From assembly GCA_944371785.1 (NCBI GenBank), contig CALVXZ010000002.1, forward strand, positions 3,033 through 67,032: 64,000 bases of DNA, given 5' to 3'. Position 1 is the first letter of the stretch; the number at the start of each line of letters is the position of its first letter. The position numbers and the translations under genes were made by a program. The notes under the pieces are model-generated. The model had not been told where the DNA came from, made no database searches, and worked only from the letters and a program-made list of their open reading frames with translations. Shown here one piece after another: positions 1 to 64,000 of this stretch. The stretch comes from an uncultured Clostridia bacterium. Lineage in GTDB: Bacteria > Bacillota > Clostridia > Christensenellales > DTU072.

Positions 1-97
1 CCTTCGCGTTGTAATCCCTTAAACCGTTTACGAGAGCTCTTTTCGATATCCCTTTTCCGGAAGCGAATATGATCGCCTCAATTATATCCGTCAGCAT
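1..97 (-). CDS. scpB: Segregation and condensation protein B (ScpB), N-terminal fragment; the gene continues beyond the left edge
   Basis: Minus-strand translation from the ATG at 97 gives MLTDIIEAIIFASGKGISKRALVNGLRDYNAK. This carries the EAxxFxSG N-terminal signature of ScpB. The start overlaps the 3' end of scpA, as in scpA-scpB operons. Confidence 0.55.
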   Translation of the reverse strand, partial: MLTDIIEAIIFASGKGISKRALVNGLRDYNAK

Positions 98-968
98 CCG
101 TGAATGCGTCCTCCTCAAAGTTAAATTTATCCGTATCCGGACGGTGAGTCAGGTAAACTTCGCCGAAGCCTTCTTCCTGCATAACCTCGGTCACCTGTTT
201 TTTGACCAGCTCCAACACCGCCAGGAAAGTATTGATTATCTCCAATTTCGAATATCCTTCTTCTATAAGTTCGTCCAAAGTCAGCTTTCCGCGTTCCCTC
301 AGCGCCTGTACGATCGCGATCATTCTGTCGGAAACGGAGAATCTTTCCTTCGGAATCATCTTTTCGGGGGAAGCCTTTTCGCGTATCTCCGCGTTTTCAA
401 GCATCTGTACGAACGCTTGTATCAGCTTATCCAAAGAAAAGTTTTTGATGACCAATTTATAATCGTCTTCTGAAAAAACGGGTTCGCGGTAGAATCTGTT
501 CAGTCTTTCCATTTCGCCGAGTTTTTCGGAAGCTTCGCGGAGCATCTTGTATTCGTTGACTCTTGCAATGAAAATTTCCTGGTTTATGTATTCGTCTTCC
601 TCGTAATCGTCCTCGAACACGGGCGGCCGCGGCAGCAACGATCCCGATTTAAGCAGCAACAGAGTCGCCGCCAGCACCAAAAAACCGCATATTTCGTCGT
701 AGTCCTTGTCCTCGGCTTGTAAGGACGAAACGTAGCTGAGGTACTGATCTGTTATTTTCGAAACGAATATATCCTTTATATCCACGCGTTCTTTTTTGCA
801 CATATCCAACAGAACGTCCAAAGCGACGTCCTCGTCGTACAAATGGTAACTGAGCGACGAAAACGCGGAACCTTCCGAGCCTTCCTCGGAAGCCGTCCCC
901 GTATCTTCTTCGGGCATTATATCGGACAGATCCGATAAATTTTTGATTTCTTCGAAGTTTTCGTCCAT
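78..968 (-). CDS. scpA: Segregation and condensation protein A (ScpA, kleisin)
   Basis: 296-aa ORF with an acidic N-terminus followed by LYDEDVALDVLLDMCKKERVDIKDIFVSKITDQYL, typical of ScpA. It is followed by scpB. Confidence 0.85.
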   Translation of the reverse strand: MDENFEEIKNLSDLSDIMPEEDTGTASEEGSEGSAFSSLSYHLYDEDVALDVLLDMCKKERVDIKDIFVSKITDQYLSYVSSLQAEDKDYDEICGFLVLAATLLLLKSGSLLPRPPVFEDDYEEDEYINQEIFIARVNEYKMLREASEKLGEMERLNRFYREPVFSEDDYKLVIKNFSLDKLIQAFVQMLENAEIREKASPEKMIPKERFSVSDRMIAIVQALRERGKLTLDELIEEGYSKLEIINTFLAVLELVKKQVTEVMQEEGFGEVYLTHRPDTDKFNFEEDAFTDADGYN

Positions 969-970
969 TT

Positions 971-1678
971 TTACACCTGCAGGAAAATGCTCAGCGAAGC
1001 CCTTTCCGTCAAATCGAGAAGTTTGTTAATCACGGAATTGAACATTCCGAATATGTCCAGATACCACAGATTCAGCATATCGAACACGTTGGAAAGCAGG
1101 ATATATCCCAACAAAATCCACGTTCCGTAACGCACCATAAAATTGCGGAACCCGACGGCTTTCGGGAAAAGCGTGGCTATTATGTTGTATCCGTCCAAAG
1201 GGTAAACCGGAAGCAAATTGAACAGCGCCAGCATAAATCCGAAGATCACCGAAAATTCCAAAAAGTATCTGACGAAATATTGCAAATAAACGATCGCCGC
1301 GTTTCCGGAAAACGCGACGTACAGCATGGGCATCAGCAAAAACAGCAACAACAGCCCCAAACCGGACATCAGAAGGTTCATCGTTACGCCGGCGGCGGAA
1401 ACGGTCAGCATTCCGCGTTTGTAATTAGTAAAGTTATCGGAATTTATCGGCACCGGTTTCGCCCAACCGAACCCGACCAGGAGCATCATCAAAAGCCCTA
1501 TCGGATCGAAATGTTTCGCGGGGTTCAGCGTAAGTCTGCCGGCGAGTTTCGCCGTATAATCGCCGTTCAGCTTTGCCACGTAGGCGTGAGAAAATTCGTG
1601 CATGACTATTGCCGCCACCGCGGCAAGCACGAACGCCAGGATCAGTACTATTTTGACGACGAAATCGCCGTCGGTCAT
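971..1678 (-). CDS. Site-2 protease family (peptidase M50) membrane metalloprotease
   Basis: HEFSHAYVA (HExxH) lies in a TM helix, and NLLPVYPLDGYN supplies the second metal-ligand motif. Start set to the ATG at 1678 (MTDGDFVVKIVLILAF...); the upstream part of the ORF is an AT-rich leader. The stop is 2 nt from the scpA start. Confidence 0.8.
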   Translation of the reverse strand: MTDGDFVVKIVLILAFVLAAVAAIVMHEFSHAYVAKLNGDYTAKLAGRLTLNPAKHFDPIGLLMMLLVGFGWAKPVPINSDNFTNYKRGMLTVSAAGVTMNLLMSGLGLLLLFLLMPMLYVAFSGNAAIVYLQYFVRYFLEFSVIFGFMLALFNLLPVYPLDGYNIIATLFPKAVGFRNFMVRYGTWILLGYILLSNVFDMLNLWYLDIFGMFNSVINKLLDLTERASLSIFLQV

Positions 1679-1736
1679 TAAAACTTGGTAAATAAACATA
1701 TGTTGCGCAACTTGCAGAATTCTTATCTGCGTTTTT

Positions 1737-1765
1737 ATTATATATATATTTATTAGTGCCGTCAA
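1737..1765 (-). promoter_or_regulatory. Sigma-A type promoter for the M50-scpA-scpB operon
   Basis: The minus strand reads TTGACG, 17 nt, TATAAT (-35 at 1765-1760, -10 at 1742-1737). Confidence 0.45.
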
Positions 1766-1851
1766 TACCGAGCCTGTTGTTTTACTTATTTTTTCATTTA
1801 ATTAAAAATTTAAATTCGTTTGCGTCTGAATAAAAGAATTTTGCAAATTGC

Positions 1852-1890
1852 ACAAATAAAAGCGAAAGCCCGCATTTTACGCGGGCTTTC
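1852..1890 (-). terminator. Rho-independent terminator after the carboxypeptidase gene
   Basis: Perfect 10-bp stem GAAAGCCCGC/GCGGGCTTTC (1864-1890) with a 7-nt loop, followed on the minus strand by a T-rich run. Confidence 0.6.
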
Positions 1891-1910
1891 CGTCAGAAAC
1901 GTTGATCCGG

Positions 1911-3131
1911 TTAAAATCCCATAAACCAATTTTCGATGATTTTCCTCAAGGAATCCTCGTAGCTCATCTTTTCGACGTCTTTCGTCAATACCAAAGCCGC
2001 TTCGCACTTAACGTCTTTCGTCACGTTGGATATCAATCTGGCGACGCCGACCTTTTCGCCCGATTTCATCGGAGCTTTCAGGTTATTAAAAATTTCTATT
2101 TCAACGGTATATTCCCCCTTTTCGCCGCGCTTTTCCAACACGCTGAGATCGGATACGGCTGCGACTTCGATCACGTCTTCGCGCGCGCCTTTTACCGATG
2201 CGTCCACCGTTACGGATTCGCCTTTTTTAAGGTAGCAAACCGAATCGTAATTCGCAAACGCGTAATTGAACAGCGCGGAAACTTCCTTGTTCCTGACGGC
2301 GGAGCTTTCGGCGCCCAAGACCGTTGCGATCACGCGTAAGCCTTTTCTTTCGGCGGTGGCGGACAGACAATACATCGCGTCGGAAGTAAATCCGGTTTTT
2401 CCGCCGTCGCAGCCTTTATAGAATCTGACAAGTTTGTTAGTGTTGACAAGTTCCGATATCCTGCCGCCGGGATGCGTGAAATTTTCCATATAAATCTTCG
2501 AATAATCGAAATATACGGGGTGTTTTATCAAATAAGAAAGCATTCCCGTAACGTCCGCCGCGGTAGAATACTGACCTTCTCCCGGCAATCCCGTGACGTT
2601 TACGAACCGGGTGTTTTGCAATCCTAGTTCGGCGGCTTTTTCGTTCATCATCTCTACGAAAGCCTCTTTAGAACCTGCCACCTCTTCCGCAAGCGCAACC
2701 GAAGCGTCGTTCGCCGAAGCCACGACCACGCCTTTTATGAGATCTTCGATCTTATAGGTGCTTCCCGCGTCCAAAAACATCTGCGAACCGCCCATAGATG
2801 CCGCTTCTTCGCTGACGGTGACCTCCTTATCCACGGAAAGGTTACCTTTTTCTATCTCGTCGAAAACCAACGATAACGTCATTATTTTTACCATACTTGC
2901 TATGGGATATCTGTCGTCTGCGTTTCTTTCGAACAACACCTCTCCGGAATCGTAGTCTATAAGATATGCGGAACGCGACGAGTAGTCGGACAAAGCTTTT
3001 TCGCCTTTGGCGCAAGCGACGTTACCCGACGCAAACAGAGCAAAAACCGTTACCGAAAAAGCAAATAAGCCGATAAAAAGCGGCAATTTGCCGAAAACGG
3101 AAATAAGTTTCGATTTTTTCATAATACTCAC
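1911..3131 (-). CDS. D-alanyl-D-alanine carboxypeptidase (low-MW PBP, peptidase S11)
   Basis: Signal peptide, SMVKIMT (SxxK) and SANDA (SxN) motifs, and an overall PBP5/DacB/DacF-like length. Confidence 0.85.
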   Translation of the reverse strand: MSIMKKSKLISVFGKLPLFIGLFAFSVTVFALFASGNVACAKGEKALSDYSSRSAYLIDYDSGEVLFERNADDRYPIASMVKIMTLSLVFDEIEKGNLSVDKEVTVSEEAASMGGSQMFLDAGSTYKIEDLIKGVVVASANDASVALAEEVAGSKEAFVEMMNEKAAELGLQNTRFVNVTGLPGEGQYSTAADVTGMLSYLIKHPVYFDYSKIYMENFTHPGGRISELVNTNKLVRFYKGCDGGKTGFTSDAMYCLSATAERKGLRVIATVLGAESSAVRNKEVSALFNYAFANYDSVCYLKKGESVTVDASVKGAREDVIEVAAVSDLSVLEKRGEKGEYTVEIEIFNNLKAPMKSGEKVGVARLISNVTKDVKCEAALVLTKDVEKMSYEDSLRKIIENWFMGF

Positions 3132-3227
3132 CTCGAACTTAGTTTCCGTAACGGCAACGCTTTTATTCGTAAAAATTGATATCGGATGCGGTTTCCCCGA
3201 TTTCGGAATTTTTCGAACAACATCCGA

Positions 3228-3869
3228 TTATTTGGCGAAAAACAGCAATATCAGATAAAATATCAGCCAATACGATATGACGATTATCGCATTCAGGAAC
3301 AATATCGGTTTGAATTTGCTCCAAAGCGCGGCGGCGTTGCATTTTAAAGGAAGACGGCTTTTCCCCCTGCCCGACGACAGAACGACGGGTTTGATTTCTA
3401 TCGAAAGCACGGTAAAACAGATAAGTCCCACGCACGCCAAAGGGATAACGTACAGGATCAGATATATCAAACCCGTCGTCGCCTGGACCGCGACAGCCGC
3501 AAAAGCGCGCCTGAAAATAATATAAGAAGCCACTCCGGGTCCTATGTATACTGCCGCATAATAAGTATAAACCGTCGCGGTACTTATAAATAGACCGCCG
3601 TAAACCGCCGAAAGACATAAAATTATACGCAAAAATTCGGGAATCGGCGAAGTCGAACCTTCGCAAACGGCAAACACGAAATTATTCGTCGTCGTGGCCG
3701 AGGAATAATCGAAAGCCAGCGCAGCCAGAACGCCCAGCGCAAACGAACCGACGATCAGATAAAAGTGATACTTGTTTGCCGAAATGTTGCTTTTCAGATC
3801 GCAGAACAGCTCTTTTATGTAACAGCCGAGTTTTGCCAACATACTCAAAAATATGCGCTTTCTCGGCAA
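3228..3869 (-). CDS. Polytopic membrane protein of unknown function (weakly SpoIIM-like architecture)
   Basis: 213-aa ORF with about 5 hydrophobic helices, immediately downstream of spoIVB. No diagnostic motif recognised. Confidence 0.45.
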   Translation of the reverse strand: MPRKRIFLSMLAKLGCYIKELFCDLKSNISANKYHFYLIVGSFALGVLAALAFDYSSATTTNNFVFAVCEGSTSPIPEFLRIILCLSAVYGGLFISTATVYTYYAAVYIGPGVASYIIFRRAFAAVAVQATTGLIYLILYVIPLACVGLICFTVLSIEIKPVVLSSGRGKSRLPLKCNAAALWSKFKPILFLNAIIVISYWLIFYLILLFFAK

Positions 3870-3885
3870 ATTATGCTTTTATGCT

Positions 3886-4932
3886 TCAGCCTATTTTCAG
3901 CCACTCCGCATAGATTCCGTAACCGAGTACGGGATCGTTTATGAAAACGTGGGTGACGGCTCCGACCAATTTACCGTTCTGCACTATCGGAGACCCCGAC
4001 ATTCCCTGAACGATACCGCCGGCGGCGTCTTTCAGTTCGGGATCGGTCACTCTTATCACCATACTTTTTACGTCCGGTGATTTCTGTCCCGAAAGAGTGA
4101 CGATCTCTATATCGTATTCGTTCGGTTCGTCGCCGGAAAGAGTGGTGTAAACCGTAGCGCTGCCGGGCATGACACCGGAAGAATCCAAAGCTATCTTCGG
4201 TCTGTTTGAATAAAAGTTTTTGTCGGTAATTTTACCGTAGATTCCGAAATCTGTATTCTTTTCAATTACTCCGATCGGGTCGGAATTAGGATTGAAAGTG
4301 CCTTTCAGAGATCCCGGTTCGCCCTTTTGGCTTTTGTGAACGCTCAGAATCCTGCAATCGAAAAACCTGCCCGTTTCATACAAACCTTTGCTGTCGTCGG
4401 AGTCGGAGATCCTGTGTCCCAGAGTGCAAATATCGCCGTTTTCTTTGACGAAACTAACCGTTCCGACGCCGCTGATACCGTCCTTTACGATAAGCCCTAT
4501 CTTCGGCGTGCCCGTGGCGGAATCCAATGCCGGCGTGATCATTCCCGTGATCTCCTTTCCGTTCCTTATCGCCTTGAAACCGACGGATCCTTCGGCGTTT
4601 TTAACGGCTTCGGAGATATCGGAAACCTTTTTTAACCGCATACCGTTTAATTCGGTAAGGAGATCGCCCTTTTTTATCCCGGCGTCTTTTGCCGGCGTAG
4701 CCGTTCCGTCCTTTGTGACTATGACGACGAAATCTTTGGCGACCGGTGCCGCGGAATCCAGATCCAGCCCTATCGGCATACCGCCGAGATATACCAATTC
4801 GGTATCGGATTCGGCGTAAGCTTTTACGGAAACGGAAGAGAATGCGAAACAAGCGCAGGATAGAACGATGATCGCGAAAAGTGACAAAATTATCGGCACG
4901 TACTTTACGCCGTGCCGTCTGAATACAAACAT
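3886..4932 (-). CDS. spoIVB: Stage IV sporulation protein B (SpoIVB, S55 signalling peptidase)
   Basis: N-terminal TM segment, a PDZ-like segment (GIKKGDLLTELNG), and the C-terminal GMSGSPIVQNGKLVGAVTHVF serine-protease motif. It sits next to recN, as in Bacillus and Clostridium. Confidence 0.85.
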   Translation of the reverse strand: MFVFRRHGVKYVPIILSLFAIIVLSCACFAFSSVSVKAYAESDTELVYLGGMPIGLDLDSAAPVAKDFVVIVTKDGTATPAKDAGIKKGDLLTELNGMRLKKVSDISEAVKNAEGSVGFKAIRNGKEITGMITPALDSATGTPKIGLIVKDGISGVGTVSFVKENGDICTLGHRISDSDDSKGLYETGRFFDCRILSVHKSQKGEPGSLKGTFNPNSDPIGVIEKNTDFGIYGKITDKNFYSNRPKIALDSSGVMPGSATVYTTLSGDEPNEYDIEIVTLSGQKSPDVKSMVIRVTDPELKDAAGGIVQGMSGSPIVQNGKLVGAVTHVFINDPVLGYGIYAEWLKIG

Positions 4933-5039
4933 GGCAAATACCTCTCCTAAACGCTATTTTGCGTCCTTTGAGTGTTAATATTCGCCTTCGAGTATTCTAA
5001 ATTAAGGTAATTTATAAAGTAGTCACAAAATTAAATCGC

Positions 5040-6743
5040 CTATTTTATAGACTTTTTATAATTATCTGCCCACTTTTTCAACTCTTTTGCATTTTCTACA
5101 GACAACGCGTCCGGCCCAACCGCGCCCATCAGTCTGACCACCTCGGAAACCTCTCCCGATTTGTCCAGACGGGATATTTCCGTAAACGTGTGCCCTTCTC
5201 TTTCGTGCTTTTCTATCAGATAATGTATATCGGCCATTGCGCCCAGCTGTGCAAGGTGGGTCACGGCGACCACCTGCCGCGTCACGGAAATTTCCGCAAG
5301 CTTCATAGCAACGACCATCGCGATCTTTCCGGATATCCCGGTATCGATTTCGTCGAAAACCAAGGTGTCGATGTCTTCCAATTCCGCGGTAACTCTTTTC
5401 AGCCCCAGCATAAATCGCGAAGCTTCGCCGCCCGACGCGATCTTCGCCAACGGCTTTAACGGTTCTCCGAGGTTCGGCGATATCAAAAATCTGACGGTAT
5501 CATATCCGTTTTCGGATAATCCGCTGCCGTCGCTTTCGGGTTCGTCCGCGTTTACCTCTACTTTAAACGCGGCGTTTTTCATTCCGAGATCTTTCAGGTT
5601 GGAGGTGATCGCTTGCGCAAATTTTTCCGCCGCGGCGGCTCTGGCCGCGTGCAATTCGCCGGCAAGCCTGATCGCCTCGGAAAGCGATCCCTCGGCTTCG
5701 GCTTTCAATTCGGCTATGGTTTCTTCGGCGTTTTCAAGCTCCGAAAGCTCTTTTTCGGCTTTTTCCAGATATTCCGGCAATGTTTCGGGGGCGCCGTAGC
5801 GGCGTTTTATCCGCCTTACGTCCTCCAGACGCTTGTCGACGGCTTCGGCTTCCGCCGGGTCCATATCCAACGATTCGGCTTCGGCTTTCAGTGCGGAGGA
5901 AATATCGTCCAATTCCGTCGACACGCTCTCTAAACGATCCGAAAATGCAGAAAAATCGGCAAAACGATCCATTGCGCCCAATTCCCTAAGCGCGTATCTG
6001 ACGGCGTTCAGCGCGCCGAAACCTTCGTCGGATCCTTCCAACAGAGTCAGCGTCGCCTGTATCCCGGACGCTAATCTTTCGGCGTTTCTTGCCTTCAGCC
6101 GCCTTTGGAGCAGTTCTTCTTCTTCGCCTTCTTTCGGATCCACGCTTCGTATTTCATCTATTTCGAAACGCAGCATTTCCGTTTTGCGCTCGCGTTCGGC
6201 GGCGTTTCCGAAATCGGACAGTCTGTCCGTAGCTTCCTTAAACGCGCGGAACGCTTTTTTATAAGCTGCCGAAAGCGCGTCTTCGCCGCCTTTCGTGCGG
6301 AATTTATCCAATATCCCCAAATGAAAGCTTTCGTCCAAAGCCATACGGCTTTCGTGTTGGGAATGCACGGATACCAGGCGCGCCATAACTTTCCTGAGTT
6401 GTTGGACGGTGACGGGCACGTTGTTGATCCTGGCGTCGCCGCGGCCGTTGTCGTACATCGTCCTCCTGACCGTGACCACTTCGTCGGAATCTATGCCGAG
6501 TTCATCCAATATCGCTTTCGAAGCGCCTTTTTTATCCCAAAAGGTTACCGCTACCGCGGCGGAATTTTCGCCGTGGCTTATCAGGCTCCTGTCGGCGCGG
6601 TCGCCCAACACGAAATTCAGGGAATCGATTATTATCGATTTCCCCGCGCCGGTTTCGCCCGTCAGAACGTTCAGCCCTTCGCCCAATTCAAGCTCCAATT
6701 CCTTTATGAGCGCGATATTTTTTACGTATAAATTGGTTATCAT
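5040..6743 (-). CDS. recN: DNA repair protein RecN
   Basis: 567 aa with the Walker A motif GETGAGKSIIIDSL, long coiled coils, and the C-terminal SGGE signature with FDEIDTGISG. Confidence 0.9.
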   Translation of the reverse strand: MITNLYVKNIALIKELELELGEGLNVLTGETGAGKSIIIDSLNFVLGDRADRSLISHGENSAAVAVTFWDKKGASKAILDELGIDSDEVVTVRRTMYDNGRGDARINNVPVTVQQLRKVMARLVSVHSQHESRMALDESFHLGILDKFRTKGGEDALSAAYKKAFRAFKEATDRLSDFGNAAERERKTEMLRFEIDEIRSVDPKEGEEEELLQRRLKARNAERLASGIQATLTLLEGSDEGFGALNAVRYALRELGAMDRFADFSAFSDRLESVSTELDDISSALKAEAESLDMDPAEAEAVDKRLEDVRRIKRRYGAPETLPEYLEKAEKELSELENAEETIAELKAEAEGSLSEAIRLAGELHAARAAAAEKFAQAITSNLKDLGMKNAAFKVEVNADEPESDGSGLSENGYDTVRFLISPNLGEPLKPLAKIASGGEASRFMLGLKRVTAELEDIDTLVFDEIDTGISGKIAMVVAMKLAEISVTRQVVAVTHLAQLGAMADIHYLIEKHEREGHTFTEISRLDKSGEVSEVVRLMGAVGPDALSVENAKELKKWADNYKKSIK

Positions 6744-7213
6744 TTCGTTAAAGAACCGATTTCTTTTAACTTATTCGCAATTTCTGCCGTTTTTTGTTTA
6801 TCCTTAATTATTATCAAGATCGTGTCGTCCCCGGCTATGGAGCCCATAACGGACTCTTCCTTCAGTTCGTCTATAAGCGAAGCCGCGGTATTTGCCGAAC
6901 CCGAAATGGTGTGTACGACGATGAAATTTTCGCTGTAGTCGATTTTCACAACCGATTCGCTGAAAAGCGTCATCAGCTTTTGGATCTTCGGGTCGGGAGG
7001 CATAACGTATCTGAAGCCTCCGCCCGGCTGAGCCTCTTTGACCAGTCCCAATTCCTGGATATCCCTTGAAACGGTGGCTTGCGTCGCCTGGAAACCGGCG
7101 CGGATCAGAAAATCGACTATCTCGCGCTGAGTGCCTATTCCCGCCTCGGTTACGGCGATCTTGATGTAATTTTTCCTGTCCGCCTTCGATGAAGACGATT
7201 TATCGCGCGTCAT
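6740..7213 (-). CDS. argR: Arginine repressor ArgR/AhrC
   Basis: 157 aa with the winged-helix segment QREIVDFLIRAGFQATQATVSRDIQELGLVK and the C-terminal oligomerisation motif GSIAGDDTILII. Confidence 0.85.
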   Translation of the reverse strand: MTRDKSSSSKADRKNYIKIAVTEAGIGTQREIVDFLIRAGFQATQATVSRDIQELGLVKEAQPGGGFRYVMPPDPKIQKLMTLFSESVVKIDYSENFIVVHTISGSANTAASLIDELKEESVMGSIAGDDTILIIIKDKQKTAEIANKLKEIGSLTK

Positions 7214-8076
7214 CGATTTCCCTCCTGTTCGTTATCGAAAGCGTTCCAATAACGCAATTTTTCAAACAATCTTTCGTAATAATTATATCCTTTCAATCTT
7301 ACGAAGCCTATCTTCAGATCGGAATGATTCACCGTCACGGAGTCGCCGTCTGCAAGATTTAAAACGTCTTCGCCGTCTATATTCAGGTGCGCGTGCGGTT
7401 CCGCGTGTTGGATCTCCAGCCAAATTTCGCTGTTATTGTTCACGACTATCGGGCGCGAATGCATAGAATGCGCGCTTATCGGAGTGACTACCAGGGCCTC
7501 GACGTCGGGAGCGACTATCGGACCGCCCGCCGAAAGGTTGTATGCCGTGCTGCCCGTAGGCGTCGAAACGATGACTCCGTCGGAAACGTATTTATCCATC
7601 AACGCGCCGTCGACGCGTACTTCGCATTTAACGACACGCGTGCGCGATCCGCGAGCGACGACGACTTCGTTAAGCGCGTAAAATTTGTTGCCTTTCGCGC
7701 GCGCTTCCAAAAAAGTGCGGGTATCTACGATATATTCGCCCTGCAGGACCTCTTTTATCATTCCGCGCACAAAGCCGGGTTTTTCGGATTCCGCCAAAAA
7801 ACCGCGGTGTCCGAGGTTCACCGAAAACAATTTGGCGTCCTGGCGCGCGCATTCTTTTGCGATACGCAGAATAGTACCGTCGCCGCCCAATACGACGACT
7901 ACGTCGGCTTCGCCCGCCAAAGCCATACGGCTGAGGTATTTGCCCGGGAGCCCCAACGTCCTCAATTCGTCGGAAAGCAGTATGTCTACGCCTTCTTTTT
8001 CGAGTTCTTCGTAAAGCCCTCTGGTGATCTTACCGCCGGTATCCCTGAATAAGTTTGCATAAATTCCTATCTTCAT
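7210..8076 (-). CDS. nadK: NAD kinase
   Basis: Contains the GGDGT motif (VVVLGGDGTILR) and TPTGSTAYNLSAGGPIV. Start set to the ATG at 8076 (MKIGIYAN...), the typical NadK N-terminus. Confidence 0.85.
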   Translation of the reverse strand: MKIGIYANLFRDTGGKITRGLYEELEKEGVDILLSDELRTLGLPGKYLSRMALAGEADVVVVLGGDGTILRIAKECARQDAKLFSVNLGHRGFLAESEKPGFVRGMIKEVLQGEYIVDTRTFLEARAKGNKFYALNEVVVARGSRTRVVKCEVRVDGALMDKYVSDGVIVSTPTGSTAYNLSAGGPIVAPDVEALVVTPISAHSMHSRPIVVNNNSEIWLEIQHAEPHAHLNIDGEDVLNLADGDSVTVNHSDLKIGFVRLKGYNYYERLFEKLRYWNAFDNEQEGNR

Positions 8077-8190
8077 AGACTCATTATAATATTTTTGGAA
8101 TCCGAAAGCAACAATATTTTTCGACAATATAAATTAAATAGTTAAAAAATTAAACTAATTTTACGCTTTGCAAATTATGAATAAAATTCC

Positions 8191-8235
8191 GAAAAAAACG
8201 CCCTTCGGCTGCGGTTAAGGCGCATTAACGGGCGT
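8191..8235 (-). terminator. Putative terminator after tlyA
   Basis: ACGCCC...GGGCGT stem enclosing a structured 26-nt loop, followed on the minus strand by T7. Confidence 0.4.
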
Positions 8236-8253
8236 AACGGAATGAAATTAGGA

Positions 8254-8976
8254 TCAGCCCTGACGAAACAGCGCGGTGAATTCTCGGTTTTTATCCTTGA
8301 AAAGTCTGGGGACTTCGATGACTCCGAAGTTTTTCAGACCTATCGACGCGGCGAAGGCCGTTACGTCCTCCACGGCTTTTATATAAAGTTTCGGGTTTTT
8401 CACTATGCCGGATTTAGTCAGAGCCGATTTCCCCAATTCGAACTGCGGTTTTATCAGCGCGATCAGCAAAGTCGACGGAGTCATAAACTGTATCAGAGCC
8501 GGCAAAATCAGCCTTAAGGATATAAAGGAAACGTCTACGGTGATCAGATCGGCTTTTATGCCTATGTCCTCGAAAGATATATATCGCGCGTTCAGCCTGT
8601 CTTTGACTTTCACGCGTTCGTCTTCGCGCATTTCCAGCGGCAGAGCGCACTCGCCGACGTCCACGCAGAACACTTTTTTCGCGCCGTCTTTTAACATAAC
8701 GTCGGTAAAACCGCCGTTGGAGGCTCCGATATCTATGCACACTTTTCCCGAAGCGGACAGACCGAATTTATCCAGCGCGTTTTTCAATTTCACGCCGCCC
8801 AAGGAAGAAAAAACCTCCCCTCGGTCCACGGTGACTTCCTGCCCCGGAGACACTTCGAAAGAAGGTTTTGTAACGACTGCGCCGTTTACGGACGCTTTCC
8901 CCGTAAGTATCAGATTCTTCGCGTTGGTGCGGCTTTCGGCAAGTCCCGTTCCGAACAGATAGTTGTCAAGTCTCAT
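8254..8976 (-). CDS. tlyA: TlyA-family rRNA 2'-O-methyltransferase (hemolysin A-like)
   Basis: N-terminal S4 domain (MRLDNYLFGTGLAESRTNAKNLI) and the FtsJ-type SAM motif VCIDIGASNGGFTD. Confidence 0.8.
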   Translation of the reverse strand: MRLDNYLFGTGLAESRTNAKNLILTGKASVNGAVVTKPSFEVSPGQEVTVDRGEVFSSLGGVKLKNALDKFGLSASGKVCIDIGASNGGFTDVMLKDGAKKVFCVDVGECALPLEMREDERVKVKDRLNARYISFEDIGIKADLITVDVSFISLRLILPALIQFMTPSTLLIALIKPQFELGKSALTKSGIVKNPKLYIKAVEDVTAFAASIGLKNFGVIEVPRLFKDKNREFTALFRQG

Positions 8977-9920
8977 TTGTTGCCGTGTGAATTAACCGTT
9001 TTCTGCGGCTTTTCCGCACTCTTCGAAGTCTTATCCGCGCTTTTTGAGGTATCTAACGACTTTGCGGACGCGGTTTCGTTGACCGATTTGTCGGTAGAAC
9101 CATCGGATTTGGAATTTTTATCGTGTTTTTGTTTTTGTTTCGCCTTCTCCTTCCTTTCTTTCGGGGAAAACACGCTCAGAAGGCGTGCGGCGAAAATTAT
9201 AAGTTCTTTCGAATTGTTGACGGCGACGTTTTTGAACATCGACTTACCGCCTACGGTCACCGCGCTGACGATACCGGAAACCAGAATGGATATCACCATA
9301 TTCAAAGTTTCGTTCATACCTTCGGTGATCTTCAAAACTATTGCAAGAGCGCACGCACCGGAAACGATGCCGCAGATATCGCCTATGACGTCGCAGCAGA
9401 TATTCGAAACGCGTTCGGCGTTCTTAACCAGCATGATCGCCTGTTTGCTTCCCGGCTCCTTCCTGGACGCCATGGCAAGCAGCGGCGCAAGATCGCACGA
9501 AGTCGCGGCTACGCCTATCGCGTCCGCCGCAATGGACAGAGCGATCAGGAAAAGCAGCAGGATTATCATTATGCTGAAATGCGCCTTTGTGGAAGCAAGT
9601 TCCGAAACAAACGAGAAAAAGCAGCTTAAAATCAAAGTGACCAGCGTTATCCTCAACGTCCAGACGGTACTTTTCTTCAAGCCTTTTTTTGCAGGCTTAT
9701 CGTGGACTTTTTTATCGCTTTTGCCGTCTTTTGAGGATAGATCTGAAACCGTTTTATCGGAATCGCCCGTCAATAAGTCGTTGTTTGCGGCGACTGCGTT
9801 TTTGCCGCGATCGGCATCTTCATCACGGACTGCGGGCAAGCCCTCCGCATCCGAAGCGGTGCCGTCCGACGAAATTTTACTATCAATCTGGTCAGCGTTA
9901 AAACCCATGTTTTCAGACAT
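8973..9920 (-). CDS. Small 4-TM membrane protein with low-complexity K/S/D-rich tails; positional equivalent of the OLE-associated protein OapA
   Basis: Four predicted TM helices lie in the central ~170 aa. The gene is immediately 3' of the structured RNA and 5' of tlyA (ATGA overlap). The identification is by context only. Confidence 0.5.
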   Translation of the reverse strand: MSENMGFNADQIDSKISSDGTASDAEGLPAVRDEDADRGKNAVAANNDLLTGDSDKTVSDLSSKDGKSDKKVHDKPAKKGLKKSTVWTLRITLVTLILSCFFSFVSELASTKAHFSIMIILLLFLIALSIAADAIGVAATSCDLAPLLAMASRKEPGSKQAIMLVKNAERVSNICCDVIGDICGIVSGACALAIVLKITEGMNETLNMVISILVSGIVSAVTVGGKSMFKNVAVNNSKELIIFAARLLSVFSPKERKEKAKQKQKHDKNSKSDGSTDKSVNETASAKSLDTSKSADKTSKSAEKPQKTVNSHGNK

Positions 9921-9950
9921 TTCCGTTAAAATATACAAAATTAATGGAAT

Positions 9951-10540
9951 AATGGTGGCAATAAGCCCAGTAAACCTTGCGCCATCAGGTTCGGTAGGGT
10001 TTCCCTGCCGCCCACCCGTCGTCGCCGTCCGGGCAGTTTCCTTTTAAGGGCGGTAATACGTGATTACTCATGGTATAACCGAATCGCCACTTAGTGCACA
10101 CTATAATCCTCGGCTTAAAACAGTCTAGAAAATTTCTTTTACAGATTTGGTACAATTTATCCTCTTTTGCAAAGAAGGTTTCATAGGCAGAGACCGAAAC
10201 AGATCGCGAACCCGTCTCGGTCCGATACCCTAATTCACGCGACTTCACTCAAGGCAAGCTACACTGCACACAGCTTTTGATTACCGCATTGCAGGTTTAA
10301 TCCCATTCAGTAGAGTTCGCGCAAATAAAATTCGCGCTTCCTCCACCGATATAGGTCTCCACGGTAATTGGGTCGTCACCGATATGCCGTTATCGGTCGC
10401 CCAAGAACCTTAACTCCCAGCATCAACCCACGTTTGGGCAACGTAAGCAAACACAAGAAACTTCATCGATATGCTCTTTAACGGTATTTTAACCCCGCCT
10501 TCGATTGTACCGCACCTGACTAGAATACTGCACCACCATT
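9951..10540 (-). ncRNA. Large structured non-coding RNA, probable OLE (ornate, large, extremophilic) RNA
   Basis: ~590-nt gap with no credible ORF. The termini pair (5' AAUGGUGG at 10540-10533 with CCACCAUU at 9958-9951). There are many nested GC helices, e.g. CCGCCC...(GCCCG...CGGGU)...GGGCGG and GCGCGAA-UUUUA-UUUGCGC. It has its own sigma-A promoter. The gene order RNA/4-TM protein/tlyA/nadK/argR/recN matches the published OLE-oapA neighbourhood. Confidence 0.55.
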
Positions 10541-10555
10541 ATTCAATTTGTATAT

Positions 10556-10584
10556 AGTATACCATAAACTTACGGAATATGCAA
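10556..10584 (-). promoter_or_regulatory. Sigma-A promoter driving the large ncRNA
   Basis: The minus strand reads TTGCAT, 17 nt, (TGg)TATACT. The predicted TSS is about 10 nt upstream of the RNA closing helix. Confidence 0.45.
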
Positions 10585-10724
10585 ATGAAGTAAATATCTT
10601 TTTTATACGTTTCCCGCCGCATAGCTTTAAAAACGGAATTTATTCGGACATAAATCGTGCGTGGAATTTTAAACTTTACGACAAATTCCGCACTTTTCGG
10701 ACGCGCGCGGCATATACTTCAATT

Positions 10725-11426
10725 ATGATATTGGAAGGATTTTTCGCGCTCCTCAGCAACGTTATGATTCTTACCGCCGGGATAGATTCTCATAATTCTT
10801 TTCCCCGGCCTCTGTCAAAAGAAAAAGAACGCGAATTTTTGTTAAAGGCGGCATCGGGCGATAAATCCGCAAAAGACGCTTTGGTAAAACACAACCTGAG
10901 GCTTGTGGCGTACATAGCCAAAAAGTACGTCAACTACCCCGACAAAGACGAATTGCTTTCGGTGGGTACGGTCGGGCTGATAAAAGCCATAAATTCGTAT
11001 ACTCCGGAAAAATCCGCCACTTTGGCGACTTACGCATCGCGGTGTATCGAAAACGAAATATTGATGGCTATGCGCGGATACAAAAAGCGCAGGAACGATA
11101 TCTCCATTTACGAAAAAGTGGGCACGGACCGCGAAGAAGGCGACGTGACTCTGGCGGATATGCTCAGTATGGAAGAAGATTCCGTCTGGGCAAAGATCGA
11201 AAACGGCTTTTTAAAGGAGCTTTTGACCAAACTTATCGAAGAAAACCTGACAGAACGCGAAAAATTCCTGATACTTTCAAGGTTCGGCATAGATTCCGGA
11301 TCCCCCAAGACCCAACAGCAGACCGCAAAGCTGATGGGTATTTCCAGAAGCTACGTTTCCAGAATAGAAAAAGCGGCTCTGGAAAAACTCCGCGCCGCCA
11401 TAAAACGTGAAAATTTGGAATTTTAG
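10725..11426 (+). CDS. sigK: Pro-sigma-K, late mother-cell sporulation sigma factor (uninterrupted)
   Basis: MILEGFFALLSNVMILTAGIDSHNSFPRPLS aligns with the B. subtilis pro-sigma-K leader and cleavage region (..NNAFPQPLS). HNLRLVAYIAKKY and ATYASRCIENEILM are the SigE/SigK-type regions 2 and 3. The upstream 59 codons of the ORF track overlap the ncRNA promoter and were trimmed. Confidence 0.8.
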   Translation: MILEGFFALLSNVMILTAGIDSHNSFPRPLSKEKEREFLLKAASGDKSAKDALVKHNLRLVAYIAKKYVNYPDKDELLSVGTVGLIKAINSYTPEKSATLATYASRCIENEILMAMRGYKKRRNDISIYEKVGTDREEGDVTLADMLSMEEDSVWAKIENGFLKELLTKLIEENLTEREKFLILSRFGIDSGSPKTQQQTAKLMGISRSYVSRIEKAALEKLRAAIKRENLEF

Positions 11427-12260
11427 TTAAAAATCGCAGGCGATCTCGAATGATTTTCCGCTGAGCGCGGAAAGAATATTGTCTTTCGGAACGTTTCCGA
11501 AAGACAGCTTCACCGCGGTAAGATACTGCCGTTTCGCGCGCATCGCGCGGTTTATTTCGAAATCGCCGTATTTGGTGTCCCCCAACACGGGACAGCCCAA
11601 AAATGCCGTATGTGCGCGGATCTGATGCGTTTTTCCCGTATACAGGCGTATCCTGCAAAGATACAATGAACCGTCGCGTTTTTCGACGACTTCCAAGCCC
11701 GTGCGTATCTGTTCGTATCCCGGCTTCGGCGACGGAGAAATTTCAACTTTCCCCTCTTTGCCGTCCTTTTTCAGATAAGCCGTGTAAACGCCGTCTTTCG
11801 GGCGGATCCCGCACAGCAGAGCCATATAATATTTTTCTACAGCGCCCGCCCTGAAAAGCTCCACCGCCGCTCTGAACGCCTCCTCGCTCTTTGCGAGCAT
11901 CAGAATACCGCGCGTGTTGGTATCCAATCTGTGCACGGGCAGGAATCTGCCGCCGCGCTCTTCGGAAACGAGTGCGGCAAAATTTTTGGTTTCCGTGCCT
12001 CTGGGTTTTACCGCGATCAGGATATCCTTGTCTTCGTAAACGCTTTCGGAACGGAACGAAGACGACCCTTCGGCGGAAAAGATTTCCACCTTATCCCCGG
12101 GGTTTATGAAAACGTCTTTTTTAACGCGTTTGGAATTGACTTTGACCCTGCCTTCGGACAGCAGCCTTTTAAAAGAAGAATATCCGAGTCCCGGAAGCAT
12201 TTCAGGCAAAAACCTGCCTAATTTTACGGTTTTCGCGCCTTTATAAAGAAAACTTTTCAA
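11427..12260 (-). CDS. RluA-family pseudouridine synthase
   Basis: Contains HRLDTNTRGILMLAKS (catalytic Asp motif), GKTHQIRAH and an N-terminal S4-like region. Confidence 0.8.
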   Translation of the reverse strand: MKSFLYKGAKTVKLGRFLPEMLPGLGYSSFKRLLSEGRVKVNSKRVKKDVFINPGDKVEIFSAEGSSSFRSESVYEDKDILIAVKPRGTETKNFAALVSEERGGRFLPVHRLDTNTRGILMLAKSEEAFRAAVELFRAGAVEKYYMALLCGIRPKDGVYTAYLKKDGKEGKVEISPSPKPGYEQIRTGLEVVEKRDGSLYLCRIRLYTGKTHQIRAHTAFLGCPVLGDTKYGDFEINRAMRAKRQYLTAVKLSFGNVPKDNILSALSGKSFEIACDF

Positions 12261-12261
12261 A

Positions 12262-12729
12262 TCAAACGCCCTCTTTGTCGGATTTTGTAAGCTTCATTAT
12301 CTCTTCCATCAGCGTGTTGATGTCTTTGAACTGCCTGTGAACGGAAGCGAAACGGACGTAAGCGACTTCGTCCAGCTCCTTTAAACCTTCCATAACCAAT
12401 TCGCCGATTTTTTTGGAGGAGATCTCCTGCGCGAGAGTGTTGTTGACCTGTTTTTCGATGTCGGAAACCATTTTGTCGATTTTAGCCATCGAAACCGGTC
12501 TTTTTTCGCAAGCCTTTATAATGCCGTTTTTGATTTTGTTTATATCGAAAATCTGTCTGGTGCCGTTATTTTTAATCACCAGAATGGGCGTAGATTCGAC
12601 CTTTTCGTAAGTTGTATAGCGTTTTCCGCAGGCGGTACATTCCCTGCGTCTTCTGATCGAAGCTCCGTCGTCGGAAAGCCTTGAATCGACGACTTTGCTG
12701 TCCAAATTACCGCAAAACGGACATTTCAT
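12262..12729 (-). CDS. nrdR: Transcriptional repressor NrdR
   Basis: MKCPFCGNLDSKVVDSR zinc ribbon followed by an ATP-cone. Confidence 0.9.
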   Translation of the reverse strand: MKCPFCGNLDSKVVDSRLSDDGASIRRRRECTACGKRYTTYEKVESTPILVIKNNGTRQIFDINKIKNGIIKACEKRPVSMAKIDKMVSDIEKQVNNTLAQEISSKKIGELVMEGLKELDEVAYVRFASVHRQFKDINTLMEEIMKLTKSDKEGV

Positions 12730-12787
12730 AACGTGCCTTCCTGAATTTTTGTCTATATTATATCAAAAAGGCGTAGTTTTGTAAAGT

Positions 12788-13057
12788 TTATTTGGCGAGT
12801 TCCCTGCCTACGGGCTTAAGTTCCGCCAGGATGACGTCGTCGCCTATTTTAACTATGTTGTTCCACGGTATAAAAATAGATTCGCCGCCCGAAAAATTTT
12901 TAAAAAACTTCTTTTCGCCCGCCGCCACCAATCCGATGACTTTCCCGGTGCAATGAATGGCTATGTCGACTATCCGTCCCAGCTGTTTGCCGTCGGATAT
13001 ATTGACGACGTCTTTTTCTCTCAATTCGCAAAAGGTATAATCGATTCCCTCGCTCAT
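12788..13057 (-). CDS. YlmC/YmxH-family sporulation protein (PRC-barrel)
   Basis: 89 aa with CELREKDVVNISDGKQLGRIVDIAI, typical of YlmC/YmxH. It sits adjacent to sigG, as in many Firmicutes. Confidence 0.75.
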   Translation of the reverse strand: MSEGIDYTFCELREKDVVNISDGKQLGRIVDIAIHCTGKVIGLVAAGEKKFFKNFSGGESIFIPWNNIVKIGDDVILAELKPVGRELAK

Positions 13058-13106
13058 TTATGTAAACTCCGCTGCATACATAAATTTTATGCCGGCGGAG
13101 TCCGGG

Positions 13107-13877
13107 TCAGAACGAAATCTCGAATGAATTTTTCAGCCTGTCCAAGGCGGATTTTTCAAGACGACTGACCTGTGCCTGAGACATTCCCAGAGCCCGCGCT
13201 ATTTCGGTTTGGGTAGCGCCCGAATAGTAGCGCAGTACGATGACCTTCTTTTCCCTTTCCGGCAAAGATTCGACGCCCTCTTTCAAAACGATTCTTTCCG
13301 AATAGTCTTTTTCGCACGCGGGGTCTTTTACAAGGTCTATCAGCTCGGTGGAATCCTCGTCGCCGTAAGCTTCCGAATACAGCGATTGAGGTTCGGTAAG
13401 CGCGTCCAATGCGCTGACTACTTCGTATCCCGAAACTCCCAATTCTTCGGCAATTTCGTTCAGCGAAGCCTCGTGAGGGCTTTTGGATTCAATTGCTTCC
13501 CTCGCTTTAACGGCTCTGAACGCGATGTCTCTGACGTTTCTGCCTACTTTGAACGCCGTCGATTCACGGATAAATCTGCGTATCTCTCCGAGTATCATCG
13601 GTATTGCATAAGTCGAGAATCTGACCCCCAAGGCGGCGTCGAAATTGTCCAAAGACTTCATTAATCCGAGCATTCCCACCTGAAAAAGTTCGTCCGGGCT
13701 CTGTTTTGCCGACCTGAAACGTTGAACGGCGCTTAATACGAGTCTGGCGTTGGCAAGCAGAAACTTTTCCCTTAGATCGGTTCTGCCGCTTTTGATGAGT
13801 TTCAGCGTACGTTCTTGTTCTTGTCTGTCCATAACGGGCAGTTCTTCGGTCCTTACTCCTGTAACTTTTCTTACCAC
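13107..13877 (-). CDS. sigG: Sporulation sigma factor SigG (forespore, late)
   Basis: Aligns along its length with B. subtilis SigG (..LPVL..., NARLVLSAVQRF, FSTYAIPMILGEIRRFIRE). GTG start with an AGGAGG RBS. It is located directly after sigE. Confidence 0.8.
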   Translation of the reverse strand: MVRKVTGVRTEELPVMDRQEQERTLKLIKSGRTDLREKFLLANARLVLSAVQRFRSAKQSPDELFQVGMLGLMKSLDNFDAALGVRFSTYAIPMILGEIRRFIRESTAFKVGRNVRDIAFRAVKAREAIESKSPHEASLNEIAEELGVSGYEVVSALDALTEPQSLYSEAYGDEDSTELIDLVKDPACEKDYSERIVLKEGVESLPEREKKVIVLRYYSGATQTEIARALGMSQAQVSRLEKSALDRLKNSFEISF

Positions 13878-13926
13878 AGGGATGCCTCCTATGCGGTAAG
13901 TATGTCCCCGTAAACAACTTTTATTA

Positions 13927-14640
13927 TCAATTATTCCATTTTTCTTCCTGCTTTTTGTATTCCTGTTTGAGTTTGCCGATTATCCTCTTTTCCAATCGGC
14001 TGATATACGATTGAGAAATGTTCATCATATCGGCTATCTCTTTTTGAGTGCGCTCCTTTTCCCCGAACAGTCCGTAACGCATTTTGACTATCGCCCTGTC
14101 TCTTTCGCTCAGCCCCGAATAAAGTTCGCGGATAAGCTGTAATTCGACTTCCGATTCCATTTCTTTGTAGACCTCTCCGCCGTCGGTACCCAACACGTCG
14201 GAAAGCAACAGCTTGTTTCCCTCCCAATCGACGTTTAACGGTTCGTCCAGGCTGAGTTCGTTCCTCGTCTTCAACATCTTCCTTAGATACATCAGGATTT
14301 CGTTTTCGATACACCTGGAAGCGTAAGTCGCAAGTTTTATCTTTTTGTCGCCGTTATACGAACGCACCGCCTTTATCAGTCCCATGGTGCCGACGGAGAT
14401 GAGTTCTTCCTGATCCACTCCCGTGTTGTCGAAGCGTTTGGCTATGTACACCACAAGCCGCAGGTTGTGTTCTATCAGCGTGTTGAAAGCGTCCTTGTCG
14501 CCTTCCGCGTTCAGCTGCAGATATTTCTGCTCCTCCTCCGCGTCCAAAGGACTCGGCAGCGCAACCATATAATCGAGTTCGCTTTCGGAAGCGAAAAACC
14601 TGTTTATAAACTCTTTGAGTCTTTTGAATATTTTAAGCAT
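13927..14640 (-). CDS. sigE: Pro-sigma-E, early mother-cell sporulation sigma factor
   Basis: Pro-sequence followed by ALPSPLDAEEEQKYL, HNLRLVVYIAKRF and KLATYASRCIENEILMYLRK. It lies downstream of spoIIGA. Confidence 0.85.
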   Translation of the reverse strand: MLKIFKRLKEFINRFFASESELDYMVALPSPLDAEEEQKYLQLNAEGDKDAFNTLIEHNLRLVVYIAKRFDNTGVDQEELISVGTMGLIKAVRSYNGDKKIKLATYASRCIENEILMYLRKMLKTRNELSLDEPLNVDWEGNKLLLSDVLGTDGGEVYKEMESEVELQLIRELYSGLSERDRAIVKMRYGLFGEKERTQKEIADMMNISQSYISRLEKRIIGKLKQEYKKQEEKWNN

Positions 14641-15377
14641 TTATCCTCCTTTTGAACGGCGTCCGCCATTTCGCCGTGCAACAATACGTCCTGCCCGAAT
14701 CCGATTTTATCCGATATCACCACGGGAGTACTGTATAGCTTATGTTTATTTTTGTCGTAATATATCCTATACGTCGCCCTGCATGACGGTAGTGCTTTTA
14801 CCCCGGCTACAGTCTTTACGAATATGCTTGCGTCCGCCTTCAGCCCCGCCCTCTCCGCGGCGGCGCGGGATACGACTATTACGGGCTCTCCTTTTTCGTA
14901 CAGCCTGTTCCCCGTATCCAAAAATCCGCGGAATACGCATTCGCCTTTATCGGTCACGAACGCCACGCGGTAACTCAGTTTTTCCGCGGAAAACCGCTTT
15001 CCCGTTTCGTACGCCAAAGAAAACACCGCGGGAACGCTGCCCGAAAGTACGAAACCCCATTCGTCGGTTATGCCGGTAAAGTTGCTCCTGAGATATTCCA
15101 AACCGAATATCGCCAAACAAATTATGATAAAATTTACGGATAATTTCGTAAATTCAGTAAATTTTAATTCTTTTTTTACTATCAGCAGAGCCGATAAAAT
15201 CAACGATATCTTATAGACGGCAGGCGAAAGCGTTTGGACGTCGGCGTCCGCAAGACACAACAAAGCCGCCGAAAACAATTCCCGGATAACTACGCCGTTC
15301 AGCGGCAAAGCCGCGGCGTAAACTATTAAGAATGCGACGGCATAACTGCCGAAAATTTCCGTTATTATATCGTTCAT
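14604..15377 (-). CDS. spoIIGA: Sigma-E processing peptidase SpoIIGA
   Basis: Five N-terminal TM helices plus a C-terminal aspartic protease motif GFLDTGN. The spoIIGA-sigE-sigG order is conserved. Confidence 0.75.
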   Translation of the reverse strand: MNDIITEIFGSYAVAFLIVYAAALPLNGVVIRELFSAALLCLADADVQTLSPAVYKISLILSALLIVKKELKFTEFTKLSVNFIIICLAIFGLEYLRSNFTGITDEWGFVLSGSVPAVFSLAYETGKRFSAEKLSYRVAFVTDKGECVFRGFLDTGNRLYEKGEPVIVVSRAAAERAGLKADASIFVKTVAGVKALPSCRATYRIYYDKNKHKLYSTPVVISDKIGFGQDVLLHGEMADAVQKEDKCLKYSKDSKSL

Positions 15378-15380
15378 GTC

Positions 15381-15414
15381 GAAAAAAAGAGCCGACCCTA
15401 TCCGGTCCGGCTCT
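15381..15414 (-). terminator. Rho-independent terminator after ftsZ
   Basis: AGAGCCG...CGGCTCT stem followed on the minus strand by T7. It ends 4 nt before the spoIIGA ATG. Confidence 0.6.
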
Positions 15415-15459
15415 TCATTTGCGTAATCAGTATGTCGGTATGATCTTTTCGGCTTCCGC

Positions 15460-16659
15460 CTATTTTTTATCGCGCAATCTCTGCAGGAACGGAGGCACGG
15501 CTTTGTCCTGTTGCAGATCGCGGTAGCTCTGCGGTTCGGGCTTTACTTCGCGTTCGCTTCTGTCGGAAGAAAATCCGTACATGGAATCGACTTTCCTGAT
15601 ATCTTCCTGACGCATGGAATTCAACATTCCGCGAGGCGCCTGGTATATCGGAGAGCTTTCGTCGGGGGATTCGAACCCGGTTGCGATGATGGTGATCATG
15701 ACTTCGTCGTCCAGGGTTTCGTCGATGCCCGTTCCGAAAATGATCTTTGCGTTAGGATCGACGACTTCGCGAACCAACGCCACGGAATTGGTGACTTCGT
15801 CGATAGTGATCGTGGCGTCGCCGGATACGTAAACTATCACGCCGGTAGCGCCCTTTATATTGGTTTCCAGCAACGGAGATTGAACAGCCTGACGTACGGC
15901 GTCCAAAGTGCGGTTGTCGCCTTTGCCCTTGCCGATACCGATGTGAGCGTTGCCTTTGGCTTTCATGACCGCTTTTATGTCGGCAAAATCGAGGTTTATC
16001 AGCGCGGGAGTCTGGATTATTTCGGTAATTCCCAATATGCCCTGTTTCAAAACGTCGTCGGCGACTTTGAAAGCCTGTACCAAAGGAGTGCCCTTCGGAA
16101 CGTAGTATTGAATCTTTTCGTTAGGGATGACCAACAGAGTGTCTACGACTCCCCTGAGTTTTTCTATACCGGCGTTGGCGTTTTCCATTCTGACTTTGCC
16201 TTCGAAGGTTTCGAAAGGCTTCGTAACGACGGCAATCGTCAGTATATTCATATCCTTTGCCATTTTGGCGATGACGGGAGCGGCTCCCGTACCCGTACCG
16301 CCGCCCATGCCTGCCGCTATGAACAGCAAATCGGTATCTTTTAATATTTCGGCTATCGCGTCTTTGGATTCTTCCGCCGCCCTTGCGCCTATTTCGGGAT
16401 CGGCACCGGCTCCCAAACCTTTCGTCAGAGCCGAACCGAGCTGTATCTTATATTGCGCACGACTGAGGTTCAATGCCTGCATATCGGTATTCGCCGCAAT
16501 GAACGTGCAGGAGGTGACTCCCGCCAATATCATACGGTTAACGGCATTGCCGCCGCCTCCGCCTACGCCGATCACCTTTATCCTTGCCATACCGAAAGAA
16601 TTGTTCTGTCCCATCGGTTGGAGTCCCAAGCCATCCCCCATCGAGTATGTATCGCTCAT
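15460..16659 (-). CDS. ftsZ: Cell division protein FtsZ
   Basis: Contains GVGGGGGNAVNRM, GGGTGTGAAPVIA (tubulin signature) and a C-terminal conserved peptide. Confidence 0.95.
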   Translation of the reverse strand: MSDTYSMGDGLGLQPMGQNNSFGMARIKVIGVGGGGGNAVNRMILAGVTSCTFIAANTDMQALNLSRAQYKIQLGSALTKGLGAGADPEIGARAAEESKDAIAEILKDTDLLFIAAGMGGGTGTGAAPVIAKMAKDMNILTIAVVTKPFETFEGKVRMENANAGIEKLRGVVDTLLVIPNEKIQYYVPKGTPLVQAFKVADDVLKQGILGITEIIQTPALINLDFADIKAVMKAKGNAHIGIGKGKGDNRTLDAVRQAVQSPLLETNIKGATGVIVYVSGDATITIDEVTNSVALVREVVDPNAKIIFGTGIDETLDDEVMITIIATGFESPDESSPIYQAPRGMLNSMRQEDIRKVDSMYGFSSDRSEREVKPEPQSYRDLQQDKAVPPFLQRLRDKK

Positions 16660-17831
16660 TTTCTAAGCCTCCTTGCGAGTTTGTCCTTAAATGTATTTAA
16701 AAATCCAAACGTTCCTTCGCGTCTGGTGATTTTTTTGCGCTGTGCGTTGATAAGCCCCGCCAGCGAAGAATATCCGGGTTTATTGAAGGGCACTATATCG
16801 GGCGAAGTTATCTCTACCTTGCGGCCGGTAACGCGTTCGATGATCTCTTTTGCCCCCGGCATATTTTCAAAGCAGGAACCCGTCAGCACGATCCCGGCGT
16901 CTTCGGGCAGAGCGAACGGGAAAGTATCCGCAGCGGCGATAATACCGCGAGCGATGTCTTCCACCTTGCCTGCCGCCATCTCGTTTATCTTCGAAATGTC
17001 GTATTCTTTGTTTTCGCCCTCCGAAGTAGTGACGAAATATTTTTCGCCGCCCACGGGATGCAGATTGAAATTCAGCTTTCCGACTATCTTTAAAGCGGCT
17101 TCGTAAGGGATGCCCGCCCTCATGGTAAGTTCGGCGGCGATATGCCCTTTCCCCATGGAAAAAGCCTTTAATCCCAACAATCCGTCGCCGTATGCGTAAG
17201 CGACGCCGGTGGAAATGTATCCTGCGTCCACAACCAACGCGCCGGTATCGCGCATGGATTCGGGAACGACGTACATGACTTCCGCCAACATATCGGACAT
17301 ATATTCGAATTTTACGTCGGCATATTCGGAAATCTTATCGAAAAGCGCGACAAAAGAGTTTACGCAATAAACGTAACTCATCATACATTTCAATTTCGTC
17401 GTGGTGATTCCGTAAGGAGTGATCTCGGCTTTTCCGGAATCGGGAATAAACCACACCGGAGCGGCGGAAATGACCGTGTATTCGGAATTCGAAGCCGGAG
17501 GTTCGGAGATCAGATCGTCCACGTCCTTTTCGGTAACTTTTTTCGGGATCGTGAAATCGACTTCCCTTTCGGATACGGTAGCCGAAGTGAATTCGGCGGG
17601 AACGCCCACCATAATTTCTTCGGGATCGCAAAAAGTCGTTTTTCTGCAACGGTCTATCAGCGATCTGACCGTGCCGATCAGTTCGTCTTTGTTCAAAAAC
17701 TCGCCGTCCTGAAAACCGGAATAAGAACGGGAATCGTGAAAAGCAAAGCTTTCCGAAAACTTCCTGTCCTGCATTACCAGCGTAATAGTATCCGATTGAA
17801 TATCCAAAACAGCGGTTTTTTTGTTACTCAT
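16656..17831 (-). CDS. ftsA: Cell division protein FtsA (actin-like ATPase)
   Basis: 391 aa, actin-fold pattern, C-terminal amphipathic helix (FGFLNTFKDKLARRLRK), ATGA overlap with ftsZ. Confidence 0.75.
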   Translation of the reverse strand: MSNKKTAVLDIQSDTITLVMQDRKFSESFAFHDSRSYSGFQDGEFLNKDELIGTVRSLIDRCRKTTFCDPEEIMVGVPAEFTSATVSEREVDFTIPKKVTEKDVDDLISEPPASNSEYTVISAAPVWFIPDSGKAEITPYGITTTKLKCMMSYVYCVNSFVALFDKISEYADVKFEYMSDMLAEVMYVVPESMRDTGALVVDAGYISTGVAYAYGDGLLGLKAFSMGKGHIAAELTMRAGIPYEAALKIVGKLNFNLHPVGGEKYFVTTSEGENKEYDISKINEMAAGKVEDIARGIIAAADTFPFALPEDAGIVLTGSCFENMPGAKEIIERVTGRKVEITSPDIVPFNKPGYSSLAGLINAQRKKITRREGTFGFLNTFKDKLARRLRK

Positions 17832-17883
17832 CGATGGAGCTCCTCGCGCTCACGCGTGTGCCGTACGCGTGTAAATTACTTAA

Positions 17884-17912
17884 ATTATATATTATAAACG
17901 GCTGCTTGTCAA
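17884..17912 (-). promoter_or_regulatory. Consensus sigma-A promoter upstream of ftsA-ftsZ
   Basis: The minus strand reads TTGACA (17912-17907), 17 nt, TATAAT (17889-17884). Confidence 0.5.
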
Positions 17913-18056
17913 CGGAAATTTTACCATTATGGCGATTATTATAAATTAACCGACTTTTCATAATAAATTATTTCAAAGTTCGTCGGATTTTGCCTATAAA
18001 AGCGCTTTAACCGTTTTTTATCCGTTAGTTTGATAAAATCTTATGAAAATTGACGG

Positions 18057-18734
18057 TCAGACGGTTTCGGACAGATACGCTTCGACGTATTCGTCAAAAT
18101 ATTTTGCCGCGTAAAGCCTTTCAGAACGCGGTATCGTCAACGTAAACGCGTTGTTTTCGCGGCAGGCAAACACATATGCGTCCTTTTCAACGGTAAGCGA
18201 AGAAAACATCGACGGCAGATTCGCGGACGACGCCCCTGCCGCGGTCAGCGAACCGAACATTTCGTACATTTCGCGGAAAGGATCGGAATTGAAGGTATTC
18301 GAAACGTTGAGCCCTTTTACGATTATCAAGGAGTTTTTGTCCAGATCGGATTCCGAGGTATGTAAATAAGATTGAAACTCCGTGTCGGTCAGCACATATC
18401 CGGACCCGTCGGAGCGCGCCACCGCAAGTACCGCCGGATTGTAATCGATATATACGGTCATTTTATCGGGAAAGCTGCGGACGACATCGACAATTTCCAC
18501 CGATCTGTCGGGGTAGGCTTTCAGAATGCGCGTTTTAAAGTCTATTTCGTTTACGGACAATACGGAAGTGCCCGTTTCGATACCGAGAACGGAATAAATT
18601 TCGTCGGCTTTCGCCACGGGAGTCCCCTCCGAAAACACGACGTCGACGTATTTGATCCTGCACATGTTTCCGAATATGGCTATGCCTATTATGACCAGCA
18701 CGCCCAAAATCACGGAAATGAGTTTGCTTTTCAC
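18057..18734 (-). CDS. ftsQ: Cell division protein FtsQ/DivIB (POTRA domain)
   Basis: One TM helix followed by a POTRA-like segment (IKYVDVVFSEG...VEIVDVVRSFPDKMTVYIDYNP). Start moved to the GTG at 18734 (VKSKLISVILG...), which overlaps the murA stop. The longer ORF would overlap murA by 170 nt. Confidence 0.6.
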   Translation of the reverse strand: MKSKLISVILGVLVIIGIAIFGNMCRIKYVDVVFSEGTPVAKADEIYSVLGIETGTSVLSVNEIDFKTRILKAYPDRSVEIVDVVRSFPDKMTVYIDYNPAVLAVARSDGSGYVLTDTEFQSYLHTSESDLDKNSLIIVKGLNVSNTFNSDPFREMYEMFGSLTAAGASSANLPSMFSSLTVEKDAYVFACRENNAFTLTIPRSERLYAAKYFDEYVEAYLSETV

Positions 18735-19990
18735 TATACTTTTACGATATTGGCGCCCAATGCGCCCAAAACCTCCTCCGGAGCTTCGTAACCCCGAGCG
18801 ATATGGCGGGCGTTTTCTATCACGGTAACTCCGGAAGCCTTCAAACCGGCGACCATCAACGCCGCTCCGCCGCGAAGATCCATGGCTTTCACTTCGGCTC
18901 CGCACAGGCGTTTTCCGTTCAATACCGCCACCCTGTCTTTTACTTTAACCGAAGCGCCCATTTTTGTCAACTCCGCAAGGTATTTAAATCGGGTTTCGAA
19001 AATATTTTCTATTATGACGGTGCTTCCGGAGGACGCCGCGGCAAGCGCGCCGAACGGCGCCTGCAGATCGGTAGGAAAGCCGGGATACGCCCCCGTTTCC
19101 ACGGAGCCTACGGCTTTCGGGTTGCCGGAAGAAGAAATCTTTATGCCTTTGTCGGAACAGATTATCTCCGCGCCGGTGTCTTTCAGCTTTGAGATCAGCG
19201 CGGTCAGCTGTTCGCCGTCTGCGCCTTCGAACATAACCTCTCCGCCGCAAAGCGTCACCGCCGTCATATATGTTCCCGCGACTATCCTGTCGAAATCTAC
19301 TGCGGTTTCCGCGCCGCGGAATTTGTCGGAGCCTTCGATCCTCACTATCGAAGTACCTGCCCCGGAGATGTGTCCGCCCATCAGATTGATCAGTTTCTGC
19401 AAAGCGGCGATCTCGGGTTCTCTTGCCGCGTTTTTTACGGTGGTGACCCCGGGAGTACCCGCCGCCAGCATCATCACGTTTTCGGTGGCTCCTACGCTGG
19501 GATAATCCAAATCGATATCGGCGGCGTGGGTATTCGAAGCGTCGCAGCGTATAAATCCGTATTTGTCGCGGATCTTGACCCCCATTTCGCGGAACGCTTT
19601 AAGATGCAGGTCTATTGGGCGCAGACCGATGTCGCATCCGCCTGGATACGCCACTGTCGCCTGTCTGACGCGGCTGAGGATGGCGCCCAGCATAAATACG
19701 GAGCTTCGCAGTTCCCCCGCGAGCGCCGAAGAAATTTCCGCCGAGTTCATGTATTCCATTTTGAGGCGGAGCTCCTTACCGCGGCGTTCGCTTTTACCGC
19801 CCAGCGATTCGAATATCCTCAGCATATTTTCGATATCCAGGATATCCGGGCAGTTTTTCAGCACCACCTCTCCGTCCGTCAGAGCCGCCGCGGCTATCAA
19901 CGGCAAAGCTCCGTTTTTTGAGCCCTGCACTTTTACTGCGCCTTTAAGTTCCGGCGCCCGATCGTCGTTGTTTATTATGTACTTGCTCAC
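18734..19990 (-). CDS. murA: UDP-N-acetylglucosamine 1-carboxyvinyltransferase (MurA)
   Basis: Contains VQGSKNGALPLIAAAAL and the active-site segment YPGGCDIGLRPIDLHLKAF. GTG start at 19990 (VSKYIINN...) overlaps the ftsW stop by 4 nt. Confidence 0.85.
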   Translation of the reverse strand: MSKYIINNDDRAPELKGAVKVQGSKNGALPLIAAAALTDGEVVLKNCPDILDIENMLRIFESLGGKSERRGKELRLKMEYMNSAEISSALAGELRSSVFMLGAILSRVRQATVAYPGGCDIGLRPIDLHLKAFREMGVKIRDKYGFIRCDASNTHAADIDLDYPSVGATENVMMLAAGTPGVTTVKNAAREPEIAALQKLINLMGGHISGAGTSIVRIEGSDKFRGAETAVDFDRIVAGTYMTAVTLCGGEVMFEGADGEQLTALISKLKDTGAEIICSDKGIKISSSGNPKAVGSVETGAYPGFPTDLQAPFGALAAASSGSTVIIENIFETRFKYLAELTKMGASVKVKDRVAVLNGKRLCGAEVKAMDLRGGAALMVAGLKASGVTVIENARHIARGYEAPEEVLGALGANIVKV

Positions 19991-21159
19991 AACACATTGT
20001 ATGAACGGTGAAAGAGTTTGTGACTTTTCGGTAATTTTACGGGATCTTCCGCCCGCGTGAAGCCTGCCGTCAGACCTGCGGCACTTAGAAACACCATAAG
20101 AGAACTGCCTCCGGCGGAAACGAACGGAAGCGGCAGTCCCGTCGGCGGCACCGATCCCGTGACCACCGCGATATTCAACAGAGCCTGTACGGCGATCATT
20201 ATCGTAAGTCCGAAAGCCGCCTGCCGCGAAAAAGCGTCCTTCCTTATAAACGCGGTCTTTATACCGGCGTATATAAAAACCAGGTACAACGCCATTACGA
20301 ACAGACATCCGATGACGCCCAATTCTTCGGCGATCACGGAAAAGATGAAATCAGATTCGGCAAAGGGCAGAAAAAGATATTTTTGTCTGCTGTTGAACAG
20401 TCCTACTCCGAACAAGCCGCCGTCCCCGATGGCGTAATAGGATTGTATCAGCTGATAGCCTTCGTCCTTCGGGTTCGCCCAAGGATCCAAAAACGCCAAC
20501 AGCCTGCGCACTCTGTACGGTTCGGCGATTATCAGTACGGGGATCAAACAAAGCGCGGCGACGGTAAGCGCGACGACGACCTTGTTATCCAGCCCCGCCG
20601 CCACCGTCACCAGCAAGACCGCGAAAGCTACCGCCAGAGTCACCGACATATTCGGCTCCGCCATTATCAGAGCGAGCACTACCGCGGCGGCTATAAAAGG
20701 CAGGATCAGATATTTGACCGATCTCGGAGGCTTTTCGGAATACATCTTCGCCAAAAACAGCATCAGCGAAAACTTGGCTATTTCAGAGGGCTGAAACGTA
20801 ATAAAACCCAGGTTTATCCACCTTGTGGCTCCGTAGCTGGTCTGCCCGAGCCCGGGAATGAAAACCGCCGCCAGCAATATCACAGACACCGCCAAAGCCC
20901 ACGTCGAAAGTTTTTTCAGCTTTTCGGAGGGGAATTTATACGCCGCGTACATCAAAAGCAGTCCGGGAACGAACCCCAACAACTGCTTTTTGACGTAAAA
21001 GAAAGCGTCGCCGTAATTTATCTTTGCGGAATAAGAGCTTGCCGAATAGATCATTATCAATCCCAATACCGACAAAGCTATGGCGGGGACGATAATCATC
21101 ATCCTCAGCTTTTTCAAAGCGCGCAGCTCCGATACGTTAAAACCGCCGTTGTCCGTCAT
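19987..21159 (-). CDS. ftsW: SEDS-family lipid II flippase/peptidoglycan polymerase FtsW/SpoVE
   Basis: 390 aa, about 10 TM helices, with conserved motifs such as LPFVSAGGSS. Confidence 0.85.
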   Translation of the reverse strand: MTDNGGFNVSELRALKKLRMMIIVPAIALSVLGLIMIYSASSYSAKINYGDAFFYVKKQLLGFVPGLLLMYAAYKFPSEKLKKLSTWALAVSVILLAAVFIPGLGQTSYGATRWINLGFITFQPSEIAKFSLMLFLAKMYSEKPPRSVKYLILPFIAAAVVLALIMAEPNMSVTLAVAFAVLLVTVAAGLDNKVVVALTVAALCLIPVLIIAEPYRVRRLLAFLDPWANPKDEGYQLIQSYYAIGDGGLFGVGLFNSRQKYLFLPFAESDFIFSVIAEELGVIGCLFVMALYLVFIYAGIKTAFIRKDAFSRQAAFGLTIMIAVQALLNIAVVTGSVPPTGLPLPFVSAGGSSLMVFLSAAGLTAGFTRAEDPVKLPKSHKLFHRSYNVL

Positions 21160-21163
21160 CTTT

Positions 21164-22435
21164 TTACTTTAACGAAGATATGAGGTTTTTGAAGCGTTCT
21201 CCCCTTTCCTTATATCCGGTATACCTGTCGAAGGAAGCGGATGCCGGGGAAAACAGGACTATGTCCGCGTCAGAATCGGCGGCTTCGATCACGGCGTCGC
21301 GCAAATCCTTTACCACCGATATGTCGTTGAAACCGACTTTCAAAGCCGAACCGTAAATCTTTTCCGCATTGGCTCCGGTCGCCGCAACGAATTTCAGTTT
21401 TTCCGGAGCGTCCAGGAAAAATTCGCAAAAATCTTCCTTTTTGTCGGAACCGCCCATTATCAAAGCGGTACTGCCTTCCATCGCGTTCAGTGCCGCCAGC
21501 GTCGCCGCCACGTTCGTGCCTTTGGAATCGTTGAAACAACGTTTGCCGCGGAATACTCCGACGTATTCTATGCGGTGCGGCAGAGGTCTGTATTCGCGCA
21601 CGAACTTTTTCAGAGCCTCCTTTCCGGCGCCCAGGCGCGCCGCGACGTCTATAGCGGTCATCATATTGAAACGGTTGAATTCTCCGCGGAGTCTGCTTTC
21701 TTTTACCGATATCAGCTGTTCGCCTTTCAGATAAAAAGCGTTGTTTTTTATGTAACAGTCGCCGACGGGCTCCGAACCGCTGACCCATATCACTTCCGAC
21801 GCAAGATGGGTTCCGAGCTCCCTTATCAACGGCTGGTCGTAATTCAGAACGGCTGCGTCGGAAGCCGTCTGTAACCTGAAAATTCTTTTCTTTGCCGCAA
21901 AGTAGCTTTCGAAATCGGGGTATCTGTCCATATGGTCGGGAGCGACGTTGGTCAGAACCGCGTAATCGGGTTTTAACGTGTAAGTGCGCTCCAATTGAAA
22001 AGAGGACGCTTCTATCACGTTGACGTCGTAATCGGCGCCGTCCAATATGACCTGCGAAACGGGATAACCTATGTTCCCCATCGTGCGGCAGGAAATTCCC
22101 GAAAGTTTCAGGATCTTGTCTATCATATCGCAAACAGTCGTCTTGCCGTTCGTACCGGTGACGACGACTTTTACGCCCTTTAAAAATTGTATTCCGAGTT
22201 CCAATTCGGAAACCACGCGTACGCCGCAGGCTTCGGCTTCCTTTATCAGCGGATGATCGTTGCCGATCGCCGGGCTGACGACGGCAAGAGAAAATTCCCC
22301 CGTCGGGCAATCGGGCGCCGAAGGGGCGATGGCGGGATCGTCGTCCACTCTTACGACTTCGTATCCCTGTTTTTCCAACAAAGCCGCCGCGGCAGTGCCG
22401 CTTAAACGCATTCCGATAACGATAGCTTTTTTCAT
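21164..22435 (-). CDS. murD: UDP-N-acetylmuramoylalanine--D-glutamate ligase (MurD)
   Basis: Contains VTGTNGKTT (P-loop) and the Mur ligase central and C-terminal domains. Start set to the ATG at 22435 (MKKAIVIG) with a GGGAAGG RBS. Confidence 0.85.
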   Translation of the reverse strand: MKKAIVIGMRLSGTAAAALLEKQGYEVVRVDDDPAIAPSAPDCPTGEFSLAVVSPAIGNDHPLIKEAEACGVRVVSELELGIQFLKGVKVVVTGTNGKTTVCDMIDKILKLSGISCRTMGNIGYPVSQVILDGADYDVNVIEASSFQLERTYTLKPDYAVLTNVAPDHMDRYPDFESYFAAKKRIFRLQTASDAAVLNYDQPLIRELGTHLASEVIWVSGSEPVGDCYIKNNAFYLKGEQLISVKESRLRGEFNRFNMMTAIDVAARLGAGKEALKKFVREYRPLPHRIEYVGVFRGKRCFNDSKGTNVAATLAALNAMEGSTALIMGGSDKKEDFCEFFLDAPEKLKFVAATGANAEKIYGSALKVGFNDISVVKDLRDAVIEAADSDADIVLFSPASASFDRYTGYKERGERFKNLISSLK

Positions 22436-22446
22436 TTTACCTTCCC

Positions 22447-23445
22447 TTACACCACGCAAAGAGCCACAAGCCCCGCTATGAACGTGACTATCATATAGCG
22501 CGCGGTAATTTTACTTTCGGGTACGCCCTTTAATTCCAAGTGGTGATGATACGGCGACATTAAAAACACGCGCTTCCCCCTCAGCTTAAACGAAACGACC
22601 TGTATAATTACCGATATGCAGCTGACAACGTACATTATGCCTATTACCGCGGCTATGAACGGATTTTTGGTAAACAAAGCCAGCGCCGCAAAGAAGGCTC
22701 CCAACGCCAAAGAGCCGGTATCCCCCATAAAGATCGAGGCTTTCGGCGCGTTGAACCACAAAAACGCCAACAGCCCGCCCAAAAGCGCGGCGGAAGCGTA
22801 AAACATCGAATTTATTTCGGCGGCGTAGCCGGACATTCCCAAAGCGTCCGCGCCGAACGCCGTTCCGACTAATATCAGCATAAAAAAGCCGACGTAAACG
22901 GTGCCCGTTCCGCCTGCCAGACCGTCCAATCCGTCGGTCAGATTGACGGCGTTGGACATTGCGACGAAAACCAGCGCGGCAAGCGGCACATACCACGCGC
23001 CGACGTCCCATTCGCCCAATCCGAAATTTAAAGATACCGCCGAACCGACGAACGGGCTTTTATAGGAAAACCAGGCGGCAAGAAAACCCGCCGCCAGCTG
23101 AAACAGGATCTTCTGCCAGGCGGAAAGACCCTTATTGCGTTTCAGTTTGATTTTAATGAAATCGTCCGTAAACCCTATAAGCCCGTAGCCCAGAAACACC
23201 AGCATCAGCATCCTGCCCAGCTCGTACGAGAAAACGCCGGCTAAGGCGGCGGCTGCCGTGGCGGAAAGAATGAAGATCAGACCTCCGAAAGTCGGAGTAC
23301 CCTCCTTGCCTTCGTGCTGTTTTACATAATTCAACAGCGTCTGGACCGCCCTGCCTCCGGCAAGTCTGACGATCAGAGGCGCGATCAGCATTGCGGCGGC
23401 AAACGATCCAATTCCCGTTATCAGTCCCGTCAAAAGCGCGCTCAC
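22447..23445 (-). CDS. mraY: Phospho-N-acetylmuramoyl-pentapeptide transferase (MraY)
   Basis: Contains GTPTFGGLIF, NAVNLTDGLDGLA, MGDTGSLALG and the HHHLE motif. Confidence 0.95.
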   Translation of the reverse strand: MSALLTGLITGIGSFAAAMLIAPLIVRLAGGRAVQTLLNYVKQHEGKEGTPTFGGLIFILSATAAAALAGVFSYELGRMLMLVFLGYGLIGFTDDFIKIKLKRNKGLSAWQKILFQLAAGFLAAWFSYKSPFVGSAVSLNFGLGEWDVGAWYVPLAALVFVAMSNAVNLTDGLDGLAGGTGTVYVGFFMLILVGTAFGADALGMSGYAAEINSMFYASAALLGGLLAFLWFNAPKASIFMGDTGSLALGAFFAALALFTKNPFIAAVIGIMYVVSCISVIIQVVSFKLRGKRVFLMSPYHHHLELKGVPESKITARYMIVTFIAGLVALCVV

Positions 23446-24896
23446 AGATTGTATCTCCTGAAAGATTCCAACACTTCGGCGCGGTCGGAATAACGCCGGC
23501 GTTCGCCTTTGACTTCGGTATAATTTTCCGCGCCTTTCCCGGAAACCACCACGACGTCGTTGTTTTTGGCGATCAAAAGCGCGTAAGTTATCGCTCCGGC
23601 GCGGTCGGGAATGACTATATAGTTACCGCGGTCTTCGATGCCCGATTCTATGTCGCGGATGATGTCGCGCGGATCTTCCGAACGCGGATTGTCCGAAGTT
23701 ATGACCGTAAAATCGGCTAATTCCGTCGAAATCTTTCCCATTTCCCTGCGTTTTCCCCTGTCGCGGTCGCCGCCGCAACCGAATACGGAGATGAGTTTTC
23801 CTCCTTTTCCGACAAGTTTCCCTGCCGCGTTCAGAAGGTTTATCAGCCCGTCGGGAGTATGCGCGTAATCGATAATTACGCGTTTTCCGGATTCCAGAAT
23901 GTTGAACCTGCCTTCGACTTCCGCCATATTCCTGAACGCGTCGGCTATGACGGCGGGTTTGATCCCCAAAAGCCTTGCCGCGGTAGTCGCCGCCAGCGCG
24001 TTATACAAGTTGAATTTCCCCACGAAAGGCGCTTCCAATTCGAAAATGTCGTCAAAACAGTTGACGATACATTTCAAACGCGAAGTATAATCGTAATCGA
24101 TCGCAAAAGTGTCGGAGGGGTTTTCGACGCCGTAGCTTGCGGAGGGTAGCCTCTCCGCCGCCAAAATTTCGCGTCCGGTTTCGTCGTCGGCGTTTACTAC
24201 CGCAAATTCGGCAAATTCCGGGGTAAAATAGCTGATCTTTGTGTTTTTATAGCTTTCCATTTCCCCGAAATAATCCAGGTGGTCGCGGCTTAGATTTGTA
24301 AACACGGCTACTTTTGCGCGTATCCCCGCCATTTTTTTCAAAGCTATCGCATGCGCGGAAACTTCCATCACAACGTATTTCGCGCCCGAAAGATCGGCAA
24401 GCTGTAACAGCCTGTGCAGTTCTATCGGGTCTGGAGTGGTCAGCCTGGAAGGATAACTGCGCCCTTGGATGCTGGCGCCCAACGTCCCGAACAAAGCCGT
24501 TCTTTCGCCGGCTTTTTGCAGTATCTCGGCTATCATATGCGCCGTTGTCGTCTTGCCGTTGGTGCCGACGACGGCGATGATATTCAGGTTTTTATACGAG
24601 TTATAATAAAAATTAGCCGCCATTTTCGCCATTGCTTCCCTGACGTCGCCTACGATTATTCCCGGAACGGCGGTTTTCAGTTCCGATTCCGAAACGTATA
24701 CCGCCGCGCCCGATCTTTCCGCGTCGGCGATATATGCGGCGCCGTCGGTAAGGCTGCCTTTCATTGCAAAAAACGCTGCTCCGGGACGGCAGTCCGCGGA
24801 ATTCAGACATAGCCCGGTGATATCGGTTTCTTCGATGTTTTCGGCGTTTTCCGTATAACGGCAGTCTATGCCCCGGGTCAGCTCCTTTATCAACAT
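23442..24896 (-). CDS. murE: UDP-MurNAc-L-Ala-D-Glu--2,6-diaminopimelate (or lysine) ligase (MurE)
   Basis: Contains VGTNGKTTT (P-loop), a DYAHTPD motif and the Mur ligase domains. Start set to the ATG at 24896 (MLIKELTRGI) with a GGAGGAG RBS. Confidence 0.85.
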   Translation of the reverse strand: MLIKELTRGIDCRYTENAENIEETDITGLCLNSADCRPGAAFFAMKGSLTDGAAYIADAERSGAAVYVSESELKTAVPGIIVGDVREAMAKMAANFYYNSYKNLNIIAVVGTNGKTTTAHMIAEILQKAGERTALFGTLGASIQGRSYPSRLTTPDPIELHRLLQLADLSGAKYVVMEVSAHAIALKKMAGIRAKVAVFTNLSRDHLDYFGEMESYKNTKISYFTPEFAEFAVVNADDETGREILAAERLPSASYGVENPSDTFAIDYDYTSRLKCIVNCFDDIFELEAPFVGKFNLYNALAATTAARLLGIKPAVIADAFRNMAEVEGRFNILESGKRVIIDYAHTPDGLINLLNAAGKLVGKGGKLISVFGCGGDRDRGKRREMGKISTELADFTVITSDNPRSEDPRDIIRDIESGIEDRGNYIVIPDRAGAITYALLIAKNNDVVVVSGKGAENYTEVKGERRRYSDRAEVLESFRRYNL

Positions 24897-24918
24897 ACTC
24901 TCCTCCAAAAGGGTATTT

Positions 24919-26604
24919 TTATGACGGATACCCCAGATATTCAAACATATTCAGATATATTTCCCCCACATACGGAGCCGCTACCACGCCGCCGTAATAT
25001 GCGCCTACGGGCTCGTCCACCATAAACAGCGCGATGTATTCGGGATCGTCCGCAGGCGCAAATCCGATGAAAGTCGAGATGTATTTGCCGCGCGCGATCT
25101 GTCCGTTTTCGTACTTCTGAGCCGTTCCCGTCTTGCCGCCTATACGGACTCCGTCCACGGCGGCGTTTTTACCGGAGCCTTCCAGGACCACGGCTTCCAG
25201 CATCCCTCTGAGGATCTCGGAGCTTTTTTCGCTGATGACCCGTTCTCCGCGAGGTTCTTCTCCCGTTAGTAGTATGCCGCTTTCGTCTTCGATTTTTGCA
25301 ACCAATTTCGGAGTAACTTTATAACCGCCGTTGACCGCCGCGGCAGCTGCGCAAAGCAGCTCTATCGGCGTCATTGCCACAGCCTGTCCGAACCCGATTC
25401 TGGCAAGGTCCACGTTCTTTACCGAAGATTGCGGTATCGTCAGTCCCGCGCCCTCGCCCGACATATCGATCCCCGTCTTTTCGGTGACTCCGAACGCCGC
25501 CAGACCCTCGTAAAATCTGTCGACCCCCAATTCCATAGCCGCCTGCATAAACACGCAGTTACACGAATTTTTGACTCCTTCCGCAAAGGTCTGACTGCCG
25601 TGCCCCTGCGGACGCCAACAGCGGATCTTTTGGTTGTCCACGCTCATCGATCCGCCGCAATAATAGCGTTTCGAATCGTTTACCAGACCGGCCTCTATCG
25701 CAAGCGCCGAAGTTATTATTTTAAAAGTGGAGCCCGGTTCGAACACGTCGGAGATGAGTTTCGGACGCGACATTTCCAACAACGTTTTTACGTCGTCCCT
25801 GGGAACTTCGTTAAGGTCGAAGGAGGGAGCCTGCGCCATGGCGAGTATATTCCCGGTATCGCATTCCATAACTATCGCGCCCACGGCTTTCGCCGAATGG
25901 TTCAGCATCGCCCTTTCGACGGCGTTTTCTACTATGCTTTGGACGTTTACGTCGATATTCAGATACATATCCGCGCCGGGAGTGCCTTCAGTATAATAGG
26001 TTTCACCCTCCGGCAGCTTCCTGCCTACAAGATCGGCGGCGGTCAGCACATATCCGTCCGTGCCCTGCAGGAATTTGTCGTAATACGCTTCCAATCCCGT
26101 CTGACCAACGACGTCGGAAGACGTAAATCCCAATACCTGGGTCAGAAAATCGCCGTACGGATACACGCGCTTTATGTCCTCCGACACATAAATTCCCGGC
26201 ACGCCGGAATCTACTATCTCCAACATCTTCTGTTTGTCGACTCCGCGCTTCAGTGTAATTTCGGAAGAACGCGAATCCAGCTTTCCTTTCAAAGTTTCGT
26301 AATCGAGTTCCAGCGTTTCGGAAAGTATTCTTGCCGCCTGTTCTTTCAAAGGTATCTCCACGGGGCGCGCGTACAGAGTGTATACGGTGGAAGAAGCCGC
26401 CAGGACGACGCCGTTTCTGTCCAAGATCGCGCCGCGCTCCGCCCTGATCGGCACGTCGCGGTACCATTGCTCCAACGCTTTTACGCGCAGATCGCCCGCG
26501 CGGACCGCACCGACGTATATCAGCTTTATCGCCACCGCGATAAATAAAAAGGTTATCAGCAGAAATATCGCCGATAACCTTCTCTTTTGTCTGTATGAAG
26601 TTAT
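24919..26604 (-). CDS. Class B penicillin-binding protein (FtsI/PBP2B/SpoVD-type transpeptidase)
   Basis: Dimerisation domain (RGAILDRNG) and transpeptidase motifs STFKI (SxxK) and KTGTA (KTG). The 5' end is extended beyond the ORF-track GTG (26535) to include the encoded membrane anchor RRLSAIFLLITFLFIAVAIKLIYV. The start codon is uncertain (see finding). Confidence 0.85.
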   Translation of the reverse strand: MTSYRQKRRLSAIFLLITFLFIAVAIKLIYVGAVRAGDLRVKALEQWYRDVPIRAERGAILDRNGVVLAASSTVYTLYARPVEIPLKEQAARILSETLELDYETLKGKLDSRSSEITLKRGVDKQKMLEIVDSGVPGIYVSEDIKRVYPYGDFLTQVLGFTSSDVVGQTGLEAYYDKFLQGTDGYVLTAADLVGRKLPEGETYYTEGTPGADMYLNIDVNVQSIVENAVERAMLNHSAKAVGAIVMECDTGNILAMAQAPSFDLNEVPRDDVKTLLEMSRPKLISDVFEPGSTFKIITSALAIEAGLVNDSKRYYCGGSMSVDNQKIRCWRPQGHGSQTFAEGVKNSCNCVFMQAAMELGVDRFYEGLAAFGVTEKTGIDMSGEGAGLTIPQSSVKNVDLARIGFGQAVAMTPIELLCAAAAAVNGGYKVTPKLVAKIEDESGILLTGEEPRGERVISEKSSEILRGMLEAVVLEGSGKNAAVDGVRIGGKTGTAQKYENGQIARGKYISTFIGFAPADDPEYIALFMVDEPVGAYYGGVVAAPYVGEIYLNMFEYLGYPS

Positions 26605-26634
26605 TTTCGTAGCACCCTCCCGGAGGGAAACCGC

Positions 26635-27153
26635 TTATTTGTTCGTGAACGCGTCCAAAAATTCGTCGAAAGAGTTGCTTTCTACGGATACGTCCTCGAT
26701 TTGCAAGGCTTCGATCTCCCCGCCCGTAGCCTTTGCCTCGGCGCTGACTTCGTCGCCGCCGGCATTGACCGCAATAATAATAGATGCCAGAGCCGCTACG
26801 ATAAGAACATATACCGCGGTAAAAATTTTGCCGGCTTTCGTCATCTTTTTAAAACCTCTCCTTACGGGAGCAGGATGCGAATCGGCATAACGACGCATAT
26901 AAAATTCTTCTTCCGTAACCATATTCTCGGGACGGTCACGGTTCAGCTGCTTTAACATATACTCGTGATAGTCGCCGCCGGTTTTATCGGATTCGGGTAA
27001 CCTTACTTCGCTGTTACGATACCCAAAATTGTCATTTTTTGTTTCGGAGGCGCGTTTTCCCAACATAAATCTGTCATAATCCGTCATCTCGCCGTGCGGA
27101 CATTCTATGACCGAAGCTTCCGATAATGAAATATCTCTTCTGAGTGTTACCAT
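26635..27153 (-). CDS. Bitopic membrane protein in the FtsL position of the dcw cluster
   Basis: 172 aa with a strong RBS (GAGGAGGAGG), a single TM (IFTAVYVLIVAALASIIIAV), a ~95-aa cytoplasmic part and an acidic ~45-aa exterior tail. It lies between rsmH and the PBP. No FtsL leucine-zipper is evident. Confidence 0.5.
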   Translation of the reverse strand: MVTLRRDISLSEASVIECPHGEMTDYDRFMLGKRASETKNDNFGYRNSEVRLPESDKTGGDYHEYMLKQLNRDRPENMVTEEEFYMRRYADSHPAPVRRGFKKMTKAGKIFTAVYVLIVAALASIIIAVNAGGDEVSAEAKATGGEIEALQIEDVSVESNSFDEFLDAFTNK

Positions 27154-27189
27154 TTTTGCCTCCTCCTCTATTTCCTGCGGGCGCTTATT

Positions 27190-28119
27190 TTACACCCGTT
27201 CGGCTATTCTTAATTTCGCGCTGGCAGCCCTGGGATTGGCTTTCAGTTCTTCCGCCCCCGCTACCAACGGTTTTTTTGTCAGTATTTCTATTTCCTTGCG
27301 TTTTCCGCATACGCATACCGGAATGTTCTTCGGGCACACGCAATCTTTTTCAAGTTCTCTGAATACGTTTTTAACGATCCTGTCTTCCAGCGAATGGAAG
27401 GTTATCACCGCTATCCTGCCGCCCTTTTTCAATCTGAGCGCCGCCGCTTCGATGGCTTCGGACAGCCCGGACAGTTCGCCGTTGACTTCTATCCTCAACG
27501 CCTGGAACACCCTCTTCGCCGGGTGCCCCGAACGGTAACGGGGATCCCTAGGATAATGGCGTTCTATTATCTTTACAAGTTCCGAAGTCCTTTCTATTGG
27601 CTTTGCCTTGCGGCTTTCGACGATATCTTTTGCTATCGAGTAAGCGGCTTTTTCCTCGCCGTATTCACGGAATATCCTGATAAGTTTTTCCAAGCCGTAA
27701 CCGTTCACCACGGCGTATGCGTCCAATGCGGCGGAGGTGTCCATCCTCATATCCAGCGGTGCGTCGTGCATATAGCTGAAACCGCGTTCCGGGTTATCGA
27801 TCTGCGGCGAAGAGATACCCAAATCGAAGATCACTCCGTCTATCTCTCCTATGCCGTATTCGTCCAGCACGGTCGGCATGTTTTTGAAATTATCGTTTAC
27901 AAGTTGCAATCTTTTTTCGCCGGGGAAGCGCGCCGCGGCGTTTTCCAACGCCTTTTCGTCCAGGTCGAAAGCTATCAGTTTCCCGTCGCCCAGCCTGTCC
28001 AATATCATCGACGTGTGTCCGCCTCCGCCCAACGTGGCGTCGACGTATATGCCTCCCGGTCGGACGTTCAATCCTTCTACGGCTTCTTCGGGCATTACGG
28101 GAATGTGTTTAAATTCCAT
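27190..28119 (-). CDS. rsmH: 16S rRNA (cytosine1402-N4)-methyltransferase RsmH (MraW)
   Basis: Contains HIPVMPEEAVEGL, DATLGGGGHT and the FHSLEDRIVK motif. Confidence 0.9.
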   Translation of the reverse strand: MEFKHIPVMPEEAVEGLNVRPGGIYVDATLGGGGHTSMILDRLGDGKLIAFDLDEKALENAAARFPGEKRLQLVNDNFKNMPTVLDEYGIGEIDGVIFDLGISSPQIDNPERGFSYMHDAPLDMRMDTSAALDAYAVVNGYGLEKLIRIFREYGEEKAAYSIAKDIVESRKAKPIERTSELVKIIERHYPRDPRYRSGHPAKRVFQALRIEVNGELSGLSEAIEAAALRLKKGGRIAVITFHSLEDRIVKNVFRELEKDCVCPKNIPVCVCGKRKEIEILTKKPLVAGAEELKANPRAASAKLRIAERV

Positions 28120-28540
28120 ACTGCGCCAAAGCTTTCAATTTGTCTGCATAGGAACTTACGGTATGGACGGCTTCGTAGCGTTCTTCCGACCAGATCTCGA
28201 TTATGTTCCCCGCGCCTATCACGACTACGTTTTTGATTATCGAAGCGTAATCGCGCGAATGTTTGGGGATCACGAAACGTCCTTGCGCGTCTTCTTCGGG
28301 TTCGAATGCCGTTCCCAAAATGTCGGAAACCGCACGCCTCGCCTCGATGTCGGAATAAGGTATGCTCCTGAATTTTTCGTTCAACGCCTCGAAATCTTCC
28401 TTCGGCATTACGGAAAGACAGTCGGCGCCGTACATTACGACGTAGCCCGTTCCGATAGCCGCCCTGAGTTTAGCCGGCAAACGCATCCTGCATTTGTCGT
28501 CCAAAGCCAGATTGAATTTTCCGAGAAAACAATAATTCAT
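28109..28540 (-). CDS. mraZ: Division/cell-wall cluster transcriptional regulator MraZ
   Basis: 143 aa with two SpoVT/AbrB-like repeats (LDDKCRMRLPAKLR and DAQGRFVIPKHSRDYA). It is the first gene of the dcw cluster. Confidence 0.9.
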   Translation of the reverse strand: MNYCFLGKFNLALDDKCRMRLPAKLRAAIGTGYVVMYGADCLSVMPKEDFEALNEKFRSIPYSDIEARRAVSDILGTAFEPEEDAQGRFVIPKHSRDYASIIKNVVVIGAGNIIEIWSEERYEAVHTVSSYADKLKALAQYGI

Positions 28541-28697
28541 GCTACTGTCCTTTCACGTCCGGTATTACCGCCGTTCAAGTCGTTCCCGCGTCTTTTTCCG
28601 TTGCTCCGTCCGCCTTTCGGCTTCGGCATTATCAGGCGCGTTTTTTCGGGATCCGGAGTCCCTCTTCCCTGAACGTACTTCCGTTTCTATTGATTAT

Positions 28698-28742
28698 ATT
28701 ATAAATTAAGTTTTAACCACTTTCAACCACTTGCAAACATTT
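28698..28742 (-). promoter_or_regulatory. dcw (Pmra) sigma-A promoter overlapped by MraZ-type direct repeats
   Basis: The minus strand reads TTGAAA (28726-28721), 17 nt, TATAAT (28703-28698). Three AAGTGGTT-like repeats on a 10-bp period start at 28715, 28725 and 28735 on the plus strand (AACCACTT, AACCACTT, AAACATTT). Confidence 0.5.
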
Positions 28743-28765
28743 TATCGAAAATAAGTATAAAAAAA

Positions 28766-28790
28766 AGGGTCACGGAACCCTGAACCCTGC
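28766..28790 (-). terminator. Rho-independent terminator upstream of Pmra
   Basis: The minus strand reads AGGGT-TCCGTG-ACCCT followed by T8. Confidence 0.5.
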
Positions 28791-28819
28791 CCGACGGGGT
28801 ACTTTACGGGCATGTTATG

Positions 28820-28833
28820 CGAACAAATGTTCT
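28820..28833. promoter_or_regulatory. LexA (DinR) operator / Cheo box
   Basis: CGAACAAATGTTCT matches the Firmicute SOS-box consensus CGAACRNRYGTTYC at 13 of 14 positions. It is intergenic, and its 12-nt core is identical to the box at 58539-58552. Confidence 0.5.
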
Positions 28834-28863
28834 AAAAGCCTGAAGGGAAGCCGCTCCGCAGGC

Positions 28864-30357
28864 TTACGGTCGGGATATACCCACCGAACGGCTGAGGAGC
28901 GTCAACACATTTTCGGGGATGTTTGCGGAGAAACAGCTTTCGCCCGTGACGAAGGCCGCCACTGCCGCTTTGCCCTCTTCGGTCATCGAATCGTAGACGG
29001 GACGGATGAAGTCGCAAAGTTCACCGAACGCCGCTTCCAGGCGGTTTTCTCCGGGTAACGACGGGAACAACAGCCACTGAGTTATGACAGGCAGAGTATC
29101 GTCGCCGGGGATACCGTTTTCCGCCGCCGCCAAAACGTCGGCGGCAAAGTCTGCCACATACAGTAAGGACGTGCAGTCGGCGGAGAATTTTCCGTCGTCG
29201 GCTTCGATGCCGATCGATCCGTTTTGTTTTAACGAAAGCGCGGCTTGCCCGAATGCGAACCTGAAATACAGGTCGCCGACAAGCGGATCCGAAAATTTTC
29301 CGAACGTATCGCCCAAAGCCGCGGCGCGTTCAAAAAATTCGGCGTAAGCATAGCTGTTCGCGCCCAATTCGCATTCGTCCGACGATCCGGACAGCAGGCC
29401 GAGGATACTTATCAGCGCGTTATCTCCGCGTTCCGCATATTCCAGGGCGATATCCTTTATGAATTCCAAATTGGATACGGCGATTTCGGAATCGAAGTCC
29501 CCTCTTTCTTCCGCGTTTTCGATCGCCTTGCAGAACGCGGCTGCGACGTATTTAAAAAACTTGTCGTTTTCAATGGCACTTAATGCGCCGCCTTCGGGCG
29601 AGCCTTCGGACGGGAAGACTTCGGAGCAGAGGTATTTCAATAAATTAAGGGTCGTAAAATCATTCAGAAAAACGGCGGAGTAGTCTTTCAAAATCGCGTT
29701 AAATTCGGCAACAGTTTCTCGGTCAAAGTACTTCAATACCGCAAAAAAGGCGTCCGAAGCGTTATCTGCGGTCACCGTTCTGAAATCGAATTCCGCCGCG
29801 GCGCGGCGCAAAATCTCGGTAAAACAGTCCGTTTCGCGGAACAGCTTCGCATAAATATAATGGAAAGCGTCCGCGCCAAGCTTCGATTCGTTAAAAAAAT
29901 CGGTGATCGGCGGAAACAGGCTCTCCCCTACGTCCAGATTTTCGGGAGAGCCCGATTTTATATACAAATCGTCCAGAAGATCGCTTACGGAATCTTCGTC
30001 AAGTTCGGAGAAGTTACGGTCGTCTATCGTGATATCCGGAAAATTTTCCCTCGTCAGATCGTTAACCGTAACCGTTCTTTCGGTTTTGAAATTTCTGTAA
30101 GTTATTATCAGTTTCTTTACGCCCGCGGTTTCCGTGTCGAAGCCTTCGACCATACTTTCGGTGATGACGCCGCTTTCTTCGCGTCCGTTTGAATAGACAA
30201 CCGTGATCGGCACCGGGACAAAGGCTTCTCCGACAATATACTGACTTTTCCAATCTCCGTCCGCAATTTTCAAATCGACGATCTTTAACGTACAGCCTGC
30301 CGTAACCAGGCAAAACGCCGCAAGAACGACGGCGACGAAGAATACTTTTTTAAACAT
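28864..30357 (-). CDS. Lipoprotein of unknown function
   Basis: Signal peptide with the lipobox LVTAGC, then a 497-aa acidic, largely helical protein with an N-terminal beta-rich segment. Confidence 0.6.
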   Translation of the reverse strand: MFKKVFFVAVVLAAFCLVTAGCTLKIVDLKIADGDWKSQYIVGEAFVPVPITVVYSNGREESGVITESMVEGFDTETAGVKKLIITYRNFKTERTVTVNDLTRENFPDITIDDRNFSELDEDSVSDLLDDLYIKSGSPENLDVGESLFPPITDFFNESKLGADAFHYIYAKLFRETDCFTEILRRAAAEFDFRTVTADNASDAFFAVLKYFDRETVAEFNAILKDYSAVFLNDFTTLNLLKYLCSEVFPSEGSPEGGALSAIENDKFFKYVAAAFCKAIENAEERGDFDSEIAVSNLEFIKDIALEYAERGDNALISILGLLSGSSDECELGANSYAYAEFFERAAALGDTFGKFSDPLVGDLYFRFAFGQAALSLKQNGSIGIEADDGKFSADCTSLLYVADFAADVLAAAENGIPGDDTLPVITQWLLFPSLPGENRLEAAFGELCDFIRPVYDSMTEEGKAAVAAFVTGESCFSANIPENVLTLLSRSVGISRP

Positions 30358-30550
30358 AATCGCCCCCTAAACGCCTCATGACAAACGTATAAGTTTCACC
30401 GATCTCCGTGATATAACAGAAGATATTCAAATTATATACTTTTTATAAAAAATAGTCAACGGCAGCGATCCGGGAAGCCGCTCCGAAGGACAGATCCCAT
30501 CGATCCTTTTTTATCGCATCGTCTTAGCGGCGAAACGGCATTCGGCGGCG

Positions 30551-31261
30551 TCACCGTTCGTCGATCGGGACCAATTTGTTCCCGATAATGTCGCAGGAAG
30601 TCAGAAAATATTCGGTGCCGTTTTTCACGGAACGCATTTCGGCGCGGCATTTCTGACCGTGCAGATGCCCGTAAACGACTTTTTTGACGCCGTATGCGGT
30701 AAAAAGATCGGTAAAAGGCGTAGAGCCCATTCTGGAATCGAACGGCGGAAAGTGTATCAGCGCGATTTTCACCGCGTCGGAGGAGCCTTCCGCCAAAGCG
30801 TCCGCCGCTTTCAGACTGAGTTCCAGCCTTAACGCTTCGCGGCGCAGTATCTTTTCGTCTTCGGCGGAGGGTTTCGTTCCGATTTCGGGCACGTTCCAAC
30901 CGCGCGTGCCGCAAAAAACGAAATTGCCGAATTTCAGAGCGTCGTTTTGTATGCAGTAGCTTCCTTCGGGCAGGACCGCGCGCACTTTAGAAAGGCTTCC
31001 CCACCAATAATCGTGGTTGCCTTTGACGTAGATCTTTTTCCCGGGCATGGCGCCGATGGTTTCCAGGTCGCGGCGCGCTTCGTCCACGGTCATTCCCCAC
31101 GAAATATCGCCGGGGATCAAGACTATATCCTCATCCCCGACTTTTTCGATCCAATCGGCGGCGATCGCGTCCCAATGGTTTTCCCAAACCGATCCGAAGA
31201 TCGACATCGGCTTTTCCGCGGTAAAGGAAAGATGTGGGTCGCTGACTGCAAAAACTTTCAT
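30551..31261 (-). CDS. Calcineurin-like metallophosphoesterase
   Basis: Contains SDPHL, PGDISW, GNHDYWW and GHLHG metal-binding motifs in the canonical order. Confidence 0.75.
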   Translation of the reverse strand: MKVFAVSDPHLSFTAEKPMSIFGSVWENHWDAIAADWIEKVGDEDIVLIPGDISWGMTVDEARRDLETIGAMPGKKIYVKGNHDYWWGSLSKVRAVLPEGSYCIQNDALKFGNFVFCGTRGWNVPEIGTKPSAEDEKILRREALRLELSLKAADALAEGSSDAVKIALIHFPPFDSRMGSTPFTDLFTAYGVKKVVYGHLHGQKCRAEMRSVKNGTEYFLTSCDIIGNKLVPIDER

Positions 31262-31272
31262 CGGCTCCCTTT

Positions 31273-31869
31273 TCAGTTCATATCGATCGACAGGATTTCG
31301 TCGATCCTGGTCAGGATATCTTCTTTGCCCTGTTTGGCGTAGGAAGAAGAAACTATTATGTTGTCGGCGCCGATTTTCAAAGCGGCGGCTATCTTTCTGC
31401 GGCGGTCTATCGCCTGCATCCTGGACACCTTATCCGATTTAGTCAGAATAACCGTAAACGGAATGGCGTAATGGTACATATAATTCAGCATCCTGACGTC
31501 GCCTTCGCCCGGGTCGCGGCGTATATCCAACAACAGGAAAACGTGCCTCAGCGAAGCCGGCGATCTGAAATACGCCTCTATCAGCTCTGCCCACTTCAGC
31601 TTTTCTTCGTCGGAAACCCTGGCAAACCCGTACCCGGGAAGATCCACCAACAGGAACTTTCCGCCGTTTATGCGGAAATAATTCACCAGCCTTGTCCTTC
31701 CCGGTTCTTTGGAAGTCTTTGCCAATTTGCCGTTTCCGGTCAGAAAGTTGATAAACGAGGACTTCCCGACGTTGGATCTGCCTGCGACGGCGATCTCGGG
31801 AACGCCTTGTTCGTTCAGTTGCTCCGGATACCCTGCCGAATACAAAAATTCGGCGCTTTTTATCTTCAT
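31273..31869 (-). CDS. engB: Ribosome biogenesis GTPase EngB/YsxC/YihA
   Basis: Contains GRSNVGKSSFIN (G1), DLPGYG (G3) and TKSDK (G4). It lies downstream of lon, as in Bacillus. Confidence 0.85.
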   Translation of the reverse strand: MKIKSAEFLYSAGYPEQLNEQGVPEIAVAGRSNVGKSSFINFLTGNGKLAKTSKEPGRTRLVNYFRINGGKFLLVDLPGYGFARVSDEEKLKWAELIEAYFRSPASLRHVFLLLDIRRDPGEGDVRMLNYMYHYAIPFTVILTKSDKVSRMQAIDRRRKIAAALKIGADNIIVSSSYAKQGKEDILTRIDEILSIDMN

Positions 31870-31935
31870 ATCTCTCCTCCTTCCCCCGTCTTAAAAATTA
31901 TCAGAACGGTTTTTTGCCTGATTAAGTGATACCGG

Positions 31936-34257
31936 CTACCAAACTATGGCGTTCTTCAGCACAGTACCGACGTTTCCGACAAAGCGGAAATCGATTTTGT
32001 CTTTTACGATACCCGGCAGTTCCTTGTAATCGCGGCGGTTCTCCTCGGGAAGGAAAATCGTCTTTATCCCGTCCCTTAAAGCCGCAAGCGATTTTTCTTT
32101 CAGTCCGCCTATCGGCAGAACCTTTCCGCGCAAGGTAAGTTCGCCCGTCATCGCCACGTCGCCTTTTACGGGTTTACCGGTCGCCGCGGAGCATACCGCG
32201 GTAGCTATCGTAATTCCGGCGCTGGGTCCGTCTTTCGGCGTTGCCCCTTCCGGAACGTGAATGTGTATGTCGTGTTTTTCGAAAAAGTCGTCCGCTATCC
32301 CCCATTCTTTTCCGAACACGCGGCAGTAGCTTATCGCGATCCTGGCGGATTCTTTCATCACGTCGCCAAGGTTCCCCGTCAGCAGAGTTTCGCCTTTTCC
32401 CGGAGTTACCGCCACTTCGACTTCCAAAGTGTCGCCGCCGGCTTCTGTCCACGCCAGCCCCGTAACGACGCCCTCGGAATCGGGACGAAGTTTGGAGCTG
32501 ACCGGGAATTTGGCTTCGCCCAGATACTCTTTTACGTTTTCCGCAGTCAGTTCCACGGGGTCGGACCCGGGGTTTTCTACAAAGACTTTCGCCACCTTTC
32601 TGACGACGGAGTTGATGCACTTTTCAAGCGCCCTCACGCCCGATTCGCGCGTGTATTCGTGAATGATCTCGGCGATGGATGCGTCGGTAAAATTCACCCA
32701 TTCGGGAGAAACTCCGTTTTGTTTATACGCCTTTTTCACTAGATAGCGTTTGGCTATCTCCATTTTCTCCACGTCGGTATAGCCGCTGAGTTCGATGACC
32801 TCCATCCTGTCCAAAAGCGGTCTGGAGATGGGGTCCAGAGTGTTGGCGGTGGTGATGAACAGCACTTTGGAAAGGTCGAAAGGCACTTCTATGAAATGGT
32901 CGCGGAACCCGACGTTCTGTTCAGGATCCAACACTTCTAACAACGCGCTGGCGGGATCGCCCTTATAATCCGCCGCCATCTTGTCTATTTCGTCCATAAG
33001 GAACACGGGGTTCATACTGCCCGCCTGCAATATGGCGTTGATTATACGCCCGGGCATGGCTCCGACGTAAGTCTTCCTGTGACCGCGGATCTCGGCTTCG
33101 TCGCGAATGCCGCCCAAAGACAGGCGGACGAATTTTTTGTTCATCGCGCGCGCGATCGAAGAAGCTATGGAAGTCTTTCCCACTCCGGGAGGACCCACAA
33201 GACAAATTATGGGGCTCCTGCCGTCTTTTGAAAGTTTCCTGACAGCCAAAGCCTCTATCAGACGTTCCTTTACCTTCTCCAATCCGTAGTGGTCTTCGTT
33301 CAAAACGCGTTCGGCTTCTTTCAGATCCTCGTTGTCGTCGGTATATTCTCCCCACGGCAATTCGATGACCGTGTCAAGGTAGTTTTTGATCAGAGCCATA
33401 TCCGGCGAAGCCGCCGCCGTGCGGTTCAGGCGCCTTACTTCCCTGCGGAATTTTTCCTTGTTTTCTTCGGTGGTCTTTAAAGCGTCTATCTTTTCAAGAT
33501 AGGTTTCGGCTTCGTCCTCTTCGTCTATTTCCTTTGAAAGAGCTTTTATCTGTTCGCGGATAAAATAATCGCGTTGGTTTTCGTCCATTGCGGCGTGCAC
33601 TTCCGCCATAACGCGGTCTTCGACTTTTATGATGTCGATTTCCTGCATCAGACACCGAATAGCTATCATAATGCGCGAAACGGTGTCCAATTCTCCGTAC
33701 AGATCGGACGTGTCGGCGATATGTAATTCACCTGCCAGCCTGTCGATCCCCCTGTTTATTTCCGCGGCGGATTCGGGCGCGGGCTCCAAAACTCTTTCCA
33801 CGGTAAACGCGGGGAATTTAGTATCCCCGTCCTTGCCGTGTTCGGATATCATCCGGATATATGTATTGTATAAAGTGAACAGCTTTCCGTAAGCGATATA
33901 CAGCTCCTCCGCCTTTGTCCCCGTAAAACGCGCCTGACGTAGCCCTACGACGCACCTGCCGGAATCGTCGTAATCGACGCCGTCCACGCGGTAACGCGAA
34001 GCCCCCGTCGCTCTGTACAGAATGACGGTCTGGCTTTCTTTCAGCTGTAGAAGCTGTTCAATTTCTATTATCGTGCATAAATCGCCCGTCTTTACGCGGT
34101 TCCTTTTGTCGGAAGCCGGTACCGCCGCCACGCGTTCGTTGTGTTCCAACGCCCATTTGGCGGCATCGGCGGAAACCGCGTCGATTTCGGCTTTCCCCGA
34201 AGTCCAGGGAAATATCGGTTCGGGCACGATTATTGCGGTTATTTTTGCATCGTCCAT
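31936..34257 (-). CDS. lon: ATP-dependent Lon protease
   Basis: 773 aa with GPPGVGKTS (Walker A), DEIDK and the protease motif DGPSAGITIATA. Confidence 0.9.
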   Translation of the reverse strand: MDDAKITAIIVPEPIFPWTSGKAEIDAVSADAAKWALEHNERVAAVPASDKRNRVKTGDLCTIIEIEQLLQLKESQTVILYRATGASRYRVDGVDYDDSGRCVVGLRQARFTGTKAEELYIAYGKLFTLYNTYIRMISEHGKDGDTKFPAFTVERVLEPAPESAAEINRGIDRLAGELHIADTSDLYGELDTVSRIMIAIRCLMQEIDIIKVEDRVMAEVHAAMDENQRDYFIREQIKALSKEIDEEDEAETYLEKIDALKTTEENKEKFRREVRRLNRTAAASPDMALIKNYLDTVIELPWGEYTDDNEDLKEAERVLNEDHYGLEKVKERLIEALAVRKLSKDGRSPIICLVGPPGVGKTSIASSIARAMNKKFVRLSLGGIRDEAEIRGHRKTYVGAMPGRIINAILQAGSMNPVFLMDEIDKMAADYKGDPASALLEVLDPEQNVGFRDHFIEVPFDLSKVLFITTANTLDPISRPLLDRMEVIELSGYTDVEKMEIAKRYLVKKAYKQNGVSPEWVNFTDASIAEIIHEYTRESGVRALEKCINSVVRKVAKVFVENPGSDPVELTAENVKEYLGEAKFPVSSKLRPDSEGVVTGLAWTEAGGDTLEVEVAVTPGKGETLLTGNLGDVMKESARIAISYCRVFGKEWGIADDFFEKHDIHIHVPEGATPKDGPSAGITIATAVCSAATGKPVKGDVAMTGELTLRGKVLPIGGLKEKSLAALRDGIKTIFLPEENRRDYKELPGIVKDKIDFRFVGNVGTVLKNAIVW

Positions 34258-34279
34258 TTTCTTTCCTCTTTACCGAGAA

Positions 34280-35527
34280 TCAGGCTCCGGTCATTCCGGA
34301 ACGCCCGGTATAAGTTATTTCGGGCTCGGCGCCCGCGTTTATCGTCCTGTCGGTGATGACGACTTCTTCTATCTCGTCGGCCTTGTCCGGCAGTTCGAAC
34401 ATAATGTTTTTCATGGCGTTTTCGATCACCGTCCTCAGTCCCCTCGCGCCCGTTTTCAAAGCTATCGCCTTGTCGGCGATCGCCTGAACGGCTCCGTCGG
34501 TGAACGTCAGACGCATTCCGTCCATTTCAAACAGTTTGACGTATTGTTTTATCAAAGCGTTTTCGGGTTCCGTAAGGATCTTTATCAGCGCGGTCTTGTC
34601 CAAAGGATCCAAAGCCGCTATGATCGGCACCCTGCCCACGAATTCGGGTATCAGTCCGTATTTTATCAGATCGTCGGGCTGCAGATCCTTTAACGATTCC
34701 GAATAGCTTTCGTCGCCCTTTTTCAAAGCCCCCGTAAAGCCTATCGAGGAACCGTCCTTCCGCTTTTCGACTATCTTTTCCAATCCGACGAAGGCTCCGC
34801 CGCAAATGAACAGGATGTTGGTGGTGTCTATTTGGATACACTCCTGATAAGGATGTTTCCTGCCGCCCGTGGGAGGCACGGAAGCCACGGTGGATTCGAT
34901 GATCTTTAACAGAGCCTGCTGTACGCCCTCGCCCGAAACGTCGCGCGTTATCGACATATTTTCGGACTTGCGGCAGATTTTGTCTATTTCGTCGATATAG
35001 ATTATGCCGCGTTCCGCCCTGGAAATATCGTTATCCGCCGCGCGTATCAGCTTCAGCAACACGTTTTCCACGTCCTCGCCGACGTAGCCGGCTTCGGTAA
35101 GAGTGGTGGCGTCGGCGATCGCAAACGGAACGTTGATTATATCCGCCAGAGTCTTTGCCAGCAACGTCTTTCCCGATCCGGTGGGTCCCAGCATCAGGAT
35201 ATTCGATTTTTCGGGCTTTACGCTGTCGTTTCCGGCAAATTTCAAACGTTTGTAATGGTTGTAAACGGCTACCGAAAGTATGCGTTTCGCGTCGTCCTGA
35301 CCTACGATGAATTTATCCAATCCGGCTTTTATCTGAGTAGGTTTCGGAACTGCTTCGTTGAAATCTTCGGCGGCTTTTTCGCCTTTTTCAAGGCGTTTTT
35401 GTTCAAACGCCAACCTTTTTATGCAGTCCGCACAAATATAAGCTCCGCCCTGACCCGCGAAAATAGCGGCTACTTCGTATTCCGATCTGCCGCAAAAATT
35501 GCAACGTATAGGTTTAAATTCTGCCAT
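34280..35527 (-). CDS. clpX: ATP-dependent Clp protease ATP-binding subunit ClpX
   Basis: N-terminal zinc finger CNFCGR...CADC, with [17 protein letters not shown] and the pore loop GYVG. Confidence 0.95.
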
Positions 35528-35540
35528 GATGCTCCTTTAA

Positions 35541-36146
35541 CTATTCGCGCGTTGTGTAAACGACGTCGACAAGCCCGTATTCTTTGGCTTCCTCGGCGGA
35601 CATATAATTGTCCCTGTCGGTGTCGCGAGCGATCTCTTCGACGCTCTTTCCGGTCGCTTCCGCCAAAAACTTGTTTAGTTTTTCGCGCGTTTTAAGTATG
35701 TGATCGGCGATGATTTTTATATCGGAAGCCTGTCCCCGGGCTCCGCCCAAAGGCTGGTGGATCATTACTTCGGAATTGGGAAGGCATATCCTTTTGCCCT
35801 TTGCGCCCGCCGCCAGGAGGAACGCTCCCATCGAAGCCGCCATTCCGACGCAGATCGTCGAAACGTCGCATTTGATATAATTCATCGTATCGAATATCGC
35901 CATTCCGGCAGATACCGATCCGCCGGGCGAATTGATATACAGCGAAATGTCCTTTCCGGGATCTTTGGTTTCCAGATACAACAGCTGACCAACCACAAGG
36001 TTAGCCGTGGCGTCGTCAATCTCGCCCGTCAGAAAAATGATCCTGTCTTCCAGAAGCCTGGAGTACAGGTCGTAAGCGGTCTGACCGCGATTGGTGCTTT
36101 CTATTACTGTAGGAATAGGCATCATTACCGATTTTATCGGATCCAT
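35541..36146 (-). CDS. clpP: ATP-dependent Clp protease proteolytic subunit ClpP
   Basis: Contains [32 protein letters not shown] (catalytic Ser) and MIHQP (catalytic His). Confidence 0.95.
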
Positions 36147-36274
36147 AATCTCTCCTTTCCGCCGTCAGGCGGTATTTGATATCCCGGCTCCGCTTGCCGC
36201 GCAAGGCAGGCATTCCCCGGGACCGAAATCGATCGCCGACGAAAATCGGAAGCGTTACCGAAGGAAACCGCCGC

Positions 36275-36312
36275 GAACGGAATCCGCGCCCGTCTGCGCC
36301 GGATTCCCGTTC
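36275..36312 (-). other. Long imperfect hairpin in the tig-clpP spacer
   Basis: The arms GAACGGAATCCG and CGGATTCCCGTTC (12 bp with one bulge) enclose a GC-rich loop that can itself pair (GCGC...GCGC). There is no U-tract. Confidence 0.4.
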
Positions 36313-36372
36313 GGACGGTATTCCCCGTGAAAATTCCTTATCGGTACCGCTATCCTAAAATATCGGCGGTTA

Positions 36373-37662
36373 TTAAGCTATTTTGTTGTTTTCCCTTAAG
36401 AAAGCGATCAGCTTGTCGAAGGTCATTCTTTGCATCAAGGAGTTCAGTTCGTACTCGTTGACGTTCTTCATATAATCTTCTTCGTTTTCGCTTTCTTCGG
36501 CGCCGGCGCGTTTTTTAAGTTCGGCTTTCAGTTCTTCGGGAGTCGGCACCAGCTTTTCTTTCGTAATGATCGCGTTCATGATCATTCCGGTCTTTACTTC
36601 CTTTTCCGCTCTTTCTTTCAGATCGGCGCGGACTTTTTCTTCGGTGGAGCCGGTGTACTTCAGATAGTCTTCGAACTTCAGCCCGTATGAAGCCATACTG
36701 TGTTTCATGTCTTCCACGTTCCTGGTGACTTCGTCTTCTATCATCGCTTCGGGCACTTTCAGATCGGTGCCGTTGACGACGGCTTCGATCAAAGCGTCGT
36801 TTTCGGCGGCTTCGGCTTTTTTCTGCTCGTCGGCTTTAAGTCTTTCCCTTATGCCGTTTTTGTATTCCTCGAAGGTGTCGAATTCGCCAAGATCCTTTGC
36901 GAACTCGTCGTCGGCGGCAGGCAGCTGTTTTACTTTTATCTCGTGGATCAGGCAGGAGAACACCGCTTCCTTGCCTTTCAGGTTTTCGGCGTGATAATCG
37001 GCGGGGAAGGTGACTTTTACGTCAAAAGCTTCGCCGATCTTGTGCCCTGCCACCTGATCTTCGAATCCGGGGATAAAGGTGCCGGAACCCAAAGTCAGCG
37101 AATATTTTTCGGCAGTGCCGCCTTCGAATTTTTCTCCGTCCACGGAACCCGAATAATCCAAAACCACCATATCTCCGTTTTCAGCCGCGCGGTCGGTGAT
37201 GTCTACGAAACGCGCCGCGGCGTTAAGATCGGAATCGATAACGCGCTGTACGTCTTCTTCGGCGATCTCTTTCACGGGAGTCTTCGCGATTTCCAATCCT
37301 TTATAAGCGCCGACTTCGAATTCGGGATAGACCGTCACGGTCGCGGTGAACTTCAGATGATCGTTGTCAACAGAAGTCAAAGATACTTCGGGAGAAGAAA
37401 CCACGTCGAGTTTTTCCTTCGTGACGATCTCCTCGTAGCGTTCGCCGATAGCGATCTCCATCGCGTCTTCGTAGAATATTTCTTCGCCGTAGCGTTTTAA
37501 AATAACGCTGTAAGGAACTTTTCCTTTGCGGAATCCTTCTATCGCAAATTGATGCTTCGTCTTTTCGTAAGCCTTCTTTACATAGCCCTGCCATTCGGTT
37601 TTGTCCAGGCTGACTGCGATCTCGACTTTGGAGTTGTCAAGTTTCTGTATCGAATATTCCAT
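36373..37662 (-). CDS. tig: Trigger factor
   Basis: 429 aa with an N-terminal ribosome-binding motif GFRKGKVP, a central FKBP-type PPIase domain and a C-terminal helical arm. The tig-clpP-clpX-lon order is conserved. Confidence 0.9.
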   Translation of the reverse strand: MEYSIQKLDNSKVEIAVSLDKTEWQGYVKKAYEKTKHQFAIEGFRKGKVPYSVILKRYGEEIFYEDAMEIAIGERYEEIVTKEKLDVVSSPEVSLTSVDNDHLKFTATVTVYPEFEVGAYKGLEIAKTPVKEIAEEDVQRVIDSDLNAAARFVDITDRAAENGDMVVLDYSGSVDGEKFEGGTAEKYSLTLGSGTFIPGFEDQVAGHKIGEAFDVKVTFPADYHAENLKGKEAVFSCLIHEIKVKQLPAADDEFAKDLGEFDTFEEYKNGIRERLKADEQKKAEAAENDALIEAVVNGTDLKVPEAMIEDEVTRNVEDMKHSMASYGLKFEDYLKYTGSTEEKVRADLKERAEKEVKTGMIMNAIITKEKLVPTPEELKAELKKRAGAEESENEEDYMKNVNEYELNSLMQRMTFDKLIAFLRENNKIA

Positions 37663-37725
37663 ATTTTTAGCCTCCGTTCTGTTGTTTTTTTCGGTGGAAT
37701 TTTTTCGTGCTACAGTATCTTATCA

Positions 37726-37754
37726 CAGTGCGCCGATTAAATCAACAAATTATA
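37726..37754 (-). promoter_or_regulatory. Sigma-A promoter for tig
   Basis: The minus strand reads TTGATT, 17 nt, (TGa)TAAGAT. Confidence 0.4.
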
Positions 37755-37917
37755 TAAAAATAAATTTTATTTTATTATAATATACGTCGGTCGGATCTTC
37801 AAATACTCCCCCCGATCAGCCGCCGCCGCGGCGAAAAGATTGTCGCAAGCCCCAAAAATATGTACTTGCGGCGCGATTTTAATTGTAATTTGCGAACTTT
37901 TAAGGTATAATCCGGGT

Positions 37918-39558
37918 ATGCCTAACGATATGGTCACTTTGAAAGCGCTTTGCCGGGAGCTTACTTCGGAGCTCGGCTCCGGCAGAATAAACCGCATAGC
38001 TTCGACGGGAAACGATTCCTATGTGTTCCTGGTGCGCGCCAAAGGCAAGAACCGTTCGCTGTTCCTTTCGGCGAAAAGCGACACCGCCGGAGTTTATCTG
38101 ACTAACGCGGATCATTCCGCGGACGAGGTGCCGAACAATTTCTGTATGTCGCTCAGAAAACGGCTTTCCGGAGGAGTAATTGATAAATTTTCGATTGAAA
38201 ACGAAGACAGAATAATAAAAATAGACGTTATCAGCCGCAACGAATTGAACGATTCCAAAAATTACGCGCTGTACGCGGAAATTATGGGCGGCGCGTCGAA
38301 CCTGATACTGACCGCCGACGGAAAGATCATCGACGCCGCAAAGCGCGTAGTCAGCGAAAATTCCCGTCCCGTATACCCCGGCGCCGGATATACCCTGCCG
38401 CAAAGGGGAAAAACCGCGCTTTTCGAGGAAAAAGCCGTAGGCATATTGAAAAACGCCTCGACCGCGGAAGACGTATTGCGGGACCTGAACGGACTCTCCC
38501 CGGAATCGGCGCGGGAGCTGATTGCGTTAAGGGATCGCCTGGGCGCCGAAAAAGCTCTGGCGACGATGAACGACCTTTACGATTCGCCGAATTTTTCGCC
38601 GACGGCTGCGGCGGGTTCTCCGAACGCTTTTTACGCCTATCCGTACCGGGGCGTAAAGGACGCGAAAACATTTTCCACCCTTTCCGAAGCCATTGATTTC
38701 TGCCGCAGAAAAGCCGTGTCCGAACGCGAAAGAGCGGCGCGCGCAAAGCGTTCCGAAAGGCTGATCTCGTCCTTTGAAAAAAAGATAGAACGCCATATCG
38801 CGGAAAGCAAACGCGTGTTGTCCGAAAGCGGAAAGGCGGAAAGGTATTTGGAGATAGGAGAGATACTGAAATGCAATTTTCACCGCCTGCAGAAGGGTTT
38901 GAGTATTATAGAATGTGACGATTTTTATAATAGTCGAAGTGTGAAAATAGAGCTAAATCCCACTTTTTCGCCAAAAAAGAACATAGAACGCTATTTCAAG
39001 CTTTATTCGAAAGCAAAGGGCGCAAAACGCTTTGCGGAGGAGGATCTGGCGCGTTCCGAGGAGATGTCGGACAGGATAAAGGAGATAAAAACTTACATCC
39101 GTAATTGCAGGACGGAAGCCGAATTCGCGGAGATCGAACGCGACGTCGCCGCCCTGACGGGAAGGGACAAAATCCCCGTTTCGGAAAAACGGCGTACTCC
39201 GCAAAAGACTCCGCCCTACCGCACGGATTACGAAGGGTTCACGATATACGTCGGAAGGAACTCCGCGCAGAACGAAAAAGTCACTTTCGAACTTGCCGCG
39301 CCCGACGACGTATGGTTGCACGCAAAGAATTTCCACGGCGGTCACGGACTGATCGTCGCCGACGGAAGGCAGGTTCCCGAAAAGGTGATTTTAAAAGCCG
39401 CGTCCGTCGTTGCGAGATTTTCCGAAAACCGCGATTCCCCGAAATCCGAAGTCGATTACACCTTAAGACGGCGCGTAAAGCGTCTGAAGGGCGTGCGCGT
39501 GACCTATACGGATTACAAAACCGTCGTCGTCGCCCCTGCCGCCGAGGAAGAATTGTGA
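37918..39558 (+). CDS. rqcH: Ribosome quality control protein RqcH (FbpA/NFACT family, DUF814)
   Basis: N-terminal NFACT-N pattern, coiled-coil middle, and C-terminal DVWLHAKNFHGGHGLIV (DUF814). Start set to the ATG at 37918 (MPNDMVTLKAL...). Confidence 0.8.
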   Translation: MPNDMVTLKALCRELTSELGSGRINRIASTGNDSYVFLVRAKGKNRSLFLSAKSDTAGVYLTNADHSADEVPNNFCMSLRKRLSGGVIDKFSIENEDRIIKIDVISRNELNDSKNYALYAEIMGGASNLILTADGKIIDAAKRVVSENSRPVYPGAGYTLPQRGKTALFEEKAVGILKNASTAEDVLRDLNGLSPESARELIALRDRLGAEKALATMNDLYDSPNFSPTAAAGSPNAFYAYPYRGVKDAKTFSTLSEAIDFCRRKAVSERERAARAKRSERLISSFEKKIERHIAESKRVLSESGKAERYLEIGEILKCNFHRLQKGLSIIECDDFYNSRSVKIELNPTFSPKKNIERYFKLYSKAKGAKRFAEEDLARSEEMSDRIKEIKTYIRNCRTEAEFAEIERDVAALTGRDKIPVSEKRRTPQKTPPYRTDYEGFTIYVGRNSAQNEKVTFELAAPDDVWLHAKNFHGGHGLIVADGRQVPEKVILKAASVVARFSENRDSPKSEVDYTLRRRVKRLKGVRVTYTDYKTVVVAPAAEEEL

Positions 39559-39562
39559 TCGC

Positions 39563-40636
39563 CTAGCGCCGTTTCGGCTTTATATTCAGCAAAACCGAAC
39601 CGGCGTTGCCGGCGTCGGATCTTCTCCGCGGCATATCCGCCGCCTTCGTGATCAGCATTTTTATGTATTCGGTCGGCGAATATTCCGGGAAAAGGTAATT
39701 CGACAGCGAACCCGGGACCGTGTTTACCTCGTTAAAATACACTTCGTCGCCCCTGACAAGGAAATCGAAACGCGCCACTCCGCGTATTTCAAGCAATTTG
39801 ACCCCTATTGCGGCGTATTCGTTCAGTTTTGCTTTTGCCGTTTCGGATATCTTTGCAGGGAATTCGGAAATTTTGCCGTTTTCGGGCGCGTACTTATCCT
39901 CGAAACTCAATATCGTACCGCTCTTCAGCGGACGTTCCGACTCCGAGAACACGGTTTTTACGCCGTCCGACAGCACCGCCACGTTGACGTCGTCGGCTCC
40001 GACAAGAAATTTTTCTATTATCAGTTCGCCGTCGGACCCGAACGCCGTTTCGGTCATTCCGACCGCTTCCGCCGCGCTGTCCGCCACTTCTATCCCCAAA
40101 CTGCTTCCTCCGCGGTTGGGTTTTATTATCGCCGGATATTCAATGCGTTCCAACAGATCCTTGTATTCTTCCCCTCTTTTCAAAGTCACCCAATCGGCTA
40201 CGGGAACGCCGCAGGCTTTCATCAGAGTCTTTGCCGCCGCTTTGTTCATTCCGACAGCGGCTCCGAACACGCCCGTGGAAAAATAAGGGATGCCGCAAAT
40301 ATCCAAAAAGCCTTGCAGCGCGCCGTTTTCGCCCACGCCGCCGTGCGCCGCTATCAAAGCCGCGTCCACGAAACATTCGCATTTCGCCTTTCCGCGCTTT
40401 ACCCTCCACAATCTGCCGCCGGCAAGAAAGACTTCCTCGTGCCTGAAACTTTCAAACGGCGTATACGCTCCGATCTCGCAAAGTTCGCTGCCGCCGTAAA
40501 ACCTGCCGTCCCTGGCGTATACGGGTTTTATCCGCACCCCTTTTGACGGAGCGTTTTTCATTATTTCCAGAGCCGTCATCACCGAAACGTCGTGTTCGGG
40601 ACTGTCAAAACCGAATATCAACGCGCAAGTTATCAT
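39563..40636 (-). CDS. ddl: D-alanine--D-alanine ligase
   Basis: The N-terminus FGFDSPEHDVSVMTA, the ATP-grasp core and FNEVNTVPG are all typical of Ddl. It lies upstream of murF. Confidence 0.85.
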   Translation of the reverse strand: MITCALIFGFDSPEHDVSVMTALEIMKNAPSKGVRIKPVYARDGRFYGGSELCEIGAYTPFESFRHEEVFLAGGRLWRVKRGKAKCECFVDAALIAAHGGVGENGALQGFLDICGIPYFSTGVFGAAVGMNKAAAKTLMKACGVPVADWVTLKRGEEYKDLLERIEYPAIIKPNRGGSSLGIEVADSAAEAVGMTETAFGSDGELIIEKFLVGADDVNVAVLSDGVKTVFSESERPLKSGTILSFEDKYAPENGKISEFPAKISETAKAKLNEYAAIGVKLLEIRGVARFDFLVRGDEVYFNEVNTVPGSLSNYLFPEYSPTEYIKMLITKAADMPRRRSDAGNAGSVLLNIKPKRR

Positions 40637-40695
40637 TTTTTACCTCCTGTTCCGTTTTCGGAAGCGCGGCGGAAAATCCGCGTCCGTAAAACCCG

Positions 40696-42234
40696 TTACG
40701 GTATGTCGTTTTGAAACCACACGGTATCGCCGGGGATGAGCAGCGACGGCAAAGCCTCCTCCAATGCGGCAAAGTCTTTGAACCGCCTGTATTCGCCCTT
40801 ATACCCGGCTTTTTTCAGCCCTTTCAGTATATATCCGGCGTTTTTCCCGGTCGTCAGCACCAGATCCGCCACTCCCGACAGCGATTCTCCTATCATCGAA
40901 TTCAGCCGCGCCTTGCTCTCTCCCGATTCGGAAACGCCCTGTGCCGCGACGACTTTCCTGCCCGGGAAGTACTTCAGTGCGTCTATTCCCGATCGCACTC
41001 CGTCGATATTGGAATTGTAACCGTCGTCGATAACGGTGACTTCGCCGGCTTTTTTGACCTCGAATCGGTGCGGAACGCCTTTGAACCTCGACAGTTTTTC
41101 GGCTACGGATTCGGGAGGAACTCCCAATTTTATAGCCGCCGCTGCCGCAAGCGCGGCATCGGAAGCGTTATGTCTGCCGTGAAGGGATGTTTTGATTATA
41201 AGCCGCTTCCGAATAACGCTTTTCCCATTTCCTTCCGCCTTTTTCGCGGCAGGATAATTCAATAAAAAGCAGATGCCTTCCGCGGATTCGCGGAAATGCG
41301 AGATCGTAAATTCGCCCACCGCGCCCACGGTGACCGAACCGGGATAATTCGGAGCCCGTTCGAACACCGCGGCGTTGTCTACGTTCAATATCAGCCTTTC
41401 GGGCGGAACGGCGCGCGCCAGGGCAAACTTTTCGTTGCATACGTTTTCCAGGGTTTTGAAAGTTTCCAGGTGCTGCGCCGTCACTCCCGTGATAATGGCG
41501 TAATCGGGCGGAAAAAGCTTTATCAATTCGGAAATATCTCCCGTCCTGCGCGCTCCGAATTCGGTGATTATCACCTGTTCGCCCTTGTAACCGGCTACCG
41601 AACTCAATACCCCGAACGGAGTGTTCATATTGCCGGCAGTCGCCAAAACGGTATAATCCCCCGACAACACGAATTTCAGCATTTCCTTTACCGTCGTCTT
41701 TCCGAAGCTGCCCGTAACCGCGATTTTGATTGCGGGGATCTTTTTATAGAAAGCCGATTTTTCGGTAAGATATTTTAAATTTCTTTTCCGCTCCGCAGGT
41801 CCAAGGAGAGCCGCCGCCAGGTGCATCCAAAGCGGCGAAGCTATAAAAAACAGCGACAGGAACAGAGCTTTGAACGCGGCTCCCGGAACGGCGAAAGCCG
41901 CGAAAGCCGCGGTCTGAATAGCTCCCCACGCCGCAAAGAGTCTTTTACCTCTGGCGGTAAAGACGAATTTTGCGCGAGAACGCGAGTATTTTACGGCGTA
42001 TGCGACCGCCAATGCCGTATTCACGGCGACAGCCGGGATCACCCCCAAAATCTCCCTGTACAGTCCTGCCGCAGCCGCACACGCCGCGACGGCCGCCGTC
42101 AGGCAAACCGTCCACTCCGAAAACCGCCCCGGGTAATAATTAAGACGTTGGATCCGCCCTGCCGTTATCAACGCTCCGAGGAACGCTCCGCCCCACCCGA
42201 TCAAGGCGCCTGCAATCAATAAACCCGTGACCAT
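40696..42234 (-). CDS. murF: Mur ligase, MurF-like (UDP-MurNAc-tripeptide--D-Ala-D-Ala ligase), with a polytopic membrane N-terminal domain
   Basis: Contains the P-loop VTGSFGKTT (~aa 173), GNMNTPFG, ITGVTAQHLE, and C-terminal DDGYNSN. It sits in ddl-murF synteny. The first ~150 aa form 4-5 hydrophobic helices in place of the usual soluble domain 1. Confidence 0.7.
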   Translation of the reverse strand: MVTGLLIAGALIGWGGAFLGALITAGRIQRLNYYPGRFSEWTVCLTAAVAACAAAAGLYREILGVIPAVAVNTALAVAYAVKYSRSRAKFVFTARGKRLFAAWGAIQTAAFAAFAVPGAAFKALFLSLFFIASPLWMHLAAALLGPAERKRNLKYLTEKSAFYKKIPAIKIAVTGSFGKTTVKEMLKFVLSGDYTVLATAGNMNTPFGVLSSVAGYKGEQVIITEFGARRTGDISELIKLFPPDYAIITGVTAQHLETFKTLENVCNEKFALARAVPPERLILNVDNAAVFERAPNYPGSVTVGAVGEFTISHFRESAEGICFLLNYPAAKKAEGNGKSVIRKRLIIKTSLHGRHNASDAALAAAAAIKLGVPPESVAEKLSRFKGVPHRFEVKKAGEVTVIDDGYNSNIDGVRSGIDALKYFPGRKVVAAQGVSESGESKARLNSMIGESLSGVADLVLTTGKNAGYILKGLKKAGYKGEYRRFKDFAALEEALPSLLIPGDTVWFQNDIP

Positions 42235-42339
42235 TTCAATTAAATATATGCCGGCGGCGACGGTATCGTGACTTTACATGTACGGTTCCGACGCGCGAAA
42301 AAAAGGTACCTCGCGCTGAAAAAGCTCATAAATTGTGTT

Positions 42340-43041
42340 ATGAAATATCTGATTAAAGGCAAAGGCGAAGCCGTCGTGCTGTTGCACGGTTGGGGCGCGA
42401 ACAAGGAGGCTATGCAGCCGCTGACGGAAGCGTTATCGGGCGAATATACCGTCATTGCTCCGGATCTGTACGGGTTCGGGGCTTCGCCGACGGACAGAGT
42501 AATGACTTTGGACGATTACGTCGTCGGCATACAGACGCTGTTAATGAAGGAAAACGTAAGCGGCGCGACTCTGATCGGGCATTCTTTCGGCGGCAGGATC
42601 GCGGTAAGGTTGGCGGCAAGACGTCCGGATATGGTTAAAAAATTGGTTTTGATAGACGCCGCCGGGCTGAAACCGCGCTTCGATCCGCGCAGAACGATAA
42701 AACGGGCGGTAAACGCGTTCGGCAAAGCCACGGGCTGGTTCCGACCGCGCGGCTCCGCGGATTACGAAAACGCGACGGGGTATATGCGCGGCACTTTTCT
42801 GAACGTGATCCACGATCACCAGAACGGAGAATGCCCGTTGATATGTTGCCCGACTTTGATAATCTGGGGCGCGGAAGACCGCGACACTCCTCCGTATATG
42901 GCGCGTAAATTCAACAGGCTGATACCGCGTTCTTCGTTGCGGATCCTGCCCGGAGCCGGTCATTTTTCATACCTGGACGCGCCGTCGCAGACGGCTTTTC
43001 TGATAAAAGAATTCCTGGGAAACGATTGTAAACGGGATTAA
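42340..43041 (+). CDS. Alpha/beta-fold hydrolase
   Basis: Contains VVLLHGWGAN (oxyanion region), the GHSFGG nucleophile elbow and a C-terminal GAGHFSYLD (His). Start set to the ATG at 42340. Confidence 0.7.
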   Translation: MKYLIKGKGEAVVLLHGWGANKEAMQPLTEALSGEYTVIAPDLYGFGASPTDRVMTLDDYVVGIQTLLMKENVSGATLIGHSFGGRIAVRLAARRPDMVKKLVLIDAAGLKPRFDPRRTIKRAVNAFGKATGWFRPRGSADYENATGYMRGTFLNVIHDHQNGECPLICCPTLIIWGAEDRDTPPYMARKFNRLIPRSSLRILPGAGHFSYLDAPSQTAFLIKEFLGNDCKRD

Positions 43042-43047
43042 ACGCCG

Positions 43048-43509
43048 TCAATCGGCTTTTTCGTCGTCCCGAAAATAATACCAATAGATCCTTGCGGGTT
43101 TGCCCCACCCGTAATAATGCGGACGCAGCCCGGCAAGACGGAAGCCCACCTTTTCGTACAGCGCGATTGCGGCGGAATTGGCGTCGTTTACTTCCAACGT
43201 AACGGCGCGTATAGACAGTTCCTCGGCTTTTTTCAGGATAGCCGACAGGATCGCGAAGCCCGCTCCGCGGCGGCGGAAATCGGCTCTGACCGCGATGTTC
43301 ATAATATGCGCTTCGTCCTCGACGTGCGCGAAACCGCCGTAGCCCACTACTTTGCCCTCGTCGGATTCGGCAACGAAATAAAACTTATTCTTGTCCGCGT
43401 ACTCCATACAGAACGCCGAATAGCTCCACGGGTTTTCGAAGCACTGTTTTTCGAGTTCGGCGATCGGATTCAGATCTTTTAGTTCGTAAGGGCGTATAAG
43501 AAAGCTCAT
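43048..43509 (-). CDS. rimI: Ribosomal-protein-alanine N-acetyltransferase RimI (GNAT)
   Basis: The GNAT motif RRRGAGFAIL is present, in tsaE-tsaB-rimI synteny. Confidence 0.8.
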   Translation of the reverse strand: MSFLIRPYELKDLNPIAELEKQCFENPWSYSAFCMEYADKNKFYFVAESDEGKVVGYGGFAHVEDEAHIMNIAVRADFRRRGAGFAILSAILKKAEELSIRAVTLEVNDANSAAIALYEKVGFRLAGLRPHYYGWGKPARIYWYYFRDDEKAD

Positions 43510-43510
43510 T

Positions 43511-44083
43511 CTAAGCCTCCGCCGACGATTTTTTTATGTAAAACGGGCAAGCTATGCGCACGAAATCACCTTTTTCGCACTTGGCGAGGAAACATTTTAT
43601 ATACTTTTCCGCGTCGGGCGCGGAATAATATATCCTTTTCAGATCGGGAAAGTCCCTGTCCAATTCATCCGACGAAGCCGCAAAGTAGCTTTCCTCGCCG
43701 CCGTCTTTCAACAGAGCGTAATAATTGGAATGTTTGCAATCCATCAACGCCAGAACGCGCGTTTCGTCGAACGTCAACGCCTCCAACGAAGTGAACGCCG
43801 CAAGACGCGCGTTCACCGCGCGCTTCAGGGCGTTTGCGGTGGTTACTCCTATTCTGATCCCCGTAAACGAACCGGGACCCGTAACCGCGCCGACGACGTC
43901 CAGGTCGGACGGCGTCAGCCCCAAACCGTTCAAAAGTTTTTCAGCCTGCACCAAAATTTCGGCAGAGTGTCTGCGCGCCGTCGCGTCGCCGCAGAAATAA
44001 ACGGATTTTTCGGCGTTACCCGCCGCCAGAAACAGCTCCGCACCCGTAGAATCGATGATAAGGTAGTTACCCGAAAAAGGCAT
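43511..44083 (-). CDS. tsaB: tRNA t6A biosynthesis protein TsaB
   Basis: Contains GPGSFTGIRIGVTTANAL. Confidence 0.8.
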   Translation of the reverse strand: MPFSGNYLIIDSTGAELFLAAGNAEKSVYFCGDATARRHSAEILVQAEKLLNGLGLTPSDLDVVGAVTGPGSFTGIRIGVTTANALKRAVNARLAAFTSLEALTFDETRVLALMDCKHSNYYALLKDGGEESYFAASSDELDRDFPDLKRIYYSAPDAEKYIKCFLAKCEKGDFVRIACPFYIKKSSAEA

Positions 44084-44096
44084 TTGTTTTCTCCGT

Positions 44097-44537
44097 TTAT
44101 TTACCGTTCAAACGCTCCGAAATACGAAACAAACGTCGTTCGGGCGAAACGTAGTCTATGGAAATTTCTATTATTTTTCCGTCAAAATCATCAAAATCCA
44201 GCTTGTTCCATTCTATCACGGTAACCGCGTCGTCGGCAAAGTATTCGTCCAGACCGAGTTCGTACAATTCCTCGGCGTCCTCGATGCGGTACAGATCGAA
44301 ATGGAACAGTTTCAACGATCTGCCGCGGTATTCTTTCACCATCGTGAAAGTCGGCGAAACCACCGGTTCCGACACTCCCAACGCTTTCGCAAGCCCTTTC
44401 GTAAACGCCGTCTTGCCCGCGCCGAGTTCCCCTGCCAGCACGATGACTTCGCCGCCGCGCAGCCCTTCGGCTATCCGCGCCGCCAAAGCCTCGGTATCGG
44501 CGACTCCGCAGGAAAGAAATTCCGATTCTTTCGTCAT
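44097..44537 (-). CDS. tsaE: tRNA t6A biosynthesis ATPase TsaE
   Basis: Contains the GELGAGKTAFTKG P-loop, SPTFT and HFDLYR. Start set to the ATG at 44537 (ATGA overlap with the upstream gene). Confidence 0.8.
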   Translation of the reverse strand: MTKESEFLSCGVADTEALAARIAEGLRGGEVIVLAGELGAGKTAFTKGLAKALGVSEPVVSPTFTMVKEYRGRSLKLFHFDLYRIEDAEELYELGLDEYFADDAVTVIEWNKLDFDDFDGKIIEISIDYVSPERRLFRISERLNGK

Positions 44538-45202
44538 AGATGCAATAACGGCGACAGTCTTTTGTACAACAGCAGCGTCACCACGGAAGCGGTAACCGAT
44601 TTCAGAAGGTTGAACGCCAGCCCGTAATAGCACGCGAATTCGACTCTAACGTCCATAATGACGGGAGCAAACTCCGCGTAAAGCGGCACCGTGATGAAAT
44701 AGTTGTTGATAACGGAAACGACCGCGTTTACGAGAACGCCTATTATAAGGCTGATTATCGCGCCTTTCAGAGTCTTGTGGTATTTATAGAAAAGCGTTGC
44801 GGGCAGAACCAACGAAACGCCTACTATAAAATTGGACAGTTCGCCTATGAACATGGTTTCCGAAGTCGCCAGCTTTATCACGCACTTTATCAAAACTATC
44901 GCGACCCCCGAAACGGGTCCCATAGCGAAACCGCCGATCAAAGCCGGGATATCGGAAAAATCCATATCCAGCACGCTGAACGGGAATACGGAAAAAATCG
45001 GGAACCTGGCGAACAGATACAACACCGTGGACAGCGCCGCAAGTATACCCGTTTTTGTAAGATACGCCGTTACGCGCCTTTTCCTGGAGCGCGTTTTTTT
45101 AGGCGGTTCCGGTTTGCCTAACGTCTGATCCGCCGCCGGGTTTTCCGTTTTTGTTTTCTGATTCAATACCGATGTTTTTTTGACTTTACTATCTTCGCCC
45201 AT
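44534..45202 (-). CDS. ECF transporter substrate-specific (S) component, RibU-like
   Basis: Six TM helices. GILAALSTVL...DIPALIGGFAMGPVSGV...LSNFIVG resembles riboflavin-type S components. There is a basic ~45-aa N-terminal extension. Confidence 0.65.
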   Translation of the reverse strand: MGEDSKVKKTSVLNQKTKTENPAADQTLGKPEPPKKTRSRKRRVTAYLTKTGILAALSTVLYLFARFPIFSVFPFSVLDMDFSDIPALIGGFAMGPVSGVAIVLIKCVIKLATSETMFIGELSNFIVGVSLVLPATLFYKYHKTLKGAIISLIIGVLVNAVVSVINNYFITVPLYAEFAPVIMDVRVEFACYYGLAFNLLKSVTASVVTLLLYKRLSPLLHL

Positions 45203-45276
45203 GATTGTATACGATCGGCGTCCTTTCGGAATCGGTACTCTGTAACGGGTATCGGCTCCGCCGCGCCGTTATGAAA

Positions 45277-45600
45277 TTACTTTTTTTCTCCCCAGAGTTT
45301 TTCCAGGCAGTAAAAATCGCGTTCGTCGCCCGAGAAAATATGTACGATCACGGAATCGTAATCCAAAACCGCCCATCTGCCTTCGGTAACGCCCTCGGAA
45401 CGGGTGGGCTGAACGCCCTCGGCGTACAGTTTGTCCTCCAATTCCTCCGCCAGAGCCCTGAGGTGGTTACGGTTTTTCGCCGTAGTCACGATGAAATAAT
45501 CGGCGATCGCAGGTTGCGACAATTCGATTATCGTCGTATCCGCGCCGTTTTTGTTTTCCAATACCTCTTTTGCGATCTCAGCTAATTGTCTGGGTTCCAT
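45277..45600 (-). CDS. rsfS: Ribosomal silencing factor RsfS (iojap)
   Basis: 107 aa with DYFIVTTAKNRNHLRALAEEL and WAVLDYDSVIVHIF. Confidence 0.85.
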   Translation of the reverse strand: MEPRQLAEIAKEVLENKNGADTTIIELSQPAIADYFIVTTAKNRNHLRALAEELEDKLYAEGVQPTRSEGVTEGRWAVLDYDSVIVHIFSGDERDFYCLEKLWGEKK

Positions 45601-46741
45601 TTTGCCTCCCGTTTTTTCGATTATACCATTCTATCGCCTGCAAAGTCAAGTTGTCGGGGGTTTCTCCTTTGCTTTTCAGATACTCCGCGGTACGGTTCAA
45701 AGAAGCCGCCGTCGCGGCGGAAAGATCGCGTTCGGCGATCGCTCTCAGCGACTCCGCGCCGGGATAGCTTCTGCCCTTTTCCAGCTTGTCCGCAAGGTAC
45801 GTCAGCTCGTCCAAAGCCGTCATACCCGCCCTTGCGGTGGTATGGTAGGTCACCGCGTCGATGACGGCGGAGTCGTCTATTCCGAAATCGTGCTTTACGC
45901 GGTAGCCGCCGTCGTATTGGTGGCACACCTGCGGCGCCGTCCCTTCGGGGTATTCCGACATCGGAAACATCGGCGAAAACGGCTTTGCCGAATCATGCAG
46001 CAGCGCCGCCAGGAAACTTTCCGAAAATCCCGTTCCGCACAGCCAGGAATGAGTTACCGCCCATTCCGCGCTTCTGACCGAATGCAGAAACAGCCCGAGC
46101 GGCAATTCCGCCCTGAGTTTTTCCACGATCGCGGAAAAGCCGGTATACAGCCGCTTTTCTGCGACGAACTTTTTTACGCCCGGCGTCAGGGTTTCATCCA
46201 AACCGCTTTCGTCCCCCGTTTCCGCCATGAACCTGATAAGCGACGAACTGATCCCGCGGCTTTTGTACGCCAAAGGAATGAATTCCGAACCCGGATACAC
46301 GCTTTCAAGGCGCGAACACTCCTCCGCCACTCCGCGATCGTCGCCTCTGGGATACACCGCGATCGGCATCGCCGCGGCGGCGGTTTCGGGGCGTTTCCAT
46401 TCCGTGAATTTGAAAAGGGAATCCGAACCGATCAGGTAAACGGGATCTTCTCCGGCGTATTTTTCCGCCAAATACGGCAGAGTCTGATACGAATAAGCCT
46501 TCGGATAAAACAGCTTTTCGGTTTCGTCCACGACCGGGTTTTCGCCGCTTTCCTCGGCAAAGATTTTCAACATCTCCAACCTGGTATCGTAATCCGTCAC
46601 CGTTTCGGGTTTGTGCGGAGGGTTCAGAGTCGGCAACAATACGATCCGATCCAGCCCCAACGCTTCTTTCGCGGCTTTTATCAACGCCAGATGATCTTTG
46701 TGCACGGGATCGAACGTCCCGCCGAGAATTCCCGTTTTCAT
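45578..46741 (-). CDS. nadD: Fusion of nicotinate-nucleotide adenylyltransferase (NadD) with a YqeK-type HD phosphohydrolase
   Basis: The N-terminus GILGGTFDPVHKDHL is the (H/T)xGH nucleotidyltransferase motif. The C-terminal half carries HD-domain residues (HSVRSAEWAV...LLHDSAK...TYHTTA). Confidence 0.8.
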   Translation of the reverse strand: MKTGILGGTFDPVHKDHLALIKAAKEALGLDRIVLLPTLNPPHKPETVTDYDTRLEMLKIFAEESGENPVVDETEKLFYPKAYSYQTLPYLAEKYAGEDPVYLIGSDSLFKFTEWKRPETAAAAMPIAVYPRGDDRGVAEECSRLESVYPGSEFIPLAYKSRGISSSLIRFMAETGDESGLDETLTPGVKKFVAEKRLYTGFSAIVEKLRAELPLGLFLHSVRSAEWAVTHSWLCGTGFSESFLAALLHDSAKPFSPMFPMSEYPEGTAPQVCHQYDGGYRVKHDFGIDDSAVIDAVTYHTTARAGMTALDELTYLADKLEKGRSYPGAESLRAIAERDLSAATAASLNRTAEYLKSKGETPDNLTLQAIEWYNRKNGRQNGTQTIS

Positions 46742-46864
46742 AGCTATATTATATCCGCACGCGCCCGTAAAGTAAAGCTATTCGGGCGATGAAAACAGCT
46801 TTTTTCGGCGCCGTTCGGCATTAATGACTGAATATGCAGCCGACGTCGGGCAATAATCCTCCGT

Positions 46865-47596
46865 ATGAGATCCGGAAGTATCATAACTGCGTTTCTGATA
46901 GCCCTCGCGGTATTTCTGGCGGTATGGAATTTTCTTTCCCCCGCCATAGCGGCGGCGTCCGGCGGGCTTGCGGCAATACTGTGGCTGATCATCGTAAAAC
47001 TCCGCACGGGAAAAGAAAAGAGTTCCCCCGAAGAAATGGCTCTGCTGTTTGCCTTGGCAGGCGGCGAAGCCGAAACCAAAGCCGTGTATTCGACGCTTCC
47101 CGAAAACCTGAGGATAAAGCTGAAGCCCCCCTATTTCGTCACCGAAATAAAAGGCAGGCGCGTAGTCGTGGCGGTGCTTTACAAGTTCCTGGATCTGAGC
47201 CGCGAAGATATCGCCGCCGCGCACAGGTTCGCCGAAAAAGAAGGCATAAACCGCATAATAATTTTGACTTCAGGCAGAAAACGAAGCGTTTTACAGCTGA
47301 CGGCTCTGTTGCCCGAAAGATTCGATTTCCCCACGAAACGGCGCGTTTACAAATATCTTGCGGACAGAAACGCTCTGCCGGCACGCCCCGTAAACGTAAA
47401 GAAAAACAAATTCAAGGCGCTGTCTTTCGAAGAACTTACCGAACTGCTGTTGGATCCGGCGAAATTGAAGTATTACTTCATTACCGCGGCGGCTTTTTTG
47501 CTGATGTCGGTTTTCTTCGAATGGTATTTTTATATGGCGGCGCTGCCGCTGCTGTTCGCCGCAGCGACCTCGCTGAGAACGGCAAGGCATTCCTGA
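46865..47596 (+). CDS. Membrane protein of unknown function (2 N-terminal and 2 C-terminal TM helices with a soluble middle)
   Basis: 243-aa ORF, the only credible plus-strand frame here. The central segment is vaguely restriction-endonuclease-fold-like (RRVVVAVLYKF...INRIIILTSG). Confidence 0.5.
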   Translation: MRSGSIITAFLIALAVFLAVWNFLSPAIAAASGGLAAILWLIIVKLRTGKEKSSPEEMALLFALAGGEAETKAVYSTLPENLRIKLKPPYFVTEIKGRRVVVAVLYKFLDLSREDIAAAHRFAEKEGINRIIILTSGRKRSVLQLTALLPERFDFPTKRRVYKYLADRNALPARPVNVKKNKFKALSFEELTELLLDPAKLKYYFITAAAFLLMSVFFEWYFYMAALPLLFAAATSLRTARHS

Positions 47597-47605
47597 CCCG
47601 GCAAA

Positions 47606-47658
47606 CGAAAAAACTCCCCGTTTCGCTTCAAACACGGCAAAACGGGGAGTCCTTTTTC
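47606..47658. terminator. Bidirectional rho-independent terminator at the left boundary of the phage-like module
   Basis: Perfect 11-bp stem ACTCCCCGTTT/AAACGGGGAGT (47613-47650), flanked by an A-run and a T-run. Confidence 0.65.
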
Positions 47659-47664
47659 GGATTT

Positions 47665-47871
47665 TTATTTAGTTTTAATGATTTGTTTGATCTCGTCGAT
47701 GTCTTCCTTTATCAATTCGACGATCTCCAATTTGTCCGCAAGCGAATTGATAAGGTTTTGGTATTTGGTTTCCCTGGCTTTGCTGTCCTTTATCTGAATG
47801 CAGAACAGAGCCACGAAAAGCATCGCCCAAAGTCCGGAATTAATCGCCGTTTCCCATATTTGTTCCCACAT
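47665..47871 (-). CDS. BhlA/UviB-family holin-like peptide
   Basis: 68 aa with a single N-terminal TM (SGLWAMLFVALFCIQI), then KDSKARETKYQNLINSL and a charged helical tail. This parallels BhlA/UviB (..[28 protein letters not shown]..). The RBS is GGAGG. Confidence 0.65.
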   Translation of the reverse strand: MWEQIWETAINSGLWAMLFVALFCIQIKDSKARETKYQNLINSLADKLEIVELIKEDIDEIKQIIKTK

Positions 47872-48049
47872 CGGTAACCTCCGTCGATAGCAACTCCCCG
47901 TAGAGCGAACTCAGCTCTTTCAGACAGCTCCTGCACAGTCGGAGCCTTGCCGCGGCGGGCGTACCCTGTCGGACTACCTGAAACTCGGCGTAGTTTCCGC
48001 AGCAGCCGTTGTCGCATTTTACCCTTATCGGCATTTTTTCCAATTTCAA
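47840..48049 (-). CDS. Small Cys-rich (putative zinc-ribbon) protein
   Basis: 69 aa with CDNGCC...CRSC. The RBS GGAGGG precedes a TTG start. It overlaps the holin-like gene by 32 nt. Confidence 0.4.
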   Translation of the reverse strand: MKLEKMPIRVKCDNGCCGNYAEFQVVRQGTPAAARLRLCRSCLKELSSLYGELLSTEVTDVGTNMGNGD

Positions 48050-48109
48050 AAAAGATCCCTCCTTCGCTCCGGAGAGCGTTATCTTGTTTGTTCAGTCGGA
48101 TTTTTCGGG

Positions 48110-49168
48110 CTATTGCTTTCTTTCAATGAAATTCCAATAGCCCAATTCGTTGAATTTGTCGGTGCCCAGCAACAACGCCAGATAATCGCGCGATTCTTCT
48201 ATCATTCTGCCGACTTCGTCGGGAGAATACCGCGAATAGAATTCCTTCGCCAAAGCCAGCCGCCTTTGATATTCGGCGGCTTTTTCGGTGCTGACTCCGT
48301 TTTCGCGCTCGAATTCGTTTTCCGCCTTCGCCGCTTCCAATATCGCCTCGTTCCTCTGCAGATACAGATCGGTCAGAAGCTCCTGCCTGTCCTTTTGGTA
48401 TTCGGCTTCGCGTTCCTTTATCTCGGCGTTGTAATCGTTGATCTCCTGCAGCCTTTTTTCTTCCTCGCCGCGCAGTTTCATCACCCCTTCCATAAGTTCC
48501 GCGGCGTACCTCAGATCGAACGCGCTCAGCGCGTTGCGGTATTCGGTTTCAGCCTGTTTCAGTTCCGAATCGATTTTGCGGTATTTAAGGTCGTATTCGG
48601 CGGTGATCGTTTCCAGCTCCTCGGCGGTCTTTTTTCGGATACTCTCGGCGCCCATATCGAAAATAGTGCTGTTCACCAACCCCTGCAGCACCATATTTTC
48701 GGTCAAAGCCGCCGCTTCGGCGCTTGCGGCAAGCCCCAATTCCCGTATAGCTTCGGCTTCGTCCGCCTCTGTTTCGGCGCGCGAAATTTCGGCTGATCCG
48801 GTTTTTTCGTCATAGCGGCTTTCCGCCTCCTCACGCTCCCCGGCATACTTCGCGTCCAATTCCGTCCTGACGGTTTCGGTGATCTCCTCCGAAGTCTTTG
48901 GCTTGTATTCGACGGGCTGAAGATCGAGGCTTTCGGGAATATCGCCGACGTCGTGATAATCGACGTTCAGTTTTTCGGCGCGGTATTTGGCGTCCAATTC
49001 CGTCAACGCCTCTATCAATTCGCGGCTGGAGCCCAATTCGTTGCCTTCGGGCACGTCCGTGTTCGGATCCTTTATTTCGTATTTATCGAAAAAACCGGCG
49101 ACCTTTTCGACGATTTCGTCCAAACCGAACTTGTTTTCCGAATCGGTTTTTTTACTGTTGTTCGCCAT
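48110..49168 (-). CDS. Acidic, predominantly alpha-helical/coiled-coil phage structural protein (function unknown)
   Basis: 352 aa with long E/K/A-rich heptad-like stretches. It occupies the third position after the coat gene. Confidence 0.55.
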   Translation of the reverse strand: MANNSKKTDSENKFGLDEIVEKVAGFFDKYEIKDPNTDVPEGNELGSSRELIEALTELDAKYRAEKLNVDYHDVGDIPESLDLQPVEYKPKTSEEITETVRTELDAKYAGEREEAESRYDEKTGSAEISRAETEADEAEAIRELGLAASAEAAALTENMVLQGLVNSTIFDMGAESIRKKTAEELETITAEYDLKYRKIDSELKQAETEYRNALSAFDLRYAAELMEGVMKLRGEEEKRLQEINDYNAEIKEREAEYQKDRQELLTDLYLQRNEAILEAAKAENEFERENGVSTEKAAEYQRRLALAKEFYSRYSPDEVGRMIEESRDYLALLLGTDKFNELGYWNFIERKQ

Positions 49169-49259
49169 TTCCGCCTCCCGTGCCGACGGCGTCCAATTTC
49201 CTTTCCAGCCGCTTCAGCCTCAATAAAATTTCTTCCAACATTTCCACTACTTCATTCAT
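49152..49259 (-). CDS. 35-aa helical micro-ORF
   Basis: Not in the ORF track (<60 aa). The sequence is MNEVVEMLEEILLRLKRLERKLDAVGTGGGNGEQQ, preceded by AAGGAGGG. Its 3' end overlaps the start of the next gene. Confidence 0.3.
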   Translation of the reverse strand: MNEVVEMLEEILLRLKRLERKLDAVGTGGGNGEQQ

Positions 49260-49268
49260 ACGCCCTCC

Positions 49269-50744
49269 TTATGGCACATACTTTCCGTATTCGTCGAAAC
49301 TGACGACGGCTTCGGATATCCTGATCGGATCCTCGGAACGGAAATACAGGCGTATTTCGCCGCCCGGAGGCGTTTTCAAAGGCGCGAAACTGACTCCGGA
49401 ACCGCCGTAAATTTTAAATTCGTCCGCGCCGTTTTCCGATTCCGCGCCGACGGTGACGGGATAGCCGCTGCCGACGTATACGGAGCGCAGTTTCTTCAAA
49501 GCCTCGGCGTCGCCGGGCTTTACGATCCCCGAACTCCAATATTTTTCGGAAGGAACGCCGTAAAATTTGCCGTCTTCCGTCAAAGATCCCGCGAAAAATC
49601 CGTAATTTCCCGAAAGCGCCAACAAAACGCCTTCCGACAATTCACCCGGAACGGTAGAAAAATCTTCTATGCCGATGCCTCTGACGATGTCCGTCGAATC
49701 GGCTCCGAACGCAAACAAAGCGTTGTTCAGAGTTATCAGCCCTTCGCTGTCTTCAAGTCCCACCTTTTCCGTTCCGAAGGAACGCATTTTACAGCTGAGG
49801 AAGTATTTGTCCATCATATATCCGCCGACGGCGTTTTCTGCGGATTCTATCAGCGGAGTAAATTCGGCGAAAGGTTTTTCGACGGAAGCCGTATCCAGCC
49901 TGTAAATTTCCTCCCCGGCTACGAAATAAATGCTTCTGCCGTCGGAAGCTATCGAACGCGGTCTGACGGGATACGACAAGGTCAGCACTTCTTTTATCGA
50001 AAAATCCTGCGGATCCGCCAGAGCGGTCAGCTTATACACCGAATATTCGCGGAAAACGTAGACTGCGGAACCCATCGAAACGGCTTTCAGCATCCTGCCG
50101 CCAGAACCCATCAGATAGATCTTACCGCCGCCTTCTTCTGGAGCAAACACAAACGGATCCAACAGCTTTGAAAACACCACGGCGTTTTCGTCCGGCAGCA
50201 CCCCGAACACCCTGTCGTAATGTATACAGGCGCCGACTATGCCCGCAGAATCTCCGATCTCTTCCAAACCCGACGTTCCGAATTTGTACATAGCGTTCGG
50301 AGTAAATATCAACGTGTAGTCCTCGCCTTCGGAAAGATAGTTCAAAAAGCTGATCTCGTTCGACAGATCTTTTATCCCCATATAATAAACGAACGATTCT
50401 TCCGGTTCGTCCAAAGAACACGAATAAAACCTTCCGACGTCCGAATACACCAACAATCTGCCGCCGGAAGCTTTGTCGTAATGACGGTGAACGCGCAGAA
50501 TGTTTTCCCCCTCGTTTTGTAAAGACGGCAATCCCTCGCCCGATTTACCCTTTGCGAACTCTATGCCGAACGAATGTTTCAACAGTCCTTCCGATAGCCT
50601 TATATTGTATCCATAGCTACCGATTGAAAGTCTTTTCGGCACAATATCGTTTCTGGAATCGAATCCGGAAAAGGATCCTATGCGATAGGTAAGACGTCGT
50701 ACGGAAGGATATTTTTCGTTTCTGAAGCTACTGTTGAATTTCAT
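49269..50744 (-). CDS. Phage structural protein, beta-rich (possible tail hub/nozzle)
   Basis: 491 aa with a repetitive beta-strand-like pattern and an ATGA overlap with the upstream gene. Its position and size resemble P22 gp10 (472 aa). Confidence 0.55.
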   Translation of the reverse strand: MKFNSSFRNEKYPSVRRLTYRIGSFSGFDSRNDIVPKRLSIGSYGYNIRLSEGLLKHSFGIEFAKGKSGEGLPSLQNEGENILRVHRHYDKASGGRLLVYSDVGRFYSCSLDEPEESFVYYMGIKDLSNEISFLNYLSEGEDYTLIFTPNAMYKFGTSGLEEIGDSAGIVGACIHYDRVFGVLPDENAVVFSKLLDPFVFAPEEGGGKIYLMGSGGRMLKAVSMGSAVYVFREYSVYKLTALADPQDFSIKEVLTLSYPVRPRSIASDGRSIYFVAGEEIYRLDTASVEKPFAEFTPLIESAENAVGGYMMDKYFLSCKMRSFGTEKVGLEDSEGLITLNNALFAFGADSTDIVRGIGIEDFSTVPGELSEGVLLALSGNYGFFAGSLTEDGKFYGVPSEKYWSSGIVKPGDAEALKKLRSVYVGSGYPVTVGAESENGADEFKIYGGSGVSFAPLKTPPGGEIRLYFRSEDPIRISEAVVSFDEYGKYVP

Positions 50745-51274
50745 AGCAATCTCCTTGGCGGAATGTTGAATACCCTGCCGCGTTTGGTGAGGTTATTTAC
50801 TGCGGATTCGAATCTGTTGCGGAAAAATACCGCCTCGTCCAATAACGAGCTCCTGTAGAAATATTCCGCCGCGGCGCCTACCGCAACGACGTATTCGGAA
50901 AACTGCGGCGGCAGAATCAGTTCGTCGCTGTTCTGCGTAGGGATAATGTAATACAAATAATCTATTTCGACTTCCCCCGTGTAATCTTCCGCCTGTATGA
51001 ATTGAGGATATTCGGTAAATTTCAACCGGCCGGCAGGACTTTTTATCGCAAGTATTTCCCTGACGCGGTATTTCAGGTCTTCGTAAAAGATCTTGCCCCT
51101 TTCCGCTTCGGTTTTTTCCTTTGTCCTCAGCGGAATGTATTCGGTAACCATTTCCGTATATACGGTGATCACGGAATCTCGGATCTTGTTATAAATCTGC
51201 ACGGGCATATCCAACAGGGTTTCGTTGACCCCTATTATGGAAGCCACTCGTTCAATGATATCCTGAAGTGTCAT
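50741..51274 (-). CDS. Phage head-completion/adaptor-position protein
   Basis: 177 aa, immediately after the coat gene. Its position and size resemble P22 gp4 (166 aa). Confidence 0.5.
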   Translation of the reverse strand: MTLQDIIERVASIIGVNETLLDMPVQIYNKIRDSVITVYTEMVTEYIPLRTKEKTEAERGKIFYEDLKYRVREILAIKSPAGRLKFTEYPQFIQAEDYTGEVEIDYLYYIIPTQNSDELILPPQFSEYVVAVGAAAEYFYRSSLLDEAVFFRNRFESAVNNLTKRGRVFNIPPRRLL

Positions 51275-51336
51275 TCATCCTCCTTTTTTGCCGGGTGCAC
51301 GGCGCACCCGGCAAAACCGCTGAAAACCTTTAATTT

Positions 51337-52554
51337 TTACGCGCCTGCGGTTTCATCGTCGGTCGTTGCGGAGGTATCGGCGACGGGGTCGGTGATCCCG
51401 TACAATCTGCCTTGCGCCCTCGGGAACGCCGCGACGAAGTTCGCGTATTTTACCAAAGTGGCGGTATATACGGCTTTTCTGTCCAATTGGTTCAGGATAG
51501 AACCTTTTTCGCCTTCCAGCCATTCCCAATCGTTCAACTCCACCAATTTCAAAGACGGAGTATTCAGGAAATACATTTCGCCGTCGGGAGCGAATCTTTC
51601 GCTGACCACGGGCACGCCGTTGAATGACAGAGTTTTGAAACCGCCGTCAAGGTTCAGGTAATCGATGTTCCTGCGGTTTAATTCAAGCTGTTTCAGGTAC
51701 TGACGTCTGGTCTTTGCCGAACAGACTATCATATCGGGTTCAGCGCCCGCCCTCAGGGAAGCCGAATCGAAAAATTCTTGCATTGCGTCTACGGTAAGTT
51801 CGGCGCCGAGATTCTGGGTCATCGGTTTAATGCCGGGATTTGCCGTCTTGTTCACGCCGTAATATGAAACCGCGTCGCCGAAAAGATACGGCAGACCGTT
51901 CACTTCGTTGTCTTTGGACTTCTGAACGTACACCTCGTCGCCGGCTTGCGCGGTAACGGAGCCCATTTCTTCGTGACGGACTATGAACTTTTTGTTCTCG
52001 TGATCGACGTCGTAAACTCTTACGCCGCCTTTCAGCAACGATCCGCTGCGATAGATATCGACTTTCATTCCGCCTGCCAACATTCTGGTGTTGTCGACGG
52101 TGACTTCGGGCATACTTCCCGATTTATAGGACTCCACGGTAGCCAGCAAGCCGTCGCCGTCCATCCAAAGCATTCTGTTCAGGTTAAAGCGCGCGGAGCG
52201 CACCATAGCGCGGATTTCGTTATTCAGAATGCCGACGATGCCCGAAGCGTTGTCGCGCGAAGCGCGCAAAGCCTTATCGGTGATGTCTATGACGCCGTAG
52301 ATATTTTTCAACGGCACGCTGAACGCCGCCCTCATACATTCGCCGGCGTCGGGGAGTTCTCCGGCTTCCTCGGTAGTCCCCAATCCGCCGCAGATACCGT
52401 ACATGGTCGGCACAACGGCTTCCTTACCGCGTATTTCCGCGGCGGTTTTTTCTATTGCCTGATATAACGGGCTGACGCCGGTGTTCAACGAAGCGCAAAT
52501 GGCGTCCAGATAATACGATTTCAATACTGAATCGATGGATTCGACTGATAACAT
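51337..52554 (-). CDS. Phage major capsid (coat) protein
   Basis: 405 aa, directly after the scaffold gene and before the adaptor-like gene. No prohead protease gene is present, which points to a scaffold-dependent assembly type. Confidence 0.7.
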   Translation of the reverse strand: MLSVESIDSVLKSYYLDAICASLNTGVSPLYQAIEKTAAEIRGKEAVVPTMYGICGGLGTTEEAGELPDAGECMRAAFSVPLKNIYGVIDITDKALRASRDNASGIVGILNNEIRAMVRSARFNLNRMLWMDGDGLLATVESYKSGSMPEVTVDNTRMLAGGMKVDIYRSGSLLKGGVRVYDVDHENKKFIVRHEEMGSVTAQAGDEVYVQKSKDNEVNGLPYLFGDAVSYYGVNKTANPGIKPMTQNLGAELTVDAMQEFFDSASLRAGAEPDMIVCSAKTRRQYLKQLELNRRNIDYLNLDGGFKTLSFNGVPVVSERFAPDGEMYFLNTPSLKLVELNDWEWLEGEKGSILNQLDRKAVYTATLVKYANFVAAFPRAQGRLYGITDPVADTSATTDDETAGA

Positions 52555-52557
52555 ATC

Positions 52558-53184
52558 CTATTCTCCTTTCATTTTTTTCAAATGTTCCGCGGCAAGTTTC
52601 CCTGCTTCCGCAATGTTATGCGGTCTCGCGGATATCCCTGCGGGAGAAAGCGCCCTCATAACGGGTATCCTGGGCGGCTGCGCTGTAATTTCCTGCGATT
52701 GCGTTTCGCTTATGCCGATTTCGGCTGTAGCGGCCTCCGAAGATACTGCGTTTGTGCGGCGCACGGATTCGGTCTGTTCGACGGCTGCCGTCGCTTGGTT
52801 TTTTTTCGTTTCGCCGTAGCTGCGACTTGCCAGCACGTTCAGCAACGCTTTTTCCAGGCAGTCCTCGCTGGATATCAGCTGTTGATTTGCCTTCAGATAT
52901 TCGCCGATTTCGCGTCCCAACGTACCGGACACAGGGTACTTGTCGTGCAGCTCCTGCAGCTTTTTTTCCCAAACCTCTTCCTGTTTCCTGGTTTCGAACT
53001 TTCCTTCAAGTTCCTTCAGCCGTTGGGAACGCCTGGTAAATTCGGCTTCCAACGCGTTATAGGCTTTTAAGAGTTCGTCGCCGTTCGAAAACTTTCCGAA
53101 AGAGTCCGTTTTCACCTTGTCGTCCCGATCGGTTGCCGCCGGGGCGGGATTTGATACGGATTGTTCTGTTGCAGTGTTTTCCAT
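52558..53184 (-). CDS. Phage scaffolding protein
   Basis: 208 aa, helical and charged (ELLKAYNALEAEFTRRSQRLKELE), located between portal and coat. Confidence 0.6.
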   Translation of the reverse strand: MENTATEQSVSNPAPAATDRDDKVKTDSFGKFSNGDELLKAYNALEAEFTRRSQRLKELEGKFETRKQEEVWEKKLQELHDKYPVSGTLGREIGEYLKANQQLISSEDCLEKALLNVLASRSYGETKKNQATAAVEQTESVRRTNAVSSEAATAEIGISETQSQEITAQPPRIPVMRALSPAGISARPHNIAEAGKLAAEHLKKMKGE

Positions 53185-53201
53185 TTTGTTTCCTCCCGTT
53201 T

Positions 53202-54965
53202 TTATTGCATTTCCGCCTGCGCCGCCGCTTTTGCGGACAGCGAAGCCAATATTTTATGTTTTCTGACGTGTTTTTCTATCCTTTCCAAGGCTTCCTTGCC
53301 GATATCGGCTCCTGCGGCAAAGGAGCTGTGTTCGGAAATGTGCAAGGCGTGTTCGTCCAATTCGGAAGCGTCCGCGTCCTTTCCCGAATTCATCAGCGCG
53401 TTTTCGCGTTCGGCTTTTTTCAGATGCACTTCTTCGGAGCTTTTTGCCGCTTCCCAATTCCCGAACCCTAACATTTCGACTATCTTTGCGCGGTTACGGT
53501 TGGATATCATTCCGTTTTCGTCACTCAGCAAGCCGTATCTCATCAGCTCCAGCACCATATTTTTTCTGGTGGCAGGCGATTCGACCATTTCGGAATCGGT
53601 TTCCTGCACCACGTCGTCGCCGCCGAGTTCGGAACCGATAAAAGCCACGGCTTCAAGCTCTCCGGAATCGCCGGAGATCAGCACCAGCCTTTTTTTGTCC
53701 GCGAACTGTTTGTAAAGCCGCAGGCTCTGCCTTGCGACCTCCTTTGCGGCGGAGCGGATCGATTCCGTAGTGACGGTCATTCTGGCGTTTTCCTGTTCCA
53801 GCAAAAGACTCAGGGCGTATCCCGACATGGAGGTCAACCCCGAACCGGAAACGCTAAGCACGTTGGAAACGCCCGAAATGCTCCTGAATTCTTCGATGAG
53901 TCTGTCCTCTTCGTCCCTGAATTCGGCGGGCACGGTGCCGGGATTCATCGGAACGGGCGGATTGGAGCCCTGGCGGTAAACGACGACGCGTCCGGGATAA
54001 AAGCCTTCTTCTTCCAACGATTCAACGTCGACGGCACCGTCTTCGACGGCGTAAACTCCGCCCGAAAGCCGCGCCATAAATTCGTGTTTTCTGTTTTTAA
54101 CGGCGTTGTAAGCGCGCTGGACGGGTATCAGGCGTTCTATCAGGCTGGCTCCGAAAAAGCTGCCCGGAGCATTCAGCGCGCACTGTCTGACGAACGGAAA
54201 ACCGCGTTTACCGTTGGCGCCGTTTATGTACGGCAGCGCGCCGTCGTGGATAAGTTTGTCGCCTGCGACTATGGTAAGTCTGCCGTCCGGATCCTCTTTC
54301 GAGGGTGCGGAATACCTTTCCAAAACCAATGCGTAGCCCGTGCGGCAATCGTCCTTACCCAATCTGACGGGATCGCCTTCCAGCCCGTAAATATCGACGT
54401 CTTCGGGCTGAGCTTCGACTCCCCACAATTCGTATATCGCTTCCACGGGGTAGATTTTCGCGTGGATGACGCTCCTCAGCGACGACAGCGACGGCGCGGA
54501 CAAATCGTCGGGATATATCTCCTGCGGAGGGCATACGGCGATCTTTACGCCGCCGTTTTCGTCCCATACCACCTTATAAAAAGCCGTGCCGGTCAGTTCC
54601 GCCCAATAATTTGCCTCGGCAACAAGCGCGGTAAAGTTGTTGTCCCTTAACGTGGCGTCGATGATCTTTCCGGAAAGCTTTGCGGCGTTGATCTCTTTTT
54701 CGTCCGCGCCGGCAGGGCGCACGTTGACCGCGCAGTTCACCCTGGAAAATTTGGCAAGCCGCGTTTCTATGATCGGCGCGATATGATTGTAAATCTCCTT
54801 GTCGCGCCTGTCGTCCGTCACGTCGCCGGCGGGATCCAGAAACACGTTCTGTTTTCCCTGCATAAATTTGATGTTCAGTTTCCATTTCGATTCCTGAAAA
54901 CGGCGGCGGTTTCTCCTCTCCTCGAAGTCCGAACGTATTTCAAGAACCAGATCTTGTGTATCCAT
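53202..54965 (-). CDS. Phage portal protein
   Basis: 587 aa, directly after TerL. The N-terminal region (KWKLNIKFMQGKQN) and overall pattern are portal-like. Confidence 0.75.
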   Translation of the reverse strand: MDTQDLVLEIRSDFEERRNRRRFQESKWKLNIKFMQGKQNVFLDPAGDVTDDRRDKEIYNHIAPIIETRLAKFSRVNCAVNVRPAGADEKEINAAKLSGKIIDATLRDNNFTALVAEANYWAELTGTAFYKVVWDENGGVKIAVCPPQEIYPDDLSAPSLSSLRSVIHAKIYPVEAIYELWGVEAQPEDVDIYGLEGDPVRLGKDDCRTGYALVLERYSAPSKEDPDGRLTIVAGDKLIHDGALPYINGANGKRGFPFVRQCALNAPGSFFGASLIERLIPVQRAYNAVKNRKHEFMARLSGGVYAVEDGAVDVESLEEEGFYPGRVVVYRQGSNPPVPMNPGTVPAEFRDEEDRLIEEFRSISGVSNVLSVSGSGLTSMSGYALSLLLEQENARMTVTTESIRSAAKEVARQSLRLYKQFADKKRLVLISGDSGELEAVAFIGSELGGDDVVQETDSEMVESPATRKNMVLELMRYGLLSDENGMISNRNRAKIVEMLGFGNWEAAKSSEEVHLKKAERENALMNSGKDADASELDEHALHISEHSSFAAGADIGKEALERIEKHVRKHKILASLSAKAAAQAEMQ

Positions 54966-54975
54966 GCTGCCTCCT

Positions 54976-56427
54976 TTAATGTTTTGTAGCGCGTCTTAAA
55001 CGCAGCAATCTTTCTTTGTATAAAGCCGTTTTGGAAAGTTTTTTCCCGCGCGGCTTGTTTTCGGGGCGGGACATTATGAAATAGCGCAATTCGTCCATAG
55101 CGTGGTCGTTGCGCTTTACGGGAGTATCTCCGTTTCCCCACCAATAGCCCTTCAGCTCCTTTATCATCATCGGGCAATCGGAAAAAACGTATATCGCCGG
55201 CGGCCTTTCGGCAAACAGCCGCCGCACTCGGCTGATACCCGAAAACAGATCCTTGTTCACCGACGTGTTGACGGCTATGCCGTTTTCGAAAAAGAGTTCC
55301 GAAACCGATTTTGCCGCAGCCAAAGTGCGCTGATTCGCCGCAGGATCTATCAACGCTTCCAACTTTCCGTCGGCGCGGCGACGCCACCCCAGCCTGTCGG
55401 CAACGCGGAATATTTTTTCGGAATGCGCCTTTACGTCCAGCCCTGCCTCGTAATGTTCGCCCACGACGTAAACCGTTCCGTCGTAGTCGCAGCAATAGAA
55501 ATGACAGGACAGCGGATTTTTTAATCCGGGGTCTATCGATATAGCCGATTGCCATTCGGGCGGAACGTCAAAAGGCTCGATAACGTGTACCGAAGGGTCG
55601 AATTCGGGATACACAAGTCCGCATTCCGCGCGAAACCGCCCGAACCTTCTGGATTCCAATTCCTCTTCCGAAAGCGTGGCGGAAAGCCTGTCTGTTTCCT
55701 CTTTCATCAAAAAAGGATTGTCCGCCCACTCCATTTGCTCCGTCCATATTTCGGGGTCGGAGGCAGAATTCAGATAGATCTCGTCATACACCCAGGTCAG
55801 CCCTTTTAACGGCGTCATCGTCCCGAAGATATCCCCCGACTTGTCCAGGACGCGCATACGGCATTCGTCGTAAATTTCCTTCGGAGGCTCCTCGTCGAAC
55901 CATACGAAATCCAACGAAGCCCCCTGAAAGCATTCCCTGCCCTGCGCCGCCGATTTAAAACCGAGTTTGGATATTCCGCCGAACACGTTTTTTATGTAAA
56001 CCGTGTCGATAACGCCGCCTTCGGGAAAATCCTTTGAACCTTCCGCCATGGTGACGCGCTCTATCCAATCGGGATTCAAGTACCTTAAAACTTTAGCCTG
56101 CGCGACGTCGCGTTGTACTTCGCGGCTGACCGAAACCGCCCAACCGCTGACGTTTTTTCGGTTTTTGCGGTACGGATGACAGCCCCGGCACATCCATACG
56201 GCTTCTACCGCGCCGCATTCGGTTTTACCGCTTCTGTTGCCTCCGAATACCCACCGGTTCCGTGCTTCGGACTTGTGAAAAGCCAACTGTTTCAGATGCA
56301 CCTTTTCGCCCGTATTGTAATCGGCTAGTTTGTTCTTTTCCTTTCTCTGCCTCTGTTCCGCCTCTATCTTCAGCAATCTTTTAACGACTTCCTCTGCGGA
56401 GTCCCGAGTAATATCTTTCCGCGGCAT
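54976..56427 (-). CDS. Phage terminase large subunit
   Basis: Contains Walker A FGGNRSGKT, Walker B LDFVWFDEEP and a C-terminal nuclease motif NDHAMDELRYF. Confidence 0.85.
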   Translation of the reverse strand: MPRKDITRDSAEEVVKRLLKIEAEQRQRKEKNKLADYNTGEKVHLKQLAFHKSEARNRWVFGGNRSGKTECGAVEAVWMCRGCHPYRKNRKNVSGWAVSVSREVQRDVAQAKVLRYLNPDWIERVTMAEGSKDFPEGGVIDTVYIKNVFGGISKLGFKSAAQGRECFQGASLDFVWFDEEPPKEIYDECRMRVLDKSGDIFGTMTPLKGLTWVYDEIYLNSASDPEIWTEQMEWADNPFLMKEETDRLSATLSEEELESRRFGRFRAECGLVYPEFDPSVHVIEPFDVPPEWQSAISIDPGLKNPLSCHFYCCDYDGTVYVVGEHYEAGLDVKAHSEKIFRVADRLGWRRRADGKLEALIDPAANQRTLAAAKSVSELFFENGIAVNTSVNKDLFSGISRVRRLFAERPPAIYVFSDCPMMIKELKGYWWGNGDTPVKRNDHAMDELRYFIMSRPENKPRGKKLSKTALYKERLLRLRRATKH

Positions 56428-56719
56428 CGCGTAAACCGTCCTTTATGTTATTGTCCTCCGCCCTGAGGTAACTGTTTTCGGCGCGTTCGTTGGCAGACTC
56501 GATCTCTTTCAATATCGATTGCATCCTTTCGATCCGGGTACGCTCGGCGTCGTACACCATTCTGACGTCCACGGTCGGATAAGGATAGATCAGCTGTATG
56601 CCGCCGCGGCTGTCACGCAAAGAAAATCTGCCCGTCTCCGCGTCGAAGTGGAGTTCGTATTCGGGGTCGATCTCTTTCAGCCTTGCGGCGACGTCCAGAA
56701 CGTCGTGGGTGATCTTCAT
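56381..56719 (-). CDS. Hypothetical phage protein immediately upstream of terL
   Basis: Start set to the ATG at 56719 (MKITHDVLDV...) with a GGGAGG RBS. 112 aa. It overlaps the terL start by 47 nt. Confidence 0.45.
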   Translation of the reverse strand: MKITHDVLDVAARLKEIDPEYELHFDAETGRFSLRDSRGGIQLIYPYPTVDVRMVYDAERTRIERMQSILKEIESANERAENSYLRAEDNNIKDGLRDAAERYYSGLRRGSR

Positions 56720-56797
56720 AAAACCTCCCGGCATATTCTGCCCGTTTAATTTAAATTCGGCGTATTTTCGCACGCCGTAAGGGATAAAATTTATTTT

Positions 56798-57619
56798 ATG
56801 AAAGCCTTATTTGCGGCTATATTCATAATGATTTTCGGAATCGGCGGCACCGCATACGCGGACGGCACTCCGCACATAAAAGTCGAAGGCGAAGTGTGGA
56901 TGGCAGACGATCAGGGCGTGCGGCTGTTCACGCTGCCCGAAAGCTACTATATCCGTATCAATAATCTGGACGAATCGTTTTATTACATCACCTTCAACGG
57001 CGTCAGCGGAAAAGTGGACAAAAACTCGGTAGTCACGGTGGGATACCACACGGAAGCCCCCGGAACTCAAAAGGATCTGACGATATCCGACGAATTCGGG
57101 GAATTTTCGGCGATAAATTTAAAATCTTCGCCCGACGTCGCTTCCGAATCGGTATGCGAAGTCCCGATAGACGCCACCATAGTCTTTATCGGCGAATACC
57201 CTAAGGAAAAATTGTGGTATTACGTCCGCTACGGCGAAACGTACGGTTATGTGCGCGCTGACAGAACCGATATGCCCACGCCCGATTATCCGGCTTTCGT
57301 TCCGGAGCCCGAACCCGATCTGCCGGCTTCCGCCGATCCCGACGGCTCCGCGGAGCCCGAAGACGCCGAGGACACGGTATTGAAAATCGTCGTAATCGCG
57401 GGGCTGGCGATACCTGCTCTGGCTCTGATAATATTCCTTTTCCGCCGCGGAGGCAAACGACGTTACCGTTACGAAGACTACGGCTATAGGCGCGGTGACG
57501 GCGAAAGATATTATTCCGAAAACGAACGCGCCCGTATCGGCGAACGCGACTACCGCAACGAAGTTTACCGTCCGTTCGACCGCGACGATTCCGAACGCTA
57601 TACCAATTCCGACGATTGA
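56798..57619 (+). CDS. Secreted/anchored protein with SH3b-like repeats, one TM and an R/Y/D/E-rich cytoplasmic tail
   Basis: Signal peptide MKALFAAIFIMIFGIGGTAYA. Two segments end in ..YYITFNGVSGKVDK and ..WYYVRYGETYGYVRAD (SH3b-like). A proline/acidic linker is followed by a TM helix (IVVIAGLAIPALALIIFLF) and a RRYRYEDYGYRRGDGERYY tail. This is the only plus-strand gene inside the module. Confidence 0.65.
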   Translation: MKALFAAIFIMIFGIGGTAYADGTPHIKVEGEVWMADDQGVRLFTLPESYYIRINNLDESFYYITFNGVSGKVDKNSVVTVGYHTEAPGTQKDLTISDEFGEFSAINLKSSPDVASESVCEVPIDATIVFIGEYPKEKLWYYVRYGETYGYVRADRTDMPTPDYPAFVPEPEPDLPASADPDGSAEPEDAEDTVLKIVVIAGLAIPALALIIFLFRRGGKRRYRYEDYGYRRGDGERYYSENERARIGERDYRNEVYRPFDRDDSERYTNSDD

Positions 57620-57621
57620 AT

Positions 57622-57936
57622 CTAAATGCTCTCCGTCGGTTTTTTCGTCTTTTTTCCCTCCAACGCCTTCAATTCCTTTAAAAGCCGTTCCTTTTCGGCG
57701 GCAAGTTCTTCGTCGCTATAATCGGAAAAGCTGTCGCCTCCGTCCAATTCCAGGCAGGCTTTCGCCGCGGAAACGTCGGGAGGGTAATATTTTATCTGGG
57801 TTTTTTCTTTTACCGCACGGCGGTTGCCGTCCTCGTCCAGAACGTATTCAATAACTCTTTCTTCCGCCTCCAGACCCTCGGCGCGTTTTCTGAGCCCTTC
57901 AATGACGCGCGCCCTGTTCTTATCGCTTCTTTTCAT
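57622..57936 (-). CDS. Small basic/acidic phage protein, possible terminase small subunit
   Basis: Start set to the ATG at 57936 with a GGAGG RBS. 104 aa. The YYPPDVSAAKACLEL segment resembles the PDxxAxxFxL segment of some TerS proteins. This assignment is weak. Confidence 0.35.
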   Translation of the reverse strand: MKRSDKNRARVIEGLRKRAEGLEAEERVIEYVLDEDGNRRAVKEKTQIKYYPPDVSAAKACLELDGGDSFSDYSDEELAAEKERLLKELKALEGKKTKKPTESI

Positions 57937-57974
57937 ACTGCCTCCGAATGTTTGTGTGCGCAAAAAAAGGGCTG

Positions 57975-58000
57975 TCCGCCCCGTTTCGAAAATCCTTCGT
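57975..58000 (-). terminator. Weak terminator or attenuator after the activator gene
   Basis: The minus strand reads GGGC-GGACA-GCCC followed by T7. The stem is only 4 GC pairs. Confidence 0.3.
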
Positions 58001-58016
58001 TTGCTTTCCGCCCCTT

Positions 58017-58508
58017 CTATCCGTTGCTTTTGCCGAAACGCGCGGCAAATCTGTAACCGGCATCCACCTCTTCGGCGGCGTCGATGAAGTACGGCTCCGT
58101 ATTAAAATATTCAAGTATGTTTTCTTCGTCAAAGCCCAACATCTCGACGTAAAACTGCACCTTCCTTAAAGCCTTGGAGCGTATGTACTTTAAACCCGAA
58201 CGGGTCAACCCGAAAGCCTTCATTATGCTTTCCTTGTCCTTCCCTTCGAAAAATTCCGCCGAAATCAGCTTTCTTTCGCGTTCGCTTAAAAGACCCAACG
58301 TCGCGTTCATCGAAGTGTGAAAACGCTTCAGAGCGTCCAATGTCATCGCCGCGACCAGATAATCGGTCAGCACTCTTTCGGCGTCTATCCCCGTAATGTT
58401 GTAATCGAAACTCCTCAGCCGTTTGATCCTTGCGGAATACTTCCGCTTCAGATCGTTCAGATCGGGATAGACTGTTAAAATAATTTTCGCCATTTTAGCG
58501 GACAGCAT
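58017..58508 (-). CDS. Sigma-70 region-4-like / ArpU-RinA-type phage late transcriptional activator
   Basis: 163 aa. LSERERKLISAEFFEGKDKESIMKAFGLTRSGLKYIRSKALRKV is a sigma region-4 type HTH. It is the first gene of the module, upstream of the packaging genes, which is the usual position of ArpU/RinA-type activators. Confidence 0.55.
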   Translation of the reverse strand: MLSAKMAKIILTVYPDLNDLKRKYSARIKRLRSFDYNITGIDAERVLTDYLVAAMTLDALKRFHTSMNATLGLLSERERKLISAEFFEGKDKESIMKAFGLTRSGLKYIRSKALRKVQFYVEMLGFDEENILEYFNTEPYFIDAAEEVDAGYRFAARFGKSNG

Positions 58509-58538
58509 CCGAATCCCCCTTTTTAGGTTTAAGATTTG

Positions 58539-58552
58539 CGAACATTTGTTCG
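58539..58552. promoter_or_regulatory. LexA (DinR) operator / Cheo box at the activator gene TSS
   Basis: CGAACAAATGTTCG (read on the minus strand) is a perfect palindrome matching CGAACRNRYGTTYC at 13 of 14 positions. It starts 7 nt downstream of the -10 hexamer. Confidence 0.6.
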
Positions 58553-58559
58553 TATTTTT

Positions 58560-58588
58560 ACTATATCACCGCTTCTCCGCAATGTCAA
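58560..58588 (-). promoter_or_regulatory. Near-consensus sigma-A promoter of the activator gene
   Basis: The minus strand reads TTGACA (58588-58583), 17 nt, (TGa)TATAGT (58565-58560). Confidence 0.55.
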
Positions 58589-58819
58589 GTCTCAGGGAAA
58601 AAGAAAAATGAGCTGTCCGAAAATTCGGACACTTCCTGCCGCCGAAGCCGCTCTTCCGGTAGCTTAAAAGGAGAATTTTATATGCATTTTTTTAAACGAA
58701 AAAAGGGTAATCGCGCGAAAAAAGCGACAACGATAAATATCGCGTCTTTTTTTGAAATTATTTGTGTTTTTACGGTTTTGAGGGTCTGTCCTTCCGGAAG
58801 CCGCGCCCGCCCTTTTAAT

Positions 58820-60427
58820 CTATCCTTTCCGGTTTTCGCCTTTTGCCGCGCCGCTCTCCGCCGCATCCGCGCTTTCGGTCGCTTTCGCGCTTTCGGTCGC
58901 TTTCGCGCTTTCGGTCGTATCCGCTATCTCCGCCGCATTTTCGGAAACGGCGTTTGCGGAAGAAGTTTTCTCCTCGGTCAAGGGCTCCGCTTCGCCGTCG
59001 GGCACGGGAACCGGCTTTCCCGAAAGAGCTTTTTCGGAAAACCGCTTTTTATAGTATATTATAAACAGCGTCGCGGTAAACGTCACGGCGATGACGTCGG
59101 CTACGGGCTCCGCCATAAATACCGCGGTGGCTTTATCCGCAGTGTAGATCAACGGCATTATATATATTAAAGGTAATAACAATATGAATTTTCTGGCGAC
59201 CGCAACGACTATAGACTGCGCGGCGGAGCCTATCGAAGTGAAAGTCATTTGGCACGCCATCTGTATCCCGAAAAGGAACATAGCCCCCAGATACACCCTG
59301 ACCATAGGCGCGGCATAGTTGATGAGTTCCGGCTCCGAATTGAACATCGCTACGAATTTGTCCGGTATCGCCATTGCCAGGATCCACAAACTCACCGAAT
59401 ACGCCAGGCTGGATGTCAGCAGAAGGAAGAAGCATTTTTTGACTCTCTGCGTGTTCCCTGCCCCGAAATTATAACTGATTATCGGCTGTGCGCCCTGTCC
59501 CAGCCCGTTCAGAGGCAGCAAAGCGAACTGCATCACCGACGAGCAGACCGTCATTGCTCCGACGGCTATATCGCCGCCGTACTTTTGCAAGGACGATTGA
59601 AAACAGATCAGGATTATCGATTCGCTGGCTTGCATCACGAAAGTCGCAAGCCCCAGCGCCAATACGGGCAGGATCACGGAAAACTTTAACGCAAAGAATT
59701 TCGGTTTCAGCCGCCAATACCCTTTTTTCATCAGGAAAAACGCCATGACCCACGCCGTCGAAAGCGCCTGAGAAATCACGGTGGCTATCGCCGCGCCCTG
59801 CACTCCGAATCCGAAAGCGTATATAAACAGAGGATCCAACGCTATGTTGGCGGCAGCGCCTATTATTACGGAGATCATACTGTAACGCGTGAATCCCTGC
59901 GCGGTAATAAAGGCGTTCATTCCCAGCGTCAACTGTACGAAAATCGTGCCTGCGGCATATATGCGCATATAATCCGAAGCGTATCCTATCGTGGCGTCGG
60001 AGGCTCCGAACAGCATTAACAGCGGCCGGTTGAATATCAGCAGCAGCGTCGTCAGCGTTACCGATATCGCTACCTGCAACATAAATGAATTGCCCAGTAT
60101 GCGTTCCGCACCTTCGTTGTCGCCTCTGCCCATTTGTATGGACGCTCTGGGCGCGCCTCCGGAAGCCGCGAACGCCGAGAACGCGGACACCAACATTATC
60201 AGCGGCAGGCATACTCCCAATCCCGTCAAAGCCGCCTGTCCTTCGCCGGGGATGTGCCCGACGTAGATGCGGTCGACGATATTGTACAGCATATTGATTA
60301 TCTGTGCCGTGACGGTCGGCACGGCAAGACGAAACAGCAGCTTCCCTACGGGAGCGCTTCCCAGCTTTTCCTTATCGGACGATCCGAAATTTTTTACCGA
60401 AGCGGCGTTTTCCATATTCAACGACAT
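58820..60427 (-). CDS. MATE-family efflux transporter with a repetitive acidic C-terminal tail
   Basis: About 12 TM helices, with the N-terminus PVGKLLFRLAVPTVTAQIINMLYNIVDRIYVGH typical of the MATE/NorM/DinF family. Confidence 0.85.
   Translation of the reverse strand: MSLNMENAASVKNFGSSDKEKLGSAPVGKLLFRLAVPTVTAQIINMLYNIVDRIYVGHIPGEGQAALTGLGVCLPLIMLVSAFSAFAASGGAPRASIQMGRGDNEGAERILGNSFMLQVAISVTLTTLLLIFNRPLLMLFGASDATIGYASDYMRIYAAGTIFVQLTLGMNAFITAQGFTRYSMISVIIGAAANIALDPLFIYAFGFGVQGAAIATVISQALSTAWVMAFFLMKKGYWRLKPKFFALKFSVILPVLALGLATFVMQASESIILICFQSSLQKYGGDIAVGAMTVCSSVMQFALLPLNGLGQGAQPIISYNFGAGNTQRVKKCFFLLLTSSLAYSVSLWILAMAIPDKFVAMFNSEPELINYAAPMVRVYLGAMFLFGIQMACQMTFTSIGSAAQSIVVAVARKFILLLPLIYIMPLIYTADKATAVFMAEPVADVIAVTFTATLFIIYYKKRFSEKALSGKPVPVPDGEAEPLTEEKTSSANAVSENAAEIADTTESAKATESAKATESADAAESGAAKGENRKG
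58869..58917. repeat. 18-nt tandem repeat (about 2.7 copies) within the MATE 3' end
   Basis: GCGCTTTCGGTCGCTTTC is repeated head-to-tail. It encodes the ESAKAT repeats of the C-terminal tail. Confidence 0.7.
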
Positions 60428-61203
60428 ACCGATTTTCCGACGTACAGATCCCGGTTATCGTAAAAACGGTATCCGAAATCGAAGATCCTTTCTTCGCCCG
60501 TCAGCCTGAGCCTGTACGGATCCGACTTGTGCATATACCTGTTCAATAAATACACTGCGGAAACGAAACCCGTTAAGAGAGCTAAGGCGAATATGTAATA
60601 TAAGAAGTAGTAGCCTATTCCCGGAACGTAATCCGGCAACAGCACATTTATTATGGTGCCGTCAAGTATCTGGAACGTGGTGGTGATGTTAGTAATATTG
60701 AAATTGTCCTTTACCAACAGCGCGTACATAAAGTAAGCGACTATATATAAGGGGATCCAATGCAGGTCTTTCAGCGAAAACTTCTTTTCGGAGGACATCA
60801 GAAAGGAGGTCATCAACAGCATATTGTGATTGAACATAGCGTTAATGACGGTGTAATCTCCCGCCCTGGAAAAATGTATTTCGGGAACGATTATCATCGT
60901 AAGCGTATACAGGCTCCCTGCGATAAATCCGCAAAACGATCCCAAAAAGAAGGTTTGCCGTGTAGGCAGCAAAACTATGATAGAAAGAGTGAAATAAGCA
61001 ACCGCCGAAAAATCGAAAGGGACCTCGCCGTATTTGATTATCTCCCCTGTCTTCCTGCCCAGGAACCAGACGGCAATGGCGACCAATAAGATTTTACGCA
61101 GGATCGGGCGCGACTTCGCCACGGTCAGTCCGAAGACGACTTCCGAAGCCAGCAGACCCAACTGCAACAATCCGTAATACCAATGCGCCCCGGTAAAGAT
61201 CAT
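60418..61203 (-). CDS. Polytopic membrane protein of unknown function
   Basis: 261 aa with about 7 hydrophobic helices. It overlaps the MATE start by 10 nt. Confidence 0.5.
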   Translation of the reverse strand: MIFTGAHWYYGLLQLGLLASEVVFGLTVAKSRPILRKILLVAIAVWFLGRKTGEIIKYGEVPFDFSAVAYFTLSIIVLLPTRQTFFLGSFCGFIAGSLYTLTMIIVPEIHFSRAGDYTVINAMFNHNMLLMTSFLMSSEKKFSLKDLHWIPLYIVAYFMYALLVKDNFNITNITTTFQILDGTIINVLLPDYVPGIGYYFLYYIFALALLTGFVSAVYLLNRYMHKSDPYRLRLTGEERIFDFGYRFYDNRDLYVGKSVCR

Positions 61204-61204
61204 A

Positions 61205-61990
61205 TCACCCCAAAGCCACCTCCAGCACCATCATCAACGCAAATCCTATCATTACGCCCCAGGTGCCGAGGTGCGAATTTTCTTCCATATGCGCGTCGGG
61301 GATCAGATCTTCCGCGACGACAAAAATCATAAGCCCTGCCGCAAACGCCAGAAACCACGGCTGAGCGACGCTTAAAGAGGACGCCAAAAAGTAGCCTACC
61401 GTAGCGAATACGGGTTCTACCACTCCCGTGCCGGCGCCCAACAAAAACGACTTCCATTTACTGCCGGTGACGTTTTGCATAGGCAGCGCGATGGCGGCGC
61501 CTTCGGGGAAGTTCTGTATCGACATACCGATGGCAAGCCCCAAAGCTCCCATAAAAGCTGCGGTGGTGTTTTCAGCCAAAGCTCCGCCGAAAGCGAACCC
61601 GACCGCAAGTCCTTCGGGGATGTTGTGGATCGTGACCGCCATAAAAAGTTTTGTGGTCTTTTTAAAATTGCTTTTAGGGCCTTCGGCTTCGCCGGAAACG
61701 TGGATGTGCGGCACGACCTTGTCGATGACCACCATAAACAAGCCGCCCGCCAAAAACCCGACCAAAGCCGGCACGAACGACCAATCCCCCCAATCCGAGG
61801 ATTGTTCTATGGACGGCAACATCAGCGACCATATCGAAGCGGCTATCATCACACCCGCCGCAAATCCCAATATCAAAGTGTTTAACTTAGGAGAGATCTG
61901 CTTCTTAAACAGAAAAACGGTGGCTGCGCCCAAAGTGGTGGCTACAAAAATGATAGTAAACCCTAAAATTGTAATTTCCGTATTGCTCAT
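61205..61990 (-). CDS. ZIP-family divalent metal (zinc) transporter, ZupT-like
   Basis: Contains HNIPEGLAVG and QNFPEGAAIA motifs, with 8 TM helices. Confidence 0.85.
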   Translation of the reverse strand: MSNTEITILGFTIIFVATTLGAATVFLFKKQISPKLNTLILGFAAGVMIAASIWSLMLPSIEQSSDWGDWSFVPALVGFLAGGLFMVVIDKVVPHIHVSGEAEGPKSNFKKTTKLFMAVTIHNIPEGLAVGFAFGGALAENTTAAFMGALGLAIGMSIQNFPEGAAIALPMQNVTGSKWKSFLLGAGTGVVEPVFATVGYFLASSLSVAQPWFLAFAAGLMIFVVAEDLIPDAHMEENSHLGTWGVMIGFALMMVLEVALG

Positions 61991-62268
61991 GACGATTCTC
62001 CGATTCGATTATATTTTAACTCTTCAGGACGAGTAATTACAACTGTTTATATAAAAAGCTTGTATTAAAAAGCAAAATAAACGGAAAACATCCTTACTTA
62101 CTCTGCGCCCCTCGCGGAATACCGAAAAATCGGCGGCGCGGATCAAACCGTTCGTACGTTTTCGGGATACTGTAACGGGCGTAAAAACCGACTTTTCAGC
62201 GCACCGAAAAATATGCTTTTTTCGATTTTGCAGATTGCCGCAACCGCTTTTGAAGCAAAATCGGCGAA

Positions 62269-62315
62269 AGTTATCAACATTTCGGCATAGTTATCAACAT
62301 AAAAATGTTGACAAC
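62269..62315. repeat. Iteron-like / DnaA-box-like repeat cluster
   Basis: AGTTATCAACAT occurs at 62269 and 62289 (20-bp period), with an inverted copy ATGTTGACAAC at 62305-62315. The core TTATCAACA is one mismatch from the DnaA box TTATCCACA. Confidence 0.5.
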
Positions 62316-62663
62316 TCTGTTTATAAACGGGATGATCGGAATTTCATTCCCGAAACGCGACGTTCAATATAACTTTCGGTACCCGAAAACGACTTGTTTT
62401 CCGAGGGTATCCGAAAGCGCGTTTTAAACGTGATTTTTGTCTTTGCATAACTTCCGACAGCCGCGCGCGGTACGCTCCGCAAAGCCGTCTTTGCGCAGCG
62501 ATCTGCATCTTCCGCCGCAACGATAACGGACGGAACTCAACCGATTTACGACAAAATCCGACAAAGTTCGTCGGGTTTTACGAAACCGATTTGCTGACGG
62601 AAGTATATTCGGCGGGGTTCGTTAAATAAATATATTACGTTTTTAACAAAATTAAAAAAACGA

Positions 62664-62693
62664 TAGACAAGTACGGCAGATATATGCTATACT
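62664..62693 (+). promoter_or_regulatory. Sigma-A promoter for the tRNA pair
   Basis: TAGACA, 18 nt, (TGc)TATACT. The tRNA starts about 15 nt downstream. Confidence 0.5.
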
Positions 62694-62707
62694 TTTTTAG
62701 CAAATGA

Positions 62708-62781
62708 GGCGCCATAGCCAAGTGGTAAGGCACGGGTCTGCAAAACCCTTACCCCCGGTTCAAGTCCGGGTGGCGCCTCCA
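62708..62781 (+). tRNA. tRNA-Cys (GCA)
   Basis: Folds as a cloverleaf by hand: acceptor GGCGCCA/TGGCGCC, D arm GCC-AAGTGGTAA-GGC, anticodon loop CTGCAAA, T arm CCCGG-TTCAAGT-CCGGG, encoded CCA. Confidence 0.9.
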
Positions 62782-62789
62782 TTTTTTTT

Positions 62790-62876
62790 GCCGTTATGGC
62801 GGAATTGGCAGACGCAAGGGACTTAAAATCCCTCGATGGCAACATCGTGTCGGTTCGACCCCGACTAACGGCACCA
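62790..62876 (+). tRNA. tRNA-Leu (TAA)
   Basis: Acceptor GCCGTTA/TAACGGC, anticodon stem-loop AGGGA-CTTAAAA-TCCCT, long variable arm, T arm GTCGG-TTCGACC-CCGAC, encoded CCA. Confidence 0.9.
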
Positions 62877-62881
62877 AAAAA

Positions 62882-62909
62882 GCGGATCGCTTTCCGATCC
62901 GCTTTTTTT
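62882..62909. terminator. Bidirectional rho-independent terminator
   Basis: GCGGATCG-CTTTC-CGATCCGC stem-loop, with T7 downstream and an A-run upstream. Confidence 0.7.
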
Positions 62910-62951
62910 GCACTTAAAACGCCCTGTTTTCGGGTTTTTTACGCCCCCGGA

Positions 62952-63482
62952 TCAATTTTCCAAAAGTATTTCGTGGATCGATCTGTACAGATCCGGAGCC
63001 GTTTCGGACCAGGAATTGCGGATACTCACCGCCAAAGCCCTGGAATCGACTATCAATTTCAGCTCCATCAATACTTTGTTCATATCCTGGATCTTTAAAA
63101 CCACCGTAAAAGTGCCGTCGGAGTTACGGAAAAAGTCGGAAACGAACTCCTGTTTTTTCCTGTAATCCAGGCGCGTATTCTTTATGTATCTTACGATGTC
63201 CTCTCTCAGCGACAGCGGCAGCTCGTTATAAAAGTACGCTATGCACGCCCTGCCGTCGGCGGTGATGCTTAACAGCGAAGCGTTGTTCCCGGGAAGAGTC
63301 GTCCTGGTCACGAATCCGCTTTTTATCAGCTCTCCCAGCACCTGTTTGCAGTACAGATACCTCAGCCAGTCGTTTTCCGTACAGCAGATAGAAAGAAGCG
63401 CGTCCTCGGTCAAGGGCATTTCAAACTTCTCCATTACGAACAGTACGACCAATTTGTTGTTTGTTGAGGTATCTTCGGGCAT
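62952..63482 (-). CDS. Small cytoplasmic protein, possibly a winged-helix regulator (DUF4364-like)
   Basis: 176-aa ORF. The N-terminal part (LVVLFVMEKFEMPLTEDALLSI...) resembles PadR-like winged-helix proteins. This assignment is weak. Confidence 0.45.
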   Translation of the reverse strand: MPEDTSTNNKLVVLFVMEKFEMPLTEDALLSICCTENDWLRYLYCKQVLGELIKSGFVTRTTLPGNNASLLSITADGRACIAYFYNELPLSLREDIVRYIKNTRLDYRKKQEFVSDFFRNSDGTFTVVLKIQDMNKVLMELKLIVDSRALAVSIRNSWSETAPDLYRSIHEILLEN

Positions 63483-63705
63483 ATTTTCCTCTCGAGTAGC
63501 GGAAGTTATTATAACACAAATAAAAAAAAATGGAAGTGCTTCGGGCGATTATCCGACAATAAAACGGCTTTTTCGCAAAGTTTTATACAACATCTTGTGG
63601 TCTGTCGCAGCTGAAACCACAATAATTTTCGTCCTCTTACGACGCCCTGCCGTATAAGGTTTGGGCTCCCGAACGGGGTACAATTTTCGTTATTCGTTCG
63701 GGCGG

Positions 63706-63735
63706 AAAAAAGTCCGCACAGGCTGCGGACTTTTT
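63706..63735. terminator. Bidirectional rho-independent terminator
   Basis: GTCCGCA-CAGGC-TGCGGAC, flanked by A6 and T5. Confidence 0.7.
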
Positions 63736-63769
63736 GAAAGCCGTTTATTCGTATTTACGAAACCGCCTT

Positions 63770-64000
63770 CTACAGACAGGTATTTTCGTACAGTCTTTTG
63801 AAAAACTGCGTGCCCCGGCAGAGCATCGATATATCCTGTCTTTCGTTCAGACCGTGAATGCGGTTGGCGTCCTCCACCGTCTTTTCGAACGGAGTGAAAC
63901 GGTAAACGCAGTCGGTAAGATTATAATAATGTTTGGCGTCGGAAGCGGCTATAAACGGATACGGCGCGACGATATAACCGGAAAAGACTTCGGAAATCGT
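63770..64000 (-). CDS. C-terminal fragment of an M20-family metallopeptidase/deacylase-like protein; the gene continues beyond the right edge
   Basis: The minus-strand frame ends ...ASDAKHYYNLTDCVYRFTPFEKTVEDANRIHGLNERQDISMLCRGTQFFKRLYENTCL*. The (T/S)DAxxY...RFxP...IHGxNER pattern is typical of M20 peptidase C-termini. Confidence 0.5.
   Translation of the reverse strand, partial: TISEVFSGYIVAPYPFIAASDAKHYYNLTDCVYRFTPFEKTVEDANRIHGLNERQDISMLCRGTQFFKRLYENTCL

Follow-up and report, generated by a model that had tools for sequence, protein, structure and literature searches.

A block of phage head and packaging genes among the housekeeping genes of a gut Clostridia chromosome raises the question of whether it is a decaying prophage, a mobile satellite, or a particle-forming system maintained by its host. 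In the 64-kb stretch of DNA analyzed (hereafter the window), this capsid/packaging module occupies positions 47665-58588. It encodes a sigma-region-4 regulator, a TerS-like protein, TerL, portal, putative scaffold, podovirus-type major capsid protein, predicted adaptor and tail nozzle, a DUF7934 protein, a Cys4 mini-protein, and a BhlA-type holin-like peptide. The original prediction of a head/packaging block was borne out by family matches for TerL, portal, coat, and BhlA, and all 13 ORFs were present and intact when checked at their coordinates, again as predicted. The block is not purely on the minus strand as had been stated, since a conserved plus-strand gene (56798-57619) lies inside it. 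GC content ranges from 0.48 to 0.54 within the block, compared with 0.44-0.56 in its surroundings; the earlier view, by eye, was that there is no compositional break. The best reading is that the module descends vertically from a short-tailed (podovirus-type) phage and was reduced to capsid, packaging, and neck genes. With a probability of about 60%, we consider it a domesticated, SOS-wired element that most likely makes GTA-like particles.

Among the packaging genes, the large terminase TerL (483 aa; 54976-56427, minus strand) matched Terminase_6N (E = 7e-12) and phrog_2 (E = 9e-31). Its translation, read by eye, contains Walker A (GNRSGKT), Walker B (FVWFDEE), and nuclease motifs, and its identity within the family is 57-89%. 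The portal (587 aa; 53202-54965, minus) matched P22_portal (E = 5e-14), SU10_portal (E = 1e-10), and phrog_156 (E = 2e-27). The ORF earlier called TerS has 113 aa and probably starts at 57936, giving a short protein of about 104 aa (57622-57936, minus). It did match phrog_309 (terminase small subunit), but weakly (E = 1e-4) and only in the C-terminal part (profile positions 196-270 of 319). No HTH or other DNA-binding domain was recognizable in its profile matches and family alignment. The motif KxKVTxKxVPPDxxAxKxxLE is conserved family-wide, and in relatives the gene is either coupled to the regulator gene or adjoins TerL. The major capsid protein (405 aa; 51337-52554, minus) belongs to the podovirus type by its NCBIfam match to capsid_maj_Podo (E = 9e-56), beyond which no relevant NCBIfam match was found at E < 0.1. 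This coat protein also matched phrog_14242 (E = 1.5e-41), and the protein database search returned 464 homologues. Between portal and coat lies a putative scaffolding protein (208 aa; 52558-53184, minus), named for this position and for its conservation (cluster c1, 76 members); Pfam and PHROG profile searches gave no family match.

For the proteins encoded after the coat, the question had been whether they are related to virion proteins, and predicted-fold searches indicate that those of 177 and 491 aa are. The 177-aa protein (50741-51274, minus) has an AlphaFold2 model with a pLDDT of 87.5, whose best Foldseek matches are portal-tail or neck complexes, namely, KHP30 (7wmp_m, E = 9e-7), followed by crAss001, PhiM1, and SU10, with N4 (9lc0_H, TM 0.73) also among the top matches. 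Lower-ranked entries bear the names adaptor, T7 gp11 (7box), and KP32 tail tubular protein A. The model of the 491-aa protein (49269-50744, minus), a predicted beta-propeller, has a pLDDT of 68 overall and mostly above 80 over about residues 100-320. Podovirus tail or portal-tail complexes supply the chains for 19 of its top 20 Foldseek matches; the matches include Pa223 (9nwi_Y, E = 5e-15), VP1, T7 gp12, SU10, and P22 gp10 (8eap_D, E = 3e-8). Its family profile also matched the SU10 tail-complex chain 7z47_G ("surface protein"; E = 1e-4). These models support the assignment of the two proteins as head-to-tail adaptor and tail nozzle, respectively. The parallel drawn earlier with the P22 late genes thus stands for the nozzle and gp10 and is only generic for the adaptor and gp4.

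The third post-coat protein (352 aa; 48110-49168, minus) is rich in Glu, Ala, and Lys and belongs to DUF7934 (PF25588, E = 2e-34), a family with only 207 representatives among 1.84 billion proteins and none found in sequenced phages. It is probably a virion component. The proposed equivalence to P22 gp26 is unsupported, as PDB and PHROG gave weak matches only, to coiled-coil and other helical proteins. The module ends with a BhlA/UviB-family holin-like peptide (68 aa; 47665-47871, minus; Holin_BhlA, E = 5e-17; phrog_2429, E = 6e-14). In many relatives this gene is likewise the last of the module, and some add a Phage_holin_1 gene.

The surroundings of the module are those of a host chromosome. 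Its left flank contains nadD-HD, rsfS, an ECF transporter component, tsaE, tsaB, and rimI, its right flank MATE, ZIP, tRNA-Cys/Leu, and DUF4364, and the remainder of the window cell-division and sporulation genes. Consistent with what had been noted before, genes for integrase, replication, fibre, or endolysin are absent from the window, as are phage genes outside the module; an att site, primase, and repressor were likewise not found in it. No recurrent integrase-, replication-, fibre-, or endolysin-like family occurs within 10 kb of 80 related loci, where the downstream neighbours scanned are host genes. These absences bear on a rival reading as a capsid-forming satellite (cf-PICI-like) or other helper-dependent mobile island, which would make its own heads and borrow tails, replication, and lysis from a helper phage. 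Known cf-PICIs do encode heads and packaging and lack fibres and endolysin, as the module does, and many copies of the module are called viral by IMG/VR pipelines. However, the module lacks integrase and replication genes, shows no sign of mobility, occupies the same chromosomal locus in related species, and has diverged together with its neighbours. It also encodes its own predicted adaptor and nozzle, which argues for a portal closed off with a podovirus stub tail rather than one free for a borrowed long tail. The satellite reading, one of three options offered originally, is therefore disfavoured and seems very unlikely to us, while the GTA-like option fits best.

Comparison among species points to long-term maintenance. 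In a collection with one genome per species, up to 518 stretches matched the module, of which 80 related loci, nearly all from Christensenellales-type Clostridia MAGs, were retrieved for detailed comparison. Most loci long enough to judge have kept the gene set, down to about 40% coat identity. The same chromosomal locus is occupied in relatives with 75-83% coat identity, and a yqfD-side context is common to four deeply diverged copies (L004, L029, L044, and L075). Module genes have dN/dS values of about 0.07-0.29, similar to those of neighbouring genes, and the identity of flanking housekeeping genes tracks that of the module (e.g., r = 0.92 for RNase J over 15 pairs). Synteny and purifying selection, both proposed as checks, thus agree with the original view that the block is maintained rather than decaying. 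A deletion could have left an inert prophage remnant, unexpressed and slowly decaying, which would account for the many missing phage functions. Against it stand the intact ORFs, a gene set kept across several hundred species, purifying selection comparable to that on housekeeping neighbours, and a conserved promoter and LexA box (see below). These comparative sequence data effectively refute the remnant and strongly support a maintained and domesticated module. Sequenced phages are distant, with maximum identities of 29% (TerL), 25% (coat), and 22% (portal); distant IMG/VR relatives with 29-32% coat identity have fibre genes.

The module also seems to be induced by DNA damage. Its right edge had been taken to be its own promoter, and a sigma-A-type promoter was indeed found there (58560-58588, minus), with TTGACA, a 17-nt spacer, TATAGT, and an upstream TG. 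This putative promoter, which would drive the regulator gene, agrees with the consensus at 11 of 12 positions and ranks first among the sites in the region. A LexA (Cheo/SOS) box, CGAACATTTGTTCG (58539-58552), lies 7 nt downstream of the -10 hexamer and is the sole perfect CGAAC-N4-GTTCG match in the window; binding by LexA is predicted from the known Gram-positive consensus. In 26 of 61 related loci, a box with at most one mismatch lies shortly before the regulator gene; box density there is 0.27 per kb versus 0.063 per kb elsewhere (p = 2e-9). SOS induction is predicted from this perfect box, which overlaps a near-consensus promoter and recurs in relatives. The regulator (163 aa; 58017-58508, minus) has a conserved position at the module head in related loci and contains a sigma-70 region-4 domain, as in a sigma-like protein or an ArpU-like late activator (Pfam Sigma70_r4, E = 1e-3; NCBIfam PRK06759, E = 6e-7; ArpU, E = 0.017); its family profile matched sigma factor region 4 in PDB (8x6g_H, E = 3e-7). 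As a counterpoint to the SOS wiring, only those 26 loci carry the box at this tolerance.

An architecture of this kind was thought to be undescribed, a view made outdated by FpGTA of Faecalibacterium, for which GTA-like particles have been described (Nat Commun 2026; PMC12946183). In the FpGTA I operon, a TerS that lacks a DNA-binding domain is encoded along with TerL, portal, the product of a gene at the scaffold position, and coat; a nozzle matched to PDB 8eap comes further along (PMC12946183). Its particles are about 40 nm, have no visible tail, and contain about 8.5-9 kb of random host DNA, and FpGTA fibres are encoded at a second, unlinked locus (PMC12946183). The same study saw GTA-like packaging in Christensenellaceae MAGs, with fragments of about 4-7 kb, and assigned it to no locus (PMC12946183). 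FpGTA is the closest described system, the likeness lying in operon layout; its particles have been observed, and those of the module are predicted from its genes. The FpGTA coat is named "N4-gp56 family" by NCBI, and the module coat matches capsid_maj_Podo; the two may be separate domestications.

If the module makes GTA-like particles, DNA damage would inactivate LexA and free the strong promoter of the regulator gene, which would be co-transcribed with the TerS-like gene. The regulator would then turn on the structural operon, presumably from the short divergent region beside the opposite-strand membrane-protein gene. Scaffold, coat, and portal would assemble into a small procapsid, which TerL, aided by a TerS lacking a DNA-binding domain, would fill with host DNA without sequence preference. 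The predicted adaptor and nozzle would close the portal as a stub tail, and DUF7934 may be an additional particle protein. Particle release would involve the BhlA-type peptide and probably also lysis and receptor-binding genes located elsewhere in the genome.

DNA delivery may not occur, since neither the window nor the surroundings of the module in the 80 loci yielded a receptor-binding protein or an endolysin. We consider it rather unlikely, though less so than the satellite, that the domesticated module is expressed for a function other than gene transfer, such as SOS-triggered lysis or release of DNA, protection of the released DNA inside a capsid, or action as a bacteriocin-like particle. 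The BhlA peptide and capsid would then serve the population in another way. PHROGs does class BhlA-family peptides under bacteriocin production or immunity, and the missing fibres point in the same direction, albeit weakly because those of FpGTA sit at an unlinked locus. Killing particles such as PBSX and tailocins depend on tails, unlike the module, which has none. Its packaging motor is complete, and the strong conservation of TerL, along with the portal, points to selection for DNA filling. Whether FpGTA particles deliver DNA is a point left open by their authors, who cite PBSX (PMC12946183); this also favours a non-transfer function.

Several further features of the module are conserved or fit earlier expectations. 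The opposite-strand gene (56798-57619, plus) encodes a 273-aa putative membrane protein with hydrophobic segments at both ends, read by eye as an N-terminal signal-like and a C-terminal transmembrane segment, and a Pfam SH3_3 match below the 27-bit cut-off (21.4 bits, E = 3e-4). At least 34 related loci carry a homologue between regulator and TerL, again on the opposite strand. A conserved protein of about 112 aa (56381-56719, minus; cluster c9, 44 members) had no informative match in Pfam, PHROG, and further profile searches. Its 130-aa ORF probably starts at 56719, an ATG preceded by GGAGG, and in most relatives the gene is directly 3' of the coat gene. The Cys4 (CxxC...CxxC) mini-protein (69 aa; 47840-48049, minus) is conserved (cluster c11) and had no family match among Pfam and PHROG profiles; in most relatives its gene lies between the TerS-like and portal genes. 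At the left edge, the anticipated bidirectional terminator fits a hairpin between the module and a convergent 243-aa gene (approximately 47610-47660; AAAAAACTCCCCGTTT...AAACGGGGAGTCCTTTTT) with an A-run and a T-run, read from the sequence as its loop exceeds the length reportable by the hairpin scan.

All of the ORFs listed in the original prediction were found to be intact and located on the minus strand (47665-58508), but the description of a block transcribed in one direction had overlooked one gene on the plus strand. Family searches identified TerL (Terminase_6N, E 7e-12; phrog_2, E 9e-31), the portal protein (P22_portal, E 5e-14; SU10_portal, E 1e-10; phrog_156, E 2e-27), the coat protein (phrog_14242, E 1.5e-41; NCBIfam capsid_maj_Podo, E 9e-56), a 352-aa protein of the Pfam family DUF7934 (E 2e-34), and a BhlA-family peptide (E 5e-17) encoded by the last gene of the module. 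The first gene encodes a regulator of 163 aa, in which sigma-70 region 4 is the sole detectable domain; the profile of this regulator family matched sigma factors in the PDB (8x6g_H, E 3e-7). The TerS-like protein (113-aa ORF; start probably at 57936, giving ~104 aa) matched phrog_309 (E 1e-4) in its C-terminal third only, and its family has a strongly conserved KxKVTxKxVPPDxxAxKxxLE motif. No helix-turn-helix or other DNA-binding domain was recognizable in this protein, and neither its sequence profile nor that of the 130-aa protein had a useful match in the PDB. Together with the adaptor and nozzle, which are assigned from predicted folds, these searches establish the identities of the module genes.

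The overlooked plus-strand gene (56798-57619) encodes a 273-aa protein with a hydrophobic segment at each end, as judged by reading the translation, and its match to SH3_3 (21.4 bits) is under the 27-bit cut-off. Deeply diverged homologs occupy the equivalent position, with the regulator/TerS-like unit on one side and the structural operon on the other, in at least 34 related loci (e.g., L001:5014-5844 and L023:4670-5455 among the fetched loci). This gene could encode a receptor, an immunity factor, or a lysis control protein, or could be a source of transcriptional interference.

The 177-aa protein had been predicted to be gp4-like. Its AlphaFold2 model has high confidence (pLDDT 87.5), and the best fold matches are in phage portal-tail or neck complexes (KHP30, E 9e-7; crAss001; PhiM1; SU10; N4, TM 0.73). 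Entries named as adaptors, including T7 gp11, rank lower, and the RcGTA neck proteins are weak matches at ranks 29-37. The prediction holds at the level of an adaptor only; no P22 gp4 entry was recognized among the matches listed, and Sf6 head-complex entries had E values of 0.1-0.3. The adaptor sequence profile had no useful match in the PDB, and the assignment came solely from fold comparison. For the 491-aa protein, the model is a beta-propeller (mean pLDDT 68, mostly >80 across approximately residues 100-320), and 19 of the 20 top fold matches come from podovirus tail or portal-tail complexes (Pa223, E 5e-15; VP1; Pan3; T7 gp12; SU10; P22 gp10). Its predicted resemblance to gp10 was borne out by the P22 gp10 chains (8eap_D, E 3e-8; also 9jg6_a and 8u10_1), which are outscored by nozzles of the Pa223, VP1, and T7 types. 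The sequence profile of the nozzle family matched a chain of the SU10 tail complex (7z47_G, E 1e-4). These predicted folds and the profile match suggest that the module codes for a stub tail composed of portal, adaptor, and nozzle.

The profile of the DUF7934 protein returned nothing useful from the PDB, where the hits, to coiled-coil and other helical proteins, were weak; a hit to a tape-measure family in PHROGs was also weak. This family is rare (207 representatives among 1.84 billion proteins), and no literature on it was found. No gp26-like needle was identified in the module. The interval between the nozzle and DUF7934 genes carries extra genes in some lineages, either a pair encoding proteins of 288 and 74 aa or one encoding a 165-aa protein, and in other lineages, a different protein of ~416 aa replaces the nozzle cluster. 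The loci with these variants are L029:13315-14466, L044:9823-10945, and L075:13013-14212; L018, L043, L051, and L058, just past the nozzle gene; and L060, L071, and L074. None of the variant proteins had an informative family match; they could be lineage-specific tail-tip or receptor-binding parts.

To the left of the block are genes for a 243-aa membrane protein, nadD-HD, rsfS, an ECF transporter component, tsaE, tsaB, and rimI, and to the right are a MATE transporter gene, a 261-aa ORF, a ZIP transporter gene, tRNA-Cys/Leu, and DUF4364. The remaining 47 kb of the window contain genes for cell division (mraZ/mraW, mur ligases, and ftsZ), proteases (clpP/clpX and lon), and sporulation (SpoIVB, SpoIIGA, and sporulation-type sigma factors), among others, with no integrase or other phage genes. 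As originally described, the module is a phage-derived structural gene cluster in the chromosome without genes for integration, replication, or lysogeny. Other local claims were likewise confirmed: a composition scan found no break, the left edge has a terminator-like hairpin flanked by runs of A and T, and the right edge has a near-consensus promoter. Given that the SpoIVB peptidase, SpoIIGA, and sporulation-type sigma factors are encoded in 1-37000, a spore-forming host is a reasonable assumption. In that part of the window, the sporulation genes adjoin the dcw cluster, clpP-clpX-lon, and trigger factor. The gene for the 243-aa membrane protein (46865-47596, plus strand) is convergent to the BhlA gene and has no family match; it occurs at the same place in relatives that share the window's locus (43-55% identity in L001, L007, and L008) and may belong to either the host or the module. 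The tRNA-Cys/Leu was considered as an attachment site and rejected, as it is ~4 kb off and past three host genes.

The sequence CGAACATTTGTTCG (58539-58552) is located 7 bases past the -10 hexamer of the regulator promoter; it is a perfect match to the core of the Gram-positive LexA box and the sole perfect one in the 64 kb. Of the 61 related loci with enough upstream sequence, 26 have this box, mostly CGAACAAATGTTCG and with at most one mismatch, immediately ahead of the regulator gene, which is a four-fold enrichment (p = 2e-9). Both the promoter and the LexA box are conserved, and LexA is predicted to control the regulator. The regulator and TerS-like genes of close relatives either overlap or are 19 nt apart and thus form one unit. 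The opposite-strand gene is convergent with this unit and divergent from the structural operon across 60-90 nt. A k-mer search for a late promoter upstream of TerL found no clean motif and picked up mainly the beginning of the divergent membrane-protein gene.

When the coat protein was searched against a protein database, 464 homologs with smoothly graded identity (100, 84, 75, 62, 50, and ~40%) were found, many of which are located on contigs of 0.1-2.4 Mb and are therefore chromosomal. A scan of one genome per species found at least 518 stretches that encode a relative. The best 80 of these are almost all from Clostridia MAGs, with titles that name Christensenella, Christensenellaceae, and Candidatus genera from chicken gut; the nearest among the matches listed is Candidatus Stercoripulliclostridium merdigallinarum (84%). 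The gene content of these 80 loci was compared by tblastn and clustering of all ORFs, including 10 kb on either side. The set in common consists of the regulator, opposite-strand gene, TerL, TerS-like protein, Cys4 mini-protein, portal, scaffold, coat, 130-aa homolog, adaptor, nozzle, DUF7934, and BhlA, and a second holin is added in some loci. No recurrent flanking family resembling an integrase, fiber, or endolysin was found within 10 kb of each side in these best 80 of the at least 518 loci. Large genes downstream of the module in some relatives were considered as possible fibers; those with Pfam matches are host genes, for a sensor kinase, M60 peptidase, solute-binding protein, and chloride channel.

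We also considered whether the module may be a satellite similar to cf-PICIs. These have genes of their own for TerS, TerL, portal, scaffold or protease, coat, and connectors, and have no tail. However, cf-PICIs are helper-dependent mobile elements with an integrase and a repressor as well as a replication module, none of which is present in our module. No integrase, att sites, or replication module was found in the window, no recurrent family of this kind flanks the 80 loci, and the synteny is conserved; the satellite reading was rejected on comparative evidence.

The gene for the Cys4 mini-protein (47840-48049, minus strand) is located past DUF7934 here and in the interval between the TerS-like and portal genes in most relatives (e.g., L019:1363-1587), and the 130-aa gene is ahead of TerL here and past the coat gene in most relatives. 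These two gene-order groups show that the gene set, fixed in other respects, has undergone a single ancient rearrangement. Two loci have a split gene, namely, the nozzle as ORFs of 78 and 395 aa in L004:12025-13487 and TerL as ORFs of 354 and 158 aa in L079:5367-7000, which may be sequencing frameshifts or decay in single lineages.

The module is found at the window's own locus in relatives with 75-83% coat identity, and a yqfD-side context is common to four deeply diverged copies. It is also under purifying selection; in the closest relatives, dN/dS is ~0.07-0.29 for the module and 0.05-0.38 for the neighboring genes, with these values being qualitative only due to saturated dS and leaving out the 113-aa and 130-aa genes. 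Among the loci that share a flanking housekeeping gene, the identity of the flank tracks that of portal/coat/TerL (RNase J, r = 0.92, 15 pairs; ORF family c19, r = 0.80, 28 pairs). The best identities to sequenced phages are 29% for TerL, 25% for coat, and 22% for portal, and no match to DUF7934 or the nozzle was found in sequenced phages. In IMG/VR, most matches are the same short module. Taken together, the distribution, synteny, selection, co-divergence, and distance from phages argue for an old domestication and vertical descent since. A decaying prophage remnant would be expected to show pseudogenes, patchiness, and relaxed selection, whereas the ORFs are intact, the module occurs in several hundred species, and purifying selection is evident; this reading was also rejected on comparative evidence. 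The original prediction thus describes a real module, and its main proposal, a maintained and domesticated system, was right.

The most distant relatives in IMG/VR (e.g., L152:1-21176, L153, and L138) are in proviral contigs of 20-53 kb with 29-32% coat identity. In these contigs, the coat gene is followed by a gene for a 697-aa protein at the nozzle position and then by genes for fiber and pre-neck-appendage proteins. They look like real podophage-type prophages and are probably living representatives of the ancestral phage lineage of the module.

FpGTA is a GTA-like element of Faecalibacterium prausnitzii, a name that we found in the literature in PMC12946183 (Nat Commun 2026) alone. The ten ORFs of FpGTA I (CP030777: 2536737-2546346; products RCH50844-RCH50852), an operon of 10.5 kb, include those for a TerS that has no obvious DNA-binding domain, TerL, portal, scaffold, coat, and hypothetical proteins, and FpGTA II is a separate 5.5-kb operon with fiber, receptor-binding, holin, and endolysin genes (PMC12946183). 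The particles are ~40 nm, have no visible tail, and contain ~8.5-9 kb of host DNA; the proteomics table matched the nozzle to PDB 8eap, and a protein encoded at the operon end, annotated as "TolA", is abundant in particles (PMC12946183). Based on our annotation and the text and proteomics table of that paper, our module resembles FpGTA I in being an integrase-less chromosomal operon of similar architecture, from a TerS without a DNA-binding domain to hypothetical proteins that include a nozzle. The likeness extends to the 8eap match, which is shared by our 491-aa protein, to near-ubiquity within the host clade, and to an operon without fibers and endolysin. Furthermore, the "TolA" product recalls our Glu/Ala/Lys-rich DUF7934 protein.

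However, the two systems differ in several aspects. The FpGTA hosts belong to Oscillospirales, whereas our module is found in Christensenellales-type Clostridia, and none of the 20 looked-up DUF7934 relatives in the representative library has a Faecalibacterium name; those with a label are given as "Clostridia bacterium". The FpGTA coat is annotated as the N4-gp56 family rather than capsid_maj_Podo, and a Prp-annotated gene is located between its portal and coat genes. The LexA box, the sigma-like regulator, the opposite-strand membrane-protein gene, and BhlA in cis are not described for FpGTA in PMC12946183 as we read it. The particles, DNA content, and proteome of FpGTA were shown by experiment, whereas those of our module are predicted. 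A second locus like FpGTA II, with fiber, receptor-binding, holin, and endolysin genes, was not found in the 64-kb window or within 10 kb of the related loci. For Christensenellaceae, GTA-like packaging was reported from MAGs (HGM11616, 4.1 and 7.1 kb; QANA01, 6.3 kb) with no locus named (PMC12946183); these packaged fragments of 4-7 kb are shorter than the module itself (10.9 kb). No published domesticated element that combines BhlA, terminase, and portal was found in the literature.

The module fits best among the short-tailed GTA-like elements described recently, as a new member that spans an order and whose functional steps are predicted. Its putatively SOS-wired regulator and conserved opposite-strand gene are two features that PMC12946183, as we read it, does not describe for FpGTA. 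The regulator would activate the structural operon, small capsids would be assembled and filled with host DNA by non-specific headful packaging, and the adaptor and nozzle would close the portal. The DUF7934 protein may have a structural role, and the BhlA peptide, together with genes encoded elsewhere, would release the particles. A search of the window and the 80 loci yielded no receptor-binding gene in the module or its vicinity, and the same domesticated particle might therefore have a function other than transfer; we consider this rather unlikely. A long shot is that the GTA-like transfer is self-contained, fiber-less, and restricted to kin, with a fraction of SOS-stressed cells packing chromosomal fragments into small capsids and a membrane protein serving to dock, receive, or immunize against the bare nozzle. 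The opposite-strand membrane protein might then act on the recipient or the producer side. If so, exchange would be limited to cells with the same module, which would be an ancient, order-wide DNA-sharing organelle of Christensenellales and would account genetically for the GTA-like packaging seen for this group in human gut VLP data.

To our knowledge, few GTA-like systems are known, those of Gram-positive bacteria are PBSX and FpGTA only, and the sole short-tailed type was described in 2024-2026 from one genus. With this locus as a member, the range of the short-tailed type would grow by several hundred species from a prominent gut group, the Christensenellales-type Clostridia. The locus would also provide a candidate cluster for the packaging of Christensenellaceae DNA in human fecal virus-like particles. 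The conserved LexA box is a concrete and testable induction signal, and the minimal set (regulator, TerS-like, TerL, portal, scaffold, coat, adaptor, nozzle, DUF7934, and BhlA) could serve as a compact model of what podovirus domestication retains.

Compared with other systems, the RcGTA-type GTAs of Alphaproteobacteria are similar in having phage-derived structural clusters, vertical inheritance across a large host clade, purifying selection, and a TerS without a DNA-binding domain; they also have accessory genes at other loci and regulation by host circuits (PMC12946183), both of which are predicted for the module. However, RcGTA is siphovirus-like with the whole tail encoded in its cluster, is controlled by CtrA/GafA and quorum sensing, and has coat, portal, and terminase lineages unrelated to those of the module. 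PBSX of Bacillus subtilis is also a domesticated, SOS-inducible phage-like element of a Gram-positive spore-former and packages ~13 kb of random host DNA (PMC12946183), but it is a killing particle with a contractile tail, encoded by a ~28-kb cluster with tail genes, lysis genes, and an xre repressor. Family searches found no sequence relation between PBSX and the module. The tail hubs of podoviruses (T7 gp8/gp11/gp12, SU10, N4, and P22 gp1/gp4/gp10) share the P22/SU10 portal family, the predicted adaptor and nozzle folds, and the gene order of portal, scaffold, coat, adaptor, and nozzle with the module, which differs in having no fibers, tailspikes, ejection proteins, or identified gp26-like needle.

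For regulation, the comparison is with sigma-plus-holin pairs of the UviA/UviB (Clostridium perfringens, bacteriocin BCN5) and TcdR/TcdE type. In the UviA/UviB type, a DNA-damage-responsive promoter drives a small sigma-type regulator of a cargo operon, the last product of which is a presumed release peptide of the BhlA/UviB family. In the module, similarly, the regulator promoter has a LexA box and the last gene of the unit encodes a BhlA-family peptide, but the cargo is a capsid/packaging operon instead of a toxin. Furthermore, sigma factors of the TcdR/UviA family have regions 2 and 4, whereas only region 4 is detectable in the module regulator. Elsewhere in the window, a LexA-like box with one mismatch, CGAACAAATGTTCT (28820-28833, plus strand), is located ~280 nt ahead of mraZ, where the cell-division cluster begins, which may reflect a link between SOS and division control or may have arisen by chance.

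Follow-up and report, generated by a model that had tools for sequence, protein, structure and literature searches.

Direct control of accessory functions by LexA is established for colicins, the uviA bacteriocin circuit, GIL01 and the CTX phage. In known temperate phages, activators of the ArpU/RinA type act at the end of a cascade which is held under the phage's own CI-type repressor. PBSX of Bacillus subtilis is an SOS-inducible chromosomal phage-like element with a sigma-like positive factor, Xpf, and packages random host DNA. FpGTA of Faecalibacterium is, to our knowledge, the only gene-transfer-agent (GTA)-like element of the gut that has been described. The LexA operator of Firmicutes, GAAC-N4-GTT[C/T], was defined experimentally and has been verified for Bacillus and several Clostridia (PMC4234289). 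The uviA-bcn-uviB region of pIP404 and pBCNF5603 carries a putative LexA site and is inducible by UV and mitomycin (PMC4459074). FpGTA is encoded in a podovirus-like operon of 10.5 kb with ten ORFs, and PBSX packages fragments of 13.4 kb (PMC12946183); GTA-like packaging of approximately 4-6.3 kb of host DNA was found in Christensenellaceae MAGs, for which no gene cluster was assigned (PMC12946183, supplement).

The 64-kb stretch of Christensenellales DNA analyzed here (the window) contains a gene cluster of approximately 10.9 kb, with terminase, P22/SU10-type portal, capsid, podovirus nozzle and BhlA holin genes, headed by the gene of a 163-aa regulator with a candidate LexA box in its promoter region (Table 1). 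Our reading of the whole locus, to which we assign a probability of about 0.7, is that an SOS switch controls a sigma region 4-type activator, which in turn controls a domesticated GTA-like cluster.

The locus resembles the C. perfringens uviA circuit in that a putative LexA site, a small sigma-type activator and a membrane protein of the BhlA/UviB family are combined in one unit; with the putative LexA site and the UV/mitomycin induction of pIP404/pBCNF5603 (PMC4459074), the uviA/uviB analogy drawn in the preliminary description is apt. UviA, however, is a sigma factor of the TcdR family (group 5) (PMC4885068), a group defined by regions 2 and 4, whereas the 163-aa protein is region 4-like only and falls outside it. 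The uviA circuit is plasmid-borne and serves a bacteriocin, whereas here the unit is chromosomal, is found order-wide and has terminase, portal, capsid and nozzle genes as cargo. With FpGTA the cluster shares its size (approximately 10.5-11 kb, ten to twelve ORFs), TerS-like, TerL, portal, scaffold, MCP and short-tailed-phage proteins, the lack of replication and lysogeny genes, near-ubiquity in a clade of gut Clostridia and the absence of some tail and lysis functions from the main operon. This comparison with the FpGTA I operon (including MCP RCH50849.1 and portal RCH50851.1) was made by architecture alone and concerns the main cluster; FpGTA has a second locus of 5.5 kb with fibre, RBP, holin and endolysin genes. 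The host orders differ (Oscillospirales versus Christensenellales), and no regulator or SOS control has been described for FpGTA (PMC12946183).

ArpU, RinA and DUF1492 proteins are, like the 163-aa regulator, small (approximately 130-170 aa) and all-helical, with a C-terminal sigma region 4-like helix-turn-helix, and are encoded immediately upstream of terminase genes. In contrast, the matches of the 163-aa family all fall below the curated cut-offs, and the promoter of the window activator itself bears a putative host LexA operator. GIL01, a tectivirus of Bacillus thuringiensis, also has no conventional phage repressor, and host LexA bound to SOS boxes silences its lytic genes (PMC4551915, PMC6182141); it is, however, a replicating linear plasmid-prophage in which LexA acts at the early promoter P1 with the phage co-factor gp7, and its late promoter P3 is activated by the LexA-like gp6 and not by a sigma-like protein. 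Nothing resembling gp7 is apparent among the genes assigned in the window. RcGTA of Rhodobacter capsulatus combines a domesticated particle cluster, an activator (GafA) with sigma-like DNA-binding regions and an influence of LexA (PMC9638019). It is siphovirus-like and alphaproteobacterial, and LexA is needed for its production, indirectly via cckA, whereas the box in the window predicts direct repression of the activator gene. PBSX is likewise a Firmicute chromosomal phage-like element with a sigma-like late activator, but is myovirus-like, has its own Xre repressor and is a killer particle.

Table 1. Positions of the regulatory elements and genes in the window, with the basis of each assignment.
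Feature	Position	Strand	Basis or remark
Terminator-like hairpin TGTCCGAATTTTCGGACA followed by T-rich tract	58614..58631	-	Terminator-like site in scan; 26 nt upstream of -35
-35 hexamer TTGACA	58588-58583	-	Strand reading and promoter scan
Extended -10 TGaTATAGT	58568-58560	-	17-nt spacer from -35
Candidate LexA (Cheo/SOS) box CGAACAAATGTTCG	58552-58539	-	Approximately +1 to +14 relative to predicted TSS
RBS AAAGGGGGA	58515..58523	-	Inside the 30-nt stretch between box and ATG
Putative late-gene activator, sigma-70 region 4-like (ArpU/RinA/DUF1492-like), 163 aa	58017..58508	-	Start codon ATG at 58508-58506
Terminator-like hairpin plus T7	57968..57982	-	Directly 3' of regulator gene
Small protein, weakly TerS-like, ORF of 113 aa	57622..57963	-	phrog_309 1.2e-4
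Antisense-oriented gene inside cluster, 273 aa	56798..57619	+	Pfam SH3_3, weak
112-aa protein overlapping TerL start	56381..56719	-	Gene calls; GGGAGG precedes ATG at 56719
Large terminase (TerL)	54976..56427	-	Pfam Terminase_6N 6.6e-12
Portal, P22/SU10 type	53202..54965	-	Pfam P22_portal 5.5e-14, SU10_portal 1.4e-10
208-aa protein in scaffold position	52558..53184	-	Position alone; no family match
Major capsid protein (MCP)	51337..52554	-	phrog_14242 1.5e-41; Pfam SU10_MCP sub-threshold
177-aa protein in head-tail adaptor position (P22 gp4-like by position and size)	50741..51274	-	Gene order
Podovirus tail nozzle/hub, 491 aa	49269..50744	-	AF2 (pLDDT 75.5) and Foldseek
352-aa coiled-coil protein, DUF7934	48110..49168	-	Pfam DUF7934 2.2e-34
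69-aa Cys-rich small protein	47840..48049	-	ORF; no family match
BhlA/UviB-type holin-like protein, 68 aa, last cluster gene	47665..47871	-	Pfam Holin_BhlA 5.2e-17, phrog_2429 5.8e-14
Second box CGAACAAATGTTCT	28820-28833		Intergenic; stop of Big_3-domain gene on one side, hairpin-plus-T8 on the other

Re-reading of the minus strand placed the promoter-operator region at exactly 58509-58588, where the preliminary description had put it, and together with a consensus scan reproduced the order given there: TTGACA, 17 nt, TGaTATAGT, 7 nt (AAAAATA), the box, 30 nt containing the RBS, and ATG. With a score of 11/12 plus the TG, this was the top promoter-like site within 56300-58900. The box starts 8 nt past the extended -10, in agreement with the earlier placement at approximately +1 of a predicted transcription start site (TSS), and abuts the predicted RNA-polymerase site, as would be expected of a LexA operator. 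Comparison of loci showed that the -35 is kept as TTGACw across the clade of the window and that the pattern TGnTAxxxT is common to L001-L009 and L011-L015.

The hairpin upstream of the -35 probably terminates transcription of the MatE gene that precedes it and would shield the switch from read-through; its stem is kept in the three nearest lineages in the alignment. In several distant loci, similar hairpin-plus-T-run elements were seen by eye 5' of the box. At the other end of the regulator gene, immediately 3' of it, the sequence GGGC..GCCC-TTTTTT is common to three aligned lineages. With both hairpins read as terminators, the regulator gene is a terminator-flanked single-gene unit.

The box matches the consensus CGAACRNRYGTTYC, which is that of Bacillus and Clostridia and may not be the host's, at 13 of 14 positions as previously counted, with an exact GAAC-N4-GTTC core. 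It is not the perfect palindrome it had been taken for: 6 of the 7 base pairs are symmetric, the central AA is not self-complementary and the reverse complement differs at 2 positions. Within the 64 kb, the exact CGAACN4GTTCG occurs at this box only. At 1 mismatch the same pattern gave 6 matches versus 5.7 expected, the GAACN4GTTC core gave 2 versus 1.29 expected, and the pattern CGAACRNRYGTTY gave 3 versus 0.46 expected, a number reached in 2 of 100 shuffles. Taken alone, these in-window statistics are suggestive and constitute modest evidence for the box.

Two rare intergenic boxes had been reported for the window. Both are intergenic, but the chance level depends on the pattern used and the significance of the second box was overstated. 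The hairpin-plus-T8 beside the second box reads as the terminator of the Big_3-domain gene, and approximately 95 nt separate the box from the -35 of the mraZ promoter further downstream (promoter read by eye; mraZ-mraW genes identified by Pfam). A metagenome scan for a box upstream of MraZ relatives, in which all relatives returned were at most 39% identical, found none. This site is not promoter-like and precedes a terminator-like hairpin, and was left out of the evidence. A third Cheo match (50567), located inside a coding sequence, and an extra exact box in L004-L006, which is coding, has a GC-rich centre and is polymorphic, were treated as chance. Searches by tblastn with B. subtilis LexA and RecA sequences gave no lexA or recA match in the window, in 112 related loci (1.3 Mb) or in same-species extensions totalling 20 kb.

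The box stands beyond chance because it is conserved across species, and not because of the counts within the window. An iterative HMM search recovered regulator homologues, at 13-65% identity, ahead of the cluster in 45 species genomes out of the 80 with the best TerL matches. A box, called as CGAAC-N4-GTTCG with at most 2 mismatches and at most 260 nt upstream of the regulator, was present in 39 of these 45 species-level genomes (21 exact, 12 with one mismatch and 6 with two), versus a background per 300 nt of 0.0005 exact matches, 0.012 at up to 1 mismatch and 0.17 at up to 2. The AAC-A/GTT core was invariant in all 39. Between -1700 and -1300 from TerL there were 18 exact boxes in 28 kb, versus 5 in 1.25 Mb elsewhere.

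The box is identical in L001-L009 and in same-species contigs of other samples. In three lineages with regulators only 61-65% identical, the box, the -35 and the extended -10 are 100% conserved, and the upstream intergenic DNA is scrambled in the alignment. With synonymous sites saturated (dS 0.8-3.8), a neutral 14-mer should not survive. In more distant genomes, where the regulator is down to 13-20% identity and the intergenic DNA around the box has diverged, the box is still present. Among the loci compared, no other non-coding element is as well conserved across the order as the box, and its conservation at orthologous promoters goes beyond the neutral expectation, as would that of a Firmicute LexA operator.

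All lineages of the window clade, including L011-L015, keep a canonical promoter in which the -10 is followed by the box at a distance of 7-11 nt. Under a strict two-hexamer definition, a recognisable housekeeping promoter ended 3-13 nt upstream of 12 of the 39 boxes, versus 4% of random positions; since only these 12 pass the strict sigma-A scan, the geometry with the box at +1 is claimed for the window clade only. The distance between box and regulator ORF grows to 150-200 nt in Christensenellaceae, where additional conserved TGTCATA/TATGACA motifs are repeated around the box; L064, the only one of these loci read throughout, has a further canonical promoter nearer the gene, outside the box. 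LexA may therefore be one control layer among several there. Neither the regulator nor the box was detected in 24 of the 63 loci with sufficient upstream sequence. Several regulator-less loci show a TGTCATAAAC motif ahead of TerL.

The regulator matched Pfam Sigma70_r4 (PF04545) below threshold (E=1.3e-3, 18.6 bits versus a cut-off of 24.1) and phrog_36, annotated as transcriptional regulator, at 2e-4; the profile of its family matched sigma region 4 structures of the PDB at E=1e-6. The AF2 model (pLDDT 91.5) has two long helices as its N-terminal half. In Foldseek it superimposed on the sigma-4 domain of 3hug with a TM of 0.83, an rmsd of 1.2 A and a probability of 1.00, at a weak E-value of 0.25, and its structural neighbours in Foldseek/BFVD were small phage sigma-r4 proteins. 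As modelled, the regulator thus has a helix-turn-helix fold of the sigma region 4 type. No sigma region 2 family was found in it or in 30 relatives, and whole-sigma models aligned, where shown, via their C-terminal region 4 part. In a set of 31 relatives, matches to the ArpU and RinA families (TIGR01637/TIGR01636) were few and weak: 3 relatives matched ArpU (best 2e-5) and 4 matched RinA (best 2e-3). The window regulator itself had no ArpU or RinA match at E<=0.01 and no match among 50,697 phage records. Of the earlier designation as a sigma-r4/ArpU-like activator, the region 4 fold is upheld by profile, AF2 and Foldseek, while the protein remains below the curated family cut-offs. Both in the window and in the 45 species, the regulator gene immediately precedes the packaging and morphogenesis genes, which it may activate.

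In contigs of the same species, the gene following the regulator is annotated with a length of 104 aa; homologues of its product were seen directly after TerL in other lineages. The antisense gene codes for a protein with a signal peptide, two SH3b-like domains, a Pro/Glu linker and a C-terminal TM helix. A gene of approximately 230-270 aa in the same place and orientation was present in every locus inspected (window, L001, L009, L014, L024, L064, L083); by tblastn it was detected in 10 of 80 species loci, with a dN/dS of 0.18. A role as anti-sigma factor was ruled out for this protein, which is secreted, SH3b-type and C-terminally anchored, with a short and variable cytoplasmic tail. The 112-aa ORF is the probable first gene of the late operon, and the promoter scan gave no other strong promoter-like site upstream of the late genes.

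The MCP is approximately 25% identical to actinophage MCPs. For the 177-aa protein no family or significant PDB sequence match was obtained. PDB sequence searches with the 491-aa protein gave nothing significant, and its identity as a nozzle comes from structure prediction alone: by Foldseek the model matched the Pa223 tail (3.4e-17, TM 0.63), P22 gp10 (8e-11), VP1, GP4, T7 gp12 and SU10, with E-values from 3e-17 to 1e-9 overall. These nozzle matches, together with the P22/SU10-type portal, point to proteins of a short-tailed phage. Pfam and PHROGs profile searches detected no integrase, repressor or replication genes in the cluster, nor does it contain an endolysin, tail fibre or receptor-binding gene. 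Its neighbours are ordinary host genes (MatE, ZIP, NadD, TsaE). The profile searches thus bear out the absence of a phage repressor noted in the preliminary description, as well as the terminal BhlA/UviB-type gene, whose Holin_BhlA match is above the Pfam cut-off. A capsid had been named there as the cargo; it is present, but together with a podovirus tail nozzle and as part of a GTA-like, order-wide cluster.

At least 555 species genomes carry TerL relatives, and the 80 best matches (59-89% identical) all come from Christensenellales. The cluster is found in at least 80 species-level Christensenellales genomes, with the same architecture in the loci inspected. Its genes show dN/dS values of 0.06-0.30, indicating purifying selection, and dS values like those of flanking host genes. 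The cluster is syntenic with that of close relatives, beyond which conserved flanking synteny was not found. A recent prophage of a known type was rejected on the lack of phage-record matches for the regulator and the low identity of the MCP to those of actinophages. From its sequence and distribution, the cluster is a domesticated element kept by selection across the Christensenellales and no prophage. As a structural and packaging cluster free of replication, integration and lysogeny genes, which purifying selection retains in its host clade, it most likely represents a GTA-like element.

In the mechanism that we propose, the region 58509-58631 would function as an insulated SOS switch. The upstream hairpin would stop read-through from the MatE gene, and the near-consensus promoter, which should be strong alone with the housekeeping sigma factor, would be occluded by a LexA dimer on CGAACAAATGTTCG. 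Upon DNA damage, active RecA would cause self-cleavage of LexA and free the promoter. A short monocistronic mRNA with a 45-nt leader, ending at 57968-57982, would then code for the sigma region 4-type protein, and this would switch on the late genes, for which a good housekeeping promoter is lacking: TerS-like, TerL, portal, scaffold, capsid, adaptor, podovirus nozzle, DUF7934 and BhlA holin. The outcome would be short-tailed particles filled with DNA and cell lysis. Direct gating of the activator by host LexA, as first suggested, is supported in silico by the box in 39 of 45 genomes, by the fold and by the gene content, from which we infer that LexA binds here.

A constitutive or silent promoter with a chance palindrome in its AT-rich leader would be in keeping with the weak in-window statistics for relaxed patterns. 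Against it stand the boxes that 45 species show at the orthologous position, of which 21 are exact and 18 near-exact, where 0.0005 exact boxes are expected per 300 nt, and the retention of the box despite saturated synonymous divergence; the order-wide counts effectively refute this reading, which is scarcely credible. The 14-mer could instead be the operator of another helix-turn-helix regulator, of the host or of the element, which reads GAAC-N4-GTTC and leaves the module unconnected to DNA damage. The clade's own LexA regulon lies outside the data examined, the AAAT centre and flanking AAA are kept more strongly than a generic Cheo box needs, and the TGTCATA motifs point to further factors at these promoters. 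We consider this very improbable given the 13/14 consensus match with an invariant GAAC/GTTC-type core, the verification of the same operator for LexA in Bacillus and several Clostridia (PMC4234289) and the fact that the cluster encodes no other candidate DNA-binding protein. LexA could also bind and have a minor or redundant role, with production governed mainly by the convergent antisense gene for a membrane protein, the terminator that follows the regulator gene, a factor binding TGTCATA and the growth phase. The motif repeats around the box in Christensenellaceae, the second canonical promoter downstream of the box in L064, the TGTCATAAAC motif of several regulator-less loci and the antisense gene between regulator and TerL in every locus inspected are consistent with this possibility, as is the spontaneous appearance of FpGTA particles in stationary phase, with lysis of cultures in late stationary phase (PMC12946183). 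It seems unlikely, since the window clade has a single strong promoter with a single operator at the predicted start site, and no non-coding element of the locus is better conserved order-wide than the box.

The switch could also be real and its cargo not a GTA: a PBSX-like, SOS-induced killer or defective particle, a helper-dependent capsid-forming satellite borrowing the tail or lysis parts that it lacks, or a long-lived cryptic prophage remnant that serves the host in some other way. Tail fibres or spikes, ejection proteins and an endolysin are missing from the cluster, the PHROGs annotation of its terminal BhlA/UviB family is 'involved in bacteriocin production or immunity', and the genomic context varies across the order; the authors of the FpGTA study allow a PBSX-like role for their own element (PMC12946183). 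The failure to find integrase, replication, att-like or repressor genes speaks against a satellite or prophage. Purifying selection on all structural genes with host-like dS, the occurrence of one architecture, in the loci inspected, among at least 80 species and the random GTA-like packaging reported for Christensenellaceae (PMC12946183) speak for a GTA, but every one of these counterpoints is compatible with a killer particle. We regard a non-GTA cargo as somewhat unlikely, and a LexA switch ahead of a GTA-like cluster remains the preferred reading.

Since direct LexA control of accessory functions is already known, the mechanism is not new in kind. What is new is the setting, in which the switch would guard a sigma-like activator followed by a podovirus-like particle cluster that is domesticated, has no repressor and is conserved in 80 or more species of the gut order Christensenellales. 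Upon DNA damage, these bacteria probably produce phage-like particles, which may transfer genes. More tentatively, and at somewhat less than even odds, the Christensenellales may carry a podovirus-type GTA, seemingly co-diverging with the host and wired to the SOS response by a LexA operator, a sigma-4-like activator and a late operon, which would be the source of the particles with 4-6 kb of host DNA in human faecal virus-like-particle fractions and the first GTA known to be under direct LexA control. If the preferred reading is correct, mitomycin C, UV or fluoroquinolones would be a simple trigger, and a single gene could be over-expressed for making particles; the cluster would also be the candidate locus for the GTA-like DNA packaging seen for Christensenellaceae in human stool. 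The Christensenellales are a heritable, health-associated gut order, in which genotoxic stress and DNA-damaging drugs in the gut would then raise lysis and horizontal transfer. The locus would be an example of a domesticated virus under host control, in which a host operator at the late activator has taken the place of the phage repressor.

Reading of the minus strand from 58300 to 58800 showed that the coordinates and layout of promoter and box in the preliminary description, which placed a LexA box on the transcription start of a late activator, were exact. A consensus scan identified the top promoter-like site in 56300-58900 at this position: 11 of 12 positions match, and an extended -10 is indicated by its TG. 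Hairpins with T tracts flank the promoter and the gene, so that the regulator constitutes an insulated single-gene unit. Thirteen of the 14 box positions agree with the Firmicute Cheo consensus, as claimed; the box is not the perfect palindrome described, the symmetry being broken by its central AA. For Bacillus and Clostridia, this motif, GAAC-N4-GTT[C/T], has been established experimentally as the LexA operator (PMC4234289). Searches of the window, 112 related loci and 20 kb of same-species extensions turned up no lexA, recA or other core SOS promoter of the host clade, whose own operator may differ.

Coordinates of the features (L numbers denote related loci; the others refer to the window)
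Feature	Position	Strand	Remarks
Hairpin and T-rich tract	58631-58614	-	upstream of the -35
-35, TTGACA	58588-58583	-	
Extended -10, TGaTATAGT	58568-58560	-	17-nt spacer after the -35
Box, CGAACAAATGTTCG	58552-58539	-	AAAAATA between -10 and box
RBS-region sequence, AAAGGGGGA		-	in the 30 nt between box and ATG (58508)
Regulator ORF	58017-58508	-	163 aa
Hairpin and T-run	57982-57968	-	directly 3' of regulator gene; conserved
TerS-like gene	57622-57963	-	
Antisense gene	56798-57619	+	between regulator and TerL
Antisense gene, other loci	L064:9160-9918, L083:9142-9894, L024:9098-9799, L014:8887-9639		
TGTCATA-type motifs	L064:8447-8455, 8532-8541, 8585-8595		
Second LexA-like box, CGAACAAATGTTCT	28820-28833		shares a 13-mer with the main box
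Cheo-type match	50567-50579	+	coding, inside nozzle gene
Cheo-type match	L004:1827-1840		3' end of MatE coding sequence, some strains only
OLE (ornate large extremophilic) RNA	9939-10552	-	full-length; 432.8 bits, E=9e-124
321-aa ORF	8973-9938	-	directly after OLE RNA
argR-recN-type pair	5040-7213	-	ArgR 157 aa; 567-aa SMC_N/AAA_23
Two adjacent tRNA genes	62708-62873	+	upstream of DUF4364-ZIP-MatE block
Giant ORFs (3,100-3,900 aa; YDG, MBG_2)	L107:11624-20891, L110:1-8078		same-species contigs; flank both window ends

The exact sequence CGAAC-N4-GTTCG occurs in the window only at this box. With one mismatch allowed, six occurrences were observed against 5.7 expected, which is chance level; CGAACRNRYGTTY gave three matches (0.46 expected) and the GAAC-N4-GTTC core two (1.29 expected). 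Taken alone, these counts are no more than suggestive.

Two good boxes, both intergenic, had been reported. The second is intergenic, but it has no promoter context and was left out as evidence: it falls in the gap separating the stop codon of a Big_3-domain gene from a hairpin-plus-T8, read as the terminator of that gene, about 280 nt upstream of mraZ-mraW and about 95 nt upstream of the -35 of their promoter (read by eye), a position unsuited to repression. It may be a genuine, if non-canonical, LexA site or a chance match; distant metagenomic mraZ loci do not have such a box, and are too distant to be informative. The two remaining Cheo-type matches were judged to be chance, both being inside coding sequence; the one at the end of MatE has a GC-rich centre and is polymorphic. 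The window box scan found no LexA-like box near the argR-recN-type pair, which was assigned by length and order from same-species contigs.

Comparison between species distinguished the main box from background. The three nearest lineages share an identical -35, extended -10 and 14-base box, with a regulator only 61-65% identical and poorly aligning DNA further upstream of the promoter. Of 45 species-level genomes in which the regulator has a homologue, 39 show a box within 260 nt upstream when up to two mismatches are allowed (21 exact, 12 with one mismatch, six with two); in three of the six boxless genomes the available upstream sequence is shorter than 120 nt. Background rates over the same 1.26 Mb, per 300 nt, are 0.0005 for exact boxes, 0.012 with up to one mismatch and 0.17 with up to two. 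Exact boxes are concentrated in one 400-nt interval relative to TerL (18, versus five in the remaining 1.25 Mb), and those of the background are mostly coding as read, unlike SOS promoters. The AAC-A and GTT positions are invariant in all 39 boxes, the AAAT centre keeps its orientation in 32, and an AAA run lies 3-5 nt upstream in 35-37.

The regulator's own matches, to sigma-70 region 4 (Pfam E=1.3e-3) or to PHROGs phage transcriptional regulators, are all sub-threshold, and none reaches a curated family cut-off. Homologues were collected from related loci by iterative HMM and aligned; the resulting family profile matched region 4 of solved sigma factors (E=1e-6). Some relatives match Sigma70_r4 and r4_2 (best 3e-10), and a few ArpU (2e-5) and RinA. 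In the AlphaFold model, built from 45 database homologues (pLDDT 91.5), the C-terminal half superimposes on sigma-4 domains with a TM of 0.83 and an rmsd of 1.2 A. Over the whole protein, the best structural matches are to small phage proteins of 130-166 aa labelled as "sigma-70 region 4", DUF1492 or transcriptional activator; no carrier of the regulator was found among sequenced phages. The predicted region-4 fold supports the earlier assignment as a sigma-r4/ArpU-like, putative activator, the protein's own family matches being sub-threshold.

On the regulator strand follow genes for a small TerS-like protein, a 112-aa protein, TerL (Terminase_6N), a P22/SU10-type portal, a scaffold-position protein, the major capsid protein (phrog_14242, 1.5e-41; only some 25% identity with the capsids of actinophages), 177-aa and 491-aa proteins, DUF7934, a 69-aa protein and a BhlA holin. 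The last scored above the Pfam cut-off, in agreement with the terminal BhlA/UviB-type gene noted previously. The model of the 491-aa protein (pLDDT 75.5) matches podovirus tail nozzle/hub proteins (Pa223, 3e-17; VP1, GP4, P22 gp10, T7 gp12, SU10), and the particle would therefore have a short tail machine. A capsid gene is present, as described, but the cargo is predicted to be more than a capsid. Nothing in the cluster resembles an integrase, a replication protein, a tail fibre, an endolysin or, as stated before, a phage repressor. Ordinary host genes border the cluster: MatE, ZIP and DUF4364 on one side; NadD, an ECF component, TsaE and TsaB on the other. The neighbouring tRNA genes show no sign of being an integration site.

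The antisense gene (dN/dS about 0.18) is found in the same reversed orientation between regulator and TerL in every locus inspected. Its product is a secreted, membrane-anchored protein with a signal peptide, two SH3b-like domains, a Pro/Glu linker, one C-terminal TM helix and a short Arg/Tyr-rich tail; possible roles are immunity, receptor or transcriptional interference. The TerS-like gene precedes it in the window clade (L001-L009 and L011-L015), whereas in 70 other loci its homologues directly follow TerL, at about +1460 from the TerL start; this difference in gene order indicates a rearrangement within the cluster.

Exact-protein look-ups and homologues of 61-65% identity showed that related species carry this cluster and share its host context; the context was not seen beyond close relatives. 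A TerL profile scan with one genome per species gave relatives in at least 555 species. The 80 best of these, at 59-89% identity, are without exception Christensenellales MAGs; nearest is Candidatus Stercoripulliclostridium merdigallinarum, then come Borkfalkia, Christensenellaceae and Catabacter. Every locus inspected has the order regulator, antisense gene, TerL, portal, ~200 aa, MCP, ~180 aa, ~480-510 aa, ~300-360 aa, and in most a ~70-80 aa gene closes the cluster. When the window is compared with two sister lineages, its cluster genes show dN/dS values of 0.06-0.30, with dS (0.8-3.8) in the same range as flanking host genes. By these rates the cluster is a maintained element and not a decaying prophage, and it appears to co-diverge with the host.

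In 24 of the 63 species-level loci that extend 2.6 kb or more upstream of TerL (~40%; L016-L086), a regulator homologue upstream of TerL was undetectable, and with the sole exception of L024 these loci have no LexA box there either. Judging from this distribution, the element evidently changed control regions as it evolved. In the window clade the box follows the end of a TTGACw-17-TGnTAxxxT promoter by 7-11 nt and therefore covers the predicted start site. A strict two-hexamer promoter test was passed by only 12 of the 39 conserved boxes, versus 4% of random positions. In Christensenellaceae the box is 150-200 nt from the regulator ORF, in many loci flanked by TGTCATA/TATGACA repeats (by eye). 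In L064, the only locus read from end to end, three copies were seen, flanking the box and a second canonical promoter near the regulator gene; the related TGTCATAAAC lies about 35 nt upstream of TerL in several loci without adjacent regulator (L031, L033, L042, L048 and others). The TGTCATA motif, which the window's own promoter lacks, might be recognised by the sigma-like activator or by some other factor. Because promoter tests and Christensenellaceae box arrangements vary, the putative LexA input, ancient and widespread as these alignments read, is wired differently between families; controls besides LexA may exist.

Strong phylogenetic footprinting, regulator fold and gene content together support the proposal that LexA gates the activator promoter. 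LexA would occlude a strong, insulated housekeeping promoter; its removal upon DNA damage would allow the sigma-4-like protein to be made and to activate the late genes, for which the consensus scan found no strong sigma-A-type promoter of their own, leading to particle assembly and cell lysis. LexA binding, damage induction, activation by the regulator and particle formation are steps that we infer.

The closest regulatory analogue is uviA-bcn-uviB of C. perfringens plasmids, which is UV/mitomycin inducible and combines a putative LexA site with a sigma-type activator and a gene of the UviB/BhlA family (PMC4459074; PMC4885068), the three elements on which the analogy drawn previously holds. 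UviA, however, is a TcdR-family sigma factor, while in the window regulator a region-4-like domain alone was detected, and the cargo of the plasmid system is a bacteriocin instead of a phage-like cluster. The phage GIL01 also has no conventional phage repressor of its own and relies on LexA (PMC4551915, PMC6182141), which acts there at an early promoter with the co-factor gp7 and not on an activator promoter; in RcGTA the need for LexA is indirect, via CckA (PMC9638019). By architecture, the closest cargo analogue is FpGTA of Faecalibacterium, a 10.5-kb, ten-ORF, podovirus-like operon ubiquitous in its genus, with ~40-nm particles carrying 8.4-8.9 kb of host DNA (PMC12946183). The same paper reports GTA-like packaging of ~4-6.3 kb fragments in Christensenellaceae MAGs, with no gene cluster identified, and mentions SOS in one general remark and LexA not at all. 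The literature searched yielded no further mention of FpGTA and no description of the Christensenellales cluster. The cluster is probably GTA-like. The proposed switch mechanism is of a known kind; what is new is that it sits on the activator of a domesticated, podovirus-like cluster of order-wide occurrence.
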